Assembly (NCBI GenBank): GCA_964350735.1
Contig: CAYGKO010000001.1
Coordinates: 115,339 to 179,338 of the forward strand
Direction of reading: 5' to 3'
Origin: an uncultured Candidatus Saccharibacteria bacterium
GTDB taxonomy: Bacteria; Patescibacteriota; Minisyncoccia; Phycocordibacterales; UBA918
DNA length: 64,000 nucleotides
In this document: positions 1-64,000 of the stretch, piece after piece
How the letters are laid out: every line of letters starts with the position of its first letter
How positions within the stretch are numbered: position 1 is the first letter of the stretch
Made by a program: the position numbers and the translations under genes
The notes under the pieces: model-generated
Told to the model about the DNA's origin: nothing
Database searches by the model: none
What the model saw: the letters and a program-made list of their open reading frames with translations, nothing else

Positions 1-70
1 CAATGGCGACACGAAGCCAATACTCTTTTACGACTGCCTTGCGAGCATCTGGTGGGATTAGATTAATCAT
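1..70 (-). CDS. pilN: Type IV pilus assembly protein PilN, N-terminal fragment (continues beyond the window start)
   Basis: Minus-strand ATG at 68-70 gives MINLIPPDARKAVVKEYWLRVAI, the canonical PilN N-terminus; it lies immediately downstream of pilM as in pilMN operons. Confidence 0.45.
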   Translation of the reverse strand, partial: MINLIPPDARKAVVKEYWLRVAI

Positions 71-72
71 AA

Positions 73-1167
73 TTAGATAAAAGAAGTGAGACCGAGACCA
101 ATAGCAGTAGCGTACCCAAATGAATGTCGTCGATCGATTGGTGGTACTTTTTCGCTAATATCAAAAGCATTCTGCCAGACCTGCGCTCGCTTTGACTCAA
201 TTCCAAGCGTCTCGGTAAAATAGCTGGGCAAACCCTTGAGGTTTGCACTCCCACCACAAAGCACAATCGACTGAACGGAACGATCATTGGAGCGATCCTG
301 AGTATTCCAATATTGGATCCGCAGCGCTACTTCATCTTTGATAGCTGACATTGTTGAAATGAGCGCATCATACGCAGCAGTGTCGCTTGCGCCCCGTACT
401 AAGCCTTGTGAGTTTTTTATTTTTGTCAGCTCTGATTCAGGTAAATCACCAAGCTGGCGACGAAGCGCAGTGGAAAGTCCCGCTCCCCCGATATCAATCG
501 TCGATGTATACATCAGTGTCCCCTGATGCATGATCCCTACCCCAGATCTTGTCTTCCCAAAATCAATAATGAGATGGGTTCCTGTATCATCTCTGGGAAG
601 CGAAGCGCGCGCAATCGCCTGTGCCTCTACTTCAAACGACATTGGGGTGAGACCAGCTGCGTGACACGCTTCGTAGTATCCCATGATTGTATCGCGGGAA
701 TACACCGTCACTGACACCAAGAGCATATCTGACTTCAGTGGACTGTCGATAATTTCATAATCAAAAAAAGCGTCCCGGGGTGAAAGTGGCACATTCTCTT
801 CTAAGCGAAATTCTAACAAGCCTCGAATCTCTTTGAAGGGAGTCCCTTTTTTAATTTCTGTTTCAAACAAATACGCGCGCTCTTCCGGTAGTGAAACTCG
901 TACGTTTGCAACCCCTGATTCTTTTTTCACTTGCTTAAGTGCATCCACGAGCTTAGGACCATCATGTACATTGCCCCGAGTAAGGGTTCCTTCTGGAATT
1001 TCAATATCACCCCACTTCGTTAAATTCAAATCATGTTTGCCGCTGTGATCACGTTCAAAAAAAACGTACTTCAGTGAAGTATCAGAAATATCTACCCCGA
1101 CACTCGGAAGTGTGAGATAGGTTGGAGGGGGGAAAAATTTACTAACCGCAGAAATAACAGACATCAC
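73..1167 (-). CDS. pilM: Type IV pilus assembly protein PilM (actin-like ATPase fold)
   Basis: 364 aa; the N-terminal (V)GVDI...LKYVFFER block, the IEIPEGT(L)xxG(N)VxD segment and GGSANLKGL fit PilM; followed by pilN. Confidence 0.6.
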   Translation of the reverse strand: MMSVISAVSKFFPPPTYLTLPSVGVDISDTSLKYVFFERDHSGKHDLNLTKWGDIEIPEGTLTRGNVHDGPKLVDALKQVKKESGVANVRVSLPEERAYLFETEIKKGTPFKEIRGLLEFRLEENVPLSPRDAFFDYEIIDSPLKSDMLLVSVTVYSRDTIMGYYEACHAAGLTPMSFEVEAQAIARASLPRDDTGTHLIIDFGKTRSGVGIMHQGTLMYTSTIDIGGAGLSTALRRQLGDLPESELTKIKNSQGLVRGASDTAAYDALISTMSAIKDEVALRIQYWNTQDRSNDRSVQSIVLCGGSANLKGLPSYFTETLGIESKRAQVWQNAFDISEKVPPIDRRHSFGYATAIGLGLTSFI

Positions 1168-1212
1168 TTTTATTATACGACACTAACGCTGATGATCTCT
1201 CCGCTACACACA

Positions 1213-1812
1213 CTAGGTCAATTGAAAAAAGATATAGGCAATTAAGATCACTAAGAAGACATACGCCATCTTAAGTAAGTGCTTGCGGAACATTGGCAAC
1301 GCGTGAGGACCAACTGCGTACGCAATATATCCAACTAATCCGAGCCTGATAATTCTGCCGAAAATAGAAGCAAAAATGAACGTCGCTAGATCTACCTGCA
1401 CCAAACCACTTGCAAGTGCTACAAGCTTATATGGGATTGGTGTAATCGCACCGATCAATACAAAAACAAATCCGTTGCTGTCTAAGCCGGCAGCAATTGA
1501 ATCAAATTGGGTGCGAAAATTAAAAAAATCTACAATCTTTTGTCCGATGACATCAAAAAATAAAGCTCCTAGAACATACGCAACAAGCCCACCAACAATG
1601 GATGTGCAAATTGCAATTACAGTGTAATGAATCCAACGTTCACGCTTGGCCAAAATCATAGCCACCAAAAATGGATCAATGAGAATAGGAGCAAAGACTG
1701 ACTCGGCAAATGCGATTCCGGCTAAAAACCAGCTCGCATATTTTGACCGAAGCCACTTAGCGCCGTGCTCACCAACTTTTTCGATATGTGCCTCTACGTG
1801 ATCTGATTGCAT
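1213..1812 (-). CDS. DedA/YqaA-family integral membrane protein
   Basis: 199 aa polytopic membrane protein with the G-rich re-entrant motifs typical of DedA/SNARE-associated (YqaA) proteins. Confidence 0.4.
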   Translation of the reverse strand: MQSDHVEAHIEKVGEHGAKWLRSKYASWFLAGIAFAESVFAPILIDPFLVAMILAKRERWIHYTVIAICTSIVGGLVAYVLGALFFDVIGQKIVDFFNFRTQFDSIAAGLDSNGFVFVLIGAITPIPYKLVALASGLVQVDLATFIFASIFGRIIRLGLVGYIAYAVGPHALPMFRKHLLKMAYVFLVILIAYIFFQLT

Positions 1813-1814
1813 AC

Positions 1815-2150
1815 TTACGATACTCGCGTCCCTGCTGGGAGCGTATTATGTGGCACTAGTAGTGCAAAGATATCTTCATGATTAGATGCCAAAATCATTC
1901 CCTGACTTTCTAGACCCCGAATCACTCTTGGTTCTAGATTCAGCACAAACGGACACTGCTTCCCCACTAAAAACTCTGGGTCTTCAAAATATTCACGAAT
2001 TCCAGATACGATCTGTCGCGGCGCTGCTTCCCCCACTTCCACAGTGAGCTTGAGGAGCTTATCAGCATCTTCCACCACTTCGACAGCAATAATATTCCCA
2101 ATCGCAATATCAAGCGCAGCAAACTGTTCGTAATTAATTTCTGGTTTCAT
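1815..2150 (-). CDS. tRNA-binding domain protein (CsaA / EMAP-like OB fold)
   Basis: LDIAIGNIIAVE...KLLKLTVEVGE...RQIVSGI matches the Myf/CsaA tRNA-binding domain; start taken at the internal MKPEINYEQF. Confidence 0.55.
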   Translation of the reverse strand: MKPEINYEQFAALDIAIGNIIAVEVVEDADKLLKLTVEVGEAAPRQIVSGIREYFEDPEFLVGKQCPFVLNLEPRVIRGLESQGMILASNHEDIFALLVPHNTLPAGTRVS

Positions 2151-2154
2151 GGAA

Positions 2155-2535
2155 TTATTTTTGACGACTGATAAAGCTATTAAGGATGATAGCAGCCGCT
2201 GCAGCATCTGTCTTCTCTGTTCGTCCCTGGAACCTAATTGCTTCTTGGGTGGTGTATTGTTCTGGCTCTAGGTGCACTGGGATACCAAGTTCGAGCGTCA
2301 GGTCAGTCACTAATTCCGTCACCGCAGCTTGGATCTCATTATGCTCACCCGCTCGATTCTTTGACTCTCCAATCACAATCACTTCTACGTTATGTTCTGA
2401 GATAATTTTTAGTAACAATTGGAAGAACTTCTCATCATTTTTATACACATCTTGTGGAAACGCCATCAGCCCCCTGTCATCAGACAGGGCAATGCCAATT
2501 CGTTTTTTTCCATAATCAATTCCGAGTAGCTTCAT
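2155..2535 (-). CDS. ruvX: Holliday junction resolvase-like YqgF/RuvX
   Basis: MKLLGIDYGKKRIGIALSD... is the classical RuvX N-terminus; 126 aa. Confidence 0.8.
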   Translation of the reverse strand: MKLLGIDYGKKRIGIALSDDRGLMAFPQDVYKNDEKFFQLLLKIISEHNVEVIVIGESKNRAGEHNEIQAAVTELVTDLTLELGIPVHLEPEQYTTQEAIRFQGRTEKTDAAAAAIILNSFISRQK

Positions 2536-2597
2536 GATTTTAGTAGCTTACCACGCGCTTCTAAAAAAACGTATTTATGGTATTATCCGGCCACATT

Positions 2598-2669
2598 GCT
2601 CTCGTAGTTTAATGGATAAAACTCCGGTTTGCGGTACCGGTACTCCAGGTTCGACTCCTGGCGAGAGCA
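2598..2669 (+). tRNA. tRNA, anticodon loop UUGCGGU -> anticodon GCG (Arg); isotype less certain
   Basis: Cloverleaf: acceptor GCTCTCG/CGAGAGC, D-stem GTTT/AAAC, anticodon stem CCGGT/ACCGG, T-arm CCAGG-TTCGACT-CCTGG; no encoded CCA. Confidence 0.7.
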
Positions 2670-2719
2670 CGAGTACAAAAAAGCGCCCCTCTTGGGGCCT
2701 TTTTTGTTCGTGCTCTCGC
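2661..2719 (+). terminator. Long imperfect palindrome / intrinsic-terminator hairpin that includes the tRNA-Arg 3' acceptor strand
   Basis: gcgagagcacga...aaaaaagcgcccc tctt ggggccttttttgttcgtgctctcgc; the arms are near-perfect reverse complements. Confidence 0.5.
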
Positions 2720-2821
2720 AGAACTGTCTGGGAGACAGTTCGTCAGGAGTCGAAAAGGTTGCCTGCGATTTTGAAGTATGAAAAATCGTGACAACCTGTA
2801 CCGTTCATGTAATGAAAGATT

Positions 2822-2874
2822 TCCTGGCGAGAGCACAAATGAAAACAGCCCTTTGGGGCTGTTTTCATTTGTGC
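2822..2874 (+). repeat. Second copy of the tRNA-Arg 3' end (15-bp direct repeat tcctggcgagagcac; first copy at 2656-2670) fused to a 19-bp-stem hairpin (gcacaaatgaaaacagccc / gggctgttttcatttgtgc)
   Basis: The exact 15-mer recurs 166 bp downstream of the tRNA; an inverted copy of the T-arm (caggagtcgaa, 2744-2754) lies between the two. Confidence 0.6.
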
Positions 2875-2877
2875 GAA

Positions 2878-3381
2878 CTAGAATCCAAATATTTCCAGTA
2901 TTTTATTAACTACCGGTTCTTCTATATGTTCTTCAGGCAATCGCAGTTCGAGTATATCTTCAATCTCTTCGACATACTCTTCTGGTAGAGGCATGATAAT
3001 AAGCGGCCCAAATAGTTTTTGTGATCGAGCGAGTAAGTGTGGACCCAACTCATGATCTTCATCAATATAAAATGCTTCCAGTGCGCTGTATGGATACAGC
3101 TGGTCGTTCACCCGCAAGCCTCGAGTTGAGACAGCATAAGGTATCACTTGAGGTTCGCGGTTTGCTACCAGAGCAATTGCCCCTGCCCCAATAATTATCA
3201 AAATCGCTAGAAGAAAGTTACCAAAGAAAAACGCCGTTGCTGCGGCTGCAAACGCTAGAATACCAAGCACCCAAAACCAATCACTGTTTTTTTCAACGTG
3301 ATGATGTTCTAACGCTTCCCAAGTAACTGCACGAGCTGCTTCTACCATTGTCGCTATTGTATCACGGGCTTTGATGTACAT
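2878..3381 (-). CDS. Hypothetical small membrane protein (one long hydrophobic segment, acidic C-terminus)
   Basis: ORF trimmed to the internal ATG at 3379-3381, because the longer ORF-track version reads through tRNA-Ser on the opposite strand; stop sits next to the hairpin at 2833-2874. Confidence 0.4.
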   Translation of the reverse strand: MYIKARDTIATMVEAARAVTWEALEHHHVEKNSDWFWVLGILAFAAAATAFFFGNFLLAILIIIGAGAIALVANREPQVIPYAVSTRGLRVNDQLYPYSALEAFYIDEDHELGPHLLARSQKLFGPLIIMPLPEEYVEEIEDILELRLPEEHIEEPVVNKILEIFGF

Positions 3382-3424
3382 TTGGGCTTGAATCTGGTAG
3401 TATCTCTGCCACAATTGAATATTT

Positions 3425-3509
3425 GGAGGGATGCCAGAGTGGTCGAATGGACTTGTCTTGAAAACAAGCGTGCGGCAACGTACCGAGGGTTCGAATCCCT
3501 CTCCCTCCG
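3425..3509 (+). tRNA. tRNA-Ser (anticodon UGA), long variable arm
   Basis: GGAGGGA acceptor, D-arm TGCCAGAGTGGTCGAATGG, anticodon stem-loop CTTGT-CTTGAAA-ACAAG, variable arm GCGTGCGGCAACGTACC, T-arm GAGGG-TTCGAAT-CCCTC; 85 nt. Confidence 0.85.
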
Positions 3510-3516
3510 CAACTGC

Positions 3517-3542
3517 AAAATAGCGCCTTTTGGCGCTATTTT
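3517..3542 (+). terminator. Intrinsic terminator after tRNA-Ser
   Basis: aaaatagcgcc-tttt-ggcgctatttt followed by a T-run. Confidence 0.6.
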
Positions 3543-3548
3543 GTTTGT

Positions 3549-3682
3549 GGAGGGAGAGTAAAGCGTGGGACGCTTTACGTAGGGATTCGAAGCTGTTGCC
3601 AGATATTTTTGGAGGCACGGCCGAACAAAAATATCGACAACGGATACTGGTTGTGTAGCAACCGAAATTCCCTCTCCCTCCG
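3549..3682 (+). ncRNA. tRNA-Ser-derived, scrambled tRNA-like element (pseudo-tRNA or structured RNA)
   Basis: Shares GGAGGGA at the 5' end and the 3' 14-mer TCCCTCTCCCTCCG with the adjacent tRNA-Ser, plus AGGGATTCGAA and TGCCAGA fragments, but there is no D-arm and an 8-bp hairpin GTAAAGCG/CGCTTTAC instead. Confidence 0.35.
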
Positions 3683-3683
3683 A

Positions 3684-3724
3684 AAAAGTAAAAGTCGCGC
3701 CCATGGGCGCGGCTTTTACTTTTG
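3684..3724 (+). terminator. Intrinsic terminator (GC-rich hairpin gtcgcgccc-atg-ggcgcggc flanked by A/T runs)
   Basis: aaaagtaaaagtcgcgcccatgggcgcggcttttacttttg. Confidence 0.6.
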
Positions 3725-3740
3725 TAGATACTCAAGAAGC

Positions 3741-3766
3741 AAAAAACTCCCAGCGGGAGTTTTTTG
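3741..3766. terminator. Terminator hairpin downstream of rpsT (bidirectional A-run/T-run)
   Basis: aaaaaactccc-agc-gggagtttttt. Confidence 0.55.
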
Positions 3767-3784
3767 TTATCTATATAACTAGAT

Positions 3785-4051
3785 CTAGTTCTTAGCTTTC
3801 ACAACAGCGGCTGCAATTCGAGACTTCTTTCGAGCAGCAGTGTTTTCTTTGATGATCCCACGCTTCGCTGCTTTGTCGATTGCTTTGTGTACGGTTGGCA
3901 TCATTTCTTCTGCCTCCTTGACGTCACCTTTAGTAATCAAATCTCGTACTTTCTTTACCACTTCGTTCATTGTTCGGTTACGTCGTACGTTAAATACACG
4001 CTTTCGTAGCGATGCTCGGTGGGCTTTTTGTGCTCCTTTAGTGATTGGCAT
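3785..4051 (-). CDS. rpsT: 30S ribosomal protein S20
   Basis: 88 aa, highly basic, KGAQKAHRASLRKRV...AARKKSRIAA pattern of S20. Confidence 0.9.
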   Translation of the reverse strand: MPITKGAQKAHRASLRKRVFNVRRNRTMNEVVKKVRDLITKGDVKEAEEMMPTVHKAIDKAAKRGIIKENTAARKKSRIAAAVVKAKN

Positions 4052-4143
4052 ATATATACTTCTATTTAAGTGCGCGTACTATACCGCACTCGCACAAAAA
4101 AGCAACTAGAGCGAGACGGACTTACTTTTGTTACAATACCCCC

Positions 4144-4734
4144 ATGATTCGACACCTCACCGGCCGCGTAATAGATGCCTCCCCTACCAGCGTAGTCTTA
4201 GACGTCGCTGGCGTTGGATACTTGGTCTACACTACTAATGCGGGGACCAACTTTGCTACCGACTGTGAGGTGCACTTATGGACATACCAGGCTGTACGTG
4301 AGACAGCGCTCGACCTGTACGGCTTTACCACGCGAGATGAACTCGAAATCTTTGAACTATTACTCACCCTGCCGAAAGTCGGACCAAAGTCAGCTGCTGG
4401 TATCCTCGCTCAAGCTGACATTGAGCTGCTGAAAAAAGCCGTCCTCGAGAATGACGCGACCTACTTATCAAAGATGTCAGGGATTGGGAAAAAGACAGCG
4501 GAGAAGATTGTATTGGAACTAAAAGATAAATTTGAAAACCTAGGCGGTGCTGACGCGAGCACGTATGGTGCCAACCAAAGCAGTGACAATGCCATCATGA
4601 GCGACACTATCGATGCGCTCGTCTCACTAGGGTACCCGCAAGCAGACGCGAGGCGCGTGGTGCAACAACTCCCACCCGAGATCGACAATGCTAATGACGC
4701 GGTTCGGGCTGCCCTCAAGGTATTGAGTAGTTAA
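4144..4734 (+). CDS. ruvA: Holliday junction branch-migration protein RuvA
   Basis: MIRHLTGRV...VVLDVAGVGY...LLTLPKVGPKSAAGIL (HhH) ...; start at the internal ATG 4144 (the ORF-track N-extension begins with TTG). Confidence 0.85.
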   Translation: MIRHLTGRVIDASPTSVVLDVAGVGYLVYTTNAGTNFATDCEVHLWTYQAVRETALDLYGFTTRDELEIFELLLTLPKVGPKSAAGILAQADIELLKKAVLENDATYLSKMSGIGKKTAEKIVLELKDKFENLGGADASTYGANQSSDNAIMSDTIDALVSLGYPQADARRVVQQLPPEIDNANDAVRAALKVLSS

Positions 4735-4799
4735 GACCTTTGTGGTGTATCGCCACAAATACTCCCCTCCCACGCGCTTTCTGCGTATACTACGTATAT

Positions 4800-6086
4800 A
4801 TGGAACACATGCTGTACTGGATCAAACGATTTCTACCGACCTCGCTTTTAAATAGTATCCGGCCGCTCTATCACTATTCTCTCGCTTGGCTGGGCGCCAC
4901 TATCTACCGCCACCCCTCAAAACACATTACCGTGCTCGCAGTAACTGGCACTAAAGGCAAGTCGACTGTTACCGAGCTGGTGACAAACATTCTTGAAGGT
5001 GACGGCAAATCAGTGGCATCGCTCTCTACGATTCAATTTAAAGTTGGCAACGACGTACGCCCAAATCTTTACAAAATGACCACCCCCGGGCGCTTCTTCG
5101 TGCAGTCATTCCTGCGTGAAGCCGTTGACGCCGGCTGTATTCACGCGGTCATCGAACTCACCTCAGAAGGTGCAAAACAGTTCCGTCACAAATTCCTGGA
5201 ACTTGATGCACTGATTTTTACCAACCTGACACCAGAACATATCGAGTCACACGGTTCGTTTGAAAACTACAAGAACGCCAAGTTACAAATCGCCAAACAG
5301 CTTGAAGCATCGGTGAAACAACCTCGCTTCATCGTCTCCAATACCGACGATGAACATGGCACGGACTTCTTAGCTGTCGACGTAGAAGAAAAAATCCCGT
5401 ACGGTTTAAAAGATCTTAAACTTTATACCCTGCACAAAGACGGGATCGGCCTCATTTTTACCGACGGCGAAGACGAACGAACTATCCGGGTTCCGCTCGT
5501 CGGACTCTTTAATGTCTACAACGCCCTAGCAGCTATCAAACTGACTCGAGCTCTCGGAGTGTCACTTAATTCTATCGAGAAGTCCTTGCGGTCATTACCC
5601 CCAGTCAAAGGTCGGGTGGAACATGTGTATAGCCCAAAGGAGGCCACCAAACAAGTGACCGCCATCGTCGACTACGCCCACACTCCCGACTCACTCGAAA
5701 AGCTCTACCAGGCCTTTAAAGACGTGCCTAAGATTGGTGTACTCGGTAACTGTGGTGGTGGCCGCGACAGCTGGAAGCGCCCGGAGATGGCTAGTATCGC
5801 CGAACGCTACTGTGACTACATCATTCTCACTAACGAAGATCCGTACGATGAAAATCCGCGGCAGATCGTCGAGCAAATGACTAAAGGAATTGAAAACAAA
5901 GAGAAATTTGAAATCATCATGGATCGGCGAGCAGCTATCGCCACCGCGATCAAGAAAGCTCCGTCCGGTGGCTACGTGCTCATTTCTGGTAAAGGAACTG
6001 ATCCGTACATCATGGGACCAAACAACACCAAAGAACCTTGGAGCGATGCTGAGGTAGCGGCTGAAGAATTAGCGAAGCTAACGTAA
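4800..6086 (+). CDS. murE: Mur ligase family protein, probably UDP-MurNAc-tripeptide synthetase MurE
   Basis: VTGTKGKST P-loop, DNPR-like C-terminal domain (NEDPYDENPRQI), GKGTDPY; 429 aa from ATG 4800. Confidence 0.65.
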   Translation: MEHMLYWIKRFLPTSLLNSIRPLYHYSLAWLGATIYRHPSKHITVLAVTGTKGKSTVTELVTNILEGDGKSVASLSTIQFKVGNDVRPNLYKMTTPGRFFVQSFLREAVDAGCIHAVIELTSEGAKQFRHKFLELDALIFTNLTPEHIESHGSFENYKNAKLQIAKQLEASVKQPRFIVSNTDDEHGTDFLAVDVEEKIPYGLKDLKLYTLHKDGIGLIFTDGEDERTIRVPLVGLFNVYNALAAIKLTRALGVSLNSIEKSLRSLPPVKGRVEHVYSPKEATKQVTAIVDYAHTPDSLEKLYQAFKDVPKIGVLGNCGGGRDSWKRPEMASIAERYCDYIILTNEDPYDENPRQIVEQMTKGIENKEKFEIIMDRRAAIATAIKKAPSGGYVLISGKGTDPYIMGPNNTKEPWSDAEVAAEELAKLT

Positions 6087-6087
6087 C

Positions 6088-6119
6088 AAAAAACCTTTCG
6101 ATATATCGAAAGGTTTTTT
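6088..6119. terminator. Bidirectional intrinsic terminator between convergent murE and the SpoU gene
   Basis: aaaaaacctttcgatat/atcgaaaggtttttt, a perfect palindrome. Confidence 0.7.
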
Positions 6120-6120
6120 G

Positions 6121-6603
6121 TTACTTTTTGAACAACACTATCCCCGCGGTCACCGAGACATTCAGTGACTCCTTCATGCCAGCCATTGGTATCTCAAGTA
6201 TTTGATCACAGACTTTGATTATTGCTTCTGGTACTCCATCCACTTCATGCCCGAGCACATAGACCACTTTTTCTGGTACAAAAAAATCGTAGTATGAAAT
6301 TGACTCTTCTCCCTGCTCGATTGCGACCACCGTCCACCCGTCAGCCTGAAGCTCATTAATTAAGGCGAGAGTCTCGTCTAACGACTCGCTCGTCGCTTCT
6401 CCCACATGCTCCCAGAGAATACTCTCACTCGCCCCGAGCGACGTCTTCTTAATCTCAGCCACCTCCCGCCCAAAGCGATCAATCGGCAATGGCGTCGTAC
6501 CGACTAAGTACAAATGCTCCACCCCCGCCCCATCACTGGTCCGGAAAATCGACCCCACATTATGGGCACTCCTGATGTTGTATAAAATCGCTCGTTTTTG
6601 CAT
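6121..6603 (-). CDS. SpoU/TrmH-family RNA 2'-O-methyltransferase (TrmL-sized)
   Basis: NVGSIFRTSDGAGV, LGHEVDGV and IPMAG...SLNVSVTAGIVLF are the SPOUT motifs; 160 aa. Confidence 0.7.
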   Translation of the reverse strand: MQKRAILYNIRSAHNVGSIFRTSDGAGVEHLYLVGTTPLPIDRFGREVAEIKKTSLGASESILWEHVGEATSESLDETLALINELQADGWTVVAIEQGEESISYYDFFVPEKVVYVLGHEVDGVPEAIIKVCDQILEIPMAGMKESLNVSVTAGIVLFKK

Positions 6604-6644
6604 ATTTTTCTTAAATTTCTATTACAGAAATAGACGAAAAATCA

Positions 6645-7565
6645 CTAATTAAATTTATATTGATCAGCTCCTGTTTCAAAAATATTAATTAATGATGTTA
6701 CCGCCATATCACTAGCTGTACGATTAGCCTCATGAGTATTGAAGGCAGTATGATCGTTAGAATTCATCCAAATTTCTTTTGGTAAGTCATTAAATTTTTC
6801 AGCTGCTGGATAATCTTGGAATCCGCGAAGTCTACCCGTGTTCACCTCTTCGTATATTGCTTCCTGATCAAGGCCTCCAATAAAACCACAATCAATGATC
6901 AGTGAACCGTCTTTCACTTTAGCGAGTTCAGTTTTACCAATAAAACCAAGTCCAGCGGTTGAAGGAGCGTGAAGTGTCACTACATCTGAAGATTCTAAGA
7001 GTGTATCCATACTCACATATTCAGCATAATCAACTTTTTTATCATTTGGCCCGGTGTATAAAACTTTTTTAACTCCAAGACCACGACACATCTGAACAAC
7101 TTCCTTTCCAATTGCACCAAGTCCAATAACCCCAACCGACAGATCTTTGAGGGATTTTGTAGTTTGAAATGTTCGTTCTCCAGTACGTGTTAGCTCAGCG
7201 AGGTTTCTGGTCATTGCCATAATATTAGAGACTGTGTATTCAGCCACCGCGTAGGCGTTTGCTCCAGGAGTGCCTGTAATCGCAATACCTTTATCAGTTG
7301 CTACCTGGTGACCAGGAATAAAACTAAATGGATCAGCTCCGGTGAACGTAATTACCTTTAAATTCTCTCCAGCCTGGATCACTGCTTCAGTTACGGTTTC
7401 AATACCACCAATAATATAGGCGTCTTTATCTTTGATGGCCGCCATGAGTTCTTCCTCGCTTGCTTTTGGATTATCTAAACGCTCTACCTCAAAACCATGC
7501 TCTTGCAACTTGGCTACATGCTCATCAAAAATGAAGAGACTATCGGTAACTAACACTTTTTTCAT
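6645..7565 (-). CDS. D-isomer-specific 2-hydroxyacid dehydrogenase (NAD-binding) family
   Basis: GVIGLGAIGKEV Rossmann motif, catalytic HAPST/His-containing C-terminal half; 306 aa. Confidence 0.75.
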   Translation of the reverse strand: MKKVLVTDSLFIFDEHVAKLQEHGFEVERLDNPKASEEELMAAIKDKDAYIIGGIETVTEAVIQAGENLKVITFTGADPFSFIPGHQVATDKGIAITGTPGANAYAVAEYTVSNIMAMTRNLAELTRTGERTFQTTKSLKDLSVGVIGLGAIGKEVVQMCRGLGVKKVLYTGPNDKKVDYAEYVSMDTLLESSDVVTLHAPSTAGLGFIGKTELAKVKDGSLIIDCGFIGGLDQEAIYEEVNTGRLRGFQDYPAAEKFNDLPKEIWMNSNDHTAFNTHEANRTASDMAVTSLINIFETGADQYKFN

Positions 7566-7568
7566 AAT

Positions 7569-8060
7569 TTATGAGCTCGGAATTACATCGTTACTATATC
7601 CCAACTTTTCAAATGGCCACACCTGCTTCAGCCAATTATCCAATTCTCGATAGAGAAGTTCATACTTTCCTTCATCATATGCCCTTTGGGTTACCCAAAA
7701 ACTAACATCCACATCTGCATCTTTTGATTTGTCGTTACGATAACCCGGTTCGTAAAGATAAAAACAACCAATGTATTCTGAACCATCACTTGCATATACA
7801 ACATAAGCGAATGAACTTCTGAATTCAAATTCTCGTTGATGCCACGCTAAATCAATCTGATCTTCTTCAAAGGTTAAAGACGAATCAGGCCAATCATATC
7901 CTCGAGTTTGGTTGATGATAGCAATGCTATTTATGACTGCTTCGTAATCATCTTTAACATCAGAAAAACAAAGTTTACGAAATAAAAAATTGTTCGTTTC
8001 ATGCCGTTCTGGCACTGTAAATGATTTTGGGATAAATTTCATAACTCCAGTATACCGCAT
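7569..8060 (-). CDS. Hypothetical protein (possible acyl/acetyltransferase-like fold, unconfirmed)
   Basis: 163 aa soluble protein with no diagnostic motif recognised. Confidence 0.3.
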   Translation of the reverse strand: MRYTGVMKFIPKSFTVPERHETNNFLFRKLCFSDVKDDYEAVINSIAIINQTRGYDWPDSSLTFEEDQIDLAWHQREFEFRSSFAYVVYASDGSEYIGCFYLYEPGYRNDKSKDADVDVSFWVTQRAYDEGKYELLYRELDNWLKQVWPFEKLGYSNDVIPSS

Positions 8061-8128
8061 CTAAATTATCGACAAGGAAATTCATTATGGTATAGTTTCG
8101 GACACATTTGGGCATCGCCCAGTGACAT

Positions 8129-8201
8129 CCGCCCTTAGCTCAGTTGGTAGAGCAGCTCCCTTTTAAGGAGATGGTCCCAGGTTCGAGCCCTGGAGGGCGG
8201 A
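8129..8201 (+). tRNA. tRNA-Lys (anticodon UUU)
   Basis: CCGCCCT/AGGGCGG acceptor (C1-G72), D-arm GCTCAGTTGGTAGAGC, anticodon loop CUUUUAA, T-arm CCAGG-TTCGAGC-CCTGG. Confidence 0.8.
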
Positions 8202-8251
8202 CAAATGAAAAGACCGGCTTAGCCGGTCTTTTCATTTGTCCGCCCTCCAGG
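8189..8251 (+). terminator. Perfect 30-bp-arm palindrome (terminator-like) whose left arm contains the last 13 nt of tRNA-Lys
   Basis: cctggagggcggacaaatgaaaagaccggc-tta-gccggtcttttcatttgtccgccctccagg. Confidence 0.7.
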
Positions 8252-8650
8252 TGCAGGATTTGTGCATACAAATCCGTTGCATGGCTCGAAAAGCTTTTGT
8301 GGTATTTTAGGAACGTAGTGAACTAAAATATCCAAAAGGTATACTGTTCATGTAATGGAAGAGTCCACATTATTTTAAATAAAAAATGAGATTGTCCCAG
8401 TGGGGCAATCTCATCGTGTTCAATTCAACGAGGACGTTGACAATTTGAACATGTCTTCTGGCCCTCGCTGTTACTGCTGAAAGTGCAGTGACTGCACCTC
8501 CAGCAACCCGAAGGTGGCGTTGGGTTTGTTTTAGGTTCGGATTTTTGACCAGATCCTGGCATAGAATTTCTTTCTTTGGAACAGGGAGAATAATATTATA
8601 ACATACAATTGCTTTTTTAGCAAGTATTACACTTATGCTACAGTACCCTC

Positions 8651-9382
8651 ATGCTCCCCCCTTCCCTAACCCACGCCATCTCAACCGCCACCGACGGCAA
8701 TATGGGCCTGCGTTTTGGTACTGAAGCAGAAGTCACTCTAAACAGAAAGACGTGGCTTACGAAGCAAAATATTGACCCCAACCAAGTCTGCTTAATGGAC
8801 GTTGCTCACGAAGCCGACATCTTCGATGTGACTAAAGAAAACTTTGAACCCAATATGCGACCCGTCTGTGACGTCCTCGTGATTCAAGAACCAAACCTTG
8901 CCCTGATGCTCCTCACTGCCGACTGCCTGCCGGTCACTATCTACGATCCGGTCACCACCACCATCGCCCTTGGTCACTTTAACCGGCACAATATTCCCTT
9001 TGAAATCGCTAAGAAGACTATCACTCATTTAGTAGAACACTACGGCAGCAACCCAGCGGACCTACTCATTCACATTGGTCCCTGCATCAGCGCAGATTCA
9101 TACCGCTTCCCCCTCCCACTTCAACAAGAACCCCCACCTGCCACAAAGCCGTACGTAAAAATTAAAGATAACCACGCTCATGTCGACGTCACCCGCGCGC
9201 ATGTCGATGCACTACTTGAAGTTGGCGTGCCAGAAAAACAAATCACCCTCCCCACCATCGACACTGCCACTCACCCCAACTACTACTCCCACTTCGCCAC
9301 CAAACAACTCGAAACCAAACCAGACGGCCGCTTTGCAACGGTCGTGCTACGAAAAATCCTACAGGATCAACACCCCATCTAA
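8651..9382 (+). CDS. YfiH/PgeF (DUF152, laccase-domain) family protein
   Basis: LTADCLPV and ALGHFNRHN blocks resemble the conserved Cys/His motifs of PgeF/YfiH; 243 aa. Confidence 0.5.
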   Translation: MLPPSLTHAISTATDGNMGLRFGTEAEVTLNRKTWLTKQNIDPNQVCLMDVAHEADIFDVTKENFEPNMRPVCDVLVIQEPNLALMLLTADCLPVTIYDPVTTTIALGHFNRHNIPFEIAKKTITHLVEHYGSNPADLLIHIGPCISADSYRFPLPLQQEPPPATKPYVKIKDNHAHVDVTRAHVDALLEVGVPEKQITLPTIDTATHPNYYSHFATKQLETKPDGRFATVVLRKILQDQHPI

Positions 9383-9987
9383 ACCTCCACACACGGTGCA
9401 ATTCTTTCGATAGTGTGAATACCAAGTCGCTCAAGTTCTGCAGCGAAGGCCTCAGAAATGAAGAAGCCTTTGGCGACTACCTGACCAATATCCAGCCAAA
9501 CATGACGCCGCCCTACTCGGCTCTTCTTAACATGGAATTCCAATTCAGGAATCTGACTGTAATTGAAACAATATCGACCGTCTTCTAGAAAACTGTGTTC
9601 CACATGATTTCCCGAACCAAAGACAATGGCATCTACGGGTCCAACTAGATTCATAAAATAATATTCATCGATCACTGGGCCGGTCTTCGATTTACGCAGT
9701 GATACTGGATGGAAGATGGTTGGTGTAGGCTCCCATTTTTCAACTAGTGTCCGGAGCTCCTTTGACACGATAGGGATGCCGTCGCAGGCCATGGTTAAAT
9801 GTGAGAGTACTTTTCGTGGCTTACGAAGATAAAGCTCATTTGGCAGACATCCTAATTCTAAGGGAACCCCAGCTCGCGCGCTGTCAGAGTATTTCACAAT
9901 TTCTGCACTCGTACGTGAATCGTCGGGCATTCGTGAAAGAGGGACAGAACCTGATCCTGAGTATGCCCCACTAACAAACCAAGCCAT
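9379..9987 (-). CDS. Hypothetical protein
   Basis: 202 aa, no recognisable motif. Confidence 0.4.
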   Translation of the reverse strand: MAWFVSGAYSGSGSVPLSRMPDDSRTSAEIVKYSDSARAGVPLELGCLPNELYLRKPRKVLSHLTMACDGIPIVSKELRTLVEKWEPTPTIFHPVSLRKSKTGPVIDEYYFMNLVGPVDAIVFGSGNHVEHSFLEDGRYCFNYSQIPELEFHVKKSRVGRRHVWLDIGQVVAKGFFISEAFAAELERLGIHTIERIAPCVEV

Positions 9988-10104
9988 GTTCCACCTGACT
10001 GATTACTACTGTTGATTGTGCTATTTTCATACTCTCAGTGTAATACAAACGTCTACATAATTTAATAAAAACTCTGTCTCGTTGTTGCAGCAATGATTAG
10101 GTGA

Positions 10105-10806
10105 TTACAATTTCAACAACCACCGCTCCAATCCTTCATTAATATCAACCACTCCCCCATGACCATCGTGATAGAGCGTAAGGAGGGAGAGTGAGAGTGA
10201 TTCTAGTTCGCCGTCTTTGAAGGTACTGAGTGCGCGTTTGGCTTTGTTGTAGGGGAAATCTTTCATACCAGCTTCACTGGCTGAACTGGTAAGTTTGGCG
10301 AGCCGGAGTGACTTGAGTTGCCACCATAGAATACCAATCAGTTCCTCAGCACTTTGCCCAGCTGCGACCGCCTCTTGGTAGATCAGCCAGAGGGATTTTT
10401 TATCTTTCTTGGCGAGTGCGTCAGCAATGGCGAAGCTGTTGAAACGCTCCCCGGCAGCTGCTTTATACTCGGTCATCTCAGCCGCGTGTTTGGCCCACTG
10501 CTTTTTAGCCGCTGCTAGTAGGGCCCCTTCGATCACCACGAACTGGGTACTCGAAGTCGCAAGCACTTCAAGGACATCTATACATTCAGTATTAAAATCA
10601 GCACTACTACTTGGAGTATCAATCAGATAGACTGTCTCTCCACCAAAGAGCGATGTCGCTCCCGCTGCATCGCGGAGCATGCCGGACTGCCAAGTGTCGC
10701 TGTCAATTAGTTCCACTGTCGCCCCCTTATCTTCGAGCGGCTCTACAAAAGTAAAAGCAGCTTGTCGAACTTTGATGGTGTCGTTGCCGTAAAAAACCTG
10801 TAACAT
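10105..10806 (-). CDS. holA: DNA polymerase III delta subunit-like (HolA)
   Basis: Size and pattern (VYLIDTPSS..., C-terminal helical GILWWQLKSLRLAK) are consistent with HolA; moderate. Confidence 0.5.
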   Translation of the reverse strand: MLQVFYGNDTIKVRQAAFTFVEPLEDKGATVELIDSDTWQSGMLRDAAGATSLFGGETVYLIDTPSSSADFNTECIDVLEVLATSSTQFVVIEGALLAAAKKQWAKHAAEMTEYKAAAGERFNSFAIADALAKKDKKSLWLIYQEAVAAGQSAEELIGILWWQLKSLRLAKLTSSASEAGMKDFPYNKAKRALSTFKDGELESLSLSLLTLYHDGHGGVVDINEGLERWLLKL

Positions 10807-10815
10807 ATCCTTATT

Positions 10816-11199
10816 ATGAACTATCTTGCCTATCTATTAAACCTACCGTGGTCACTACTTGGATTGTGTAACGCATTTTTTTCTATTCCGGTTAGGATTC
10901 AGATCAAAAAAAATGCTTTGGTTTTTCATTCTCAATGTTGTGGACTAGTCCATTTTTACGCTCCAAAAGCAAAAGGGGTTACCCTTGGAAATATAATAAT
11001 CGTAAAAAAATCTGCACCTCAAAATATTACTAATCATGAATTAATTCATATAGAACAAGCTATGCGTGAGCCTTTTTTGTTTCAAATATTATATATTGTT
11101 GAACTACTACGGAAAGGTTACTGGAAAAATAAATATGAGATTGAAGCCTATAATCGTTCAAACTCTTGGCCACCCACAAATGGCCCGCGCAACGATTAA
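10816..11199 (+). CDS. Small HExxH-motif protein (putative mini zinc-metallopeptidase)
   Basis: HELIHIEQ...(20 aa)...EIEAY fits HExxH plus a downstream Glu; AT-rich gene convergent with polA. Confidence 0.3.
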   Translation: MNYLAYLLNLPWSLLGLCNAFFSIPVRIQIKKNALVFHSQCCGLVHFYAPKAKGVTLGNIIIVKKSAPQNITNHELIHIEQAMREPFLFQILYIVELLRKGYWKNKYEIEAYNRSNSWPPTNGPRND

Positions 11200-13583
11200 A
11201 GAGACTTGAGTTCTAACCAATTATCTCCCACTGACACATCTACCTTAATCGGCACGCCGTGGGTTTCTTTTCCTTCTAGTACTTCTTCCATCAGCTGCAC
11301 AATCTCCTTGATTGTTTTATCCAAAATCTTTTCATCAATCTCAAATACTAATTCGTCGTGTACTTGTAATAAAATCTTGGCTTGACCATTGGTTTTTTGT
11401 AGCGCTTCATGCACGCGGATCATGGCGATACGCATGATGTCAGCCGCGGTCCCCTGCACCGGGGCGTTGATTGCCATTCGCTCGGCGGCAGCGCGAATAA
11501 ACGGCGCACCGGAGCTGATCCCGGGGAAATGTCGACGACGACAAAAAAGCGTTTCAGTATAGCCGTGCTCGCGCGCGAAGGCTTTAGTCTCTTCGAGATA
11601 CTCAGCCAGCCTGGTGAAGGTATTGAAGTAAGCATTAAGGAATTCTTGCGCTTCTTCGCGTGTTGTCTCATCACCGAGATTTCCCCGTAAGGCATTTACA
11701 CCCATACCATAGAGGATGCCGAAATTAATCACTTTAGCGTGACGGCGCATATTCTTCGTCACTTCAGTCGCCGGCACATTAAAGACTTGAGCGGCTACTC
11801 CCTCGTGGACATCCGTCCCGCTTTTAAAAATCTCAATCATTTTTTTATCACCCGAGAGAATCGCTGCAATCCGCAATTCAATCTGTGAATAATCAATCGC
11901 TACCAACTTACTCCCTGGCACTGCCACAAATCCCTTACGCACCGCTCGTCCTTCTTCGGTGCGGATTGGGATATTCTGTAAGTTTGGACTTTGGCTCGCC
12001 ATTCGGCCCGTCGCCGCTCCAGTTTGGATGAACGTCGTTCGCAGCCGTCCATCAGCGCTCACCATCTCTGGAATGTTGTCGACGTACGTCGAGACTAACT
12101 TTTGTAATTCTCGATAACGTAAAATATCGGCAATGATGGGGTGATCGTCTTTCATTTTCTCCAGCTCGCTCTCACGGGTTGAGCGCTGACCGCCGGCGGT
12201 CTTCTTTTGGTTTTTTGGTTTGAGCTCTAAAGTATCAAATAAAATCTCGCCCATCTGCTTGGGGGAATTGATATTGAATTCTGTCCCAGCGTGCGTATAA
12301 ATACTTTTCTCTAGCTTAGTCAGTTCTTTGTGTAGTTGTTTTGAAAAGGTTTTGAAATAGTCGACATCAAGAATCACGCCGGTGGCATTAATGTCAGTCA
12401 AAACCGAGAGGAGTGGTTCTTCAATCTCAGTAAATAGTTCAGACAAACCTTGCTCTTTTACTAAAATCTCTAGCTGTTTAGTAATCTCAGTAAAATCAGT
12501 GGTATTGAAATACGACCGGCCGTAGTCGACAATATCATCGTACGATGCATTCGTGCGTTCACTCTCAACCAGCCATAACAACACTGCTGTGCGCGCCACC
12601 GCCTTGTCACTAACGCCACTCCCCACTTGGTCGACCGATACTTCTTCGGAGATATCGAGCACGTGCTTAATCCGCGTCGCTAAGGTACGGAAGCCAAGCT
12701 CACTAAAGAGTGAGAGAGTGGCTTCGCCGTCAGCGGCTTCCTTCCAACTTTGAGTCGGTAGCTCATAGATGATCGGGGCATCAAGTCGGATGGTCGCGAG
12801 CATCTTGGAGAACATCGCGTCCTCTTCGTGTTCACGCAGTAAATTAATAATCCGAGGCTTGATACCCACCGCTGCCAACTTCTCATCGCCATTTTTCTGC
12901 GCCAGGGTTTTGTAAAGCTTCTCTAATGTCCCAAAGTTCACAATTAAATCCGTTCCACCCTTCTCCCCAATCCCCGGCACCCCTGGGATATTGTCTGACG
13001 GATCACCGCGTAGACCTTTGTAGTCAGGAATGAGGGTCGGCCCAAAGCCAAACCGCTCTTTCACGGCTGCTTCGTCGTACATGACAGTATCTTTAATCCC
13101 CTTGCGGAGCGTATAAACCTGCACTCGTTTCTTATCAACACACTGCATCGTATCCATATCACCGGAAGCAATAATGATGGTCATGTCTTTATTATCCTTC
13201 AGTTGGTGTGCGATGGTACCGAGCATGTCGTCAGCTTCAAAACCAACGTGCTCATACAAGGGAATCCCTAATACTTTAAAAATATCCCGTGAGCGATCGA
13301 TCTGCTTCACCAGTGAGTCATCCGTCTTCTGTCGACCAGCTTTGTAGTCCTTGAAGGCTTCGTGGCGGTAGGTTGGCTCAGGCAAATCAAAACAAGCGGC
13401 GATGTAATCAGGCTTCAACTCTTCCACAATCGACAAAATCATCGCCACCACTCCATACAGCGCTCCGGTTGGTTCCCCGCTTGGTGAACTGAAGTCCGGC
13501 AAGGCGTGATAGGCTCGGTGCAAAATTGCGTGGGAGTCGAGTAGTACCAAGGTCTTCTTTTGGTCGTCAGTTTTTTTAGGCAT
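11196..13583 (-). CDS. polA: DNA polymerase I
   Basis: 795 aa; N-terminal 5'-3' exonuclease (LVLLDSHAILHRAYHA), polymerase motifs (DYSQIELR, KxxNFGxxYG, QVHDELV). Confidence 0.9.
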   Translation of the reverse strand: MPKKTDDQKKTLVLLDSHAILHRAYHALPDFSSPSGEPTGALYGVVAMILSIVEELKPDYIAACFDLPEPTYRHEAFKDYKAGRQKTDDSLVKQIDRSRDIFKVLGIPLYEHVGFEADDMLGTIAHQLKDNKDMTIIIASGDMDTMQCVDKKRVQVYTLRKGIKDTVMYDEAAVKERFGFGPTLIPDYKGLRGDPSDNIPGVPGIGEKGGTDLIVNFGTLEKLYKTLAQKNGDEKLAAVGIKPRIINLLREHEEDAMFSKMLATIRLDAPIIYELPTQSWKEAADGEATLSLFSELGFRTLATRIKHVLDISEEVSVDQVGSGVSDKAVARTAVLLWLVESERTNASYDDIVDYGRSYFNTTDFTEITKQLEILVKEQGLSELFTEIEEPLLSVLTDINATGVILDVDYFKTFSKQLHKELTKLEKSIYTHAGTEFNINSPKQMGEILFDTLELKPKNQKKTAGGQRSTRESELEKMKDDHPIIADILRYRELQKLVSTYVDNIPEMVSADGRLRTTFIQTGAATGRMASQSPNLQNIPIRTEEGRAVRKGFVAVPGSKLVAIDYSQIELRIAAILSGDKKMIEIFKSGTDVHEGVAAQVFNVPATEVTKNMRRHAKVINFGILYGMGVNALRGNLGDETTREEAQEFLNAYFNTFTRLAEYLEETKAFAREHGYTETLFCRRRHFPGISSGAPFIRAAAERMAINAPVQGTAADIMRIAMIRVHEALQKTNGQAKILLQVHDELVFEIDEKILDKTIKEIVQLMEEVLEGKETHGVPIKVDVSVGDNWLELKSL

Positions 13584-14034
13584 TACGGAGCGTGATTAGA
13601 TGAGTTTCATTAGTAGTAGTCAGGTCAAGGTGAACTGTTGTTTTTGGTAGTAGAGCGTCTATTCTCTCCGCCCATTCAATTACTAGTATAGTCTCTGTTG
13701 AAGCCAGTAATTCACCAAAATGCATAACCCGCATCTCGTCAATATCTTCAATTCGATAGGCATCGATATGAATCAGCTGACTCAGTTGCTCGTCAGTCGT
13801 TTCATATCCTTTCATCACGACAAACGTTGGACTTACAACCATCTCTGTAACACCAAGTTGGCGAGCTAGTTCTTGCGTAAGTGTCGTCTTACCAGCACCA
13901 AGATCACCATGCAACGCCAAGACGGCGGCAGCGCCGCCGTCTTGGCGTTGCCGAACCAATGTTAAAATCTCACCCGCTACTTGTGGCACTTGTACGACTG
14001 AAGTCATTTCCCAACTTGTCATCTCTGTAGTCAT
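13576..14034 (-). CDS. tsaE: tRNA threonylcarbamoyladenosine biosynthesis protein TsaE (YjeE ATPase)
   Basis: LHGDLGAGKTTLTQELARQLGV...VSPTF; start at the internal ATG 14032-14034. Confidence 0.7.
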   Translation of the reverse strand: MTTEMTSWEMTSVVQVPQVAGEILTLVRQRQDGGAAAVLALHGDLGAGKTTLTQELARQLGVTEMVVSPTFVVMKGYETTDEQLSQLIHIDAYRIEDIDEMRVMHFGELLASTETILVIEWAERIDALLPKTTVHLDLTTTNETHLITLRNA

Positions 14035-15795
14035 ATGAGCATTGTACACTGGTGGTACAATAAGGACTATATGGCGCAGTTCAACGATAAATTTACTGAT
14101 GATCGGATGGATGAAATCCGACGTAAGGAAGAAGAACACCTGATTCAACAGTTAGCTACTCAATACGGCTACCAGTTTGTTGACCTGCAAGGTGTCACGA
14201 TTGATCCGCGCGCACTTAACAAAATCACTGAAACTGAAGCTATAGCGGCTAATGCGGTAGCGTTTGAACTTAAAAATAAGTTCCTTTCGGTGGCCATTCG
14301 TAACCCCAATAACGAAGCGACTAAAGCCCTCCTACAAAAACTGACCAACGACGGCTGGCAAGTGCAAGCAGTCATGACCTCTACGGCCGGACTCGAACAC
14401 GCCTGGAAGCGCTATCATGATCAGAAAAATACTACAGCGGTGAAGCGGGGTGTTCTTGATATCAACCCAGATCAAATCGGCGCCCTGATGGCCAAATTCA
14501 CCACTAAAGAAAATGTTCAAAAACACATTCTAGAAATCCGAACTTTGAACTCAGCCCGACGAGTATCGGAAACTCTCGAATCAATGTTCGCTGGTGCGCT
14601 GGCTCTTGGTGCTTCTGATATCCATATCGAACCAGAAGAAAATGGTATCCGACTGCGGTATCGTCTTGACGGTGTATTACATGATGTGATGGACTTAGAG
14701 CGTAAGATCTACGAGCGACTCATGTCTCGCTTGAAACTTCTGGCTGGAGTAAAACTTAATGTAAAAGATGAAGCCCAAGACGGACGTTTTACCTTTGAAA
14801 TTGGTGAGCGAGTAGTTGAGGTGCGCGCCTCAATCATTCCTGGTGCCGCTGGTGAATCCATGGTGATGCGACTCCTAGATCCATCAGTTGCCAGCTTCAG
14901 CATGGACACGCTTGGCCTTTCACCGATCATGCAAGAAATTATGGCAGCCGAACTGAAGCGCCCGAACGGCATGATTATTACCACTGGTCCGACTGGCTCA
15001 GGTAAAACCACTGCCCTCTACGCCTACCTGCAAGCGGCCCATACTTCCGAAGTGAAGATCATCACCATTGAAGACCCGGTGGAGTATAAACTCGACGATA
15101 TTGTGCAAACCCAGGTTGGTGAAGACTACACGTTCGCCTCCGGTCTCCGGGCCGTCCTCCGACAAGACCCTGACATCATCATGGTGGGTGAGATCCGTGA
15201 CCGTGAAGTAGCTGAGACTGCTGTGCACGCCGCGCAAACTGGTCACTTAGTATTCTCAACCCTTCATACCAACAGCGCCGTTGGTGCTTTCCCTCGCTTG
15301 ATTGACCTCGGTGTCGACTACCGTATTCTGGGGAGCGCTGTGAATATCATCCTCGGTCAACGATTAGTTCGTGTCCTCTGTGCTGATTGTAAAAAAGCTC
15401 GAGCTGCTACACCTGAAGAAATAACTGTCATCAAAGAAGTGCTTGGCGGCCACCCAGCTCCTCCAACGATCGACGAAATACCTACTATCTACGACCCCGG
15501 CGGCTGTGAAATATGTAGCCAAACTGGCTTTAAAGGTCGGGTCGCTGTGATGGAAGCTATTAAAGTAGATACTGCCGTAGAAGAAGCAGTGATCCGTGAC
15601 CCGCGCGAGCATGTTATTACTGAAGCCGCACGCGGCCAAGGTATTCCCACTATGGCCGAAGACGGAATCGAAAAAGTTATCACTGGCATCACCTCACTCT
15701 CCGAACTTGAACGAGTGGTTGATCTGTCTCACGTGCGGGGCGCTGCTCCAAAATCCGAAGTTGATGACGGTGGATTTTCAGACCACGTTATTTGA
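14035..15795 (+). CDS. pilB: Type IV pilus assembly ATPase PilB (GspE family)
   Basis: GPTGSGKTT Walker A, GEIRD, tetracysteine CxxC...CxxC zinc motif, HTNSA; 586 aa. Confidence 0.85.
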   Translation: MSIVHWWYNKDYMAQFNDKFTDDRMDEIRRKEEEHLIQQLATQYGYQFVDLQGVTIDPRALNKITETEAIAANAVAFELKNKFLSVAIRNPNNEATKALLQKLTNDGWQVQAVMTSTAGLEHAWKRYHDQKNTTAVKRGVLDINPDQIGALMAKFTTKENVQKHILEIRTLNSARRVSETLESMFAGALALGASDIHIEPEENGIRLRYRLDGVLHDVMDLERKIYERLMSRLKLLAGVKLNVKDEAQDGRFTFEIGERVVEVRASIIPGAAGESMVMRLLDPSVASFSMDTLGLSPIMQEIMAAELKRPNGMIITTGPTGSGKTTALYAYLQAAHTSEVKIITIEDPVEYKLDDIVQTQVGEDYTFASGLRAVLRQDPDIIMVGEIRDREVAETAVHAAQTGHLVFSTLHTNSAVGAFPRLIDLGVDYRILGSAVNIILGQRLVRVLCADCKKARAATPEEITVIKEVLGGHPAPPTIDEIPTIYDPGGCEICSQTGFKGRVAVMEAIKVDTAVEEAVIRDPREHVITEAARGQGIPTMAEDGIEKVITGITSLSELERVVDLSHVRGAAPKSEVDDGGFSDHVI

Positions 15796-15800
15796 AAGAC

Positions 15801-15848
15801 AAAAAACCAGCCGAATGTATAATTTGATACATCCGGCTGGTTTTTTTA
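15801..15848 (+). terminator. Intrinsic terminator after pilB
   Basis: aaaaaaccagccg...cggctggttttttt. Confidence 0.65.
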
Positions 15849-16200
15849 GTTGGGGTCAAGAGTGACTTCCAATATCTTATGTTATAGTCGGAAGGACTTC
15901 AGCCCTTTGGGAGAAAATCGAAATTTCGATCCAGCATATAATTCTCTAAGTAAGCTTTCGCATAGAAAGTGAATCTTGCACTAAGAGATACCCCAGTGCT
16001 CTCACTCAAAGGTGAGTACCACGGTACACTCGCAACAACACTCAGGTTACTTAGAGAATTATCGGCTTGATCAGACACCAAAAACGTCAGCTGGTCCCAG
16101 CTTTTAAAGCGATAATTTTATATTAAATTGTAATGAATAGGTGGGTGCTTTTCTTTGGCACCAGAACAACTTGTGTAAGATAATAGCACAGCTCAAATAT

Positions 16201-16230
16201 TTGTCAACCCTTTCACACCCTTTTTATAAT
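16201..16230 (+). promoter_or_regulatory. Sigma-70-like promoter upstream of ruvB (TTGTCA-18-TATAAT)
   Basis: ttgtca at 16201-16206, tataat at 16225-16230, ATG at 16248. Confidence 0.35.
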
Positions 16231-16247
16231 ATTGGTATACTACTCTC

Positions 16248-17234
16248 ATGACAGATACACCAAATACCTTCACCCGCGATGGCGCTGGTAACCTTGACCA
16301 AACCCTCCGACCGCAGACGTGGGAAGAATACGTCGGCCAGGCGAAGACCAAGGAAAACCTCCGCATCCTTCTCACCGCCGCCCGCGAACGAGGTCACGCA
16401 GCTGAGCACGTCTTACTCTATGGTCCCCCGGGCCTTGGGAAGACCACCCTCGCTCACCTGATCTCAAAGACCTTGGGCACTAACATGAAGACCACCTCTG
16501 GCCCCGCGATCGAGCGGGTCGGTGACTTGGCCGCTATCCTCACCAACCTCTCCCCGGGAGATGTCCTCTTTATTGACGAGATCCACCGGCTCAGCAAAAG
16601 CATCGAGGAAGTCCTCTACCCAGCCATGGAGTCGGGGGTGCTCGACATCATCATTGGAAAAGGCCCATCGGCTCGCACCGTCCAGCTTGAACTCCCCCCT
16701 TTTACTTTAGTCGCTGCTACCACACGCATCTCCCTACTCTCGGCACCGCTGCGATCTCGATTCTCTGGCGGAACTTTCCGGCTCGAGTTTTATAGCGAAG
16801 GAGAAATTGCTCAAATTTTAAAACGCTCAGCCGAACTACTAGAGATGGAAATAGTGTCTGAGGTATTACATGATATTTCTACCCGTTGCCGAGCTACCCC
16901 CCGAACCGCCAACTATCTTTTGAAGCGGTGCCGCGATATGGCGCAACTCGAAAAAGGCTCACTCAACCGTGATGTGGTGAACCGTACCTTTGCACTCCTT
17001 GAAATCGACACCTTGGGACTCGGCTCTCCAGACCGCGCCGTGCTTGAAGCCATCATTGGTAAATTTAATGGTGGTCCGGTCGGACTCAACACCATCGCCG
17101 CTGCTACCGGAGAGGAGCAGTCCACCATCGAAGACGTCATCGAACCCTACCTCATCCGCCAAGGCCTCCTCGAACGCACCCCCCGCGGCCGCGTCGCGAG
17201 TGCAGATGCCTACAGTCACATTCAATCCATATGA
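16248..17234 (+). CDS. ruvB: Holliday junction ATP-dependent DNA helicase RuvB
   Basis: [23 protein letters not shown], RuvB C-terminal winged helix; 328 aa. Confidence 0.9.
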
Positions 17235-17602
17235 ATCAAGAGACCGGGCCACAACTGAAAACTCACGAACTTTTTGTAAAACAATGGATCCTTCCACATA
17301 TCGAAAGTGGTGCAAAAAAATACGAAGTTAGAATCGACGAACTTGATGCCGGAAAAGGCCGTCACCTCATTCAAGGAATCAATGTAGGTGACTTAATCAA
17401 ATTTAGGGACGGTTCAGAAAATACCGTAACTAAAGAAGTCGCTGCTATAACTAGACACTATAGTATGGAGGACTTTTTGGAAGAAGTAGACGAAAGTGAA
17501 GTCATGCCAGAAATGTCTCATGAAGAAATTTTAGAAAAATGGAATGAAATCACAGGTGGTAGAGAAAAAAATTTAGGTATAGTAGTATTTGAACTCAAAT
17601 AA
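17231..17602 (+). CDS. ASCH (PUA-like) domain protein
   Basis: G-x-K-x-x-E-x-R motif present as SGAKKYEVR; start overlaps the ruvB stop (ATGA). Confidence 0.5.
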
Positions 17603-17608
17603 ACACAT

Positions 17609-18142
17609 ATGTCAGGACACAATAAATGGTCAAAGATCAAACACAAAAAAGCTGCCACCGATGCGGCGCGCAGTAAGGTATTTAGTAAGCATGCGGCGTA
17701 TATTGCGGTGGAGTCACGAAATGCAAATGGGGACGTGAACTCACCTGGGCTAGCGGCAGCGATCGAACGCGCGAAGAAAGACTCGATGCCGAAGGAGAAT
17801 ATTGAACGAGCGGTAGCGAAAGGTTCTGGTGCGGGTGGCGCTGCCTTGGAAGAAGTACTCTTTGAAGGCTATGGTCCTGGGGGCGTCGCGATCCTCATCT
17901 GTGCCGTGACTGACAACAACAACCGCACCGCTCCCGAAATCCGTCACATCTTCTCCAAAGCCGGCCTCGAGCTTGGTACCCCCGGCTCCGCCGCCTGGGC
18001 GTTTGAAAAGTCAGCTGACGGCTACGTCCCCACGACCCCTATGGAACTCGATGATGCAACTGGTGAAAAACTTGCCGAGTTTATCGAGAAGCTCGAAGAA
18101 AACGATGACATTACGGATGTCTACACTGCCGCGGATAATTAA
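17609..18142 (+). CDS. YebC/PmpR-family protein, short form (177 aa)
   Basis: MSGHNKWSKIKHKKAATDAARSKVFSKH... is the YebC N-terminus; shorter than the roughly 240 aa canonical form. Confidence 0.65.
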   Translation: MSGHNKWSKIKHKKAATDAARSKVFSKHAAYIAVESRNANGDVNSPGLAAAIERAKKDSMPKENIERAVAKGSGAGGAALEEVLFEGYGPGGVAILICAVTDNNNRTAPEIRHIFSKAGLELGTPGSAAWAFEKSADGYVPTTPMELDDATGEKLAEFIEKLEENDDITDVYTAADN

Positions 18143-18237
18143 GATTCCGAATAAAGATAGAAAAACGCTACCTATCAAAATCATTTTGATTGATTATTTT
18201 TGCAATAGGTGTTTTTATACCTCCAGGAGGAACAAGT

Positions 18238-18558
18238 ATGAAAAACTACCTACGTTGCGCGGTAGCCAATCGTGCAAACCTATCTGGATTCATAATCCTT
18301 ATTATGGGACTTGGGGGGATTCTTTTTCAGGAAAACATTTTCTTTTACCTAATGGCTGCTGTCGGTTTCTTACTAATGCTGCTATGTAAGTTTGGGCTAG
18401 GGACCTTAAATATTTTTCAAAGGACCCTGGAAATACTCGAACATGAAAAAGAAATAGAGTCGCACTGGAAAGAATGGAGCACATGGACATATTGTAATAG
18501 AGCTGGTTTTAAACTAGCTCTAAAAGATTGGGAGAAAAAAACGACTCATGGTAAGTGA
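18238..18558 (+). CDS. Hypothetical small membrane protein
   Basis: ATG preceded by GGAGGAACAAGT SD; two hydrophobic helices; AT-rich. Confidence 0.4.
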   Translation: MKNYLRCAVANRANLSGFIILIMGLGGILFQENIFFYLMAAVGFLLMLLCKFGLGTLNIFQRTLEILEHEKEIESHWKEWSTWTYCNRAGFKLALKDWEKKTTHGK

Positions 18559-18609
18559 AGCTTCTTGCATCATTTATGCGGGTCGTTTTACTTATGGTAC
18601 TCTCTAACT

Positions 18610-19080
18610 ATGAAAGTCTTAGCAGTAGACCCAGGATACGATCGGCTCGGAGTGGCCGTCATGGAACATGACGGCCAGAAGGAGATTTTGCATTACTCAG
18701 CTTGTATTGAAACCGACAAACAAGCTGAATTACCTGATCGCCTGCACACCCTCGGGGAAAAATTTGCCGACCTGCTTGAGACCCACAAGCCCGATTGCAT
18801 TGGGATAGAAACCCTCTTCTTTAATAAGAATGTGAAGACGGCGCTTGGTGTCGCTCACGCGCGTGGTATTTTGATCTACCTTGCTATAGCAGCTGGAGCT
18901 GAGGTGCGTGAGTTTGGTCCATCAGAAATAAAAGTCGCTGTTACTGGCTACGGCAAGAGCGACAAAAACGCGGTGATAGATATGGTGAAGCGCTTAGTAC
19001 CAAACGCCCCAGAAAAAGCCTTAGACGACGAGTACGACGCTATTGCTGTTGGCATTACCACCCTTGCGCACCACCGCTAG
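18610..19080 (+). CDS. ruvC: Crossover junction endodeoxyribonuclease RuvC
   Basis: MKVLAVDPGYDRLGVAV...IGIE...DAIAVGI catalytic acidic residues of RuvC; yebC-ruvC linkage. Confidence 0.8.
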   Translation: MKVLAVDPGYDRLGVAVMEHDGQKEILHYSACIETDKQAELPDRLHTLGEKFADLLETHKPDCIGIETLFFNKNVKTALGVAHARGILIYLAIAAGAEVREFGPSEIKVAVTGYGKSDKNAVIDMVKRLVPNAPEKALDDEYDAIAVGITTLAHHR

Positions 19081-19173
19081 ACCCTCTATAATCTCCCGGC
19101 AAGACTATAGTCTATTGCCAAACAAATCACACTTTGATACAAAGTAGCTATCTAATAATCAAGTTGTAACCGT

Positions 19174-19443
19174 ATGATCTTTTTTTCAGTATTTAAAAAT
19201 GATGACGAGGATGAAGTAGAAGAAGATGAAGATACTTCGATAGATGATTCTGCTCTAGAAGAGCTGACTGAAGACGAAGTAGATGATACTTCTGACACGG
19301 AAGGATTTGGCCAAATAGATGAAGAAGAGGTGAGTAAAAAAATCGCTAAGATTGAATCTGAAGATGAGGAAGATGAGGAGCCACTTGAAGAAGACGCGGA
19401 AGATGTTGACTTCGATACCTTCGATGATGTAGACGAGTTTTAA
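19174..19443 (+). CDS. Highly acidic small protein (Asp/Glu about 50%)
   Basis: 89 aa; function unknown. Confidence 0.35.
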   Translation: MIFFSVFKNDDEDEVEEDEDTSIDDSALEELTEDEVDDTSDTEGFGQIDEEEVSKKIAKIESEDEEDEEPLEEDAEDVDFDTFDDVDEF

Positions 19444-19448
19444 ACCAG

Positions 19449-19492
19449 AAACACAAAAGGCCGAAAGCGTACGCTTTCGGCCTTTTGTGTTT
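19449..19492. terminator. Bidirectional intrinsic terminator (convergent acidic gene and tyrS)
   Basis: aaacacaaaaggccgaaagcg-t-acgctttcggccttttgtgttt. Confidence 0.7.
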
Positions 19493-19495
19493 CGT

Positions 19496-20740
19496 CTACT
19501 CAATCGTCAGTACACACAGCTGCTTCTTCCCTCGTTTTAAGAGTGCTAAACCGTTGATGAATAACTCTGTACGCACTAGCGCTTCTACATCAGTCACCTT
19601 TTCACCGTTAATAGATACCGCCCCACTTTCAATAAATGTCCGGGCTTCTCGCTTACTCGAAGCTAATTCTGAATCAACTAGCACATCTACTAAATTACTC
19701 TCGGCTACTGTATTAAAGACAGGGGCATTCGTACGAAGCATCTCTTGTTCATCAACATCTAAATCTGCTACATCACCATTACCAAACAGTAATTCAGAAA
19801 CTTTAGCGGCTGCTGTGGCAGCTGCTGCGCCATGAACGAAAGTAGTCACTTCATCAGCTAGACGTTTTTGGGCAGCCCGAGCACCAGGGTTAGCCGCAAA
19901 ATCCTTCTCCAGAGTCTCAATTTCTTCTAATGAAACAAAAGTGAATCGTTTCAAAAAATCGATTACATTTTCATCAGCAGTGTTAAGCCAAAATTGATAG
20001 AACTGGTACGGACTAGTTTTCTCAGCATCAAGCCAAACTGCATTACCTTCACTTTTACCAAACTTTTTACCGGTTGTTTTATCAATTACTAACGCTTGCG
20101 TCAGAGCATGGACTGTTTTATGTTCTACTCGACGGATTAAATCAACTCCAGCCACAATATTCGCCCACTGATCTGAACCGCCTGTTTGCAAGTCACAACC
20201 ATACTGCCGGTGAAGCATTAGGTAGTCATACGCTTGTAAAAGGGGGTAAGCAAATTCCGTATACGAAATTCCCACCTCTGATTCCATGCGACGGGAAATA
20301 GCATCTTTTTTAACCAACTCATTGATAGTGAAATGCTTACCAATATCCCGCAAGAAATCAATCAAACCAACCTGACTCAGCCAGTCATTATTGTTTACAA
20401 ACTCAATATTCTTAGTACCAAGCAAATGTTCGGCTTGGGCTTTGAGTTTTGCTACATTAGTATCAATCACTGTAGTCGCAGTCAGTGTACGTTCTGCGTC
20501 AGGTTTTGGATCACCGATCCGGCCAGTACCGCCCCCAACAAGAAAAATTATCTTATGTCCGGCATTAGCAAGATGTCGTAATAAAATCCACTGTACAAAG
20601 TTTCCAGCATGAGCAGAATCAGCACTTGGATCTATCCCGTGGTACACCACTCGTTTCTGCTCATCTACAATTTCCTCAATGCTTTCACCAGCAATTTGAT
20701 TAATAAAACCTCTGACTTTTAATTCTTCTGATAGTTTCAT
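19496..20740 (-). CDS. tyrS: Tyrosine--tRNA ligase
   Basis: HIGH-like DPSADSAHAGN, KFGKS, C-terminal S4 domain; start at MKLSEELKVRGF (ATG 20738-20740). Confidence 0.9.
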   Translation of the reverse strand: MKLSEELKVRGFINQIAGESIEEIVDEQKRVVYHGIDPSADSAHAGNFVQWILLRHLANAGHKIIFLVGGGTGRIGDPKPDAERTLTATTVIDTNVAKLKAQAEHLLGTKNIEFVNNNDWLSQVGLIDFLRDIGKHFTINELVKKDAISRRMESEVGISYTEFAYPLLQAYDYLMLHRQYGCDLQTGGSDQWANIVAGVDLIRRVEHKTVHALTQALVIDKTTGKKFGKSEGNAVWLDAEKTSPYQFYQFWLNTADENVIDFLKRFTFVSLEEIETLEKDFAANPGARAAQKRLADEVTTFVHGAAAATAAAKVSELLFGNGDVADLDVDEQEMLRTNAPVFNTVAESNLVDVLVDSELASSKREARTFIESGAVSINGEKVTDVEALVRTELFINGLALLKRGKKQLCVLTIE

Positions 20741-20824
20741 AGTTTCATGTACTCTACCACACATCCGTAGCAATATATCTAGACAGGGCGTGCTACTATA
20801 GCTATATTGCTGAGCGAATACTCT

Positions 20825-23044
20825 ATGAAAAAGGTTAAAAAATGGCTTAAAAACAATTGGTTGGAAGTGTTGATAGACGGCACAATCGCTGTTTTTGTGA
20901 TTGGGTTACTCTCTGTGGGTGGAATTCTACTCTGGATTTCATCTTTTGATATTCCAGACCTCTCTTCATTTGAAGAACGGCGTATCCTCCAATCAACCAA
21001 GATTTATGACCGAACTGGTGAAATCCTTTTATATGACCTCCATCAAGATGTGAAACGTACTATTGTCCCCTACGATGAGATTTCGTATCACATCAAGAAT
21101 GCTACCGTCGCGATCGAAGACGATCAATTTTATGAGCATTTCGGGATCGACCTTATGGCCATTGCCCGCGCTGCTATCACCAACCTCACTCAGGGCGACC
21201 TACTGGGTGGACAAGGTGGCTCTACTATTACCCAACAAGTAATTAAAAACTCAGTTCTACAGCAAGAAAAGAAACTAACGCGAAAAATTAAAGAAGCAAT
21301 TCTTTCAATCCGCCTTGAACAAGTCCTCACGAAAGACGAAATTCTTGGTCATTACCTTAATGAATCTCCATATGGAGGAACTATTTATGGTGTCGAGGAA
21401 GCCAGCCAAGCTTTTTTTGGTAAGTCTTCTCGCGATATTACACTTCCTGAAGCAGCGTATCTATCAGCTCTTCCCCAAGCACCCACCTATCTTTCTCCTT
21501 ATGGGAACAATCGAACCGTGTTGGAGCGTCGTAAGAATTTAGTCTTAGACCGGATGCTCCTTAATGGTTTTATAAATGAGACTGAGCATGCATCTGCTAC
21601 TGAAGCAGTGATTGAATTTAAACCTCAGGCTGTCACCGGTATCCGTGCTCCGCACTTTGTGATGTATATCCGCGAACAACTTGCAGAGCAGTACGGTGAA
21701 GAAACGTTAGCCGAACGTGGCTTTAGAGTTATCACTACTCTCGACTGGGAACTACAGGAAGTAGCTGAAACTATCGTGGCAGAAAAAACAGTCATTAATG
21801 TAGAAAAATATGACGCTACCAACGCTGGATTGGTCGCAGTCGATCCCCAAACTGGTGACATTCTTACGATGGTTGGCTCACGTAATTATTTTGATAAAGA
21901 AATTGATGGAAACTTTAATGTCGCTCTCGCCCCTCGCCAGCCCGGATCTTCTATTAAACCGTATGTATACGCCTCAGCCTTTTCAAAAGGGTACACTCCA
22001 GAAACAATCCTTTATGATGTCCGCACCCAATTCGGGAGTGGATGTGAACCATGGGAAATATCTTCCAAATCACCTTGTTATTCACCAAGTAACTACAATA
22101 ATGTATTCGTCGGTCCAATCACTATGCGTAACGCTCTAGCGCAGTCTTTAAACATCCCCGCTGTTAAAACCCTGTACTTAACTGGACTTTCAGATGCTAT
22201 TAAAATAGCTGGTGACTTAGGGGTTACCACTTTAAATGACCCTGATCGACTGGGACTCACACTAGTGCTTGGTGGTGGTGAAGTTAAGTTACTTGAACAC
22301 GTTGGAGCTTATGGAACTTTTGCTAACGAGGGTGTGCTCGCTAAACGACGTTCCATTCTTCGAGTTGAAGATGCTCAAGGAAACCTTATTGATGAAAACC
22401 CTATTGTGACTGAGAGAATCCTTGACCGAGAAGTAGCCCTACAACTTACTGATGTATTATCAGATAATGTTGCTCGCTCTCCACTTTGGGGAAACTTTTC
22501 ATTAGTTAACTTTGGCGCTCGAGATGTGGCTCTAAAATCTGGTAGTACCAACAACCTTCGTGATGCTTGGCTTATGGGGTATGCACCAAATTTAGCTGTT
22601 GGGGTTTGGGTTGGAAATAATGACAACTCCCCTATGGGCGGTGGTCTATCTGGTCTTATCGCAACACCAATGTGGCGAGCATTTATGGATGAAGCCCTGG
22701 CTAAAATTCCAACCGAAAGTTTTGCCGAACCGAAAGCTCCGAGTGCTAACCTAAAACCTGTTTTACGTGGTCAAAATATTGATACAACAAAAATAATTAC
22801 TGATCTTATTTCTGAAGGTGGTGATGTGCGTGATCTAAATCTATCAACTTTAACTAATAACATTCATTCCATCTTACATTTTGTAATAAAAAAAGATCCA
22901 CAAGGAGCATACCCAACCAACCCACAACAAGACTCACAATATAAAAACTGGGAATATGCAGTTCAAAAATGGAAAGAGGAAGAATATGGTGCTTTATTGA
23001 ACTCAATTCAAAATGACGGAGAAGATAACGATGGAGAAAACTAA
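20825..23044 (+). CDS. Class A penicillin-binding protein (glycosyltransferase 51 + transpeptidase)
   Basis: EDDQFYEHFGID, GGSTITQQ, RKxxE GT51 motifs; SxxK (SSIK), SGN and KSG(S)T transpeptidase motifs. Confidence 0.85.
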   Translation: MKKVKKWLKNNWLEVLIDGTIAVFVIGLLSVGGILLWISSFDIPDLSSFEERRILQSTKIYDRTGEILLYDLHQDVKRTIVPYDEISYHIKNATVAIEDDQFYEHFGIDLMAIARAAITNLTQGDLLGGQGGSTITQQVIKNSVLQQEKKLTRKIKEAILSIRLEQVLTKDEILGHYLNESPYGGTIYGVEEASQAFFGKSSRDITLPEAAYLSALPQAPTYLSPYGNNRTVLERRKNLVLDRMLLNGFINETEHASATEAVIEFKPQAVTGIRAPHFVMYIREQLAEQYGEETLAERGFRVITTLDWELQEVAETIVAEKTVINVEKYDATNAGLVAVDPQTGDILTMVGSRNYFDKEIDGNFNVALAPRQPGSSIKPYVYASAFSKGYTPETILYDVRTQFGSGCEPWEISSKSPCYSPSNYNNVFVGPITMRNALAQSLNIPAVKTLYLTGLSDAIKIAGDLGVTTLNDPDRLGLTLVLGGGEVKLLEHVGAYGTFANEGVLAKRRSILRVEDAQGNLIDENPIVTERILDREVALQLTDVLSDNVARSPLWGNFSLVNFGARDVALKSGSTNNLRDAWLMGYAPNLAVGVWVGNNDNSPMGGGLSGLIATPMWRAFMDEALAKIPTESFAEPKAPSANLKPVLRGQNIDTTKIITDLISEGGDVRDLNLSTLTNNIHSILHFVIKKDPQGAYPTNPQQDSQYKNWEYAVQKWKEEEYGALLNSIQNDGEDNDGEN

Positions 23045-23361
23045 ATAAAGTCTTTCGGCGCCCCATCTGCACCTAGCCGTCCTTTTAAATGAGTGAGTAT
23101 CTCTTTTTTATGTAACAGAAGTTCTGATTTCAACGGCCCGCCAGATTTCAAAGTAATTATCCGAGTACTTGGTTTATATGACACATTACTCTCTTTAACT
23201 GCAATATCTAAAAGATCAGCTACAACCTCGACAAATGCTTTTCGCACACTTGCTTCTGGGGCTTTTAGAATGTTTTTATACTTAGCAAACAAATCCCCCA
23301 CCTTCACAACCTCACCACGACCAAACCTTCGCTGCTCTTTAGTTTTCTTAAAGGCAGACAT
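23041..23361 (-). CDS. Hypothetical protein downstream of dnaN (positionally DciA/DUF721-like, unverified)
   Basis: 106 aa basic protein; start overlaps the dnaN stop. Confidence 0.3.
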   Translation of the reverse strand: MSAFKKTKEQRRFGRGEVVKVGDLFAKYKNILKAPEASVRKAFVEVVADLLDIAVKESNVSYKPSTRIITLKSGGPLKSELLLHKKEILTHLKGRLGADGAPKDFI

Positions 23362-24455
23362 TACTTATTCATTGGCATCACAAGATATCGAAGTGACTTA
23401 TCATTCACTCCTTCCATCACCATTGGGCGTCCGATACCAGCCATATGTAATACGATACTATCGTCACTAATATGACTTAAAGGTTCTGATACATACCGCT
23501 GATTGAAACTTAAAGTGAGTTCATCACCTTCAGTACTTGCTCGTACGGATTCGGTAGTTGTTCCAACCTCACCACTATTAGCTGAGACTGTGATTGAGTC
23601 TTTTGTGACATGCACACCAACTTGAAAGAATTTATTTAAAAAGATATTCGTCTTCTTAAATGCGTGACTAAGATCATTTTTAACCAACGTTGAATGGGTG
23701 ACGTATTCTTTTGGAATAATCTGCTCATAATCCGGAAATGAGCCTGTGGTAAGACGTGAGGTTATGTATACCCCATCAGAAAATTCTAAAGAAAACTGAT
23801 TTTCATTAACTCGACAAACTGGGTCAGTATCTTTCATATCACAAACCCTCGATAATTCGACAGCATTCTTTTGTGGTAGTAATATTGACTCTTCAAAAAT
23901 AACTCCTTTTTGCGGCACTGTTTTCTCCATCAAACGAAACGAGTCTGTTGTAACAAAAGTAAGGCTTTGTTCTTTCTTTTGAAACACATAAATACTTCCA
24001 AGCTCTGGTTTAATTGAAGATTGTGAAGCAGCAAAGGCTGTTGTTTTTATACCTAGAGAGAATAAATTATTATTTATCACTTGTCCTTCGGTTGTAAGTC
24101 TCGGGATAGTTGGAAACTCTTCATGTGGAATACTTTTAAGCGTGGTTTCAGAACCAGTCCCTTCAACTACTAGCGAATTATCTTCAACTTTTAAGGTAAC
24201 TTCTTTTTGAGTATGAAGATTTATTATTTGAATCAAGGTACTAGCCGGAACGGCAACACAACCAGTCTCAACAATAGTTGCTTTGATTTCAGTTTCAATC
24301 CCTATTTCAAGATTTGTTGCTTTAAGTACACACGTCCCTTTATTCACTTCAAATACCACACATTGAAGAACTGGGAGTGTTACATGTTTTGTACTAACTC
24401 TTCCAACGAGATCTAATTTTTCTTTTAACTCCAAAGTATCAACCGTAATGTGCAT
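23361..24455 (-). CDS. dnaN: DNA polymerase III beta sliding clamp
   Basis: 364 aa, three-domain clamp pattern, position downstream of dnaA. Confidence 0.85.
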   Translation of the reverse strand: MHITVDTLELKEKLDLVGRVSTKHVTLPVLQCVVFEVNKGTCVLKATNLEIGIETEIKATIVETGCVAVPASTLIQIINLHTQKEVTLKVEDNSLVVEGTGSETTLKSIPHEEFPTIPRLTTEGQVINNNLFSLGIKTTAFAASQSSIKPELGSIYVFQKKEQSLTFVTTDSFRLMEKTVPQKGVIFEESILLPQKNAVELSRVCDMKDTDPVCRVNENQFSLEFSDGVYITSRLTTGSFPDYEQIIPKEYVTHSTLVKNDLSHAFKKTNIFLNKFFQVGVHVTKDSITVSANSGEVGTTTESVRASTEGDELTLSFNQRYVSEPLSHISDDSIVLHMAGIGRPMVMEGVNDKSLRYLVMPMNK

Positions 24456-24791
24456 AGCTGTGCATTAATTTTTTATTTAAAACTATTATACGCTGTATTA
24501 TTAGCCCTGTGGATCTGTGTATATCTCAAATCTATGGCCTACTACATAGCTATATTTTAAGCCTTATTTTTGGTAACTACTCGAACTACTAATCCAAAAC
24601 TGTTGATTGTCTGTGTATAAGTGAGGTGGTTTTCTGTTTCTGGGGATAAGGTAGGTAGTTTTCCTCAGGGACGCAGTAGTTGTTGTAATTGTTTTAATAA
24701 ACTTGTCCCGACTGTACGCAGTACTTACTCAAGTTTTATACCCACATAGTAGTGGATAAGAAAAATGCTGACTTGTAAGTCAGCATTTTTC
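24456..24791. promoter_or_regulatory. Candidate oriC: AT-rich dnaA-dnaN spacer with DnaA-box-like 9-mers
   Basis: TGTGGATCT (24508), TGTGTATAT (24516), TGTGTATAA (24612), TGGGGATAA (24641), AGTGGATAA (24751), against the consensus TGTGGATAA. Confidence 0.45.
24761..24790 (-). terminator. Hairpin with flanking A/T runs directly after the dnaA stop
   Basis: aaaaatgctgacttgtaagtcagcattttt. Confidence 0.55.
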
Positions 24792-26207
24792 TTATTTGAG
24801 TAGGAGTCTAATTTGCGTAATTTCTTCTTCGAGCTCGTTGTTATCTTTAAGGTCATTTTTTACCTTTTCACATGAGTGAATTACAGTTGTATGATCACGA
24901 CCCCCCATTTTTTGTCCAATGGCTGGGTATGAGACTTGGAAATCTTCACGCAAGATATACATAATGAGCTGGCGAGGCTTCACTACCTCTTTACGACGAG
25001 TTTTTTCGTAGATTGATGACGGATCAATGTCGAAGTAGCGAGCGACTTTATCTACGACATCAGAAACAGCGAGGGTTTTCCGAGGCCGGGTGCTATTTTT
25101 GATGATCTGTTTTACCTCATCAAGTGAAAGGGTCCGCCCAAGTAGTTGTGACTGACACATAATAGTGTTTAAAGCTCCTTCTAATTCTCGGATGTTCCCT
25201 TCAATGGTGTGCGCAAGATGTTCGACCACATCGTCACTAAGTGAAATACTATTTTGAGCTGCTTTAGCTTTAAGGATTGCTGCTCGCGATTCGAGATCTG
25301 GCGCTGGGATATCAACAATCATCCCTTGAGCGAAGCGCGACTGTAGTCGTTCTTCCATTCCATTAAGTAACGCTGGGTGGATGTCACTTGAAAATACAAT
25401 TTGTTTGTTTGTGTCGTGTAGAGCATTAAACAGGTGAAATAATTCCTCCTGCGTCTTCTCTTTGTTAGTTAAAAACTGGACATCATCCATGATAAGAGCA
25501 TCATATTGACGGTACTTGTCTTTGAAGCTATTGGCGGTTCCGTTTTGTAGAGAGTTGAAATAATCAACAGTAAACCGCTCACTCGTGACATAAAATACTT
25601 TTTTACCCTGTCGCTTCAGGTGATTGCCTACTGCCTGGATGAGGTGGGTTTTACCATGGCCGGTTTTACCGTAGATAAACAATGGATTATAAGTGATACC
25701 TGGTTTTTCACTCACTGTTTTTGCTGCAGTATGAGCTAAAGCATTAAAAGGTCCGATTACAAACGTGTCAAAAATATACTTCGGGTTAAGGTTGTCACTC
25801 TTATTGATGTAATACTCCTCTAGGGGTAGGGCTGCGTTTACGGTTTGTTGTTTTGTTTCTTGCCGCTTGTCATTTCGTTGTACGACAGCGTACTCAATGC
25901 TTCGCACGTGTGGAGTGAGGTCCCGCAGGGTTTTAAGGATGAGTGACTGGAATTTATCCGAAAGCCAATCTCGGACAAATACACTCGGGACACCGATAGT
26001 GATAGTTCCGTCTTCAAGCGAAACAATGTGGGTATCTTTAAACCAAGTTTTGAAATTGGCGGGAGTAATTGAAAGTTCGACAGAGACTAAAGCATCATCC
26101 CACAGCTTTTTTACATCAACTTGTTCAGTTTCAATGATGCTATTACGAGACGAAGAGTGTGTAGTGGGATTCATACCAATCAAACAGACGTTTAAGGTAA
26201 GAAGCAT
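24792..26207 (-). CDS. dnaA: Chromosomal replication initiator DnaA
   Basis: GKTGHGKTHL Walker A, AAA+ box, C-terminal HTH (HTTVIHSCEKV); alternative start at 26174. Confidence 0.9.
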   Translation of the reverse strand: MLLTLNVCLIGMNPTTHSSSRNSIIETEQVDVKKLWDDALVSVELSITPANFKTWFKDTHIVSLEDGTITIGVPSVFVRDWLSDKFQSLILKTLRDLTPHVRSIEYAVVQRNDKRQETKQQTVNAALPLEEYYINKSDNLNPKYIFDTFVIGPFNALAHTAAKTVSEKPGITYNPLFIYGKTGHGKTHLIQAVGNHLKRQGKKVFYVTSERFTVDYFNSLQNGTANSFKDKYRQYDALIMDDVQFLTNKEKTQEELFHLFNALHDTNKQIVFSSDIHPALLNGMEERLQSRFAQGMIVDIPAPDLESRAAILKAKAAQNSISLSDDVVEHLAHTIEGNIRELEGALNTIMCQSQLLGRTLSLDEVKQIIKNSTRPRKTLAVSDVVDKVARYFDIDPSSIYEKTRRKEVVKPRQLIMYILREDFQVSYPAIGQKMGGRDHTTVIHSCEKVKNDLKDNNELEEEITQIRLLLK

Positions 26208-26388
26208 TATACGCGTCTTCAGGCGGCTGTAAACTTTTCGAGTAAAAACTTTTGTTTTTCTATACGCTGCACGTCAAGTGTGTATAACTTGTGTAAAACA
26301 TATGTATAAGTTTTTCGGGTGTACTTCTTATTATTTCCTATTGAAAAAATATTTGTTTCCTGTATAGTACCCCGGTAATAAAACGTAT

Positions 26389-26538
26389 ATGCCTAAACGA
26401 ACCTATCAACCGAGCCAAAAAAAGCGCATGACTACTCATGGCTTCTTGGTTCGTTCAAAAAGTAAGAATGGCGCAGCTATTCTAAAGCGCCGCCGACAAA
26501 AGGGTCGAGCACAGCTTACAGTGAAAAAGAGTCGCTAA
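26389..26538 (+). CDS. rpmH: 50S ribosomal protein L34
   Basis: 49-aa ORF not in the ORF track: [45 protein letters not shown]; classical rpmH-rnpA-yidC order. Confidence 0.85.
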
Positions 26539-26550
26539 GCGACTCTTTTT
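26524..26550 (+). terminator. Hairpin overlapping the rpmH stop (aaaaagagtcgc-taa-gcgactcttttt)
   Basis: Perfect stem with T-run; probably an attenuating terminator before rnpA. Confidence 0.5.
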
Positions 26551-26586
26551 CGTAGTGGTATATACTACATTCAACGTCAACTACGT

Positions 26587-26925
26587 ATGTTGAAGAAAAC
26601 TGAGCGTCTCACAAAAAAAGAGTTTGATAAGTATTTTAAGTCTGGAAAGCGCATCCATGGTGATTTATTACAACTCATCTATTCCCCGGCTATAAATTTT
26701 AATGGAGCTGTTGTCGTCGGAAAGAAGGTACATAAAAAGGCTGTCGACCGAAACAAGCAGCGTCGTCGAATTTATAATGCGTTATATCAAATACATACAG
26801 ATCAAGAACTGAGAGGGGTGTATATCTGTATAGCAAAACCTAAAGCCGCTACAGCTTCATATTCTGACTTTAAAACTGAGCTTCTGAGTGCTATTGGTCG
26901 CCTCCATAAAACTAAGGTAGAATAG
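26587..26925 (+). CDS. rnpA: Ribonuclease P protein component
   Basis: 112 aa basic protein; RNR-like motif KKAVDRNKQRRR; synteny. Confidence 0.8.
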   Translation: MLKKTERLTKKEFDKYFKSGKRIHGDLLQLIYSPAINFNGAVVVGKKVHKKAVDRNKQRRRIYNALYQIHTDQELRGVYICIAKPKAATASYSDFKTELLSAIGRLHKTKVE

Positions 26926-26932
26926 CCGCATT

Positions 26933-27670
26933 ATGTTTAGTTATATTTGGCACACGTTTTTCTTCGACCCAGTGTACAACGGTCTAGTTTTCTTCATTGA
27001 TATTATTCCTGGCGGCGATATTGGTTTAGCCATCATCGCGATTACAGTAGTGGTGAAGTTGCTCTTACTCCCTCTCTCAGTGAAAGCGGCCAAGACGCAG
27101 GTGATTATGCGCGAGTTGGAGCCAAAGCTTAAAGAGATCAAAGAGAAGTTTAAAGATAAGCGTGAAGAACAAGCGCGAGCGATGATGGATCTGTATAAAG
27201 AAGCTGGACTGAATCCGTTTGCCAGTATCCTTCTAATTTTGATTCAGTTGCCAATTATTTTTGCCCTCTACTTTTCAGTTTATAGTGGTGGTGGTGTAGC
27301 GTTGCCTGAAATCAACACGGCTCTTTTATATAGTTTTATTCCCACTCCTGAGTTTGTCAGTATGATCTTCTTAGGAACGATTGATATAGCAGCTAAAAGC
27401 TGGCCCCTTGCCCTCTTAGCTGGAGTCACGCAGTTTATTCAATCACACCTAGCTATTCCTAAACCTACTCCTCGTGAACCAGGGGCTGAGCCAAGTCTTA
27501 AAGATGACTTTGCGCGTAGTATGCAGCTCCAAATGCGCTATGTAATGCCTGTGTTGATTGGTTTTGTAGCGTACTACATCTCAGCCGCCATCGCTCTATA
27601 TTTTGTAGTCAGTAATATCGTTGCTATCGCTCAAGAGCTGTACGTTCGAAAGTACAAGAGACAGAATTAA
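26933..27670 (+). CDS. yidC: Membrane protein insertase YidC (short Oxa1-like form)
   Basis: 245 aa; the conserved YidC helices and synteny after rnpA. Confidence 0.8.
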   Translation: MFSYIWHTFFFDPVYNGLVFFIDIIPGGDIGLAIIAITVVVKLLLLPLSVKAAKTQVIMRELEPKLKEIKEKFKDKREEQARAMMDLYKEAGLNPFASILLILIQLPIIFALYFSVYSGGGVALPEINTALLYSFIPTPEFVSMIFLGTIDIAAKSWPLALLAGVTQFIQSHLAIPKPTPREPGAEPSLKDDFARSMQLQMRYVMPVLIGFVAYYISAAIALYFVVSNIVAIAQELYVRKYKRQN

Positions 27671-28512
27671 GGTTTTACACAAACATATTCTGTTAGAGAA
27701 CCGACGGTCATTTCTCTTATTTCATTACCGGTTTCAGTTGCAAGTGTGGCACCTTCACATTCGTCATACCAAATATCTATAATTTCATTCTTCTCATCAA
27801 TTGATCGGCCTTCAAATTCACTAACATTAAATCTTTTAACTACTGATTTAAACTCACCAGCCTCAATTCTTTTTTGCTCTTCTTCAGCAATCACTTCACG
27901 CTCTTCTTTTGTTTTAGATAGGGTTCCAAAACTACTATCGATACACTCATATCCACTGGGAATACTGGGGTTTTTGGTATAAGTTTGATTGCAGCCACAT
28001 ACACCACCTGCTTTGGATTGGTCACAGGCTGCGTCTCGTTCTGCCCTGAATTCTATCCCCACCTCCCCCCGCGCATTAAACACACAGCCCGGCTTTGGGT
28101 TATTAGGGTCTGAAGAATCCTTCGGGCTACATATCTCTTCTAAGGCTGTAAAGTCTGTCAGCTTTGGATTAATGGTCTCTAAAATTAACACTGCTCCCAG
28201 CACAATCAGTAACCCTAACAACGCACCTTGAATTTGCTTCTTAGCCGCTCCTTTATCAGTTACCACGTCACTCAACATGTACTGAACACCAGCTAAAATG
28301 ATTCGGACTACCGCTAAGAACGCAGCGACTGAGATAGATAGAATGTAGAGTGCGTTGATGTAGCCAGCGGTAGAGAGATTGTTGGGATCGAGGCCGGGGA
28401 TGCCGACGAGTTGCACAAACCCCTCAGCCAAAACAAAATTTGGTAGGAGTAATAAAAAATTAATGAGGATTATTTTAGGAACCAATGAGATCATATTGCC
28501 AAAGTGTGCCAT
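27667..28512 (-). CDS. VirB2/TrbC-topology pilin-like protein A with Cys-rich C-terminal extension
   Basis: Signal peptide, two TM helices (ALYILSISVAAFLAVVRIILAG / ALLGLLIVLGAVLIL) separated by a short basic loop, then about 140 aa with 8 Cys; the core is 100% identical to paralogue B. Confidence 0.45.
   Translation of the reverse strand: MAHFGNMISLVPKIILINFLLLLPNFVLAEGFVQLVGIPGLDPNNLSTAGYINALYILSISVAAFLAVVRIILAGVQYMLSDVVTDKGAAKKQIQGALLGLLIVLGAVLILETINPKLTDFTALEEICSPKDSSDPNNPKPGCVFNARGEVGIEFRAERDAACDQSKAGGVCGCNQTYTKNPSIPSGYECIDSSFGTLSKTKEEREVIAEEEQKRIEAGEFKSVVKRFNVSEFEGRSIDEKNEIIDIWYDECEGATLATETGNEIREMTVGSLTEYVCVKP
28067..28411. repeat. 345-bp perfect direct repeat, copy 1 (inside pilin A)
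   Basis: Identical base for base to 30057-30401, checked line by line. Confidence 0.9.
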
Positions 28513-29641
28513 CAATTTTATTTACAAAATATAATACCCCACCCTCTTCATTCATCTGAGTAACATCAATCGGTCGATTAGAGGTGCTAAAAAGATCAAT
28601 TTTTAAGGTAGATATTCCAGTTACTAAGTTAGTTTCCCAAATAATATCTTGTGAGTTTCTATTTCCTTTATACCAATTTTCGATATAGTCCGGAGTAAGC
28701 TGTTCGGATGGTGATGCACACCATAGTGTACTGCCAATTGCGTCGCATTTTTCCGGCAGAGGTACTATCGCTAATTCAATTAAGTCAGGAAATATTTGAG
28801 CACGAGCGACTCCATATAATACTTCACCATCAGTTTCTGTAGTGATGAAATGGTCGCTGGTTGGAAACCCAACAAAACCAAAACTACTTGGAGTGACTGC
28901 TTCGAGGCTATTATTAGTTGCTTTGTATAAACTTCCTTCTAATAACTCACTCGACTTTGGATGCACAAAAACTTCTGACCCACTTTGGTAGATAATCACA
29001 TCTTGTAAACTCAGGCTCTGACTTTGGTTTTGTTCGAGCGTCTCACCATTAAAGGTAAATAACCCACTCCCCGTAGTAGTATTGGTTGAGTAACTAATCG
29101 TATTATCCCCAACAGATATATTCTCTATATTAATTGGTAGTGATCGACCAACAACAGAACCACTGCTGCCAGAGATTTCTATCCTTCCGAAAAATGTTTC
29201 ACGGATATATCCAGATTCGGATACTAAGGCCACGTATTCACCGCTGGTTGAAAAATAGGCTTCAGTGACTCGAGGAATAGTGGTGCCTGAGATTCGTCTC
29301 TCTTCCCCAGAGTCTAGGTTAATTTCGTAAATATGCCCAGTTCCATTCTCTGCGTATCGCACAAATAAAGAGGAAGTGCTTGAAACCACAGTGAAGCCTG
29401 CTACCGGCCGGAGCGTTAGTTGGCGGAGCGCTTCGCCAGAAACATCAATTAATACATCAGGATCTGGATTAACAGGATCAATCAAAATTGGATTTTCTGG
29501 TTGCTCTGTAATATCAAAACCAAAGTTTGAGAAGATACTCGTCCCAGTCTCATCAGTGTTAAAGAACATTAAGTATGCCCATAGCCCTAGTACTAGGAAT
29601 ATTACGACTATTCCAGCGATAATAAAAAGAGGTTTTTTCAC
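28475..29641 (-). CDS. N-terminally anchored beta-propeller-like protein (TolB/PD40-like repeats), T4SS-cluster member
   Basis: GTG start, TM anchor MKKPLFIIAGIVVIFLVLGLWAYL, then repeated beta-strand-rich blocks; sits between the two pilin paralogues. Confidence 0.4.
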   Translation of the reverse strand: MKKPLFIIAGIVVIFLVLGLWAYLMFFNTDETGTSIFSNFGFDITEQPENPILIDPVNPDPDVLIDVSGEALRQLTLRPVAGFTVVSSTSSLFVRYAENGTGHIYEINLDSGEERRISGTTIPRVTEAYFSTSGEYVALVSESGYIRETFFGRIEISGSSGSVVGRSLPINIENISVGDNTISYSTNTTTGSGLFTFNGETLEQNQSQSLSLQDVIIYQSGSEVFVHPKSSELLEGSLYKATNNSLEAVTPSSFGFVGFPTSDHFITTETDGEVLYGVARAQIFPDLIELAIVPLPEKCDAIGSTLWCASPSEQLTPDYIENWYKGNRNSQDIIWETNLVTGISTLKIDLFSTSNRPIDVTQMNEEGGVLYFVNKIDGTLWQYDLIGS

Positions 29642-29698
29642 GTATATAGTATACCAAGCTAGTTAACGGTAGTTTTGTATCATTCGGGATAGGTATTG

Positions 29699-30490
29699 CT
29701 ATGGTTGACTGCACTGAAATCCAGTGACGATTCCCTCTGCGTTCCTAACTTGTTTAGCACCATGACAACCGGTAGGCCTACCCGGGTTACCAGGTTGTCT
29801 GTCTTTAAATGTGCAACCACAAACTCGCTCAGCATAGTCAGCCTGCTTTTCTAGCACATTTTTTAATACCTCCCCTTGAACATCTGCTCCTTGAGAGCCG
29901 TTTAGTGCCGCCTCTTCTTCTTCAGTTAATTCAATAGTTTCAAAATCTTCATCAATCTCTATATTTTGTTCACGCAATCTCTGTGCCTCAGTTTTACTTA
30001 CAGAGCAAGCCCCATCTTCACCAGTAGCAGCACAAAATGATATAACCTCTACTCCTCCCCGCGCATTAAACACACAGCCCGGCTTTGGGTTATTAGGGTC
30101 TGAAGAATCCTTCGGGCTACATATCTCTTCTAAGGCTGTAAAGTCTGTCAGCTTTGGATTAATGGTCTCTAAAATTAACACTGCTCCCAGCACAATCAGT
30201 AACCCTAACAACGCACCTTGAATTTGCTTCTTAGCCGCTCCTTTATCAGTTACCACGTCACTCAACATGTACTGAACACCAGCTAAAATGATTCGGACTA
30301 CCGCTAAGAACGCAGCGACTGAGATAGATAGAATGTAGAGTGCGTTGATGTAGCCAGCGGTAGAGAGATTGTTGGGATCGAGGCCGGGGATGCCGACGAG
30401 TGGTTTATATGAATTGATAGTTTCTTGTCCAAATGTAGCTAGGGGTAAAAAGAATAAAATAAGTAGTAGCAGTAAACGCAAATTGAACAT
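29699..30490 (-). CDS. VirB2/TrbC-topology pilin-like protein B with divergent Cys-rich C-terminal domain
   Basis: Different signal peptide and C-terminal domain; the central 115 aa are identical to pilin A. Confidence 0.45.
   Translation of the reverse strand: MFNLRLLLLLILFFLPLATFGQETINSYKPLVGIPGLDPNNLSTAGYINALYILSISVAAFLAVVRIILAGVQYMLSDVVTDKGAAKKQIQGALLGLLIVLGAVLILETINPKLTDFTALEEICSPKDSSDPNNPKPGCVFNARGGVEVISFCAATGEDGACSVSKTEAQRLREQNIEIDEDFETIELTEEEEAALNGSQGADVQGEVLKNVLEKQADYAERVCGCTFKDRQPGNPGRPTGCHGAKQVRNAEGIVTGFQCSQP
30057..30401. repeat. 345-bp perfect direct repeat, copy 2 (inside pilin B)
   Basis: Identical to 28067-28411; offset 1990 bp. Confidence 0.9.
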
Positions 30491-30491
30491 A

Positions 30492-31448
30492 TTAAAAACG
30501 CAGTGTGAAGTTATTTTGAACCCCTTGTAGTAATTGGGTTAAGTTACGAATATGGAATTCAATTTTGAAATTGCCGTTTCCTCCACCATTTTGTAGAGTG
30601 ATAGTTTGTTGATCTTCGTTGGGGTTTTGAATCACTGATCCATTAATTGACCACTCCAGTAATGGGTTGCTTTCAAATATTGATTCATCCATGTAGTACG
30701 GCTCAGCTCGAACATCAACTTCTGGGCCAACCAAGCTGTAGACAGTGGGTACAGAAATCCGGGAGATCCCGCGCAGTGGGTTGTCGGGATAAAAATATAA
30801 TTCTGGCTGCACAGCTGGAATGACGAGGCTGTCGCTCGCAATTACTTCTCCTGTTTGAGTGAGTACATCAACTCCTAATATAGCGTCTCTACCCATCGGC
30901 ATCTGGAATTCTGCTACATGTTTACCTTTAATAGAACCTCCAAATAATACCTTGTTGTTTAAACGCCACACGTATGAGTAGTTTTTAGGGTCGGTACCGT
31001 TAATCTGCGGTAGGGCTACAGCTCGAACAGTACTGTCGGTAGAAGGTAGGGCACGACCTTTGTAGAAACTCGGTGTGAGAGTTTTTGCTTCGATAATTAT
31101 GTCTAGGCGCTGCGGTTGTAGAGTATACGTAACAGGAATAATACGGCCAACACGAGTGGTGATTTCTGCCATTATTTTATTTATTGACCCAGCCACTGGT
31201 GCCACTAGCTCAATAGTTCGATTATTAGCAGCTGGCAATAATTCTTCATCGTCAACAAACCACTTGATACTTCCACCGCTAGTATCGATAGTATAGGCAT
31301 TGAGTGACAGTTCGACAATTTCGCCTGGTTCAGGAAAACGCGGGTCAGCAATAATTGAAATATTTGTCTCGCCAGTCAATGTTTGGGCTGAACCAAAACA
31401 TGGGAATACTAATAATAACAATATAAAAATAGATCGGAATCGATACAT
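30492..31448 (-). CDS. Secreted protein of unknown function (signal peptide), T4SS-cluster member
   Basis: MYRFRSIFILLLLVFPCFGSAQT signal peptide; 318 aa. Confidence 0.4.
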   Translation of the reverse strand: MYRFRSIFILLLLVFPCFGSAQTLTGETNISIIADPRFPEPGEIVELSLNAYTIDTSGGSIKWFVDDEELLPAANNRTIELVAPVAGSINKIMAEITTRVGRIIPVTYTLQPQRLDIIIEAKTLTPSFYKGRALPSTDSTVRAVALPQINGTDPKNYSYVWRLNNKVLFGGSIKGKHVAEFQMPMGRDAILGVDVLTQTGEVIASDSLVIPAVQPELYFYPDNPLRGISRISVPTVYSLVGPEVDVRAEPYYMDESIFESNPLLEWSINGSVIQNPNEDQQTITLQNGGGNGNFKIEFHIRNLTQLLQGVQNNFTLRF

Positions 31449-31479
31449 ACTACAAGAATACCATGGGTAAATGCTGCTA

Positions 31480-32193
31480 TTACCTCGTGATGTAGGTAGC
31501 GCCAGCCCAGATAGTAGCCCACGGGAGCATTCCTCCCGAAAGAGGGGCTATAGATAGCGCTAGTAAAATTATAAAAGTGTAGGTACTCATAAAAGTTAGA
31601 AGCTTAATTTTATTCATTACGAGATAAGAAGAACACATACTAAATATCGCGATCAGAGAACTGATAAGCCATCCAACAGCGAAGAAGATATATCCAAAGG
31701 TGGCAGGATCAATAAATAAATCAAGGAAAGGAATATATTCAGTAAGAGTAGTGCCAAAAGCAGCCAGTGCCGCGCCAAATAAACTCATAACCCAAAAAGA
31801 TAAACCTAACTGCCAGCCAAGGAAAGTGATTGGTATAACAATTCGGCCTACAAATAATCTTCTCGCTACACCTCTGGCGAGACGAATCATTATATTTTGT
31901 TTTTCTGATCCCCGCGCCACTTGAGTAAACGAGTTTTGTTGATTTGGCTGTAATAGCCAGTCGTTTACATCATCATGAGATTTTTTTGCTAGTTTTTTTG
32001 TTGAGAGCGTGCGGGCTCCATATTGGACGTGATTGAATTGGCTGCTGATGTCACGCTTATCTAGATTGTCAGCCAACATTTTTGAGCGCAAGCTCATGTT
32101 TTTTCGAACAGCTGCCCGGCCTATCTTTTTAACTTTTTTAACAGCCTTGGATCCAACTACTTGTGCTGTTTCCACAATAAGAGGTGCAGCCAT
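31480..32193 (-). CDS. Membrane protein (basic N-terminal region, about 4 C-terminal TM helices), T4SS-cluster member
   Basis: 237 aa; sits directly downstream of virB4. Confidence 0.4.
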   Translation of the reverse strand: MAAPLIVETAQVVGSKAVKKVKKIGRAAVRKNMSLRSKMLADNLDKRDISSQFNHVQYGARTLSTKKLAKKSHDDVNDWLLQPNQQNSFTQVARGSEKQNIMIRLARGVARRLFVGRIVIPITFLGWQLGLSFWVMSLFGAALAAFGTTLTEYIPFLDLFIDPATFGYIFFAVGWLISSLIAIFSMCSSYLVMNKIKLLTFMSTYTFIILLALSIAPLSGGMLPWATIWAGATYITR

Positions 32194-32196
32194 ATA

Positions 32197-34008
32197 TTAT
32201 TGTTGTGCTGCTTGGAGTTCCTCGCGGGCCTTTTTGATTTGTAAAATCTGAGACGGGTCAGAAGTGATGATTTGGTCCTCGGTGTAACTGGCGATTACTT
32301 TGATAGCGACGTGTTTAAGACCAGCAAAGAAGATCCCCTCTCCGACCCCTGATTCGAGCAAGAGTAGTTTTTCTTCGTCAGTGAGATTGAAGGTATTTTG
32401 AATGTTGTCGATCGCGGTCGGCGATTGCTTCATAAGAAGTTGTAGTGATGAGTTGGTGATCATTGGGACTCCATACGGTGAGCGCAAGAAGTCATCGACA
32501 TCTTGAGTGATGGTTGAGAGACCAAGATAATATTTTCGCCCTCGCTTTGCTAACATAAATAAGAAAGAGGCTGTGTCTTCACTTTTCATCATCCACCATG
32601 CCTCGTCAATTACCAATAAGCGCTTAGTCAGACGTCGTCTGATAGCACTCCAAATATGATTAGTGATTATGTACATCGCCACTGTTTTAAGTTCGTCTTC
32701 CATGTCTCGAAGGCTGAACACTACAAACTTTTGGTTTACGTCGACATTGGTTGCTTTGTTCATGAAGCCCGACCACGTACCAGAAGTGTACTTTTGTAGT
32801 CGAGAGATTAATGAAGAGCTCCCTTCCATTCCGGCCAATACCATCTCAAAATCAGTTAACAGTGGAGGTTCAAGATCAGCAAAGTTACTGTCACCAGTGA
32901 TGTCTTTAAGGGCGTAGGTTTCTCGGAGAGCAGTATCAACAATGGTTTCTTCTTCTGGTGATAGTCCCCCGAGCATTAGGCGGAATAGACCGATGAGTTC
33001 GATGATGTGTGAGCGTAATACATCATCAGGATTTTCATCTGGTTGCGGGGCTGGCAAATCAAACGGATTGATATGATGCGAGGAAGAAAGTGAAATATTA
33101 AAGAATCGGCCACCAGTAGATTCTGCCAGGTATTCATATTCACGCTCCGGATCAATCACGATCACTTCAGTTCCAAACATCAGTGAACGAAGAATTTCAA
33201 GTTTAGTTGTGTATGACTTCCCGGCTCCAGAAGTCGCAAAAGTTACCGAGTTGTAGTTAGTGAGTTGGTAACGATCAAAAAGAACGAGACTCGAGTTGTG
33301 ACGATTAATGCCGTACAAAATACCGGTGTCTGAAGTCAGGTCAAATGAAGTGAAGGGAAAGAAACTAGAAAGCGGTGAAGAATTGAATTTGCTGTGCACC
33401 AATAGCTCGTCAGTCATAGTCGGAATGATACTCTTCATTCCTTGCTCTTGTTGGAAAAGCGCTGGCTTTAGATACACCAAGCGTGAGTCGAGCATTCCTT
33501 TTAATTCAGCTTCGGTCTTATTTAATTCAGCTTCGTCTTCACTATGAATAGCGATATAGAGACCGACATTAAATAATTTTTCCTCGGCTTGTTGGAGTTT
33601 ATCCCGCAGATCTTCCAAGTTTCGGTAGGCTGCTTCAAGTTGTGGGTCACGGACCATCCCCCGTTCGGCATTGGTATTGATCTGGCTTTGTACCTCAGCT
33701 ACTTTTTTCTGAAATTTCTTTAACGTATCAGCCGTATCAATGGGGTGAATCACGATTGAGACATCCATTTCACGTTCTAGATTAAGGATGGGTTCGAGCC
33801 AGCCATCATTCAGGTAACGAGGATATGAAATGGCAAAAAATACTCGTGAAAGCGTCCCGCTAATATTAATACTGCGGGGATTTATATTTACGGCTGAAGG
33901 GGCAATAACATCTTCAAGCGTCATTAGGGCGTTGTCACCAATATCTACGGTGTCATCAGGGTTGGTAGATGCTGGTTTCTTTGGTTGTAAAAAATCTAAG
34001 AAAGCCAT
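32197..34008 (-). CDS. virB4: VirB4/TrbE/CagE-family T4SS ATPase, ATPase (C-terminal) portion
   Basis: Walker A TSGAGKSYTT, Walker B LLVIDEAWWMM, conserved GLSTITQDVDDF motif; 603 aa. Confidence 0.8.
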   Translation of the reverse strand: MAFLDFLQPKKPASTNPDDTVDIGDNALMTLEDVIAPSAVNINPRSINISGTLSRVFFAISYPRYLNDGWLEPILNLEREMDVSIVIHPIDTADTLKKFQKKVAEVQSQINTNAERGMVRDPQLEAAYRNLEDLRDKLQQAEEKLFNVGLYIAIHSEDEAELNKTEAELKGMLDSRLVYLKPALFQQEQGMKSIIPTMTDELLVHSKFNSSPLSSFFPFTSFDLTSDTGILYGINRHNSSLVLFDRYQLTNYNSVTFATSGAGKSYTTKLEILRSLMFGTEVIVIDPEREYEYLAESTGGRFFNISLSSSHHINPFDLPAPQPDENPDDVLRSHIIELIGLFRLMLGGLSPEEETIVDTALRETYALKDITGDSNFADLEPPLLTDFEMVLAGMEGSSSLISRLQKYTSGTWSGFMNKATNVDVNQKFVVFSLRDMEDELKTVAMYIITNHIWSAIRRRLTKRLLVIDEAWWMMKSEDTASFLFMLAKRGRKYYLGLSTITQDVDDFLRSPYGVPMITNSSLQLLMKQSPTAIDNIQNTFNLTDEEKLLLLESGVGEGIFFAGLKHVAIKVIASYTEDQIITSDPSQILQIKKAREELQAAQQ

Positions 34009-34010
34009 AT

Positions 34011-34652
34011 TTATTGGTTGGGGGCGTTACCTGCAATATCGCCGGGATTGAAGATATGATAGTAGAGTTCAACTAATTCTTCGTTTTGTAAGGCGACAGT
34101 TTTAACACCAACTCGGTTGAGTCCTTGTTCGACGACAGTGACTCGTTGTTCTAGCTGAGTACGATGCTCTGCAAATGACTGATCTTCAATCACTACATTT
34201 TTCTTGGCCCCAAATAGGCTGCTAATATTGGACTTGAGATTGATATCAACTGGTGTATACGGAATTACTACAAAGAAGTTCTTGGTCATGATATCAACTT
34301 CGCTAGTGAATGTTTTCACAAACTGCATATACTCTCGGAGCTGAATCTTCATGAGGTCGTTATATTGATCATCTTCTCGGGCTGCTAACAGTCCAAGATA
34401 CGGCTTGATGTCTAGTCGTCGTGACTGCACGTAAATCTGTAATGAAAAATCAATGGTGTTTAAAAATGATTGAAACTGTCGCAAAATAGAAGCTTGTTCA
34501 TCAAGAGACTTAAGGGCAAAGTTGATAGAAGAGGCTAAGAGCACCATGTTCATCTGTCCGTTTTTTAAGACCACCACCCCATCACGAATATCTTGCACGG
34601 GGACAAACTGTTGGGTGGAAGCTTGATTTTGAGTTTTTGTTTTTGCAGGCAT
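34011..34652 (-). CDS. VirB4 N-terminal domain encoded as a separate ORF (split or frameshifted virB4)
   Basis: FVPVQDIRDGVVVLKNGQMNMVLLASSINFALKSLDEQASILRQFQSFL matches the N-terminal module of Gram-positive/CPR VirB4 homologues; TAA-AT-ATG junction with the next ORF. Confidence 0.5.
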   Translation of the reverse strand: MPAKTKTQNQASTQQFVPVQDIRDGVVVLKNGQMNMVLLASSINFALKSLDEQASILRQFQSFLNTIDFSLQIYVQSRRLDIKPYLGLLAAREDDQYNDLMKIQLREYMQFVKTFTSEVDIMTKNFFVVIPYTPVDINLKSNISSLFGAKKNVVIEDQSFAEHRTQLEQRVTVVEQGLNRVGVKTVALQNEELVELYYHIFNPGDIAGNAPNQ

Positions 34653-34653
34653 A

Positions 34654-35082
34654 TTATTTTTCTTGTTGCAGGGCTTGCAGTTCTAACTTGCGAGATAGCG
34701 AGTGGATATTACTACCTGACGTTGGTGGAACGTACGAAGCGATTGGAGTATTTCCAGTGTCTTCATTGTTGTAGAGGACGTCGGTTTTTTTTCGCCATAA
34801 GTATAAACGACTAGTACTGAAGTATTGTAAGGCGGCTTCTAAGAAGACTGAAAATGGGCGGTTATTGACTGGGTAAAACGCCAACAGAAACGCTAGGCCA
34901 GCGATTGGTAGTCCTAGTAAAACAAATACGATGAAATTAGTGGTCAAAAATAGTACTACCGCGATACCAGCCCCACCCATTAGGTAGACGAATTGCTTCC
35001 AAGTGAATGGACCAAAAATCTTATCCTCAATTTCAATAAATTGTGGTACCTCAAATCGCATAATCGTACCACTATTATACAT
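34654..35082 (-). CDS. VirB3-like small membrane protein
   Basis: Small membrane protein with a hairpin-like TM pair immediately upstream of virB4, as for VirB3/PrgI/ConD analogues; start uncertain (35112, 35082 or 35061). Confidence 0.35.
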   Translation of the reverse strand: MYNSGTIMRFEVPQFIEIEDKIFGPFTWKQFVYLMGGAGIAVVLFLTTNFIVFVLLGLPIAGLAFLLAFYPVNNRPFSVFLEAALQYFSTSRLYLWRKKTDVLYNNEDTGNTPIASYVPPTSGSNIHSLSRKLELQALQQEK

Positions 35083-35086
35083 GGCT

Positions 35087-35119
35087 AACGCGGGTGGAAG
35101 CTTTGCTTCCACCCGCGTT
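35087..35119 (-). other. Perfect 15-bp-stem hairpin inside the operon, between the acidic protein gene and the VirB3-like gene
   Basis: aacgcgggtggaagc-ttt-gcttccacccgcgtt, no T-run. Confidence 0.5.
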
Positions 35120-35124
35120 ATCCC

Positions 35125-35670
35125 CTACTCTTCTCCTTCAGTATACGACGGGGGTTTCGCCAGTCGGTCTTTTTGCAAAGCATCAGTTTGAGTACTGCTG
35201 TGCACCACCTCAGTCTCTGCTTCGTAGGCGGCATTAGCTTGTTTCAAAGCTCCATAACCGTGCACTTTTTTCATATCGTCTGACATGGTGCGGAGTGGTG
35301 TAATTCCAATTTCATCACTAGGGTTTGCAGTTCTGATAGTCGCTTTTTTATTGTTATTTTCTTCAGTTAGAAGAGGTTCAGATTCTATTCTGATCCCAGC
35401 TACATCTACTGATAGAGGAATTTTTATTAATTTTTCTAAAAATTCCTCCAGGTCATTTATTACCGATTTCTCAAGATTAATTTCATCAAAAGCAGATGAA
35501 TCACTGATACCTAAGACCCTGTCTGTGATAGTGTTTGTTATATCTATCCTAGAGTCTTGTGGTATCGCATGTTTTTCTAAAAATTCACTTATTTTATTGC
35601 TGTCAATAAAGTCTTGCACCGCTTGCGGGGCGTTTTGATAAGCCTTTGAAAATGTGTTCCAGTCTGACAT
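35125..35670 (-). CDS. Acidic soluble protein of unknown function, T4SS-cluster member
   Basis: 181 aa, no TM helix. Confidence 0.4.
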   Translation of the reverse strand: MSDWNTFSKAYQNAPQAVQDFIDSNKISEFLEKHAIPQDSRIDITNTITDRVLGISDSSAFDEINLEKSVINDLEEFLEKLIKIPLSVDVAGIRIESEPLLTEENNNKKATIRTANPSDEIGITPLRTMSDDMKKVHGYGALKQANAAYEAETEVVHSSTQTDALQKDRLAKPPSYTEGEE

Positions 35671-35680
35671 AGTTAATTAT

Positions 35681-37762
35681 TTAGGGTGAAAACCCTGCGA
35701 TAGCAAATTGACCACCATAAGAATTTCCAGTGACCCAACCACGCCAAGCACTTCGAACACTTCCTGGAGCAGTATCATAATAAGGTTGGAATTCTGCGAC
35801 TATTGATGCTAATTCAGGAGTAGATAAACCATTCTTCATTCTTTCTTGCAAGATTGCCGGTGTTAGGTATGGGTACATTGCATTTTTTGTGAATACTTCA
35901 GGGTCAATCTTACCAGCCTCTTCGTTACTCCGCGCAAACACATCACTATGTGTAATACCATGAGTCGTACTTCCAGGAGCAGCGCTAGCAACAGCAATAA
36001 ATGCATCGTTTCTCGCTTTTTTTAGACTATTTTTATCTGGGTCAGCCAGATCAAGGTCATCAATTTGTTTTGCCGATAGAGTGACAGCATTTTTTGGTTT
36101 AACCAACTCTGTAAGTGGAATAGATCCAAGCTTATCTTTACTGAGTTTACCAACATTTTTAGGCCCACTTGCTGTGCCAACAGTAGCTAGAACACCCTCT
36201 CCCCGTTTTGTCGCTAGCTGATTTCGGAATTCATCATCCAGCTGATCATTATCCATGAGAGATTTAACGTGGTCTCCTTTAAGAATGGCAGCATTTGCAA
36301 TAAGTGTTGCCCTACCATCGGCTGTTTCAGCCAGCTCTTTAATCTGGGCAGAACTTGCATTATAGAGGGCGCGTTCACGGACATCCTGATCGCTACTTCC
36401 TAAGTCTTTACGCAGGTCTCCAACAGCGATGCTTCGAGTTGCGCGCTGACGCCGTTCTGTACTTTGCTTCTCTACGTCAGCGCGCCCGAGACCACCACCA
36501 GCTTTATAGTCTCGAGCCGCGGTGAGGCCACGCCGAGTAGATTCACCACCTAATAAGGTGCGAGTTACTTTTGCTGTGGTACTACCACTTTCGGCAGCTC
36601 TATCCATACGATCCCAAAGATTGCGGACACCACCAGCAGGTAAGCCAACACCAGTTCGGTAGGCTGCCCCAGCAGCTGCTCCTCGTGCTGCATTACCAGC
36701 GCTTTTCAGGGCACCTAAGGTTGCTCCAGCGGCTGAAGAGCCCATTTTTTGGGCTATCATCATAGAAGCAATCATAAATCCAGCGGCTACAAAGAGCATA
36801 AGGAAAGCTCCAAAACTGCCATTGGCCGTATAGCCATCTTCAAAAGTAGATCCTTGTAGAGGCATTGCACGCAGAACGTTTAGTGAAATAAACATCATGA
36901 AAAGAAAAGCTGGCGCGATGAAAGCGTGTTTAAAAAATTCTGACCACCAGTATGATTGCGCTCGTTCTAATTTTGGAAAGATAAATCCAGCAAACATAAG
37001 CGGCGAAAAAATCATGAACACAATCAGCATTACAAACCGCTTCACTAAGATTAGGGCAGCGGTGGCAAAAATGAGTCCAATAATGATCATAAAAATCATC
37101 ATTAAAAATCCATACACGATTACCTTTACAGACAACCAATCAGCCTCACCACTCATCTTGCTGGCTATAGCCCCTTTATCAAATGAGCTAAACCCAAGAA
37201 CGTTCATGATTCCTCCAGAGATGCTTTTACCAGCCTCAGCTTCACCAGTTCCGATAGTTTGCCCATTGATTGTGTAACTACCAGTGATAGTAATTTGGTC
37301 GTAAATTTGGGTAGCTGCGATATTTGAAAAATCTATTATAGTTTTTGTTATTAACAAGCTGAAGTTAATAAGCAGGGCTGCAATAATAAGTTTTCCTAAT
37401 AATTTACGAGTATCTGCTTTACCTGAATCAAGAATAGTTTGAATACCAATATAGACTAACGCAAAAATAAAGAGCATATTGAGTAAATCACGCACAACTA
37501 CCCAAAGTTGATCCACTGCAACACCAACAGTAGCAGTTAAGGTGTCACCCATTTTAATAACTAGTTCAAGTATAGCGAAATCCAACAATGTCCCTCCCAA
37601 CCAAACTACAGCTCCTCCAATACCAATAAAAATAAACCAAAAAAAACTTTCAATTACTGTGCCTGCCCACGAAGTGGCGGCTGCAATTTGTGGCACAGTG
37701 GCACAAAAGAATAGAACAAGTGTGGGAAGTAGGTATTTTGTTTTTTTAGAATTTAAAAACAT
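35681..37762 (-). CDS. VirB6/TrbL-like polytopic membrane protein with long Gly/Ala-rich and hydrophilic C-terminal extension
   Basis: Signal peptide, then at least 6 TM helices in the first 350 aa, GAAxGAA tracts, roughly 300 aa hydrophilic tail; start at the internal ATG 37760-37762, which abuts the upstream gene. Confidence 0.5.
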   Translation of the reverse strand: MFLNSKKTKYLLPTLVLFFCATVPQIAAATSWAGTVIESFFWFIFIGIGGAVVWLGGTLLDFAILELVIKMGDTLTATVGVAVDQLWVVVRDLLNMLFIFALVYIGIQTILDSGKADTRKLLGKLIIAALLINFSLLITKTIIDFSNIAATQIYDQITITGSYTINGQTIGTGEAEAGKSISGGIMNVLGFSSFDKGAIASKMSGEADWLSVKVIVYGFLMMIFMIIIGLIFATAALILVKRFVMLIVFMIFSPLMFAGFIFPKLERAQSYWWSEFFKHAFIAPAFLFMMFISLNVLRAMPLQGSTFEDGYTANGSFGAFLMLFVAAGFMIASMMIAQKMGSSAAGATLGALKSAGNAARGAAAGAAYRTGVGLPAGGVRNLWDRMDRAAESGSTTAKVTRTLLGGESTRRGLTAARDYKAGGGLGRADVEKQSTERRQRATRSIAVGDLRKDLGSSDQDVRERALYNASSAQIKELAETADGRATLIANAAILKGDHVKSLMDNDQLDDEFRNQLATKRGEGVLATVGTASGPKNVGKLSKDKLGSIPLTELVKPKNAVTLSAKQIDDLDLADPDKNSLKKARNDAFIAVASAAPGSTTHGITHSDVFARSNEEAGKIDPEVFTKNAMYPYLTPAILQERMKNGLSTPELASIVAEFQPYYDTAPGSVRSAWRGWVTGNSYGGQFAIAGFSP

Positions 37763-37763
37763 A

Positions 37764-39329
37764 CTATAAACCAGAGAGGGTACATGCTGTACGTCCAACC
37801 TCGATCGCTTCTTCAAGCTCATCTTGGGCATTTTGTAATTCGTTCTCAATAAAGAGTTCGGTCACAACCAAGTCCACATCGTTTTTAATGGCCCCAGCTT
37901 GCACTAAGTCGAAGTAACGATTAAAGGCCACTTGCTGAGCCGCTGAGCTGGTGGCGGCTTCAAATTGTGACTTAATGCTATTTTCACCCCCAAGTTCATT
38001 TAAGGCCATTTCTGCAAGACTAATTTCTTGCTGGGCTTCAATACTGTGGTTAGCAAGTACCTGGAATCGATTGCGGATGGTTGGAATCTCATTGGCGAAA
38101 CAATTCAAAATACCAGTTTGCTCTTCCCCGTTTTCATCAAGGAGGGGCTCGTTAGTATTTGGATCTCTAATTACAATCGTAAATTGAGCGATAGCCTGTT
38201 CAATCTCTATGAGAGAAGACTGTACTTCTCCTCGAATTCTTTCTTGGAGTTGAATATTACGCCGTTCAACTGCAATCGATTCATCGATACTGAGTGCGTT
38301 TCCAACTACTTCGTTATTATTTATAGTTTCTTGCTCTAAAGCCGTTAAGTAATTACGTCCGCTACTTCCTGCAAATGAGGTGTCTTCGTAGCTACTCCCT
38401 CCCATGCCGAGCAGTCCGTAGGCGCCAGTCAACGCTTGTTGCGCTAGTTGCGCAAACAAAGCTCCGATGATCTCATTGATTTCATCCGCTTCGATGAGGG
38501 CTAAAGATCCCGTTTGTAATTCAAATGTCAGTTGATCAGAAATGATTTTTCCTGGGGTGGTGGTTTTACAATCCTCTTTCCCACCCGCTGCACTATCGGC
38601 GTTTTCACAAAATTCTAAGTTAAGGAAGAAATCGTTAGCAGCGAGTAGTTCCAACTTTTTCCCCTCGGCATTTTGTAAGCGAATACCCATTTCAGTACTA
38701 GCAGCTAACACTGCACCAGTTGGGTTGCTGGAAGGGTTTTGGGTTAGTTCAAACCAAGCTGGCCACCCACCTTGTGAAAAATCACCACCAAGGAAACCTT
38801 CTATATTGTCAGTAATTTCTGAGATGGTACATTGTGGTTGATAGTCGCGAGATTGTTGGTATTGGAGTGAAAGGGCAATCCGAACATCAAGCTCAAACGG
38901 GCTACATAAGAAACCAAGTTCAGTGCCATAAATGAAATCTCCGGCTACTTGATCAGCCACATCTAATAAAAATCCATCGAGGTCGGTTACAAAAGCCGGG
39001 CTACCTTGGAAGCCCGAGTTAATCCAATTAAGAATACTGGAGGTCACACCTTTAAGGACGGTTTTCATCAAACCAAAGGCAATACCATCGAGCGTAAGCT
39101 CTTTAATATTGAGGGCAGTCTGGAGACCAGTTTGGACAGTTTCAGCTGCAGCACTGATGGTTGATTCAACTGACGTTTTAATATTTGTTCCAAGGTTGGC
39201 GCTGTCTATTACTGAGAGTGCGGCGTGGGTCGTTTGCACAGATCCGTTATATGAAAATGGAGTTAAAAACAATGCAATTGTAATAAGCAGAAGAATACTT
39301 TTTTTGGTTTTTTGTATTGTTCTAAACAT
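37764..39329 (-). CDS. Secreted 521-aa protein of unknown function (signal peptide, C-terminal coiled-coil region), T4SS-cluster member
   Basis: MFRTIQKTKKSILLLITIALFLTPFSYNGS...HA signal peptide. Confidence 0.4.
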   Translation of the reverse strand: MFRTIQKTKKSILLLITIALFLTPFSYNGSVQTTHAALSVIDSANLGTNIKTSVESTISAAAETVQTGLQTALNIKELTLDGIAFGLMKTVLKGVTSSILNWINSGFQGSPAFVTDLDGFLLDVADQVAGDFIYGTELGFLCSPFELDVRIALSLQYQQSRDYQPQCTISEITDNIEGFLGGDFSQGGWPAWFELTQNPSSNPTGAVLAASTEMGIRLQNAEGKKLELLAANDFFLNLEFCENADSAAGGKEDCKTTTPGKIISDQLTFELQTGSLALIEADEINEIIGALFAQLAQQALTGAYGLLGMGGSSYEDTSFAGSSGRNYLTALEQETINNNEVVGNALSIDESIAVERRNIQLQERIRGEVQSSLIEIEQAIAQFTIVIRDPNTNEPLLDENGEEQTGILNCFANEIPTIRNRFQVLANHSIEAQQEISLAEMALNELGGENSIKSQFEAATSSAAQQVAFNRYFDLVQAGAIKNDVDLVVTELFIENELQNAQDELEEAIEVGRTACTLSGL

Positions 39330-39331
39330 AT

Positions 39332-40222
39332 TTATTCGATACTGCTAGGGAAAGATACTACCCTCTCTGTGCTGTCGGTTTGATCAAATCTTGCTCCAGC
39401 TTCATAAGCAGCATCAAAGACACCAGTAAAAGCAAAAAATAATTTTGTCGCATCATCTTGATATCGCTGCAGTCGGAGCAGCGTATACAAAGGATCTTCA
39501 AATGCTAATTTCATTGCTTCTACGTTTGTCAAAATTATTTGGTATACGTTGAGTAGATCGAGGTGTTCGTTCACTAGTTCGTTGGGAACTGGGGTACGTT
39601 TCATCTCGATCACCATTCCTTGATACGAATCAATAATGACATCTAATTCATTTAGTACTTCAGGGTTTGAACGCTGGATAGCTCTCTCCAAAATCAGCAC
39701 TTCATTTGGGGTATCTGCAGGAATTCCGTTTCTTATAGTTATATCGGCGATCTCGTTTGCGTAGGTCCGGGCTAGTTCGGGTGTTGTATTTGGCAAAATT
39801 ATTATGTCACCTCGACTAAATAATGTGTCGCTTTGCGCATCACGGACGAGGTCAGAGTTTGCTTGGGCAATTAATTCTTCTGGTGTGTCACCAAACTCAC
39901 CAAACTTTTTGTTCTGAACAATTTGCTGAAAAAAGTCCACAGCAAATTGTCCGGTGACAGTGGTTGGAGCTTCATAGGTTGAAGTCGCTATACTATCGAG
40001 TTTGATAGGCTCTTCTGTTCGAAGGGCTTCTTGCCAGTCTGGCACCCCGTTGTTATTTTTATCGTTGCTGCCAATGTAGTTGCGCAGCGGTTGATCACTT
40101 TTTGCGACCACTAACCCAGTTGGAGTACTTTCTATCTCGGCACGATTAAAATGCGTGTATGCGAATGAACCACATACTAGTAATACTCCAAAGACAACTG
40201 CTCCAAAAATGCGTGGATTCAT
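39332..40222 (-). CDS. N-terminally anchored protein of unknown function; first gene of the T4SS-like cluster
   Basis: TM anchor IFGAVVFGVLLVCGSFAY; 296 aa. Confidence 0.4.
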   Translation of the reverse strand: MNPRIFGAVVFGVLLVCGSFAYTHFNRAEIESTPTGLVVAKSDQPLRNYIGSNDKNNNGVPDWQEALRTEEPIKLDSIATSTYEAPTTVTGQFAVDFFQQIVQNKKFGEFGDTPEELIAQANSDLVRDAQSDTLFSRGDIIILPNTTPELARTYANEIADITIRNGIPADTPNEVLILERAIQRSNPEVLNELDVIIDSYQGMVIEMKRTPVPNELVNEHLDLLNVYQIILTNVEAMKLAFEDPLYTLLRLQRYQDDATKLFFAFTGVFDAAYEAGARFDQTDSTERVVSFPSSIE

Positions 40223-40292
40223 AGTTCCCAGTTACGTACCTAGTATAACAGTGGGCACTCTTCTATATATATGTATACGAATCAATCTGTGA

Positions 40293-41120
40293 TTAACTCT
40301 TTAGTTTGGGGAGTGGAGCCAAGGATTCAATGAGAGGAATCCAGGTTTCCAAGGGGATATCTTCAGCCCGAATGGTGTGATTGATCGCGTGGCTAGTGAA
40401 GATCTCTTCCAAGCTTTTTCGTTCAAATGTTCCCGCTAAATTACCTAAAAGTTGCTTACGTTTTTTACCAAATCCAAGGTGTAGTAGTTCAAAAATGATG
40501 GCGGGCTCTACCTTTTGGCAGTTTTTACGAGAGATGTTTCGCACTGCAATAATGGCTGAATCCACCTTCGGTGGGGGTGTGAAATGGCCTCTCCGAACTG
40601 TCCGAACGTACTCAGGCTGACCGAATAGTTTAATTGATAGTGATAACAACGACTCCTTCTCTCCCCTCGAGAGTTCAGAGGTTGCCCGCCTCGCCACCTC
40701 TTTTTGGACCAGAAACACTAGCTGGTTCGGCTGATGTGGGGTATCAAGGAAAGTGCGAAACAACATACCGGAGAGATAGTATGGGATGTTGGCCACGACT
40801 TTATAAGGGTGCGAAACGATCGGCAGGGTTGCCAGGTCTAAAGTGCGTACATCAGAGTGAACAACCTCTAATTGCCCGTTTGTAATTTCAGTGTGAAACG
40901 TTTCGTTTAAGACATCAATAGCTCTTTGGTCTGCTTCCAGAGCCACTACAGACACCTCTCTTTTGAGTAGTTCGCGTGTTAGTGCACCAGTACCAGGTCC
41001 AATTTCGAGTATTGATTCTCCTGGTTCTAAATTCGCTGCGTCACATAACCAACGTGGAACGACCTCACTATTGAGGAAGTGTTGACCAAGTGATTTTTTG
41101 TGGGCGAATGATTCTGACAT
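40293..41120 (-). CDS. rsmA: 16S rRNA (adenine1518/1519-N6)-dimethyltransferase
   Basis: SLGQHFL, LEIGPGTGALT, IANIPYYLS motifs of KsgA. Confidence 0.85.
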   Translation of the reverse strand: MSESFAHKKSLGQHFLNSEVVPRWLCDAANLEPGESILEIGPGTGALTRELLKREVSVVALEADQRAIDVLNETFHTEITNGQLEVVHSDVRTLDLATLPIVSHPYKVVANIPYYLSGMLFRTFLDTPHQPNQLVFLVQKEVARRATSELSRGEKESLLSLSIKLFGQPEYVRTVRRGHFTPPPKVDSAIIAVRNISRKNCQKVEPAIIFELLHLGFGKKRKQLLGNLAGTFERKSLEEIFTSHAINHTIRAEDIPLETWIPLIESLAPLPKLKS

Positions 41121-41164
41121 GTTGCTAGCCTACGTGAAGCCCTCAGAAATGCAACAGTTTCTGC

Positions 41165-43129
41165 TTAGTCTAAAAAAACAGTGGTTTCGTAACCAGAGTC
41201 AGAATTTCCACCACCTCGGTGTGCGCCTGAACTTTCTATATGTTTCGTACTAATATCATTTAAAAATGATGAGGGGACATTCACCCGTTGGCTGCCAAAG
41301 ATGGTGCGCATATGGGCATAGGAAAGAAATACTTTTTTAGCCGCTCGTGTCAGTGCTACGTAAAACAGTCGCCGTTCTTCTTCATGATCAATTCCAGAGT
41401 CATCAAGACGTTCGTGCGGGAAGAGTCCTTCTTCCATGCCACTCACAAACACATACGGGAACTCGAGGCCTTTGGCAGCGTGTACGGTCATGAGGCGAAC
41501 TGCATCTTGGTCTTCTTTGGTCTTGAGTTCATCTTGATCACTTTGTAGGGCGGCATTTTCGAGCAGTGCTTCAACTCCCTCTTCGGGATCCATTTCATCA
41601 TAGCGTACAGCAAGACTCACGAGTTCTTGCAAGTTCTCAAGACGTGTCAGAGCATCTTCAGTGCCGTCTTTTTTAAACTCAGTTTCAAGACCACTTCGTT
41701 TAATAATGAAACGTAGGGTTTTTGAAATAGGTTCAGTGCGAGCTTGGTCTGCGATGTCTATCATCATCTGATCAAACCGAGTGACCTTCTCAAGAGTGGC
41801 GCCTTTAATTTCTTCTCGCCTTCCCTCAATCATTTTAAGCATGGTTACTTTTCCAATCCCACGTGTTGGAACATTTACAATGCGCGACAGGTCAGCAGTG
41901 CTGGTGGGGTTAAGGGCAAGGCGTAGGAATGACAGCACATCTTTTACTTCTTTTCGTTCAAAGAATTTAGTTCCCAAGAGTTGGTATGGAATGCCAAAAT
42001 TTAAGTAAGCCTCTTCGAGCACTCTGGATTGGAAGTTAGTTCGATACAGTACAGCGATGTCTGAAGCGCTGACACCGTCGTTAATCAGACTCTTAGCTTT
42101 CATGGCGATATACTCAGCTTCTTCAAAACCGTTCATAGCAGCATAGAGATCAATCTTCTCTCCTTCTTGGTTGTTAGTGAATACACTTTTATCAACTCGA
42201 TTGCTGTTCTTGGCGATAATCTCATTGGAGGCTGCGATAATAGTCTTCGTTGAACGATAGTTTTCTTCTAAGAGAATTGTCTTGGCACCAGGGAAATGAC
42301 GTTCAAATAGCAAAACATTTTTGATATCGGCTCCACGCCAACTGTAAATATTTTGATCGATGTCCCCCACTACACAAATGTTATGTTTTTCTCCGGCTAA
42401 GATACGAGCAATTTCGTACTGTACTTTGTTAGTATCTTGGTATTCATCAACGTGAAGATATTGATAGCGTGCTTGCATTACTTCACGCACAACCGGATTG
42501 TTTTCGAGTAGTCGCAATGTTTTAACTAGTAGGTCATCAAAATCAAGTGCGTGTTCGGCGCGCATCGTGGCTTCATAATATTCCCACACCTCAGCCGCCA
42601 CTCGCTCGGGGTAGCTTGAGGCTTCATTTAAAAAATCGGCTCGGCTCTGGGCGTCACCTTTAGCCCGTGAGATCATTGAAAGAATTTTCCGTGGTTCAAA
42701 TTGCTTTGGACTATAGCCGGCCTTTTCAATACCGGCCTTGATAGCCCGGACACTATCACTCCGATCATAGATAACAAAGTGCCGGCGAAGATCAAGCAGT
42801 TCATGATGCTCTCGCAGTATACGCACACCAAACGCATGAAAGGTGGTGACCATCGGCAAAGAATCAAAAGCCGACCGTTCACTTCCAGGGAATTGCTTGA
42901 TTAGCTTCTCTACTCGTTCGCGCATTTCTTTGGCGGCTTTGTTGGTGAAGGTAACCGCGAGGATGTTGTGGGGAGCTACTCCTTGGTGGATGAGGTGCAC
43001 GATGCGGTGGGTGATCACTCGGGTCTTTCCCGACCCGGCTCCAGCAAGGACTAAGAGCGGCCCACTAGTAGTTTGCACCGCTGCTTGTTGTTTTTCGTTC
43101 AGTCCTTCGAGGTATGGAAGTGCGTTCAT
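41165..43129 (-). CDS. pcrA: ATP-dependent DNA helicase PcrA/UvrD family
   Basis: GAGSGKTRV Walker A, DEYQDTN, TFHAFG, VHAAKGLEF helicase motifs; 654 aa. Confidence 0.85.
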   Translation of the reverse strand: MNALPYLEGLNEKQQAAVQTTSGPLLVLAGAGSGKTRVITHRIVHLIHQGVAPHNILAVTFTNKAAKEMRERVEKLIKQFPGSERSAFDSLPMVTTFHAFGVRILREHHELLDLRRHFVIYDRSDSVRAIKAGIEKAGYSPKQFEPRKILSMISRAKGDAQSRADFLNEASSYPERVAAEVWEYYEATMRAEHALDFDDLLVKTLRLLENNPVVREVMQARYQYLHVDEYQDTNKVQYEIARILAGEKHNICVVGDIDQNIYSWRGADIKNVLLFERHFPGAKTILLEENYRSTKTIIAASNEIIAKNSNRVDKSVFTNNQEGEKIDLYAAMNGFEEAEYIAMKAKSLINDGVSASDIAVLYRTNFQSRVLEEAYLNFGIPYQLLGTKFFERKEVKDVLSFLRLALNPTSTADLSRIVNVPTRGIGKVTMLKMIEGRREEIKGATLEKVTRFDQMMIDIADQARTEPISKTLRFIIKRSGLETEFKKDGTEDALTRLENLQELVSLAVRYDEMDPEEGVEALLENAALQSDQDELKTKEDQDAVRLMTVHAAKGLEFPYVFVSGMEEGLFPHERLDDSGIDHEEERRLFYVALTRAAKKVFLSYAHMRTIFGSQRVNVPSSFLNDISTKHIESSGAHRGGGNSDSGYETTVFLD

Positions 43130-43188
43130 TGGCCGACACTATACACTATATAGAAGGTATAGAAAAATCCGGCACTCGACCTAGTGTG

Positions 43189-43217
43189 TTGACGAAAAAA
43201 AGTAATCCAGGTACTAT
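43189..43217 (+). promoter_or_regulatory. Near-consensus sigma-70 promoter (TTGACG-17-TACTAT) with no long ORF downstream
   Basis: ttgacg at 43189-43194, 17-nt spacer, tactat at 43212-43217. Confidence 0.4.
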
Positions 43218-43230
43218 CAAATATGAAATT

Positions 43231-43305
43231 ATGAATACATTTTATTATCACATGCCAAAGCGTTGGAAAAGCCCCGAGAAGGTGTGTGTTAATAATCGTG
43301 TGTAA
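43231..43305 (+). other. Candidate 24-aa micro-ORF (MNTFYYHMPKRWKSPEKVCVNNRV) or small RNA between the promoter and the terminator
   Basis: Bracketed by the promoter at 43189 and the terminator at 43321; no SD seen. Confidence 0.2.
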
Positions 43306-43320
43306 TTTATAAAAACTCGA

Positions 43321-43364
43321 AATAAAACCGCCCTTCTCATTCGTGAGAAGGGCGGTTTTATTTT
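43321..43364. terminator. Strong bidirectional intrinsic terminator in the pcrA / 43458-gene divergent spacer
   Basis: aataaaaccgcccttctc-attc-gtgagaagggcggttttatttt. Confidence 0.7.
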
Positions 43365-43457
43365 GAAAACTCGTTGTCGATACGCTGGTGGGGTCTAGAA
43401 ACCGCCAGCGTGGCGCCAACGGGGCGTCACGTACATTTACAACGAGGAGGCAGTCAC

Positions 43458-44486
43458 ATGCCACTACAAATAGAAAACAACTACGACCAGGTTTCGTTAA
43501 ATGATCTGGTGCGCTTGCGGGAGCAGGGTTATTCGGTGTTGAAATCACCACACGTTGGTAATCAACATCGGAGTAACTTAGCGTGCGCTAAGCTCGGTAT
43601 CCCGCTCGAGATGGTTTCCTTCACTCAAGGCGAACGGGATACCAACTTTCATCCTCAGGTACGGATTGAAGATGGGGTGCAAACTTCTCTCTACGACGCT
43701 CGGGTCTGGACGCAGTTTGCATCAGTGCCCGATGGCCGGAGTGCGACTGAATATCACCAGTCAGCTGTGCAAGAGGTGTTCCCTCAGACAGAAATCCTGA
43801 CCGACGTGGAGCGGATGCGGCAATATCCAGCGCTCGCTGCCACGGTACTGCGGGCGACAAACATAAAGCGGTCGCAGTCAGTTTGGTATCGTCGAGTATC
43901 TGAAGCTGGTCACGTGACCAATCGGAGTACCGGGTTGCTGACTGACACTCAACTTGAAACTGAAGTGTTTCAATTCAGCAATGATCACTCGGGTTGGGTG
44001 ATTCCCAACAAGGTCCACATCATTTTTGATTTGGCATACCAAGCGCTGGCTTCTGGTCGATCAACGGTATATCACCTGTCAGGTCCTCAGATGGTGCACT
44101 ACGTTGACAGTATTGCGAGTGAGTTGGAACTACTTTACGACGCAGTTCGTTTGGTAATGCCTGACTTACCACTGGTTCTTAAGGTGCGTATTGTACCGGT
44201 AGCAGCTGCTCAGTTTGTGACAACGTCCAATCGAAAAATTGGACTTGATGCGTTTGCAGAAGTGCGGACAGACCTGCAGTACGCTGCAGTGGCGGCTGAG
44301 TTTGTAACTCTCTACCCAGAGTTCACTACGCCGATCGAAAGTGGTACAACCTTGTCGCAGTATGATCTGACTACCGCTGATGACTTACTCCTCGATCCTT
44401 GGATGCTTGAAGCTTCTCTTGCTGAAGTCACTCGTATCTACAATCTGCTTATCCAAACAAATCAATCACGGATAGCAGCTGAATAA
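43458..44486 (+). CDS. Hypothetical 342-aa protein (no motif recognised)
   Basis: Start at the ATG preceded by a strong SD, GAGGAGG; the upstream leader is GC-rich with a hairpin cgctggtgg...ccgccagcg. Confidence 0.45.
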   Translation: MPLQIENNYDQVSLNDLVRLREQGYSVLKSPHVGNQHRSNLACAKLGIPLEMVSFTQGERDTNFHPQVRIEDGVQTSLYDARVWTQFASVPDGRSATEYHQSAVQEVFPQTEILTDVERMRQYPALAATVLRATNIKRSQSVWYRRVSEAGHVTNRSTGLLTDTQLETEVFQFSNDHSGWVIPNKVHIIFDLAYQALASGRSTVYHLSGPQMVHYVDSIASELELLYDAVRLVMPDLPLVLKVRIVPVAAAQFVTTSNRKIGLDAFAEVRTDLQYAAVAAEFVTLYPEFTTPIESGTTLSQYDLTTADDLLLDPWMLEASLAEVTRIYNLLIQTNQSRIAAE

Positions 44487-44490
44487 TTTG

Positions 44491-45486
44491 ATGGGCGACA
44501 TAGTCGCCCATCTATCCATATTAAAATTAATCATACTACTTTTACACATGAAAAAAATATACGACCTACATCAAGACCTCATGACACATATCAGGTTTCG
44601 TGACGTGCTAGGGCAGTCACACCAAACCTCCTTTGAGGATATTCTCAGTAGTGAGGTTGATTTAGTAATTGCTACTGCCTTCCCTTTTCCACCGCATGAT
44701 GATCAGTACCATACTGCTGTACCAGAATTAATTACCGAAGAATTGGGCTTATACCATGAGTACATTACACAGCATCCAGACTGGAAACTAGTGCAGTCTG
44801 CTAAAGATTTGGCTTGTGATGCCCAAAAAATAATTCTGCACCTGGAAGGACTTAATGTGTTTGATGGTTCTGATCAAGCTTGGGATCAACTTGATGTGTG
44901 GGTCAAAATGGGAGTGCGTTCGATCGGTACTCACTGGAATGTTGCTAACCAACTGGGTGGTGGTACGTTGCAGCCAGATGTCTCGCTGACAGATTTAGGC
45001 AGAGAGCTGATCACGTACCTTGAAAAGCAGCAGCTTATTTTTGACTTAGCCCACATGGGTCGAAAAAGTTTTGCCGACGCAGCAGCAATTTCAAAGCGAC
45101 CTTTATATGTGAGTCATGGTAATACTGATGCGGTGTGTAGTAATGTGCGTAATTACACTGACGAACAACTTTACCAGATTGCTGCATCAGACGGGGTGAT
45201 TGGGGTATTTTTTGCCAACACATTTGTGGTTGGAAAAGGTGCTGTCAGTAATGTTGAACACGTTGTTGCACATATTGAATATACCAAGCATTTGATTGGT
45301 GTTCGCCATATTGCAATCGGCAGTGATCTGGGAGGAGTCATTACTGGAGGTGTGTTGGGACTGGAGGAGGTGACTAACATTAAAAATCTGATCGCCGCTC
45401 TCGCAGAGCATGGATATACTGAAACTGAAATTGAAGCCATTGCTTGGAAGAATGCTGATCGGGTTTTACGAGCACATCTACAATAA
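44491..45486 (+). CDS. Peptidase M19 family (membrane/renal dipeptidase-like) metallohydrolase
   Basis: DLHQDL (like the DGHNDL motif), EG...GVRSIGTHWNVAN, FDLAH...PLYVSHGNTDAVC, IAIGSDLGGV and NADRVL align block by block with DPEP1-type dipeptidases; alternative start 44551. Confidence 0.75.
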   Translation: MGDIVAHLSILKLIILLLHMKKIYDLHQDLMTHIRFRDVLGQSHQTSFEDILSSEVDLVIATAFPFPPHDDQYHTAVPELITEELGLYHEYITQHPDWKLVQSAKDLACDAQKIILHLEGLNVFDGSDQAWDQLDVWVKMGVRSIGTHWNVANQLGGGTLQPDVSLTDLGRELITYLEKQQLIFDLAHMGRKSFADAAAISKRPLYVSHGNTDAVCSNVRNYTDEQLYQIAASDGVIGVFFANTFVVGKGAVSNVEHVVAHIEYTKHLIGVRHIAIGSDLGGVITGGVLGLEEVTNIKNLIAALAEHGYTETEIEAIAWKNADRVLRAHLQ

Positions 45487-45529
45487 TAAAAAACGCACGC
45501 GACTGTTGTCGCGTGCGTGAGTTGCAGAA

Positions 45530-47305
45530 CTACAATTGAAACCCTTGAGCGTCAGCCATCTCTCTAAAGAGTGCTTCAGACTCGTAAGCTTTATGTAGTG
45601 AGGTGTATACCGTGACTTGTTCAGCGTCAGCTCCACATGCGCCGATGGGACGAACAAAAATGATTTTGTCGCACCCACGCAAAGTAGAAAGACGATGTGC
45701 AATCATCATCACGATCACGTCTTTTGGCAGTGAGCCATAGATATGACTCATCACAGTCACTTCTGAAATCGAGTCAAGGGCAGACGTCATTTCGTCCCCA
45801 ATGATCAACTTCGGTCGTTTGGCGAGTGCGATCGCAATCGCCAAACGTTGTCGCTGTCCACCGGATAACTTCAAACCCTGGTACCCGACGTTAGTGTTGA
45901 GTCCGTTAGTAAGAACAGAGAAATCAAGACCAGCTCGATTGAGTACGTCCCAGATCTCTTCATCACTCACTACAAGCCCGCTGCCGATACCCGAGAGTAC
46001 GTTGTCTCTGATTGTACCTTCGAAGATCTCGATATCTTGTGGGATGTATCCCACATGAGCTAAGTAGTCTTCGAGCCTGATGTCCGAGAAGGACTGATTG
46101 TTGACAGTCACTTCACCTGATACACCGGCATATGCTCGAAGGAACAACTCAATGAGTTTGGTTTTACCGGCTCCACTGGGGCCAATAATACCAACTCGTT
46201 CACCGGGATTGAGCGTCAGAGACACGTTACGCAAGATGGGTGTTTGCACACCTTCTTTTTTAAGTGACAGTGACACAGCACGGAGATCGATCGTAAGCTT
46301 CTCAGCTTCGAAAGGTTCTCCTTCGGTGGCCAGAAAGGGTGCTGGTTCTTGTAGCGGTACACGATAGCCTTGTACTCGAGGCCGATCACGAGCGATCATC
46401 CGTTCGGCATCCGCAATGTCGCGAAGTCGAATAGTGATTTCTCGTAGCACCAAGAGTAGCCACACCATCTTGTCAGTTCCGAGAGTATCCTCGTTGTTTG
46501 AACTGCCCAGCCAAAGACTGATACCGACGATAAGCGCAGTAGCACTTAGGCGACGCAGCGTGATGCTTTTGGCAAAGCGCACTCGATACACGTAGTCATC
46601 GAGTGCAAGTGCTGGTTGCACGCGCTCGTGCAGTTCACGCAAAATACGTGACACGGTGCCATAGGCTTTCATGACGACTGCCGCATCCGCCCGTTCACGC
46701 ATCCAGCGTATCCAACGACGGAATTCTGTATCGATGGGTAGACAGGCTTCGGTCATGTAGGCGTTGAAGCGACTGTTCCAGATTAGTTGGATCAGAATGA
46801 AGCCGCAGGCGGCCATACCGATCCAGGAATCAATCGCAAAACACACGACGACCCCAAAACTGATGCTGCAGTAGTTTGGAACGATATTGAACAAGTACTG
46901 ATCGTGCATGTTCATCACCTTGTCCCGTAGGCTTTCGACGCCACCACCATCGATCTGGTGTTCGTTGTCGATAAGCCAACCGATGGGCTTTTCGAGGTAC
47001 TGGTCGAGAATGTTATACGGAATACTCCAGAAGCATTGCTGGAAGAACCGTTCACGAACTCGGAACAGTCCCCAGTGTGCGGCATGAGTAGCGATGTCAA
47101 CCACGATGAAGTAGGTAACACCAAACAGCACCAGGTCAAAATCATTGCTGCCGAGTCCGGCAGCAATCTGACCGAGTCCATACGGCACACAGATCGCAAT
47201 TGCTTCGACGAGCATGACGAGCAGTAATACGTAGATACCAAGCTGCTTCCCTCTTGGGGTAAGCAGATTCCACGTGTAATGGAGATTATCGTCGAGAAGT
47301 TTCAT
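45530..47305 (-). CDS. ABC transporter, fused permease/ATPase (exporter type)
   Basis: N-terminal 6-TM domain; GPSGAGKT Walker A, LSGGQRQR signature, LIIGDEMTSALD Walker B. Confidence 0.8.
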   Translation of the reverse strand: MKLLDDNLHYTWNLLTPRGKQLGIYVLLLVMLVEAIAICVPYGLGQIAAGLGSNDFDLVLFGVTYFIVVDIATHAAHWGLFRVRERFFQQCFWSIPYNILDQYLEKPIGWLIDNEHQIDGGGVESLRDKVMNMHDQYLFNIVPNYCSISFGVVVCFAIDSWIGMAACGFILIQLIWNSRFNAYMTEACLPIDTEFRRWIRWMRERADAAVVMKAYGTVSRILRELHERVQPALALDDYVYRVRFAKSITLRRLSATALIVGISLWLGSSNNEDTLGTDKMVWLLLVLREITIRLRDIADAERMIARDRPRVQGYRVPLQEPAPFLATEGEPFEAEKLTIDLRAVSLSLKKEGVQTPILRNVSLTLNPGERVGIIGPSGAGKTKLIELFLRAYAGVSGEVTVNNQSFSDIRLEDYLAHVGYIPQDIEIFEGTIRDNVLSGIGSGLVVSDEEIWDVLNRAGLDFSVLTNGLNTNVGYQGLKLSGGQRQRLAIAIALAKRPKLIIGDEMTSALDSISEVTVMSHIYGSLPKDVIVMMIAHRLSTLRGCDKIIFVRPIGACGADAEQVTVYTSLHKAYESEALFREMADAQGFQL

Positions 47306-47970
47306 AAGTCCCTCGTAGGTTGTGAAAGAGCGTGGTCAGGATCGACCAAAAGAACGAAAAGCGCCTTAACCCGCAGGCAAGACGCTGTAATCACACAAGA
47401 AAATAAGGAGAAAACTTACATAGTCTGAGCATATTGCCTACACATTTTTGAAATTTGGTTAGATACCACACGAAGCCCCACGGTAAATGGGTTCGTTGTC
47501 ACATGGGCACGAGTGTATGTGATAGCTCGTCCACGCATGAGATATGTGGTTGTGTATGCAATAGTACGCATCTAAAAATAATAACATTAAAAACTTATAT
47601 GTCAATACATAAAAAACGCCCTATGTTAGCCCCAGCACAGACTAATTGGGCTTTACGGAGAGAAGTGCATTACGTCAATTGCGCCCTCGGTTTGCTTTAG
47701 TAGAATTACCGGCATACTAGAAATAGTGACTGAGAGCGAATGCGCTCTTTTTGTTTGAAAGCAAATTTCCGTAACTGATTGAACCGGCGGTGAGACCTAA
47801 CTACCTGACGTATAAAACCGAAACCACAAGACTCTGAAGACAGCTCTGATAGTTTTATATCAAGCACTCAGACGACACAGAAGCACACATCATGGGTAAC
47901 TTCTCGAGTTGCTTTTGAAGTACTGCCGCTACTTATTATTGTAGCGGTCCCCTTCTCGGTACACGCTGGA

Positions 47971-48903
47971 ATGCTTACATCACTCTTAGGCATGATGAGT
48001 CAGACTGAAACTGATACCGAAGTCGTAAGTGAGGCAGCCAACGATGTGCGACTCCTGCGCGCTGACAACACCATTGATCCATTGGCCGCCCGTGGAGGGG
48101 GCGATCTTATAGTAGAAGAAGGAGCGCTCGTCTCGGGTGGATTATTTGGTGAAGATATTATTGATAGCGCCGCGTACGAATCAGGTGAAATTAGCGTGTA
48201 TGTCGTCCGTGAAGGTGATACGCTCTCACAGATCGCTGAGATGTTTGAGGTGACAAGCAATACCATTTTGTGGGCTAATGACCTATCGAGTGCTGTGGCC
48301 ATTCAGCCAGGTGACTCACTAGTGATCCTGCCGATTGTTGGAGTTCGACACGTCGTGAAAGACGGTGACACTATCTCAACTATTGCCAAAAAGTACGATG
48401 GCGACACCGATGAGATTCTTTCATACAACCAACTCGCTTCAGCTGATGAGTTAGCAGCTGGCGACACGTTGGTAATTCCAGGTGGAAACATGGATCGACC
48501 GACTAAGGCTCGCACCGGCAAAGTGGCGTCGCCAACCAAAGTGACCGGAGCGGCTGCCTCAACCGCCTTTACGCACCCATCTCCTGGTGCACTACGTACC
48601 CAAGGTATTCACGGCTACAATGCGGTTGACCTAGCAGCTGGATACGGCACCCCAATCCGCGCTGCTGCTACCGGGGAAGTAATCATCTCTAAAGGTTCTG
48701 GCTGGAATGGAGGCTATGGAAACTACATCGTGGTGCGACATAGTAATGGTACGCAGACACTGTACGCACACTTGAGTAGTAACGCAGTTGGAGTCGGTGC
48801 ATTTGTAGGCGCCGGAGAAGTGATCGGGTACATGGGTAGTACGGGACGGTCTACTGGGTCGCATCTCCACTTTGAAGTCCGCGGCGCTCGCAATCCTTTC
48901 TAA
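47971..48903 (+). CDS. LysM-domain M23 (lysostaphin-type) peptidoglycan endopeptidase
   Basis: Two LysM repeats (GDTLSQIA / GDTISTIAKKY) and M23 motifs (HxxxD region, HLHFEVR). Confidence 0.75.
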   Translation: MLTSLLGMMSQTETDTEVVSEAANDVRLLRADNTIDPLAARGGGDLIVEEGALVSGGLFGEDIIDSAAYESGEISVYVVREGDTLSQIAEMFEVTSNTILWANDLSSAVAIQPGDSLVILPIVGVRHVVKDGDTISTIAKKYDGDTDEILSYNQLASADELAAGDTLVIPGGNMDRPTKARTGKVASPTKVTGAAASTAFTHPSPGALRTQGIHGYNAVDLAAGYGTPIRAAATGEVIISKGSGWNGGYGNYIVVRHSNGTQTLYAHLSSNAVGVGAFVGAGEVIGYMGSTGRSTGSHLHFEVRGARNPF

Positions 48904-49040
48904 GCGATCTACTTCGTTACATTCGTGAAAAAATTATTCACCTTACGACCAGTAAGGCTCATAATTTTTTCACTCTGTGCCTCGTATCTCATCTTAGAAA
49001 TGATTGCGAGCTATCAGGGTAAGAAATATAAATATTTAAA

Positions 49041-49075
49041 AACAAAAACCACCGACTAGTCGGTGGTTTTTGTTT
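49041..49075. terminator. Bidirectional terminator hairpin
   Basis: aacaaaaaccaccgac-tagt-cggtggtttttgtt. Confidence 0.65.
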
Positions 49076-49089
49076 GGTATCTAGATTTA

Positions 49090-49320
49090 TTAATTTTTTC
49101 TAGCAATTAAATAAATTAGATCTGTAAGTTTTCTGTCGCCAGTATAGGCGTCGATGTGCATTGGATCGGATTGTCGTAGAGAAAGAATTTCAAAATCTCG
49201 TAGCTCTTCGCCGAGTTCGTCTGTAGTTGTTGTACTTCTTTGCGGTTGACCCTCTACAGTCTCATCTGCTTCTCCGAAAAAAGTTGCTAGGAATATTCCT
49301 CCTGGTTTTAATCCAGAGTA
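49090..49320 (-). pseudogene. 3' remnant of a SAM-dependent methyltransferase gene (TehB-like C-terminus), no start codon
   Basis: Minus-strand frame encodes ...LKPGGIFLATFFGEADE...ELRDFEILSLRQ...LIYLIARKN*; an upstream in-frame stop is present and the N-terminal motifs are missing. Confidence 0.35.
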
Positions 49321-49377
49321 AATGCGTCCCAGGCTGCCGCCTTATTTTCTTCTGGTGATTCATTCATATTAATGTAT

Positions 49378-49743
49378 TCAATTTCGGCACACGGCTTCGA
49401 TATTATTTCCAGCAGGATCCAGTACAAATGCAGCGTAATAAGTTGGGCTGTAATCGGCACGGACGCCAGGGGTGCCGTGGTCAGTACCACCATTCGTCAG
49501 AGCAGCTGCATAGAATGCGTCGACCACTTCTCTACTTTCTACATCAAAACAGAGATGCAGATTACTTAGTCCGTTTGCCCGATTGTGAATATAGAGTCGG
49601 GTGCTACCGTTCTCTCCATAGCGCACATTGTTTTCTTCACCTCGACTGATTACTTCTAAATTAAGTAATGGAGTAATTGCATCATAAAACTCTTTACTGG
49701 TTGGTACGTCTTGTACCGGAATTCCAATGTGTCCTAGTTTCAT
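49378..49743 (-). CDS. Glyoxalase/bleomycin-resistance (VOC) family protein
   Basis: MKLGHIGIPVQDV...H...E pattern of VOC fold; 121 aa. Confidence 0.6.
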   Translation of the reverse strand: MKLGHIGIPVQDVPTSKEFYDAITPLLNLEVISRGEENNVRYGENGSTRLYIHNRANGLSNLHLCFDVESREVVDAFYAAALTNGGTDHGTPGVRADYSPTYYAAFVLDPAGNNIEAVCRN

Positions 49744-49779
49744 GATCTCAGCATACCGTATCTAGATAAATTTTCTAGA

Positions 49780-51297
49780 CTAGAGCTTCACTCGATATTG
49801 GAGGGCTTCAAAGACATGAGCTGCTTCGATTGTTTCCTTGTCGTCGAGGTCGGCGATGGTGCGGGCGACTTTGATGAGGCGGTGGTAACTGCGGGGGGAG
49901 AGGTTTAGTTTTTGACTGGAGGTTTTGAGGAGTTCTTGCACTTCGGGGGTGAGGGTGATGGTGGCTTCGAGTTCTCGAGCCGAAAGTTGGGCGTTGGTAG
50001 TGCTTGTGTGTGCTTGCAGACGATGAGCTTGGTGCTCGCGAGCGGCGAGGATTTGGTCGCGTGCTTTCTTAGTTTCTCCTTCGGTCGTGGTGGTGTTGGT
50101 AAGGGTTTCATAGTCAACGTGAGGTACCTCAAGCCACAGATCAATCCGGTCAAGGATTGGTCCAGAGACTTTTTGTTTGTAAGTATCTGCCATAGCGGCC
50201 GCGTAGTCGGTGGTACCGTCTTCACTGCCGCGATACGGGTTCATGGCTGCAACCAAAATAAAGTCGGCGGGAAATAGCGCACTTCCCTGTACTCGAGAGA
50301 TAGCGATTACGCGATCTTCCAGTGGTTGGCGCAGGGCATCGATGGAGCGACGTTCAAATTCAGGAAACTCATCCATAAATAACACTCCTTGGTGTGCGAG
50401 TGTAATCTCTCCGGGCCTGGGGTGTGCTCCGCCACCGACTAAGCTGGTATGACTGGCTGTGTGATGAGGCGCCCGAAACGGTGGACAAGAGCTGATACTG
50501 CCGCCGAGTTCCCCAGCGTATGAATGTATGCCGAGCACCTCAAGGGCTTCCTCGTGTGAAAGTGGCGGTAATATTCCCTGGAAGGCCCGGGCCAGCATGG
50601 TCTTGCCGGTCCCGGGTGGTCCCACCATAATGACGTTATGACGCCCAGCAGCAGCGATGACAAGTCCACGCTTCGCACTCTCCTGTCCTTTGATATCCTC
50701 GAGACTGATATGTGTGTCGATCCAACTATCAGGAATGATGGTATCAGTTTGAGCAGTAATTAATGCATGACTTTCTCGCTTGGTATCAAGGTGGTCGATC
50801 ACCGTTAGGAGTGAACTAGCTGGAGTAATGGTGATGCCAGTTACGAGGGCGGCTTCTTCAGCATTTTCATTTGGGACTACTACTTCGTTGAGGCCTGCAG
50901 CGCGGGCGGCTTGTACCGCTGGGAGCACTCCACGCACCGGTCGCAAGGTGCCGTCGAGTGCCAACTCACCTAAAAACGCTACATTTTTATCAGTGATGGT
51001 GATTTCTTCCGCTGCTTCGAGGTAGGCGAGCGCGATTGGTAGATCAAATAGGGGTCCTTCTTTTTTGATGTCGGCTGGTGCCAGAGAAATAACTATTTTG
51101 TGGTTGGTACTTTTAGGGGACTTGAAGCCGGAGTTTTTGATGGCTGCGCTCACTCGGTCTTTGGCCTCTTCAACGGCTTTACCAGCGAGTCCAACGATCG
51201 AAAACGAATGCAGACCTCGCGAGAGGTCTGCTTCAATCGTCACGACAGTGCCGGTTAGTACGCCAGGTTGTGCTGTAAGTACTCGCGCGACAGCCAT
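49780..51297 (-). CDS. comM: Mg-chelatase-like AAA+ ATPase YifB/ComM
   Basis: N-terminal Lon-like domain, GPPGTGKTMLA, LFMDEFPEF; 505 aa. Confidence 0.85.
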   Translation of the reverse strand: MAVARVLTAQPGVLTGTVVTIEADLSRGLHSFSIVGLAGKAVEEAKDRVSAAIKNSGFKSPKSTNHKIVISLAPADIKKEGPLFDLPIALAYLEAAEEITITDKNVAFLGELALDGTLRPVRGVLPAVQAARAAGLNEVVVPNENAEEAALVTGITITPASSLLTVIDHLDTKRESHALITAQTDTIIPDSWIDTHISLEDIKGQESAKRGLVIAAAGRHNVIMVGPPGTGKTMLARAFQGILPPLSHEEALEVLGIHSYAGELGGSISSCPPFRAPHHTASHTSLVGGGAHPRPGEITLAHQGVLFMDEFPEFERRSIDALRQPLEDRVIAISRVQGSALFPADFILVAAMNPYRGSEDGTTDYAAAMADTYKQKVSGPILDRIDLWLEVPHVDYETLTNTTTTEGETKKARDQILAAREHQAHRLQAHTSTTNAQLSARELEATITLTPEVQELLKTSSQKLNLSPRSYHRLIKVARTIADLDDKETIEAAHVFEALQYRVKL

Positions 51298-51305
51298 GAT
51301 TATAT

Positions 51306-51680
51306 TTATGCTGGGAGATCAGCTTCGTCGTTAATGTGTGCTTTACAGGTTCGTGCGGCAGGGTTGGCTGTCAGTCGATCTTCTTCAATGGCGTCGCCAG
51401 CAATTTCACAAATACCGTAGCTGCCATCGTCGAGCTTATTGAGCGCTCGCTTGATGTTGTTGAAGCGAGTTTCAAGTGCTGACAGGGTGGCTCGTTTTTC
51501 GGCCCAGTCTTCATTGCGGTCAGCGCCAACATTAGGATCAGCTTCGCTGGTGTCTACACCACTGGGAGTTGCTACCCAGTCACCAGTTTCTGGCTCGTGT
51601 ATACCAAGGGTGGCGAGTTCAGCGGTTATCTCAGCTTTCATTTCTTCTAAGCGAACTTTCATTGCGTTAGTATCAGTCAT
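51306..51680 (-). CDS. TraR/DksA-family protein (YteA-like, incomplete Cys4 finger)
   Basis: N-terminal coiled coil plus C-terminal ...GICEIAGDAIEEDRLTANPAARTCKAH; only 2 Cys. Confidence 0.45.
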   Translation of the reverse strand: MTDTNAMKVRLEEMKAEITAELATLGIHEPETGDWVATPSGVDTSEADPNVGADRNEDWAEKRATLSALETRFNNIKRALNKLDDGSYGICEIAGDAIEEDRLTANPAARTCKAHINDEADLPA

Positions 51681-51725
51681 ATTTCTTTGGCTTATAGCTA
51701 TACATACAAGTGTAGCATGAGTAAT

Positions 51726-53576
51726 TTAGCGCAATCGATCAGATAGTGTGATGAACGACTCGCGGGAGGTGGTGATCAACACGGTATTTCGATCAAGAAG
51801 TGAATACATGATTCGCTCATTCTTATTTTCATCGACTAACAGGCGTACATCTTTATTGTTGATGAGTGTATCAACAAAGAATGCTGGCCGCACCTGACTA
51901 GCTCCACGACTGGTTGGGTCAAATGATTCTCGAACAACTGGGCCAAAGAATGGACTAAGATCAGTACTCATAGTGGTTTCCCACCCAATCATGCCACTCA
52001 AGGTGGCGTCAAAAGAGTTGGTTTTAAGAATGATAAAACTATCAGTGACCAATGATCCAAATGTAATTTCCTCGATCGAACGACTGAAAGTGCCTGATAC
52101 TCCCGCTTCCATCGCTGCCAGAATCACTGGTGCAGTCGCTGGAATGTCACCGTCTTCACCGGGCACAACTGGGTAGAGCTGAATTAAACTAGCGGTAGAT
52201 TCTTGGGCAGCAACGGTAAGGGCGTTTATGAATTCAGATGAAAGAACAATAGGGATTTGTTGCTCCACTGGGATTGGTGATGGGATGGTAACGATTGCAA
52301 CGGTATCTGGAGTTCTTTGTCCAAATAATACAAAAGCTACGATAATACCAAGGATAATTGCAGCAATACCAATGATTATAATCAGCAACGTATTGTTTGA
52401 CTGGAGCGGTGCCGGAGTTGGTGCGTATTGCCGAGTTGGTAGAGGGGTTTCTGGCTCCGGGATGTGAGTCACTGGTTCCGGTTTGCGTATAGGTTGTGGA
52501 GGGGGTACGCTCTCTGCCGGAGTTGGGGCCGGAGTTGGGGCCGGAGTTGGGGCCGGAGTTGGGGCCGGAGTTGGGGCCGGAACAACTTCTGGAGTTAATT
52601 CAGGTTCTTGATCAGGTATGGTAATAACGGGTATTTCTGTAGAGGCGGCTGTCTGATCTGTGCTTGTTTCAGCATCAATTGAATGGCTCCAACTTGGGGT
52701 TGCTAGGGCTTCGGGTTTTTTGATAGTAAATCCACTCGAAGGAGTAGAGCGTTCCACTTGACGTAATCGGTCGGCCACTGATGCATGATCATCTTTTGGA
52801 GCGAGGTTTCCATTTTGGGCAGCAGCAGCGATAGTTTCTTTTCGAGTGTCTGATTTCGTAATAGTGCGCACCGGTGCTTTTGGAGTACGCAGCGCCGCAG
52901 TTTTATCAGTAAACCATTCAGCTAACGCGATTCCAATTGAACGAATGATCCCCGGCCGACTATACTTTTGGTCAGTAATGATACTTCCTTCTCGAGTTCC
53001 GGTATTTGCTTGATGAATATCAAAAATATCATCTTTAGTTGTTAAGATTGAATCTTTGTCAGCATCAGAGTGTAGGTCAGATTTTAGTACGGCTGCCGAA
53101 AGTGAAGCTGCATTATTATGTAGCGTCGGAGTTGGTGCGGACTTAGTTTTTATTACAGTAGGTACTATGGGAGACTTTTTTATACCAAAGACTCCAACAG
53201 ATGAGGTTTTTTGGCTATCTCTTGTATCTGAATTGAGAGTGGTTTCGCCTGGAGCACTATCTTGCAAGAAATGGAATGGCGGATTTTCTACTGCTGCTTC
53301 GTGAGTTGATTTTTTGGGCTCTACTGGAGCTATTAAAGCTGGGGGTTTGTTCGGTAGAATTTTAACAGGCGCTTTGATGGCTATATTTTCAGGCAGTGTT
53401 TCCAAAGCTTTGGCCGGAGGGACTGACTGTTGTTGTTTCGGTTGCAGTTTTTCGTGGACACGTTCAAAATCATCCGCATAAGTACGGAGTTTTACAATGT
53501 CTGTCGGCAACTTTTTATCGTCCATCTTGCTATTAGTATCGCATGTTTTTATTGTTTGCTTGAGTGATTCATACAC
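51726..53576 (-). CDS. Single-pass membrane protein with Pro/Thr/Ala-rich linker, unknown function
   Basis: 616 aa; (PAPT)n tract; TM segment LLIIIIGIAAIILGIIVAFVLF. Confidence 0.45.
   Translation of the reverse strand: MYESLKQTIKTCDTNSKMDDKKLPTDIVKLRTYADDFERVHEKLQPKQQQSVPPAKALETLPENIAIKAPVKILPNKPPALIAPVEPKKSTHEAAVENPPFHFLQDSAPGETTLNSDTRDSQKTSSVGVFGIKKSPIVPTVIKTKSAPTPTLHNNAASLSAAVLKSDLHSDADKDSILTTKDDIFDIHQANTGTREGSIITDQKYSRPGIIRSIGIALAEWFTDKTAALRTPKAPVRTITKSDTRKETIAAAAQNGNLAPKDDHASVADRLRQVERSTPSSGFTIKKPEALATPSWSHSIDAETSTDQTAASTEIPVITIPDQEPELTPEVVPAPTPAPTPAPTPAPTPAPTPAESVPPPQPIRKPEPVTHIPEPETPLPTRQYAPTPAPLQSNNTLLIIIIGIAAIILGIIVAFVLFGQRTPDTVAIVTIPSPIPVEQQIPIVLSSEFINALTVAAQESTASLIQLYPVVPGEDGDIPATAPVILAAMEAGVSGTFSRSIEEITFGSLVTDSFIILKTNSFDATLSGMIGWETTMSTDLSPFFGPVVRESFDPTSRGASQVRPAFFVDTLINNKDVRLLVDENKNERIMYSLLDRNTVLITTSRESFITLSDRLR
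52516..52575. repeat. Tandem repeat, 12-nt unit gccggagttggg x5 (encodes the PAPT repeats on the minus strand)
   Basis: Five exact consecutive copies. Confidence 0.9.
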
Positions 53577-53607
53577 AAAAGGCCCGACGGTTTGTGTCGG
53601 GCCTTTT
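53577..53607 (-). terminator. Intrinsic terminator downstream of pnp
   Basis: aaaaggcccgac-ggtttgt-gtcgggcctttt. Confidence 0.65.
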
Positions 53608-53622
53608 GGACTATTTTTCTCG

Positions 53623-55752
53623 TTACTCTTTCATTTCGGGGGCTTTGAAACCATTTTTTTCGGCCCAGGTTTCATCAACTTGCTTGATCGATAGACCAAC
53701 TTTCCCGTCTTCTACTTTAGACACTACAATTGGTACCACATCGCCTTCTGTAAGGACTCCGTCCAGTGACTCAACTCTAAATGGTGCAATTTCTGATATA
53801 TGGATTAACCCTTCATGTTGTTCATCCAGTCGAGCAAAGGCGCCAAAGTTTGTCACTTTGGTAATAACCACGTCCATCTTTTCACCGACGGTATACGTCT
53901 TGGTAAGTAGAGTAATTTTATCTGCCGCTAATTGAGAACTGCCGCCTTTTCCAGTAATGAAGATAGTCCCATCTTCTTCGATTGAAATTTCTTCCACCCC
54001 GGTATCATCTTTGATGCCATTAATAGTCTTGCCGCCGCCTCCGATCACGAGCCCAATTTGATCAGGATCAATTTTCATACTAATGATTTGTGGAGCCCGG
54101 TCTGAGATTTTGGCCCGAGGTTCGGAAATTGTCGCTTCGATTGTTTTCAAAATATGTAGTCGAGCAGTTTTCGCTTTTTCCAGTGCTTCTCCCAAGATGT
54201 GTACTGGTACACCATCCACTTTTACATCCATTTGAATGGCGGTAATTCCGACGGCAGTACCAGCCACTTTGAAGTCCATATCACCATGCTCATCTTCTGG
54301 CCCTTGGATATCAGTGAGTAAGGTGTATTTGTCGCCCTGCATCATCAATCCCGAAGCAATCCCAGCGACCGGTCTTGTGATCGGCACACCACCATCCATA
54401 AGAGCTAAGGTTGAGCCGCAGACAGAGCCCATTGAGCTCGATCCATTGCTCGACATGGTTTCTGAGACTAACCGGATAGTGTAGGGGAAGGTGTCTTTGT
54501 CTGGGATTACCGGTGCGATCGCTTTTTCTGCGAGGGCACCGTGTCCGATCATGCGACGATTAAAGCCCCCCACCCGTCCGGTCTCCCCAACTGAGAATGG
54601 TGGGAAGTTGTAGTGGTGGATGAAGCGTTTTTTAGTCTCACGTTCTTCCATAGTGTCGAGTAATTGAGCCGCTTCTGGTCCACCGAGCGTAAGGGCGGTA
54701 AAGATGTGCGTGCCCCCTCGATAGAAAATCCCGGAGCCATGTAGTACGGGAGACACATCACCAGCTTGAGCGTAGAGCTCTCGGACTTCATCCATACCGC
54801 GGCCATCAGCCCGAGCATTATCTTCCAGCGCCCCGCGGTGTAATTCTTCGTCTACTTTATCTTCAAAGAAAGCTCCGGCGTGGGTGCCGTCTGCCTCTTC
54901 AAGGGTAGCGACCGCTGCCAGGAACTCGTCTTTGAGGGCATGGATATGATCCTTCCCGGCTCGACTGGAGAAGACGGTTTCGGTTAGTTTAGCGGCGAAT
55001 TGTTCAGTAAAAAGTGTCGCAACTTCAGTTGGTACGTGTGGTGTTTCATACATCATTTTTGTTTTACCGATCTCAGCTATGATAGCTTTTTGCCACGCTT
55101 CAAGCTTTTGGTGTACGGTAACTGAGGCTTCTAAGATTGCGACCACGTCATCTTCACTTACTTCATGAGCGGCGGTTTCTACCATATTAATATTGCCATC
55201 TTTTCCGCAGGCCAAGACCTCAAATGAAAGGTTTCCTTCTTCACGGTCTAGGTATGATGGGTTGACGATGATGGCCCCATTATCTTTCTTTTGGCCAATC
55301 CGCACGGCACCGACTGGTCCCGCCCAAGGAATGTCAGAGACGGCCAGAGCGAGACTAGCTCCGATGACACCCAGTACATCAGGGTCATCTTCTCCCATAG
55401 CGAGCACGGTTGCGACGACTTGGATATCTTTGCGCATCGTTTGGTCAAACAGGGGTCGAATCGTACGATCGACGATCCGGGCTGAGAGTACTGCCTCATC
55501 GCTTGGTCGACCTTCCCGGCGCTGGAAGCGACTGCCGAGAATCTGTCCAGCAGCGTAGAACTTTTCTTCAAATTCTACTGACAAAGGAAAGTACGGTAGA
55601 TTATTTGGCCGACTACTCATGACCGCCGTAATAAGTACGGCCGTCTCTCCCATACGGAGTAAGACGGAGCCGTTGGCTTGACCGGTGAGGTCAGTAAAGT
55701 CGGCGGTAATAGTTTTGCCGGCAATATCAATTGAATATGATTTTTTCTGCAT
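53623..55752 (-). CDS. pnp: Polyribonucleotide nucleotidyltransferase (PNPase)
   Basis: Two RNase PH domains, KH (GGGGKTINGI) and S1 domains; 709 aa. Confidence 0.9.
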   Translation of the reverse strand: MQKKSYSIDIAGKTITADFTDLTGQANGSVLLRMGETAVLITAVMSSRPNNLPYFPLSVEFEEKFYAAGQILGSRFQRREGRPSDEAVLSARIVDRTIRPLFDQTMRKDIQVVATVLAMGEDDPDVLGVIGASLALAVSDIPWAGPVGAVRIGQKKDNGAIIVNPSYLDREEGNLSFEVLACGKDGNINMVETAAHEVSEDDVVAILEASVTVHQKLEAWQKAIIAEIGKTKMMYETPHVPTEVATLFTEQFAAKLTETVFSSRAGKDHIHALKDEFLAAVATLEEADGTHAGAFFEDKVDEELHRGALEDNARADGRGMDEVRELYAQAGDVSPVLHGSGIFYRGGTHIFTALTLGGPEAAQLLDTMEERETKKRFIHHYNFPPFSVGETGRVGGFNRRMIGHGALAEKAIAPVIPDKDTFPYTIRLVSETMSSNGSSSMGSVCGSTLALMDGGVPITRPVAGIASGLMMQGDKYTLLTDIQGPEDEHGDMDFKVAGTAVGITAIQMDVKVDGVPVHILGEALEKAKTARLHILKTIEATISEPRAKISDRAPQIISMKIDPDQIGLVIGGGGKTINGIKDDTGVEEISIEEDGTIFITGKGGSSQLAADKITLLTKTYTVGEKMDVVITKVTNFGAFARLDEQHEGLIHISEIAPFRVESLDGVLTEGDVVPIVVSKVEDGKVGLSIKQVDETWAEKNGFKAPEMKE

Positions 55753-55990
55753 GTGATTCTGATTTAACCAGCCCGAGACATGGCAGATTGCAACACTCGT
55801 ATATACGAGTTGTAACCTGGGAATGTCTCGAGCTAGATCTCTAATAACGTCTCACTTGAGGATACAGAACGGGCGGCCAAATCACAAGTGATGTAACTGC
55901 TGGTTCTCCACACACCTCACTATATTTGCATTTTTACTAAAATATGGTATAATATAAACAAGTAGTAACATACCTTAATGGAGGGGTGTA

Positions 55991-56242
55991 ATGGGTAAAC
56001 GTGAAAATCAATTCTTGCAGGCGCTAAAAGAAATGGCACCTGAAGAAATGGCCAGAGTTATCGAGGGTATTGTCGCTAACTTTATCCCGATTCTTTTTCT
56101 GGTAGGAGGCCTGGCCTACCTGGTCATTCAGTTTTGGGATTTCAGCATCTCAGCTTGGATGACTGACACAGTTCTTCAGGAGCTGAAAAGTCGCCAGGTT
56201 CCAGAGAGGGATTTGGGAAATATATTTGGTCAGACCGACTAA
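55991..56242 (+). CDS. Small hypothetical membrane protein
   Basis: 83 aa, one TM helix; terminator at 56266-56300. Confidence 0.3.
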   Translation: MGKRENQFLQALKEMAPEEMARVIEGIVANFIPILFLVGGLAYLVIQFWDFSISAWMTDTVLQELKSRQVPERDLGNIFGQTD

Positions 56243-56265
56243 GGTCTACCATCGTTCGCTAATGT

Positions 56266-56300
56266 GAGCGCTTTGACATCCGGTCTCAGCGCTCTTTTTT
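56266..56300 (+). terminator. Intrinsic terminator (gagcgct...agcgctc + T6)
   Basis: Stem followed by tttttt. Confidence 0.55.
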
Positions 56301-56370
56301 GCGTACTTATATATGAAATATAAAAGAAAACGGCGGGCCAAAAGGTCCGCCGCTCGTACCGTACGGATGT

Positions 56371-56601
56371 TTAACCGTACTTGCATTTAGACCGTTCTCG
56401 CAGGTGAGCGCGAGACGCTGCAAGAGCAGCGCGCTCTTCGTCTACGCTTATAAAGCGTCCTCCCCATAACCCTAAGTCTAGAATGTTCTTTAGACAATAG
56501 ATAATGCCTATAAGGCAGAGCGCGAAAAGCCCGATTTCAAGTAGGTTGATGAGGAAACTGATAAGCAGCGCCACATAGATTTTTTTCATTGATACCTCCA
56601 C
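56371..56601 (-). CDS. Small hypothetical membrane protein
   Basis: 76 aa, hydrophobic N-terminal half. Confidence 0.3.
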   Translation of the reverse strand: MEVSMKKIYVALLISFLINLLEIGLFALCLIGIIYCLKNILDLGLWGGRFISVDEERAALAASRAHLRERSKCKYG

Positions 56602-56639
56602 TGTTTCTTCACTAATGTATCAAACTGTACCCCTACCGT

Positions 56640-57278
56640 CTACAAGTCATCTGTATCCGTCCCAACCACCTTACTAATCTGTTGCTTTAGTCTAGCTTTG
56701 GTAGAGGTTGTTTTTTGACTACTGTCAATTTTGTTCGTTCGCTTTCCAGGGCTCTTACGAGCTCCCCCACCGCGGTAGCCAATTAAGTATTCGTTAGGGT
56801 CTTCATCAAGATCAATAAAGTCATCAACCGCAGCGCGCAGCGCCGAAGAGGCGCTGCGGCCGAAGGTGATCGCTTCTACTTGGCAGCCCATACTTTGGAT
56901 ATACTCCACACCAGGAATGAAGTCGCCATCACCAGTGGCGAAGACAATCGCGTCGACTTTATGAGCTAGTTTGATTGCGTCGACGACCATTCCCACGTCC
57001 CAGTCGGCTTTTTTTGCTCCCCCGTAGAATATCTGCAGGTCTTTAGTTTTAATCTCGATGCCGACTTTCTCAAGAGCTTCAAAAAAGGCGCTTTCGTCAC
57101 CACCTTCGGTGTTTACTACGTATGACATCGCGCGGATAAGCTTGCGGTCTTGCACCGCTTTAGCTACCACGTTGGCGAAGTTTACTTTTGATTTGTATAA
57201 GTTTTTAGCTGAGTGATACAGGTTTTGCGTATCAATGATCACCGCCACGCGTTGATCAGGGTGTCGAATTACTGACAT
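56640..57278 (-). CDS. NYN-domain (LabA/YacP-like) putative RNase
   Basis: VAVIIDTQNLYHSAKN...FATGDGDFIP conserved acidic residues of the NYN/PIN-like fold; placed between rpsO and pnp. Confidence 0.6.
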   Translation of the reverse strand: MSVIRHPDQRVAVIIDTQNLYHSAKNLYKSKVNFANVVAKAVQDRKLIRAMSYVVNTEGGDESAFFEALEKVGIEIKTKDLQIFYGGAKKADWDVGMVVDAIKLAHKVDAIVFATGDGDFIPGVEYIQSMGCQVEAITFGRSASSALRAAVDDFIDLDEDPNEYLIGYRGGGARKSPGKRTNKIDSSQKTTSTKARLKQQISKVVGTDTDDL

Positions 57279-57402
57279 ATGAATTTAAATATAAAAATTA
57301 GTTTGTTTTATTAAAAAAGTACCTTCTAGGGTAAGCATACCGCAAAACAGTAGAAAAGGAACAGTTAAAACAAAACCCGCAAACGCGGGAGTTGCTTATA
57401 AC

Positions 57403-57669
57403 TTAGCGCTTAAGGCCGAGTTTCTTGATGAGGCCTTGGTAGGCTTTAGCATCCTTTCGCTCGAGATACTTCAAGTGCTTACGTCGGTCCGCCACCATTT
57501 GGAGGAGTCCGCGACGTGAGTGGAAGTCTTTCGCGTTCTTTTTGAGGTGTGTTGATAGTTCGTTGATCTTCTTAGTTAGAAGGGCAACTTGTGATTCTGG
57601 CGAACCAGTATCACTATCGTGACGCTGAACGTCTTTCACCGCATTAGTTTTTTGTCGTTTGCTTAACAT
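57403..57669 (-). CDS. rpsO: 30S ribosomal protein S15
   Basis: 88 aa; DTGSPESQVALLTKKINELSTHLK...HSRRGLL signature. Confidence 0.9.
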   Translation of the reverse strand: MLSKRQKTNAVKDVQRHDSDTGSPESQVALLTKKINELSTHLKKNAKDFHSRRGLLQMVADRRKHLKYLERKDAKAYQGLIKKLGLKR

Positions 57670-57908
57670 TTTGTATTTGAAATGTGCGCTTATAAGTCTA
57701 GATACAACGTCTGGTTTGAAACCAAACGCGGCACTTACAAGGCACGTTAACCCGCGAAGGTAGATAAACTATAGCACATCTATAAAATATTTCAAGTTAT
57801 GTCGCAGGATGAGGGCTTTGTCAAAAGAAAAGGCGACCCCAGCGAGCAAAGCTCGACTGACAGGGTCGCCAGATGATTATTGAGTCGGTGTCCTCAATGT
57901 TGTGCATT

Positions 57909-58256
57909 TTATACACCGACTTGGCTGGATGTGTCACCAGCTACACCATGTACTGGCCATTCAAAATCCCGGTCGGGACCTTGTGCCGGGTCGTAGCAAA
58001 GTACAGCGCACTCAACTACCGTCCGACGAGTGGTCTTAAGCCGAGCCAAGAGCCCCCAGTGCATCGGATACAGGTACTGCAGCAGTGCCTTCTCCTCAGG
58101 ACTTAAAGGAACAAACGTGACAGACCGCAGCAGCTCCCGCTTTGGTGTCCATTCTGGCACTGCCAGGTGCCAATCACCAACGGTGCCATTTACCTGTGGC
58201 CAGACAACTCGTCTGCCCCAATGGCACAGTGGTAAACCGTTCTTGTTGGTAAACAT
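57909..58256 (-). CDS. Hypothetical Trp-rich 115-aa protein
   Basis: Strong SD (AAGGAGGTG 6 nt upstream of the ATG); GC-richer than its surroundings; structured upstream leader. Confidence 0.4.
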   Translation of the reverse strand: MFTNKNGLPLCHWGRRVVWPQVNGTVGDWHLAVPEWTPKRELLRSVTFVPLSPEEKALLQYLYPMHWGLLARLKTTRRTVVECAVLCYDPAQGPDRDFEWPVHGVAGDTSSQVGV

Positions 58257-58316
58257 CGTACACCTCCTTTCGTGGTGTTATTTGATAAAGTACTCTACGC
58301 TTCACTACTCAAAACA

Positions 58317-58345
58317 AAAGGACTCCCGCTTACGGGAGTCCTTTT
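58317..58345. terminator. Hairpin with flanking A/T runs in the leader region of the 57909-58256 gene
   Basis: aaaaggactcccgc-tta-cgggagtcctttt. Confidence 0.5.
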
Positions 58346-58643
58346 GCATCGAGGTGTGTCGTCTGACACTAACTACTCACAAAACCCTCCCGCTTGAAGC
58401 GAGTTAGTACGATGAGTACCGGGTTGTTGTGACTAAATGTCATTCCTCTGAGTATTACCCAGACTGCAAAATATGTAAAGTAAAAAGTGCAAAAATTGTC
58501 ATCAGTAAATAACATTTTATCTACGTCAATAGCGGCTTAGATACGATCGTATGTATGTTTTAGACTCATATTGTTAATAAAAACAAACGATTTTACTAGA
58601 TTTTTTTAGTTTGATAATGTTATACTATTCTTAGTAATTTGCC

Positions 58644-59399
58644 ATGAATACTCCCCTCCTAGAAAAACTCCAAGAATTTGGCCTGACCGACAAAGAAGCC
58701 CGGGTATATTTAGCGTCACTCGAGCTAGGCAGCACTACCGCTGACAAAATTTCCAAACAAGCAGACGTAAATCGTTCAACTACGTACGTGCAGATTGAAC
58801 AATTGATGGAGATGGGTTTGATGAGTACTCATGAAGAAGGTAAAAAGACGCTTTATACAGCAGAGTCACCTGATAATCTCAAACGTCTCTTTGAGAGAAA
58901 GCAAGAAGAGTTAAAGCAGAAGTCTAAAGCTTTGGAGAATTTTGTACCGGAATTGAGCCGTATATATGATAGTGCAGGTGAACGTCCAGTAGTTCGGTTC
59001 TTTCAAGGTAAATCAGGTGTTGCCACTATGAGAAATGAGATTTTAAAAGCAAAAGATAAAAGAGTCCTGGTAGCAACGTCTTTTGATGACCTTTGGAATA
59101 CATTCAGCGAAGAAGAGCTTATGAAATACAGTACCGCAAGAGCCAAGAAAAAGATTACCTCTTATGTTTTATATACAAAATCAGGAGAGGATGTCGCCCC
59201 TGTACCACCTTCAGAATTGCGGAGGGTATCGGAAAAAGAATTTCCGTTTGAGTGTGATGTGTATATATTTGATAATAAAGTGGCCATGGCGTCACTGAAA
59301 GAGCCTTTACATGCAGTTATTATTGAAAGTGCTCCACTGTCAAAAAGTATGCACTCAATTTTTAGATTAGCTTGGCGTAGTTCTGAGGTAAAAAAATAG
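58644..59399 (+). CDS. TrmB-family transcriptional regulator (N-terminal wHTH)
   Basis: LLEKLQEFGLTDKEARVYLASLELGSTTADKISKQADVNRSTTYVQIEQLMEMGLM is the TrmB HTH. Confidence 0.65.
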   Translation: MNTPLLEKLQEFGLTDKEARVYLASLELGSTTADKISKQADVNRSTTYVQIEQLMEMGLMSTHEEGKKTLYTAESPDNLKRLFERKQEELKQKSKALENFVPELSRIYDSAGERPVVRFFQGKSGVATMRNEILKAKDKRVLVATSFDDLWNTFSEEELMKYSTARAKKKITSYVLYTKSGEDVAPVPPSELRRVSEKEFPFECDVYIFDNKVAMASLKEPLHAVIIESAPLSKSMHSIFRLAWRSSEVKK

Positions 59400-59942
59400 C
59401 GGACACCTGATCAGTGAAGAAAAGATATCCGCCCCCTATGATGTCAGGGTACCCTCAATTGGGTTGATGCGTCGGTGAGCAGCCGACTTCTTGGAGGTTT
59501 GTTAATCCTCCAGACAGCCCAGGTTGTCAGCCCGAGCTGCGCTCTGGGTCGATACAGGCGGGTGAACTCATTTGAGCTCAAAGATCCCCGTCTGCAGTGC
59601 GGGGGTCTTACTGACCCATGCTGCACGACCCTTTCGCCGCCAGGGTCATCATCGACCCCTTAAGCCATAATGATGTGATCATTTCACATCTCCTATTTGG
59701 CTACCCAGCGTGAACTGCACGTGGGTGCGCTTCCTCTTTACCAAGGTTGGTCTGATTTAAACTACGCATTTAAGTCAGGAGGCACTACCTAATGTACTCT
59801 TTTTAAATAAACTGTCAATCATTTTTGACTAAATATCCACAGGTGTAGTAGATTATTTTCAATAAAACATAACAATATTTTTTGTCAAAAGTTGTTATAT
59901 AATAAGCCATTTTTAATACAAAAACGGGGTTTGGGGATAACT

Positions 59943-59962
59943 TTGTCAAAAAGTTTTGACAA
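59943..59962. promoter_or_regulatory. Perfect palindrome TTGTCAAAA-AG-TTTTGACAA, the central copy of at least 5 TTGAC(A/T)A half-sites (59824-60020)
   Basis: Additional copies: tttgactaaa 59824, ttgtcaaaag 59883, tagtcaat/gtgacaaat 60000-60020. Confidence 0.35.
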
Positions 59963-60050
59963 AAAATGACTTTCTCCTATACTTACCAACATCACTTTTA
60001 GTCAATAAAAAGTGACAAATAAATTTTAACTCAACTATTCACCTCTAACC

Positions 60051-60359
60051 ATGAAGCAACTACATTCACAGACGAACGTTGTGGCCCACGCCATCAACGC
60101 AGCGATACAACTAAGAAAAGTTAAGTTGTACCCCAGCGTTCGGGCAGTGACCGTAGTTGCCTACTACAAGGATCGAGATCGGCAGGCAGGAGATTATATC
60201 GGCAGAGCTTACTGCTTCGATTGGAAAAGCTTACGAGCCTACACCACTATGGTTATCCACAACAATCACACGCACGCCCCACCAACTGACGAGGAAGACC
60301 AGGAAGATGAGATCGAGTTGGCTCCCCCCGGAGAGCGACTACCAGCCATTGGCTACTAA
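60051..60359 (+). CDS. Hypothetical 102-aa protein
   Basis: No motif; downstream of the operator-like repeats. Confidence 0.3.
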   Translation: MKQLHSQTNVVAHAINAAIQLRKVKLYPSVRAVTVVAYYKDRDRQAGDYIGRAYCFDWKSLRAYTTMVIHNNHTHAPPTDEEDQEDEIELAPPGERLPAIGY

Positions 60360-60675
60360 GTAATTAACCAACCATGCATTCATACATTAAATCAGGCGTG
60401 CCACTAGGAGCCCACGCCCCACCAAGTCAGGAGTAGCAAAGCATTATCATCCATTAACTAAGGCAATCATGACACAAGCTACCACTATAAGCGCCAAACC
60501 TCCGTAACTGGAGTAATTAAAAAAGTCCACTAAACAAATTTCAATACGTAACATTATGAAAAACAAATACCACAACTTGCCTCCTCCACTAATCCCGGCC
60601 GCAGGGCCGAACTAAAGAAATGTAATCACCAATTTCAGCACCAGCGGGTGCTGTTTTTGGTGATGATGTATGGGC

Positions 60676-60705
60676 GTCGCAAATTACGGAGTAATTTTGC
60701 GACGC
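60676..60705. promoter_or_regulatory. 30-bp palindrome directly upstream of the recombinase gene (candidate recombination core site or operator)
   Basis: cgtcgcaaatt-acggag-taattttgcgacg: roughly 11-bp inverted arms around a 6-8 bp centre. Confidence 0.3.
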
Positions 60706-60726
60706 TTCCCTGCTACAATACTGGTA

Positions 60727-61644
60727 ATGAAATTAAGTGAGCTACAGCGTCAATTCTTGGAGTACTTAGAGATTGAACGGGGTCGGAGTGTGAAGACGGT
60801 TGAGAACTATGATCGCTATCTCAAGCGTTTCCTGGCATTCGCGAAGACTGATGACCCTAAGAAATTAACCGAAGAACAGGTGCGGGAATTTCGTCTCTGG
60901 CTTAATCGCCAAGATGGCACTAAGACCGGTGGCCGGATGGAGCCGATGAAGCGGCGTACCCAAAATTACTACTTGATTGCGCTCCGAGCCTTTTTGAAGT
61001 ATCTCCGCAAGCGTGACGTCGAATCACTCAACCCTGAACGGATTGAGTTAGCGAAAGTACCAGAGCGGTCGCTTGATCTAATTTCCCCTACGGAGCTAGC
61101 GCGGCTGATGAAAGCACCAGATACCACTACTCTGCCGGGGCTGCGAGATAAAGCGATTTTAGAACTCTTCTTCTCGACTGGCCTGCGTATTTCTGAACTC
61201 TGTGGACTATCAATAGATGATGTTGATCTCACTCGGGATGAATTCTCAGTGCGCGGTAAGGGTGACAAGGTGCGGGTAGTGTTTCTGTCTGATACCGCTA
61301 AAGACGCTATCAGGAAGTATCTTAAAGAACGGAAAGATATGAGCGATGCGCTCTTCATTCAGTATGGGAAAAACGCGAAGGGGGCGAAAGACTTACGTCT
61401 GTCGCCCCGCACCGTGCAACGCATGCTGAAGCAAGTAGCCGCCAAGGCCGGTATCACCCGCAAAGTCACCCCCCACGTCTTACGTCACAGTTTCGCCACC
61501 GACCTACTCAGTAACGGCGCCGACCTACGTTCCGTCCAAGCCCTTCTCGGCCACGCCAACATTGCCACCACCCAGGTCTACACCCACGTCACCGACAAAC
61601 ACCTGCGTGATGTCCATAAGAAGTTCCATGGAAAGGGTGGGTAA
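60727..61644 (+). CDS. Tyrosine recombinase, XerC/XerD family
   Basis: N-terminal SAM-like domain (LQRQFLEYLEIERGRSVKTVENY), catalytic R...K...HxxR...Y with C-terminus RHSFATDLLSNGADLRSVQALLGHANIATTQVYTHV, nearly XerD consensus. Confidence 0.8.
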   Translation: MKLSELQRQFLEYLEIERGRSVKTVENYDRYLKRFLAFAKTDDPKKLTEEQVREFRLWLNRQDGTKTGGRMEPMKRRTQNYYLIALRAFLKYLRKRDVESLNPERIELAKVPERSLDLISPTELARLMKAPDTTTLPGLRDKAILELFFSTGLRISELCGLSIDDVDLTRDEFSVRGKGDKVRVVFLSDTAKDAIRKYLKERKDMSDALFIQYGKNAKGAKDLRLSPRTVQRMLKQVAAKAGITRKVTPHVLRHSFATDLLSNGADLRSVQALLGHANIATTQVYTHVTDKHLRDVHKKFHGKGG

Positions 61645-61698
61645 AGAAAATAGGTGCATCAGGGATTGATGCACCTATTAAGAACAATTAGAAGCAGC

Positions 61699-61932
61699 TT
61701 ACTTATTTTTAAACACGATGACGATGTAAATAAGTGATGCGTTGACAATTAGATATATTCCACCCACCACCATAATCCAACCGGTGCGGTGGCCTGTCAT
61801 TATCCCGAGGCCGGTGCGACACGTCCATTCTCCTTCGAGATAGAAACCACCAAAAAATACTAATATAGGTCCGAGCACCGCGCCGGCAGCTAGGCTGCAG
61901 ACGGATAGTATACGCTGAGCTTTTGTCATCAT
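61699..61932 (-). CDS. Small hypothetical membrane protein
   Basis: 77 aa, two TM helices. Confidence 0.3.
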   Translation of the reverse strand: MMTKAQRILSVCSLAAGAVLGPILVFFGGFYLEGEWTCRTGLGIMTGHRTGWIMVVGGIYLIVNASLIYIVIVFKNK

Positions 61933-61948
61933 TTTCTTCCTTTAGTTT

Positions 61949-62470
61949 CTAGGTTTTAGTTTGTACAAAGAGCGGAGGAATGATCTCAAGGGCGTACCAC
62001 AGAGCGGGTAATGTTCCGGATTCTTTTTCCAGGCGTCCCCAGGCCATAAGTGTCATTTGTGGTATACCGAAACGATAGAAGATTGTGTGTTTAGGGTTTC
62101 CAAAGCACACAAAATATTCAAACGCTTCAGGAGGAATAAGCCGCAAGTAATCCAATGTTTGTACTTTACTGGCTGGATAGTTCAGTTCACCATTTTGATT
62201 TACTACTCGTGCTTGATTCCATCCCAACGTTTTAACCTCATTTTCTTTGGGAAGTAGTAACCAGCGAAAACCTTCTATTAGCAATCCATTGGGTTTTTCA
62301 GAAGGGTCGTACCCGTGTTTCTTCCAGTATTTTTCTTGCTCAGTAATAGATGGAATTGGCCTCCGCCTCGCTGACCGTACTTCTGGTGAAGCAACAAAGA
62401 CTGGAAGAAAAATTAATGCCAAAACAAGCAGAGTAAGGCAGAATCCGATCAAGATGCGCCAGGTTTCCAT
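61949..62470 (-). CDS. Hypothetical N-terminally anchored protein
   Basis: 173 aa, TM anchor ILIGFCLTLLVLALIFLPVFV. Confidence 0.35.
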   Translation of the reverse strand: METWRILIGFCLTLLVLALIFLPVFVASPEVRSARRRPIPSITEQEKYWKKHGYDPSEKPNGLLIEGFRWLLLPKENEVKTLGWNQARVVNQNGELNYPASKVQTLDYLRLIPPEAFEYFVCFGNPKHTIFYRFGIPQMTLMAWGRLEKESGTLPALWYALEIIPPLFVQTKT

Positions 62471-62642
62471 GGGGGTGTCCTTTCGAAGTTTGTTACATCT
62501 GCTCTTAATCTATTTCTTATTCTAAATAAATCAAATATAAATTATTTCTTTAAAAAATAAGCCTTATAGTAAAGCTTTTATACGGCAATAGTTTTGTCAT
62601 TAATTTTGGACGAAAAGATTTATTTATGCTAGTTTTGGAGTA

Positions 62643-63368
62643 ATGACACCAAAAATAAATAGTGTGCTATCTGAGTTTGGCTTAACTCAAAATGAAGCAG
62701 CTGCCTATGTGGCGCTGCTACAAATGGGTAAAGGTTCGGCTGATTCGGTGGCTTCGCGCGCTGAGATTAAACGATCGACAGCCTATTTGGCCCTAGAGTC
62801 GCTGTTGCGCCAGGGCTTTATTGGAAAAGTACCCCGGGCCCGAAAGATGCTTTTTATTGCTAAAGATCCGGAAGAGCTACGCGAACGTGAGCTGCATCGG
62901 ATGAAAGAGGTTGATCGCCTCGTTCCCCTTTTGCGCTCAATGGCCGCAGAGGCTAATCATTTCGGGACGCGTTTGTTTGAAGGGGTAGAAGGAATTAAGA
63001 GTGCCTACAACTTTAGACGAGAAGAATTACAGAATATTGAATACGTTGGCTTTTTTGGTTTTACCCCTGACCTGGATCCGGAACTGGAGTCGTTTATTGA
63101 AGACTGGAACGTTATTAACGCTGAACGAAATATTAGTTCCCGGGCCATCGTGCCGGAGCATAGTTCGCTCCAACATTTTCGGGCCTTGGATAGTGTACAT
63201 AAGCGTCAGGTAAAGGTGATTGCAAAAGAAGACTACCCTTCAAATATATCAATTGAAGTGTATGAAGATTTTATTCGGATTGTCTTATTTGCCGAGAAAG
63301 CGGCTTTAGTGATTGAAAGTAAGTCGCTGGCGACAGCAATGCGAGCAGTGTTTGAGATGGTGTGGTAA
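62643..63368 (+). CDS. TrmB-family transcriptional regulator, divergent paralogue of 58644-59399
   Basis: LSEFGLTQNEAAAYVALLQMGKGSADSVASRAEIKRSTAYLALESLLRQGFI HTH. Confidence 0.65.
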   Translation: MTPKINSVLSEFGLTQNEAAAYVALLQMGKGSADSVASRAEIKRSTAYLALESLLRQGFIGKVPRARKMLFIAKDPEELRERELHRMKEVDRLVPLLRSMAAEANHFGTRLFEGVEGIKSAYNFRREELQNIEYVGFFGFTPDLDPELESFIEDWNVINAERNISSRAIVPEHSSLQHFRALDSVHKRQVKVIAKEDYPSNISIEVYEDFIRIVLFAEKAALVIESKSLATAMRAVFEMVW

Positions 63369-63419
63369 ATAAAAACAGCGGCACCGATCGGTGCCGCTGT
63401 TTTTTCTTTGCCTCCCCTG

Positions 63420-63839
63420 TTACTCTAAGTTAACTTCAATCACGGCGTTCATACGCAGCATATCAATCAGGTTTTGTACGGCTTCTTGTTGGGTGTTGGC
63501 TTGGATTTGCTGTTCGATTTGTGGTGCTAGTTCTTCTAGTGACGGGACATTCTCGCCTGCTGGAATACTGTCGTAGAAGGCTTGGATTTCTTCTGCGGTT
63601 ACTTCCAGTTCGTTCAGTCCAGCTTCTGTGGTGATGTATTCGTCTACAATTAGTTGCTCTTCGATGTCAGCGTTGAGGTCAGCTGGAGTCATGTTTTGAC
63701 GCTCCAGTTCAGCTGCTAAAGCAGCTTCTCCACCAAATTGTTCTTGGATGAGAATGTATTGCTCAGCTACTGCTTCTGGAGTGGTGGTGATACCAGCTTC
63801 ACGAGCAGCTTCTAGAAATAAGGTGGTGTTTACCAGCAC
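63420..63839 (-). CDS. C-terminal part of a SurA/PrsA-like (PpiC-type chaperone N-domain-like) protein; gene may continue past the window end
   Basis: Acidic helical region resembling SurA N-terminal/trigger-factor-like chaperone domains; weak. Confidence 0.3.
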   Translation of the reverse strand: MLVNTTLFLEAAREAGITTTPEAVAEQYILIQEQFGGEAALAAELERQNMTPADLNADIEEQLIVDEYITTEAGLNELEVTAEEIQAFYDSIPAGENVPSLEELAPQIEQQIQANTQQEAVQNLIDMLRMNAVIEVNLE

Positions 63840-64000
63840 ATCGATGGCTTGCTCCTCAATTTGCGCTCGTACAGTAGGGTCAGTTGGTAGGGCACCTTGA
63901 GCTACGGCTAGTTCAGTCGTCCGAGCGACACTTTGTTCAAAGGTATCTGCTGAGATCTCAGTCCCATTTACGACAGCAACTACATCAGGATAGGCTGAGG

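Follow-up and report, generated by a model that had tools for sequence, protein, structure and literature searches.

The closest described counterparts of the locus studied here, which lies in a 64-kb stretch of DNA analysed as a whole and referred to as the window, are the VirB2-like pilin arrays of Patescibacteria surveyed by Quinonero-Coronel et al. 2025 (PMC12102498). In that survey, a Patescibacteria T4SS cluster is characterized by genes for VirB4, PrgI/VirB3 and VirB2-like pilins, is devoid of relaxase and coupling protein and often resides beside dnaA. The arrays are described there as highly variable, with a mean of 25% and a maximum of 54% identity at the amino acid level. In Southlakia epibionticum, the pilin array is essential (Wang et al. 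2023, cited in PMC12857230). The term gene conversion does not occur in PMC12102498, and its retrieved passages discuss neither a C-terminal ectodomain nor a conserved propeller partner. Partial homogenisation of Patescibacteria pilin arrays was not found in the searchable literature.

Amplified paralogues are also present in the Trw system of Bartonella, where trwL (VirB2) and trwJ (VirB5) copies have undergone diversifying selection along with concerted evolution (Nystedt et al. 2008, cited in PMC2883598). According to the latter source, Trw works without a coupling protein and serves host-specific adhesion rather than transfer. Going by the same source, the likeness to our locus lies in several co-expressed VirB2-type paralogues per T4SS locus and in recombination between copies that obscures orthology. 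The pilins of Bartonella, a diderm alphaproteobacterium, are short, canonical and encoded in tandem runs. In contrast, the window stems from a monoderm-type lineage and encodes two pilins with private ectodomains of 120-130 amino acids, with a propeller gene between them. Anaplasma phagocytophilum and A. marginale carry 8-15 VirB2 paralogues, in each of which a signal peptide accompanies two conserved hydrophobic helices; their diversity is concentrated in hypervariable regions, one of them near the C-terminus, that were read as exposed variable structures (PMC3556328). Unlike the pilins in the window, these proteins possess no large ectodomain, and identical-core tracts are not reported for them (PMC3556328). 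The host setting in Anaplasma is that of an intracellular pathogen of animals. The pilE/pilS system of Neisseria combines a constant N-terminal assembly helix and a variable, disulfide-bracketed C-terminus with non-reciprocal recombination between pilin copies, and silent cassettes donate the variable part to one expression locus. However, Neisseria pilins belong to an unrelated superfamily (type IV pili, not T4SS), and in the window it is the constant part that is homogenised, between two complete genes and with no silent cassettes in 64 kb.

In the window, the pilin locus adjoins the replication-origin gene set, with dnaA 1.5 kb away from pilA (L001 designates a related genome):

24792-26207, minus strand: dnaA (translation; synteny with L001, with Pfam labels)
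26587-26925, plus strand: rnpA (same evidence)
26933-27670, plus strand: yidC (same evidence)
27667-28515, minus strand: pilA, on the downstream side of the propeller gene, predicted VirB2-like T4SS pilin, 282 amino acids from TTG 28515
27670-28066, minus strand: private ectodomain of pilA, about 133 amino acids, 6 Cys, ending in ...YVCVKP
28067-28411, minus strand: repeat copy A, shared core of pilA (exact 345-bp identity to 30057-30401, translation, helices), with the mature N-terminus LVGIPG, helices 1 and 2 on either side of a Lys-rich loop, and a linker that contains 2 Cys
28475-29641, minus strand: gene X, N-terminal transmembrane helix and beta-propeller, between the repeat copies (AF2, Foldseek)
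29699-30490, minus strand: pilB, on the upstream side of the propeller gene, predicted VirB2-like T4SS pilin, 263 amino acids, own ATG and signal peptide
29702-30056, minus strand: private ectodomain of pilB, 118 amino acids, 6 Cys, ending in ...FQCSQP
30057-30401, minus strand: repeat copy B, shared core of pilB (identity to copy A, translation)
30492-31448, minus strand: 318-aa ORF in the same gene string, with a hydrophobic segment at the N-terminus and a syntenic counterpart in L001 (71% amino acid identity)
31480-32193, minus strand: fast-evolving cluster ORF for a polytopic membrane protein of 237 amino acids (24% amino acid identity to the L001 counterpart)
32197-34008, minus strand: VirB4-type ATPase (PF19044 TraG P-loop, E=4e-26; AAA_10; DUF87)
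34011-34652, minus strand: 213-aa cluster protein, the L001 orthologue of which carries PF26593 (TraC-like)
34654-35112, minus strand: PrgI/VirB3-like protein (PF12666, E=5e-10)
35681-37849, minus strand: polytopic membrane protein of 722 amino acids, for which hydropathy gives 7 hydrophobic segments

As in the Patescibacteria arrays described in the survey, pilins of the PF18895/PF04956 type occur together with VirB4, PrgI/VirB3 and polytopic membrane proteins, and no relaxase was seen. A Pfam scan recognised dnaN among the neighbouring ORFs and detected neither a T4CP nor a relaxase domain in the 16 cluster and neighbouring ORFs scanned. The 722-aa membrane protein had no Pfam match; it is a candidate for the VirB6/PrgH-like channel subunit that would be expected from the cluster composition given in PMC12102498. 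Judged by its gene content, the locus fits the cluster definition of that survey. Scanning the cluster for promoters and terminators yielded sites no more frequently than in shuffled sequence. While the whole-protein identity of the two pilins is of the order reported in the survey, each of them joins a 100% identical core to unrelated ends in a mosaic.

By sequence, pilA and pilB are VirB2-like pilins in which a predicted Sec signal peptide precedes a hairpin of two helices and a Cys-framed ectodomain private to each protein. Both exhibit the corresponding layout, i.e., a signal peptide and two hydrophobic helices connected by a short, basic loop (DKGAAKKQ), and genes for VirB4 and PrgI/VirB3 reside beside them on the same strand in the same gene string. 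Hydropathy analysis of pilA gave segments at residues 11-29, 56-74 and 97-115, and its AF2 model consists of the signal peptide and a helical hairpin (helices 5-26, 48-80 and 87-114, pLDDT ~75-82). The family PF18895 (T4SS_pilin) matches pilA with 18.5 and pilB with 18.7 bits (E~2e-3), which is below the curated cut-off of 26.6; the same family is matched by 32 of the 35 aligned relatives (best E 1.2e-7), and the relative P0068 carries PF04956 (TrbC/VirB2). The Pfam matches in relatives and the cluster genes bear out the initial proposal of VirB2-type pilins and place them in a T4SS-like cluster. When the pilin family profile was compared with PDB sequences, the best match was a chance one to hemerythrin (E 2.2). 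With regard to the start of pilA, NCBI gives ATG 28512 (281 amino acids, P0001), and ATG 28494 (MISLVPK...) agrees with the called start of a relative's protein (P0003). The first ~40 nt of pilA are shared with the propeller gene at its 3' end, and pilB starts 1 nt past the stop of the preceding ORF. The N-terminal stretch MAPFGNM, conserved in downstream pilins, was considered as a family motif and rejected because it overlaps, in another frame, the C-terminus ...TLWQYD of the propeller gene, which is itself conserved.

Each pilin contains 8 Cys, 2 of them in the shared linker and 6 private. In agreement with the sequence-only reading, signal peptides and 3' parts are distinct, with private C-termini of 133 and 118 amino acids. 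Searches with the isolated ectodomains yielded almost no matches: for pilA only weak relatives (P0007, P0021, P0075) and one 86-aa fragment were found, and the pilB ectodomain is an orphan sequence with no relative but itself among 1.84 billion representative proteins. AF2 modelled the pilA ectodomain with low confidence (pLDDT <50 over residues 221-281), so that the model is usable for the helical core only. All of the 35 aligned family members (158-447 amino acids) carry a C-terminal extension ending in an invariant Cys. The notion that a Cys-rich ectodomain is unusual for such a pilin holds against canonical VirB2, but not within the pilins' own family. Each of three ectodomain families precedes the propeller gene in some genomes and follows it in others, which confirms that the C-terminal domains are modular and implies that ectodomains move over evolutionary time. 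P0004, considered as evidence of an upstream-to-downstream move, was dropped because its contig (L077) reads propeller-pilin-propeller and the position is ambiguous.

The gene between the pilin genes had been predicted to encode a beta-propeller, and this was corroborated by an AF2 model with a pLDDT of 92.4 and by Foldseek matches to WD40, PD40, BamB and TolB propellers in the PDB. Gene X has 74 homologues and adjoins a pilin gene at every close-pilin locus long enough to show the neighbour; the partner is absent only beside distant pilins and on two short contig fragments. With X for propeller and P for pilin, the architectures are XP (42 loci), PX (18), PXP (10, including the window) and PPX (1).

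Pairwise comparison within the window showed that positions 28067-28411 and 30057-30401 form a direct repeat identical at 345/345 bp. The identity drops sharply at both ends, and over the next 30-300 nt on either side ungapped identity is 0.17-0.30, i.e., chance level at 45% GC, as had been claimed with the statement that the flanks are unrelated. A second long direct repeat was not detected by self-BLAST of the whole 64-kb window. The repeat comprises 114 whole codons plus a shared Gly and specifies 115 identical residues (LVGIPG...NARG); translation and hydropathy place both hydrophobic helices (residues 56-74 and 97-115 of pilA) inside it, again as read initially. Between the pilA and pilB cores, dS is 0 over 64 synonymous sites. 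Note that the 100% figure rests on metagenome assemblies, which can smooth near-identical repeats. Logan contig L072 (run ERR3534985, 1705 bp) matches window positions 28382-30086 exactly and ends 30 nt inside each repeat copy. We take these 30 nt to be k-1 for the Logan assembly graph at k=31, in which case the graph branches at both repeat borders. The break points thus support the borders of the repeat, not the identity of every interior base in the reads. Two consequences proposed earlier for the propeller gene did not hold up. Direct repeats cannot invert the DNA between them, and deletion, which is mechanistically possible, was not seen at any of the close-pilin loci that show the neighbouring gene.

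Comparison with relatives is informative about the origin of the identity. L001, the nearest relative, has the same gene order as the window (pilin, propeller, pilin, yidC, rnpA, dnaA). Its VirB4 is 97% identical to that of the window at the amino acid and 80% at the nucleotide level with a pS of 0.77, and dnaN shows a dS of 1.7, so that synonymous sites of orthologues are saturated; between-genome pS values of 0.71-0.84 likewise indicate saturation. The L001 pilin pair shares its own exact tract of 252 bp, which has another sequence and another 5' border than that of the window and is preceded by homologous yet diverged sequence, and window and L001 cores are only 65-70% identical at the DNA level. 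As the tracts differ despite the identity within each genome, the copies are alike within and different between genomes. The signal peptide on the pilA side is orthologous (MISLVPK...FVLAEGFVQ in the window, MISPLPK...FVLAEGFVK in L001), which implies that the paralogues are older than the split of window and L001 and that their cores were overwritten later. Two distant genomes also contain tracts at 100% identity (388 bp in L010 and 313 bp in L019), and exact tracts of 345, 252, 388 and 313 bp hence recur in four genomes. Within-genome core dS is 0 for the window, L010 and L019 and 0.12 for L001, and the pilin pairs taken together form a graded series of 0, 0, 0, 0.12, 0.18, 1.1, about 2 and about 2. 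Conversion in episodes, with decay afterwards, would produce such a series. In L037, the cores are 93% identical as proteins versus 81% as DNA (dS 1.1, dN 0.05); purifying selection alone can therefore hold core proteins alike, but it cannot explain identical synonymous sites. Conversion is not universal, as the pairs in L005 and L006 share 54% of their amino acids. Within-genome similarity exceeding that between genomes, also at synonymous sites, a sharply bounded mosaic and independent recurrence, the hallmarks of concerted evolution, are all observed here, and gene conversion between the two pilin cores is well supported by the sequences compared. The sequence-only reading had proposed recent conversion, and the dS of 0, the L001 mosaic, the L010 and L019 tracts and the saturated orthologues substantiate it. 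We consider it probable that the 345-bp identity is a gene-conversion tract between old VirB2-like pilin paralogues of the T4SS-like apparatus, chromosomally encoded near the origin, of a Paceibacteria-type Patescibacterium.

In principle, the identity could also reflect a young copy, i.e., a recent partial duplication of the core or of a pilin-propeller unit, the ends of which were replaced later. Duplication is known in the family, since the two tandem pilins of L021 match at 95.9% over 604 bp and have ectodomains that are diverging yet still homologous, and locus architecture varies between XP, PX, PXP and PPX, with propeller-pilin-propeller in L077. We nevertheless regard this explanation as very unlikely. 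PXP order and the pilA-type signal peptide are common to the window and L001 across saturated synonymous divergence, so both pilin positions were occupied before the split, and the L001 mosaic, in which the 5' part is homologous but diverged and a tract of 100% identity comes next, is a signature of conversion. Duplication would moreover need more events, with both ends swapped for non-homologous DNA while the reading frame and the Cys framework were kept.

Even less likely is programmed variation of the pilE/pilS type, as the cassette-type switching proposed at the outset would imply, with the core anchoring ectodomain cassettes that move into an expression site and thereby cause antigenic or host-range switching. 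A constant core with a hypervariable, Cys-framed C-terminus does resemble the layout of variable pilins, and the occurrence of three ectodomain families on either side of the propeller gene, depending on the genome, would agree with it. However, both genes are complete, have their own start and signal peptide and reside in a tightly packed, co-oriented string. Across the 64 kb, tblastn and self-blastn revealed no additional copy of a core or ectodomain, whether silent or not, and among the 120 homologues listed of 216, pilA and pilB are the only ones on the 408-kb contig. With two expressed copies only, there is nothing to switch between, and the homogenised part is the constant, not the variable one. 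An assembly artefact, in which similar cores or a chimeric copy led the assembler to put a consensus in both places, is hardly credible. All sequences are from metagenome assemblies and short contigs from relatives tend to break off within the core (L075), which marks the region as hard to assemble. Yet a two-copy direct repeat in a linear path allows one traversal only, which renders the gene order unambiguous, and the independent ERR3534985 assembly stops at equivalent points in both copies. Four independent assemblies from different projects yielded tracts of different lengths, and other pairs stay at 82-96% identity, which shows that assembly does not invariably collapse near-identical copies.

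Gene conversion, the explanation we prefer, may have proceeded as follows. Homologous recombination between copies 2 kb apart, presumably RecA-type and non-reciprocal, would recently have overwritten one core, with the tract reaching as far as the copies can be aligned, from the signal peptide to the ectodomain; RecA dependence and direction of conversion are our inference, and neither direction nor mechanism is observable. Such overwriting has happened repeatedly in evolution, so that cores evolve in concert within a genome and diverge between genomes. Both subunits would thereby fit the shared machinery through one assembly interface and may co-polymerise, and they would likely present two dissimilar outward-facing domains, probably in contact with the host cell. 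More speculative, and on balance rather doubtful, is the idea that the cores, more than a side effect of their closeness, are kept identical for a heteropolymeric filament or an assembly platform shared with the membrane-anchored propeller, and that the core acts as a homology handle for exchange of fast-evolving, near-orphan ectodomains between positions and strains, which would reset the host specificity of the epibiont. If true, this would amount to a constant shaft with a swappable surface domain in a VirB2-type pilus, a design that would have converged with that of type IV pilins and that has not yet been described for pilins of T4SS.

That adjacent paralogues convert one another is textbook knowledge, and Patescibacteria pilin arrays have already been published; pilA and pilB are a real but fairly ordinary case of concerted evolution in a surface-protein family. 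For surveys of such arrays, a note of caution follows, in that whole-protein identities hide the mosaic of core and ectodomain. The membrane-anchored propeller protein that is always adjacent is flagged as an uncharacterised core component. According to PMC12857230, few gene sets have been shown to be required for epibiotic life in a cultivated Patescibacterium, and the T4SS-like apparatus with its pilin array is one of them (Wang et al. 2023); a converted core combined with fast-evolving ectodomains offers a concrete hypothesis for where host specificity may be seated.

The segments 28067–28411 and 30057–30401 are identical at 345 of 345 positions upon direct base comparison of the assembled sequence. 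The edges of the repeat are sharp: over the next 30–300 nt on each side, ungapped identity amounts to 17–30%, which falls at the chance level for 45% GC. When the 64-kb window was compared with itself, no further long direct repeats were found, and the other self-matches are short palindromes. L072, a Logan contig assembled independently from sequencing run ERR3534985, matches window positions 28382–30086 exactly and ends exactly 30 nt into the repeat copy at both ends. Logan assemblies use k = 31, and we read the 30 nt as k-1, i.e., as branching of the k=31 graph at both repeat borders. The repeat is confirmed as real as assembled, and gene order is not in doubt, because a two-copy direct repeat permits only a single linear traversal.

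The two copies reside in pilin genes belonging to a co-oriented, tightly packed gene string:

27667–28515, minus strand: pilA, 282 aa from TTG, containing repeat copy 28067–28411
28475–29641, minus strand: propeller gene, 388 aa, with an all-beta domain behind an N-terminal transmembrane helix
29699–30490, minus strand: pilB, 263 aa, containing repeat copy 30057–30401
32197–34008, same orientation as the pilins: VirB4-type ATPase (PF19044, E=4e-26)
34654–35112, same orientation as the pilins: PrgI/VirB3-like protein
same string: TraC-like protein, labelled after its orthologue in L001, the nearest relative found
same string: polytopic membrane proteins of 237 aa and 722 aa

On the opposite side of the pilin locus lie yidC, rnpA, dnaA and dnaN. 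The cluster ORFs that were scanned contain no recognised domain of a relaxase or a coupling protein. The cluster matches the Patescibacteria T4SS-like system described by Quinonero-Coronel et al. (PMC12102498). Note that the 237-aa protein (31480–32193, minus strand) shares 24% identity with its syntenic counterpart in L001 (6123–6908), while the adjacent VirB4 shares 97%; this makes it the second membrane protein of the apparatus to evolve very fast.

Elsewhere in the window, the 3' acceptor arm of a tRNA-Lys gene (8129–8202; feature 8129–8251, plus strand) doubles as an arm of a near-perfect 63-nt palindrome (8189–8251). The inner part of this palindrome resembles a terminator hairpin, and its outer arm carries an inverted repeat of the tRNA end. 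Perfect palindromes of 46 nt (19448–19493), 36 nt (49040–49075) and 34 nt (63371–63404), located mostly at gene ends, are probably bidirectional terminators. An ORF of 285 aa (2878–3735, minus strand) wholly encloses a predicted tRNA-Ser gene (3425–3510, plus strand) and is probably spurious.

pilA and pilB encode the same 115 residues (LVGIPG...NARG), spanning both hydrophobic helices. Their signal peptides are unrelated, as are the last 133 residues of pilA and the last 118 of pilB. The sequence-only reading, which had claimed base-for-base identity of the segments, a common 115-aa stretch with both transmembrane helices and unrelated flanks, is borne out on all these points. Each protein contains eight cysteines, of which the shared linker accounts for two and the private part for six. 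Matches to Pfam PF18895 (T4SS_pilin) are weak for both (E ~2e-3, under the curated cut-off); the family is matched by 32 of 35 aligned relatives (best E 1.2e-7), and one relative carries PF04956 (TrbC/VirB2). In the AlphaFold model of pilA, the signal peptide is helical and a hairpin of two helices follows (48–80 / 87–114), with pLDDT 75–82; prediction of the C-terminal part is poor. Over its first ~40 nt (28475–28515, minus strand), pilA overlaps, in a different frame, with the 3' end of the propeller gene, and what looks like a conserved pilin N-terminus, 'MA(P/H)FGNM', is a reflection of '...TLWQYD', the conserved end of the propeller protein. The true start of pilA is likely to be ATG 28494 (MISLVPK...), where it is also called in a relative.

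The earlier label 'beta-propeller' for the intervening gene is right, because the all-beta model has a high pLDDT (92.4, AF2) and its best PDB matches are WD40, PD40, BamB and TolB-type propellers. No Pfam family was found for the protein. It belongs to a conserved family (74 homologues); in the window, L001–L064 and other loci, a Cys pair and a W/D/N motif set near the C-terminus are invariant. Profile searches across all fetched loci, the related ones all stemming from Paceibacteria/Parcubacteria-type metagenome genomes, yielded the architectures propeller-pilin (42), pilin-propeller (18), pilin-propeller-pilin (10, window included) and pilin-pilin-propeller (1). Pilins without a detected propeller partner occur in five distant relatives (L065, L066, L069, L070, L071) and in the short end-of-contig fragment L075. 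In the T4SS survey, the propeller gene figures only as 'a non-pilin gene' (PMC12102498).

L001, a 78.7-kb ENA contig, shows the window's gene order (VirB4, two ORFs, pilin, propeller, pilin, yidC, rnpA, dnaA), and its orthologues are synonymously saturated relative to the window (VirB4: 97% protein and 80% DNA identity, pS 0.77; dnaN: dS 1.7). Yet the two L001 pilins have an exact 252-bp tract of their own in common, which is only 65–70% identical to the window core at the DNA level and has a different 5' border; upstream of it the copies are homologous but diverged, and downstream they are unrelated. Exact tracts were also found in two distant genomes, L010 (388 bp, 100%) and L019 (313 bp, 100%). 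Across the comparable pilin pairs, dS of the core is 0 in the window, L010 and L019, 0.12 in L001, 0.18 in the tandem pair of L021, 1.1 in L037 and ~2 in L005 and L006, whose cores are only 54% identical in protein. Values graded in this way are expected if conversion is episodic and decay follows each event. With differences at 0 of 64 synonymous sites, the last conversion event in the window would, as a rough bound, fall within less than ~3% of the time since the L001 split (3/64 set against dS > 1.7). In L037 (5692–6690, 7986–8954), cores are 93% identical in protein and 81% in DNA (dN 0.05), pointing to either an old conversion or purifying selection holding both cores together. A core dN/dS of ~0.05 in this pair indicates strong purifying selection on the core; selection cannot make synonymous sites identical. 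In L021 (5911–8151), two pilins in direct tandem are 95.9% identical across the first 604 bp (core dN=0), and their ectodomains are homologous and increasingly diverged towards the C-terminus, which looks like a young duplicate with its outer domain in the course of diverging.

Recent gene conversion, as initially proposed, is the best explanation for the repeat and a likely one, supported by a dS of 0 over 64 synonymous sites and by the separate exact tracts in L001, L010 and L019. A recent partial duplication, which would likewise yield identical cores, is improbable; both paralogues are older than the split between window and L001, because their downstream pilins still have signal peptides that can be recognised as orthologous. 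The cores would have been overwritten after this split, separately in either lineage. Cassette switching of the pilE/pilS type, also put forward earlier, is even less probable: it requires silent donors and there are none in the 64-kb window, both pilin genes are complete, pilB begins one base after the preceding stop, and among the homologues listed just pilA and pilB are recorded on the 408-kb contig. Least probable is smoothing during assembly; the independently assembled L072 ends inside both copies.

Of the proposed rearrangements, inversion of the intervening DNA is impossible, because the repeats are direct. Crossing-over could delete the propeller gene, but such products are evidently not retained, since the gene is kept beside the pilin in every close-pilin locus long enough to show the neighbour. 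In L077 (ENA ERZ27251128 k141_604001, 2023 bp), pilin P0004 has a propeller gene on either side, which suggests an expanded pilin-propeller array; unequal crossing-over between cores would be expected to leave such a duplication. This reciprocal crossover product may thus exist.

A Cys-rich ectodomain was considered unusual, which holds in comparison with canonical short VirB2 but not within the family. All 35 aligned members (158–447 aa) extend past helix 2 into a variable region with one invariant Cys inside and an invariant terminal Cys 2–8 residues from the C-terminus, making the Cys-containing ectodomain a family rule. By sequence, at least a dozen families of C-terminal regions can be told apart. 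Three of them change sides of the propeller gene from genome to genome: family 1 (downstream in L001 and L037, upstream in L005), family 2 (upstream in L001, downstream in L019) and family 6 (downstream in L006, upstream in L010). Ectodomains have therefore been reshuffled over evolutionary time. Those of the window are near-orphans. For the 118-aa pilB ectodomain (29702–30056, minus strand), no relatives were found among 1.84 billion representative proteins, the sole other match being a Glu-rich low-complexity stretch; for the pilA ectodomain, the matches are limited to a fragment of 86 aa and a few weak relatives.

Pilin arrays of Patescibacteria have been published, and the survey stresses their variability, with identity within an array averaging 25% and reaching 54% at most (PMC12102498); the term 'gene conversion' does not occur there. 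No papers joining 'gene conversion', 'pilin' and 'Candidate Phyla Radiation' were found in the searchable literature. The closest functional analogue is Bartonella Trw, a system without coupling protein, in which amplified VirB2 (trwL) and VirB5 (trwJ) paralogues under diversifying selection and concerted evolution are reported to mediate host-specific adhesion (Nystedt 2008, as cited in PMC2883598). In the virB2 families of Anaplasma, helices are conserved and termini hypervariable (PMC3556328). With the window, one more instance joins an established process and an established gene family. Two elements are added at the descriptive level: a mosaic in which private ectodomains are attached to a homogenised core, and a propeller partner that stays constant.

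In VirB2/TraA pilins, the basic inter-helix loop is cytoplasmic in the unassembled subunit and lumen-lining once the filament has formed, with both termini facing outward. The corresponding loop in the pilA/pilB core, DKGAAKKQ, is basic. By analogy, the C-terminal domain would decorate the outer surface of the filament, and it is plausible that a single assembly core displays two different host-contact domains.

Follow-up and report, generated by a model that had tools for sequence, protein, structure and literature searches.

Two adjacent genes in place of a single virB4 in a T4SS locus of an uncultured Candidatus Saccharibacteria bacterium

In most systems VirB4 is a single polypeptide. In the DNA analysed here (64,000 nt from an uncultured Candidatus Saccharibacteria bacterium, hereafter the window), two minus-strand ORFs share this family between them, and we asked whether they represent a true pair of genes, one gene joined during translation, a broken gene or a sequencing error, all of which an earlier note on this DNA had put forward. 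ORF1 (34011 to 34652) encodes 213 aa and ORF2 (32197 to 34008) encodes 603 aa, 816 aa in total. Reading the sequence confirmed the geometry given in that note, with adjacent ORFs in different frames around a TAA-AT-ATG junction (34006 to 34013, minus strand): the last codons of ORF1 are CAA TAA, followed by the 2-nt spacer AT (34010 to 34009) and then the ATG of ORF2, whose frame relative to ORF1 is -1 (+2). The sequence across the junction is TAAATATG.

ORF2 is a VirB4 family T4SS ATPase, with ATP hydrolysis and a role in secretion or pilus assembly as predicted activities. Its score of 361.2 bits (E 1e-107) against NCBIfam NF045971 (conju_CD1110), an equivalog model of VirB4 type, exceeds the curated threshold of 325, the alignment spanning positions 165-733 of 752. 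ORF2 also matches positions 285-893 of VirB4_plasma, the Pfam families P-loop_TraG, AAA_10 and DUF87 and, weakly, CedB. When we searched for the catalytic motifs (Walker A as GxxGxGK[ST], Walker B as hhhhDE), we found both in ORF2, namely GAGKS at residues 261-265 (33214 to 33228, minus strand) and VIDEAW at residues 466-471 (32596 to 32613, minus strand), both of which all 72 complete orthologues retain intact. What ORF2 lacks is a complete N-terminal domain, since it misses profile positions 1 to about 164 of CD1110 or 94-278 of VirB4_plasma, which are encoded by ORF1.

ORF1 is homologous to the N-terminal part of full-length VirB4, with profile matches to positions 94-278 of VirB4_plasma and 2-105 of conju_CD1110. 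Fold comparison of the ORF1 model gave R388 TrwK/VirB4 as the top match by two methods, and the N-terminal region of TrwK has the same fold as ORF1; on the other hand, a sequence-profile search of the ORF1 alignment against the PDB gave no meaningful match, the proteins returned (best E 0.9) being unrelated, such that fold comparison alone recovered VirB4 there. ORF1 also aligned end to end with the TrsD/TraD model NF041427 of NCBIfam (ORF1 residues 7-202, profile positions 9-200 of 201; 26.2 bits, E 6e-6). Since this score falls below the cut-off of 200, we consider ORF1 a distant TrsD/TraD relative that lies outside the staphylococcal subfamily as defined by NCBI. An hhalign comparison of the ORF1 alignment with the single pSK41 TrsD sequence gave a probability of 5.6%, probably reflecting very low diversity on both sides. 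In precomputed tables, P0001, whose sequence is identical to ORF1, and each of the 120 homologues listed carry PF26593 (TraC-like), while our local Pfam scan of ORF1 gave no match, the local copy presumably being without the PF26593 model. The best 120 homologues are all free-standing proteins of 206-227 aa, and stand-alone homologues number 6430 overall. The context of ORF1 agrees with this family, as it is a free-standing gene for about 200 aa located 3' of a VirB3/PrgI-like gene and 5' of an N-terminally short virB4, a setting shared by the 83 related loci described below, pSK41 and Firmicutes plasmids. Neither the named family (TrsD/TraD, Pfam PF26593 TraC-like) nor the known two-gene arrangement had been recognized in the earlier note.

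To locate the break, we placed both ORFs on full-length VirB4 profiles, where their matches are complementary, non-overlapping and colinear; in the fused relative P0151, ORF1 aligns to residues 3-212 and ORF2 to residues 225-793. P-loop_TraG begins at ORF2 residue 247. Since ORF2 residues 1 to about 245 precede the P-loop domain, the break lies inside the VirB4 N-terminal domain (residues 15-400 in R388 TrwK; PMC9259494) rather than at the boundary with the ATPase domain, and ORF1 represents only the first half of that domain. The labels "VirB4 N-terminal module" for ORF1 and "ATPase ORF" for ORF2 that had been proposed earlier are therefore right about the homology and the P-loop ATPase domain, respectively, but the first covers only half of its domain and the second leaves out the other half, which ORF2 also carries. 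The break point is a poorly conserved linker, the same one as in Firmicutes plasmids and in trsD/trsE of pSK41. Full-length VirB4 proteins of 750-890 aa (R388 TrwK, A. tumefaciens VirB4, the Tn916-type CD1110 family and the Mycoplasma ICE Mbov_0397 family) are colinear with ORF1 plus ORF2 and share the Walker A and B motifs of ORF2, differing in that one polypeptide there corresponds to two here. The linker is now and then re-fused, as in a 797-aa protein in three Colwellbacteria MAGs; at the 50% identity level, 2 of 150 representatives of the ORF1 family are fused, and the fusions are nested within split forms.

A pseudogene created by a frameshift classically appears as two neighbouring ORFs, in different frames, that divide one protein family between them, and an inactivating frameshift in virB4 would point to a decaying apparatus. 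A relative was present in 467 species genomes, and we examined 83 related loci, each from its own species or assembly, and analysed 80 of these in detail (79 related genomes plus L001). The earlier note had suggested checking whether orthologues are fused or split, and we found that ORF1 and ORF2 are separate, adjacent and co-oriented in 83/83 related loci. Amino-acid identity across the 80 loci is 60-75% for ORF1 and 78-88% for ORF2, rising to as much as 88% and 97%, respectively, in the full range observed. Since synonymous sites are saturated (pS 0.75-0.85, even against the closest relatives), we report pN/pS rather than corrected dN/dS. With values of roughly 0.1 (ORF1) and 0.04 (ORF2), both genes are under strong purifying selection. 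The conserved split, this conservation of protein sequence in spite of saturated synonymous sites, the intact catalytic motifs, the thousands of stand-alone ORF1 homologues and the reported essentiality of a homologue in a cultured relative (PMC12102498) together leave the pseudogene explanation with next to no probability.

The same geometry, and nothing beyond it, would also fit an assembly or sequencing indel at about 34009-34011 dividing a true single ORF. However, a second assembly of the organism (Logan, run ERR3534985) contains the same gene and the identical junction with the same 2-nt spacer, although it was perhaps built from the same reads as the window. The ORFs are likewise split in relatives that come from many projects and were obtained with many assemblers and sequencing technologies, and their junction sequences differ (TAAccATG, TAGttATG and TAGatacttATG in the closest relatives). 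A single indel would rejoin the ORFs only within the last 13 nt of ORF1. We regard the chance of such an artefact as negligible.

A third possibility is that a programmed -1 frameshift, or stop read-through in those relatives where the ORFs are in frame, yields a full-length VirB4 of 816 aa. ORF2 does lie in the -1 frame, 2 nt off, a run of five C is found 7-11 nt ahead of the ORF1 stop, and fused full-length forms exist elsewhere, so that a fusion protein would work. Since a TAA closes the ORF2 frame 18 nt 5' of its ATG, only five codons are open to a shift, the final zero-frame codons of ORF1 (AAC GCC CCC AAC CAA). No X XXY YYZ slippery heptamer is present in the zero frame within this overlap window, and the C-run is absent from the closest relatives, L085 and L086. 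Across the 80 loci, ORF1 ends in its own stop codon (TAA in 55, TAG in 20, TGA in 5) and ORF2 always keeps a separate ATG at the homologous residue, while the gap between the two ranges from -4 (a 4-nt overlap) to 403 nt and the relative frames 0, 1 and 2 are evenly spread (22, 29 and 29 loci). In L024 and L027, a complete gene for a 119-aa 23S_rRNA_IVP protein lies between ORF1 and ORF2. Given these varying frames, the long spacers and the insertion of a whole gene, no single recoding mechanism can be conserved, and we consider the programmed frameshift or read-through raised earlier highly improbable.

ORF2 is clustered with genes for further membrane components of a T4SS. Directly 5' of ORF1, with a 1-nt gap, is a gene for a PrgI-family (VirB3-like) small membrane protein (34654 to 35112, minus strand; Pfam PrgI, 40 bits against a cut-off of 27, E 5e-10), whose true start is probably the ATG giving 142 aa, as called in L001. 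Further genes on the minus strand encode a large polytopic membrane protein of 693-722 aa (35681 to 37849), which has many hydrophobic segments and no family match and is a candidate VirB6-like protein by position, and a secreted or membrane protein of 263 aa (29699 to 30490), a candidate VirB2-like pilin with a weak T4SS-pilin-like segment (Pfam T4SS_pilin, E 0.0019, 18.7 bits, below the cut-off of 26.6). Since NCBIfam and Pfam scans of the operon neighbours (181, 237, 318, 521, 296, 388 and 722 aa) assigned no family, the VirB6-like and pilin-like labels stay positional or weak. Intergenic gaps along the operon are 2, 1, 10, 42, 1, 2 (ORF1 to ORF2), 3, 31 and 1 nt, and 14 of 33 same-strand neighbours in the window are no more than 10 nt apart. 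Shine-Dalgarno motifs were not enriched, being found at 3/53 genes and at 0/74 ORF2 orthologue starts. The 2-nt gap between ORF1 and ORF2 is thus typical of a tightly packed operon without Shine-Dalgarno signals. The locus is about 6 kb from dnaA, and a relaxase is absent nearby.

The closest published counterpart is the TrsD-VirB4 pair of Patescibacteria, the same phylum-level group (Quinonero-Coronel et al. 2025, Microb Genom, PMC12102498). In that study, TrsD is described as having remote homology to the VirB4 N-terminus and as the most abundant Patescibacteria T4SS component, with 2272 homologues, 1664 of them adjoining virB4. The set of components (VirB4, TrsD, PrgI/VirB3, VirB6 and a VirB2-like pilin) is the same, VirB6 being widespread in these systems, and TrsD is likewise directly 5' of virB4, in a chromosomal location, frequently near dnaA, with no nearby relaxase. 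VirB3-VirB4 fusions, known in some systems, are reported there as not found in Patescibacteria. The window shows no substantive difference from this pair and is one more instance; the colinearity of TrsD plus short VirB4 with full-length VirB4, and the linker break within the N-terminal domain, are not spelled out in the text of the paper available to us. A review of T4SS nomenclature (PMC12857230) does not discuss TrsD.

Outside Patescibacteria, the same layout is found on Gram-positive plasmids. The staphylococcal plasmids pSK41/pGO1 (MPF_FATA, pGO1 subclass) have the same order of pilin-like protein, VirB3-like protein, TrsD (227 aa) and, after 14 nt, the VirB4-like TrsE (672 aa), and the order PrgI - TrsD-like - VirB4 is shared by L082, L083, L085-L087 and pSK41. 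ORF2 residue 1 aligns with residue 3 of pSK41 TrsE (E 4e-34), and both proteins start with MAFL. TrsD/TraD of these plasmids is matched end to end by ORF1 through the NCBIfam model, yet with the very low similarity given above, and, unlike the window, pSK41/pGO1 carry a plasmid-borne conjugation system with relaxase and coupling protein. Firmicutes megaplasmids (Pontibacillus NZ_CP062975, C. perfringens pJFP838A and about 70 others) also encode PrgI, an ORF1-like protein and a short VirB4 of 621-641 aa, annotated as CD1110 family or DUF87. Their ORF1-like proteins are 23-31% identical to ORF1 over residues ~2-202 and are broken in the same linker, but they are plasmid-borne, longer (274-312 aa) and possess a hydrophobic N-terminal segment. 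The pair overlaps by 11 nt in the Pontibacillus plasmid and is separated by 130 nt in pJFP838A, and the Pontibacillus cluster has a 779-aa hypothetical protein where the window has the polytopic membrane protein.

With the split conserved among relatives, free-standing homologues, purifying selection and agreement of the second assembly, the "genuine split gene" option of the earlier note is upheld: very likely, the locus encodes a genuine, ancient two-cistron VirB4 in a chromosomal, origin-proximal T4SS typical of Patescibacteria, the genome here being of Paceibacteria type. In such an arrangement, the first ~200 residues of VirB4 would be made as a separate protein (ORF1, TrsD-like/TraC-like), and ORF2 would supply the second half of the N-terminal domain together with the P-loop ATPase domain, each being a translation product of its own from a single, densely packed polycistronic mRNA. 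Since the spacer is 2 nt and no Shine-Dalgarno signal is present, ORF2 translation is most likely started by re-initiation of terminating ribosomes, and such translational coupling would give roughly equal amounts of the two proteins. We propose that ORF1 and ORF2 would then bind each other non-covalently and so restore the VirB4 N-terminal domain in full. In R388, this domain is wrapped by VirB3 and mediates VirB4 dimerisation (PMC9259494); by analogy, the rebuilt domain would dock the VirB3/PrgI membrane anchor and carry VirB4-VirB4 contacts.

Alternatively, ORF1 might be a diverged stand-alone accessory protein (e.g., a regulator or adaptor) that descended from the VirB4 N-terminus, with ORF2 a minimal VirB4 that works alone. 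ORF1 evolves faster than ORF2, as the identities above indicate, and 38 of 150 representatives of its family bear long low-complexity C-terminal tails, a feature seen in no VirB4. In addition, the function of TrsD is described as unassigned in the literature (PMC12102498), and some archaeal VirB4-like ATPases (CedB-type) are short, in keeping with the weak CedB match of ORF2. On the other hand, adjacency and co-orientation with virB4 are strict in every related locus, fused forms are nested among split ones, and the TrsD homologue is reported as essential alongside other T4SS genes in Ca. Southlakia epibionticum ML1 (PMC12102498). Since the profile coverage of ORF1 and ORF2 is complementary and non-overlapping, ORF2 is really without the N-terminal segment. 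We therefore think this alternative unlikely. ORF1 is a conserved component of the Patescibacteria T4SS and is probably essential.

Within the two-cistron reading, it is conceivable, although we give it low weight, that the split is exploited, with the TrsD-like protein acting as a dissociable adaptor that sets the number of VirB4 subunits docked on PrgI/VirB3 or paired with one another. If so, its role would parallel that of the N-terminal domain in the central and outside dimers of R388, and the proline/glutamine-rich tails could recruit partners in a non-conjugative, host-dependent use of the T4SS.

The split of VirB4 is the normal, ancient and already published layout of a TrsD-like protein plus a shortened VirB4, which thousands of Patescibacteria share with some Gram-positive plasmids, and a two-gene VirB4 as such opens no new biological question. 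The main value of our findings lies in annotation, as pipelines and human readers can mistake the pair for a frameshifted virB4 pseudogene and ORF1 for a "hypothetical" protein. The locus is also part of a natural experiment in which the VirB4 N-terminal domain tolerates a cut at one linker, with fission, re-fusion and gene insertion there, and this tolerated cut site may be useful for construct design and structural work on the T4SS of monoderms or Patescibacteria. In other Patescibacteria lineages, we observed that the tails of the ORF1 family are long and rich in proline and glutamine.

Re-reading the minus strand reproduced exactly the coordinates, stop, spacer and frame given in the earlier note: the TrsD-like gene ORF1 (34011..34652, 213 aa) ends in ...CCC AAC CAA TAA, and after two bases (AT) ORF2 (32197..34008, 603 aa) opens with ATG in the -1 frame relative to ORF1. 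Against full-length VirB4 models in NCBIfam, the two ORFs proved complementary and colinear, with ORF1 matching positions 94-278 and ORF2 positions 285-893 of the Mbov_0397-type model, and positions 2-105 and 165-733, respectively, of the CD1110-type model, against which ORF2 scored 361 bits (curated cut-off, 325). The description of an N-terminal-domain ORF followed by an ATPase ORF held for the two-part split but not for ORF2 as the ATPase alone. Since the P-loop domain of ORF2 starts near residue 247 and its Walker A motif lies at residues 261-265, leaving ~245 residues of N-terminal domain before them, ORF1 is the first half of that domain, which in TrwK of R388 comprises residues 15-400 (PMC9259494). 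Precomputed tables give PF26593 (TraC-like) to a protein identical to ORF1 and to all homologues; our own Pfam-A scan returned no family for ORF1 (34011-34652), the copy used apparently lacking the PF26593 model.

A search of 5.8 billion proteins returned 6430 ORF1 homologues, and the best 120 were all free-standing (206-227 aa, 67-100% identical), their named sources being Candidatus Paceibacterota and related Patescibacteria. When 1.84 billion cluster representatives were scanned in full with HMMER, 2178 clusters were found; of the top 150 (31-66% identical), just 2 were fused full-length proteins and 38 had low-complexity tails without ORF2 homology. With one genome per species, 467 genomes held a relative, and junctions were compared at 80 loci. 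In every analysable locus, the ORF1 stop fell at the homologous place (TAA in 55, TAG in 20 and TGA in 5) and ORF2 had an ATG of its own, likewise at the homologous residue, so that orthologues are separate at all 80 loci. Spacer length varied widely, the extremes being a 4-nt overlap (ATGA) and 403 nt, and the three closest relatives (ORF1 82-88% identical) read TAAccATG, TAGttATG and TAGatacttATG. An independent Logan assembly (run ERR3534985) carried an identical ORF1 and an equal 2-nt spacer. TrsD-like proteins of other Patescibacteria lineages end in a 60-230-aa Pro/Gln/Ala/Thr-rich low-complexity tail without VirB4 homology (P0141, P0173, P0195, P0205, P0224, P0228, P0234 and about 30 others).

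The earlier note had also considered that a programmed frameshift or read-through joins the two ORFs. A TAA 18 nt upstream of the ORF2 ATG closes the ORF2 frame, and no X XXY YYZ heptamer occurs in the five zero-frame codons available for a shift (AAC GCC CCC AAC CAA). The run of Cs near the end of ORF1 is not kept in the nearest relatives, and ORF2 lies in frame 0, +1 and +2 relative to ORF1 in 22, 29 and 29 loci, which is the spread that would arise if frame did not matter. Given these features together with the long spacers, conserved recoding is excluded. A further proposal, that a frameshift had inactivated virB4, is contradicted by selection on both ORFs. Compared with its closest relatives, the window is saturated at synonymous sites (pS 0.75-0.85), while non-synonymous differences amount to 0.08-0.12 in ORF1 and 0.03-0.09 in ORF2, giving pN/pS of ~0.1 and ~0.04, and 72/72 complete ORF2 orthologues carry both Walker motifs, A and B.

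Consecutive gaps in the minus-strand operon are 2, 1, 10, 42, 1, 2, 3, 31 and 1 nt, the sixth being that between ORF1 and ORF2, and of 33 same-strand neighbours called crudely across the window, 14 lie <=10 nt apart, many at 1-10 nt or overlapping; the 2-nt gap is thus ordinary for the operon. Shine-Dalgarno cores were found at 3 of 53 crudely called gene starts in the window, with no enrichment over random positions (6.8%), and at 0/74 ORF2 orthologue starts. Initiation across the whole genome appears, from these patterns, to be Shine-Dalgarno-independent and tightly coupled, and the tight gaps and scarcity of cores suggest that ORF2 translation may be coupled to that of ORF1 at the 2-nt junction.

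The same arrangement occurs in Firmicutes, where tblastn found an ORF1-like gene on 73 plasmids. A Pontibacillus plasmid encodes a pilin-like protein, a large membrane protein, a small protein, the ORF1-like protein (274 aa) and a CD1110-family VirB4 (621 aa), the last two genes overlapping by 11 nt; C. perfringens pJFP838A has PrgI, an ORF1-like protein (312 aa), a 130-nt gap and a DUF87 ATPase (641 aa); and in pSK41, trsD (227 aa) and the gene for the VirB4-like TrsE (672 aa) lie 14 nt apart, in that order. ORF2 aligns with TrsE from the first residues, both opening with MAFL (E 4e-34). The TrsD-like proteins of the first two plasmids (L082:4884-5708 and L083:4911-5849) are longer, at 274-312 aa, and have a hydrophobic transmembrane-like N-terminal segment, unlike the Patescibacteria proteins. 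When mapped onto P0151, a fused 797-aa relative, N-terminal pieces from four lineages end at ~209-219 and C-terminal pieces start at 225-233, which places the break in one common linker in all four. Since P0151 is found in three Candidatus Colwellbacteria MAGs and a second fused form (898 aa, its ~100-aa linker rich in Pro/Ala) on four contigs, re-fusion is real but rare. In the latter form (P0249), the ~100 aa at residues 214-319, the linker at the break point, resemble the low-complexity tails of the TrsD-like proteins.

Together, these findings show two separate, conserved and selected cistrons colinear with VirB4, with one break point across lineages and no recoding signal. ORF1/ORF2 is a genuine split gene, ordinary and described before; our modest additions are to map the break explicitly to a linker within the N-terminal domain, to document junction variation, and to record rare re-fusions and a gene insertion at the junction. 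In R388, the N-terminal domain of VirB4 has VirB3 wrapped around it and also provides the interface for VirB4 dimerization (Mace et al. 2022, PMC9259494). On this basis, the ORF1 and ORF2 products may associate non-covalently into VirB4, with ORF1 as the PrgI-proximal part that would dock on PrgI, the VirB3-like protein.

The T4SS cluster (operon region 29699-40222) is chromosomal, with dnaA (24792-26207) and dnaN (23361-24455) ~6 kb to one side and ksgA and a UvrD-type helicase on the other. The window ORFs scanned included no relaxase or coupling protein, and for at least six genes of the operon (181, 237, 318, 521, 296 and 388 aa) Pfam and NCBIfam gave no family match. A survey of Patescibacteria T4SSs (Quinonero-Coronel et al. 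2025, PMC12102498) reports 2272 TrsD homologues (1664 of them virB4-associated) across 2221 assemblies; TrsD outside Patescibacteria restricted to the pGO1 subclass of MPF_FATA; a virB4-adjacent TrsD homologue listed as essential in Ca. Southlakia epibionticum ML1; mostly absent relaxases; and clusters often near dnaA. The window cluster agrees with the published systems point for point, including origin-proximal placement.

Several relatives have unusual features at the junction or in virB4. In two different species, at L024:4640-5036 and the corresponding site of L027, a complete 119-aa 23S_rRNA_IVP gene (PF05635, E 8e-36) sits precisely in the gap between the TrsD-like and virB4 genes. An inverted repeat of ~17 nt (agtttttagttgtcagt ... 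actgacaactaaaaact) flanks the inserted gene, which resembles a small mobile cassette that landed in the spacer. Six others (L030, L031, L032, L033, L058 and L059) have 40-80-nt spacers (about 4610-4700 in each locus) sharing the motif CTTGCGA[A/G/C]AAT 12-25 nt upstream of the virB4 ATG, which may represent an internal promoter with an extended -10-like sequence (TGcGAAAAT) and a very short leader, or some other regulatory site. In Parcubacteria bacterium OLB19 (L062, about 4630-4940), the virB4 orthologue is broken at a nine-A run, leaving a 498-aa remnant with a GTG start, probably through a homopolymer sequencing error or because virB4 is truly a pseudogene in this single genome.
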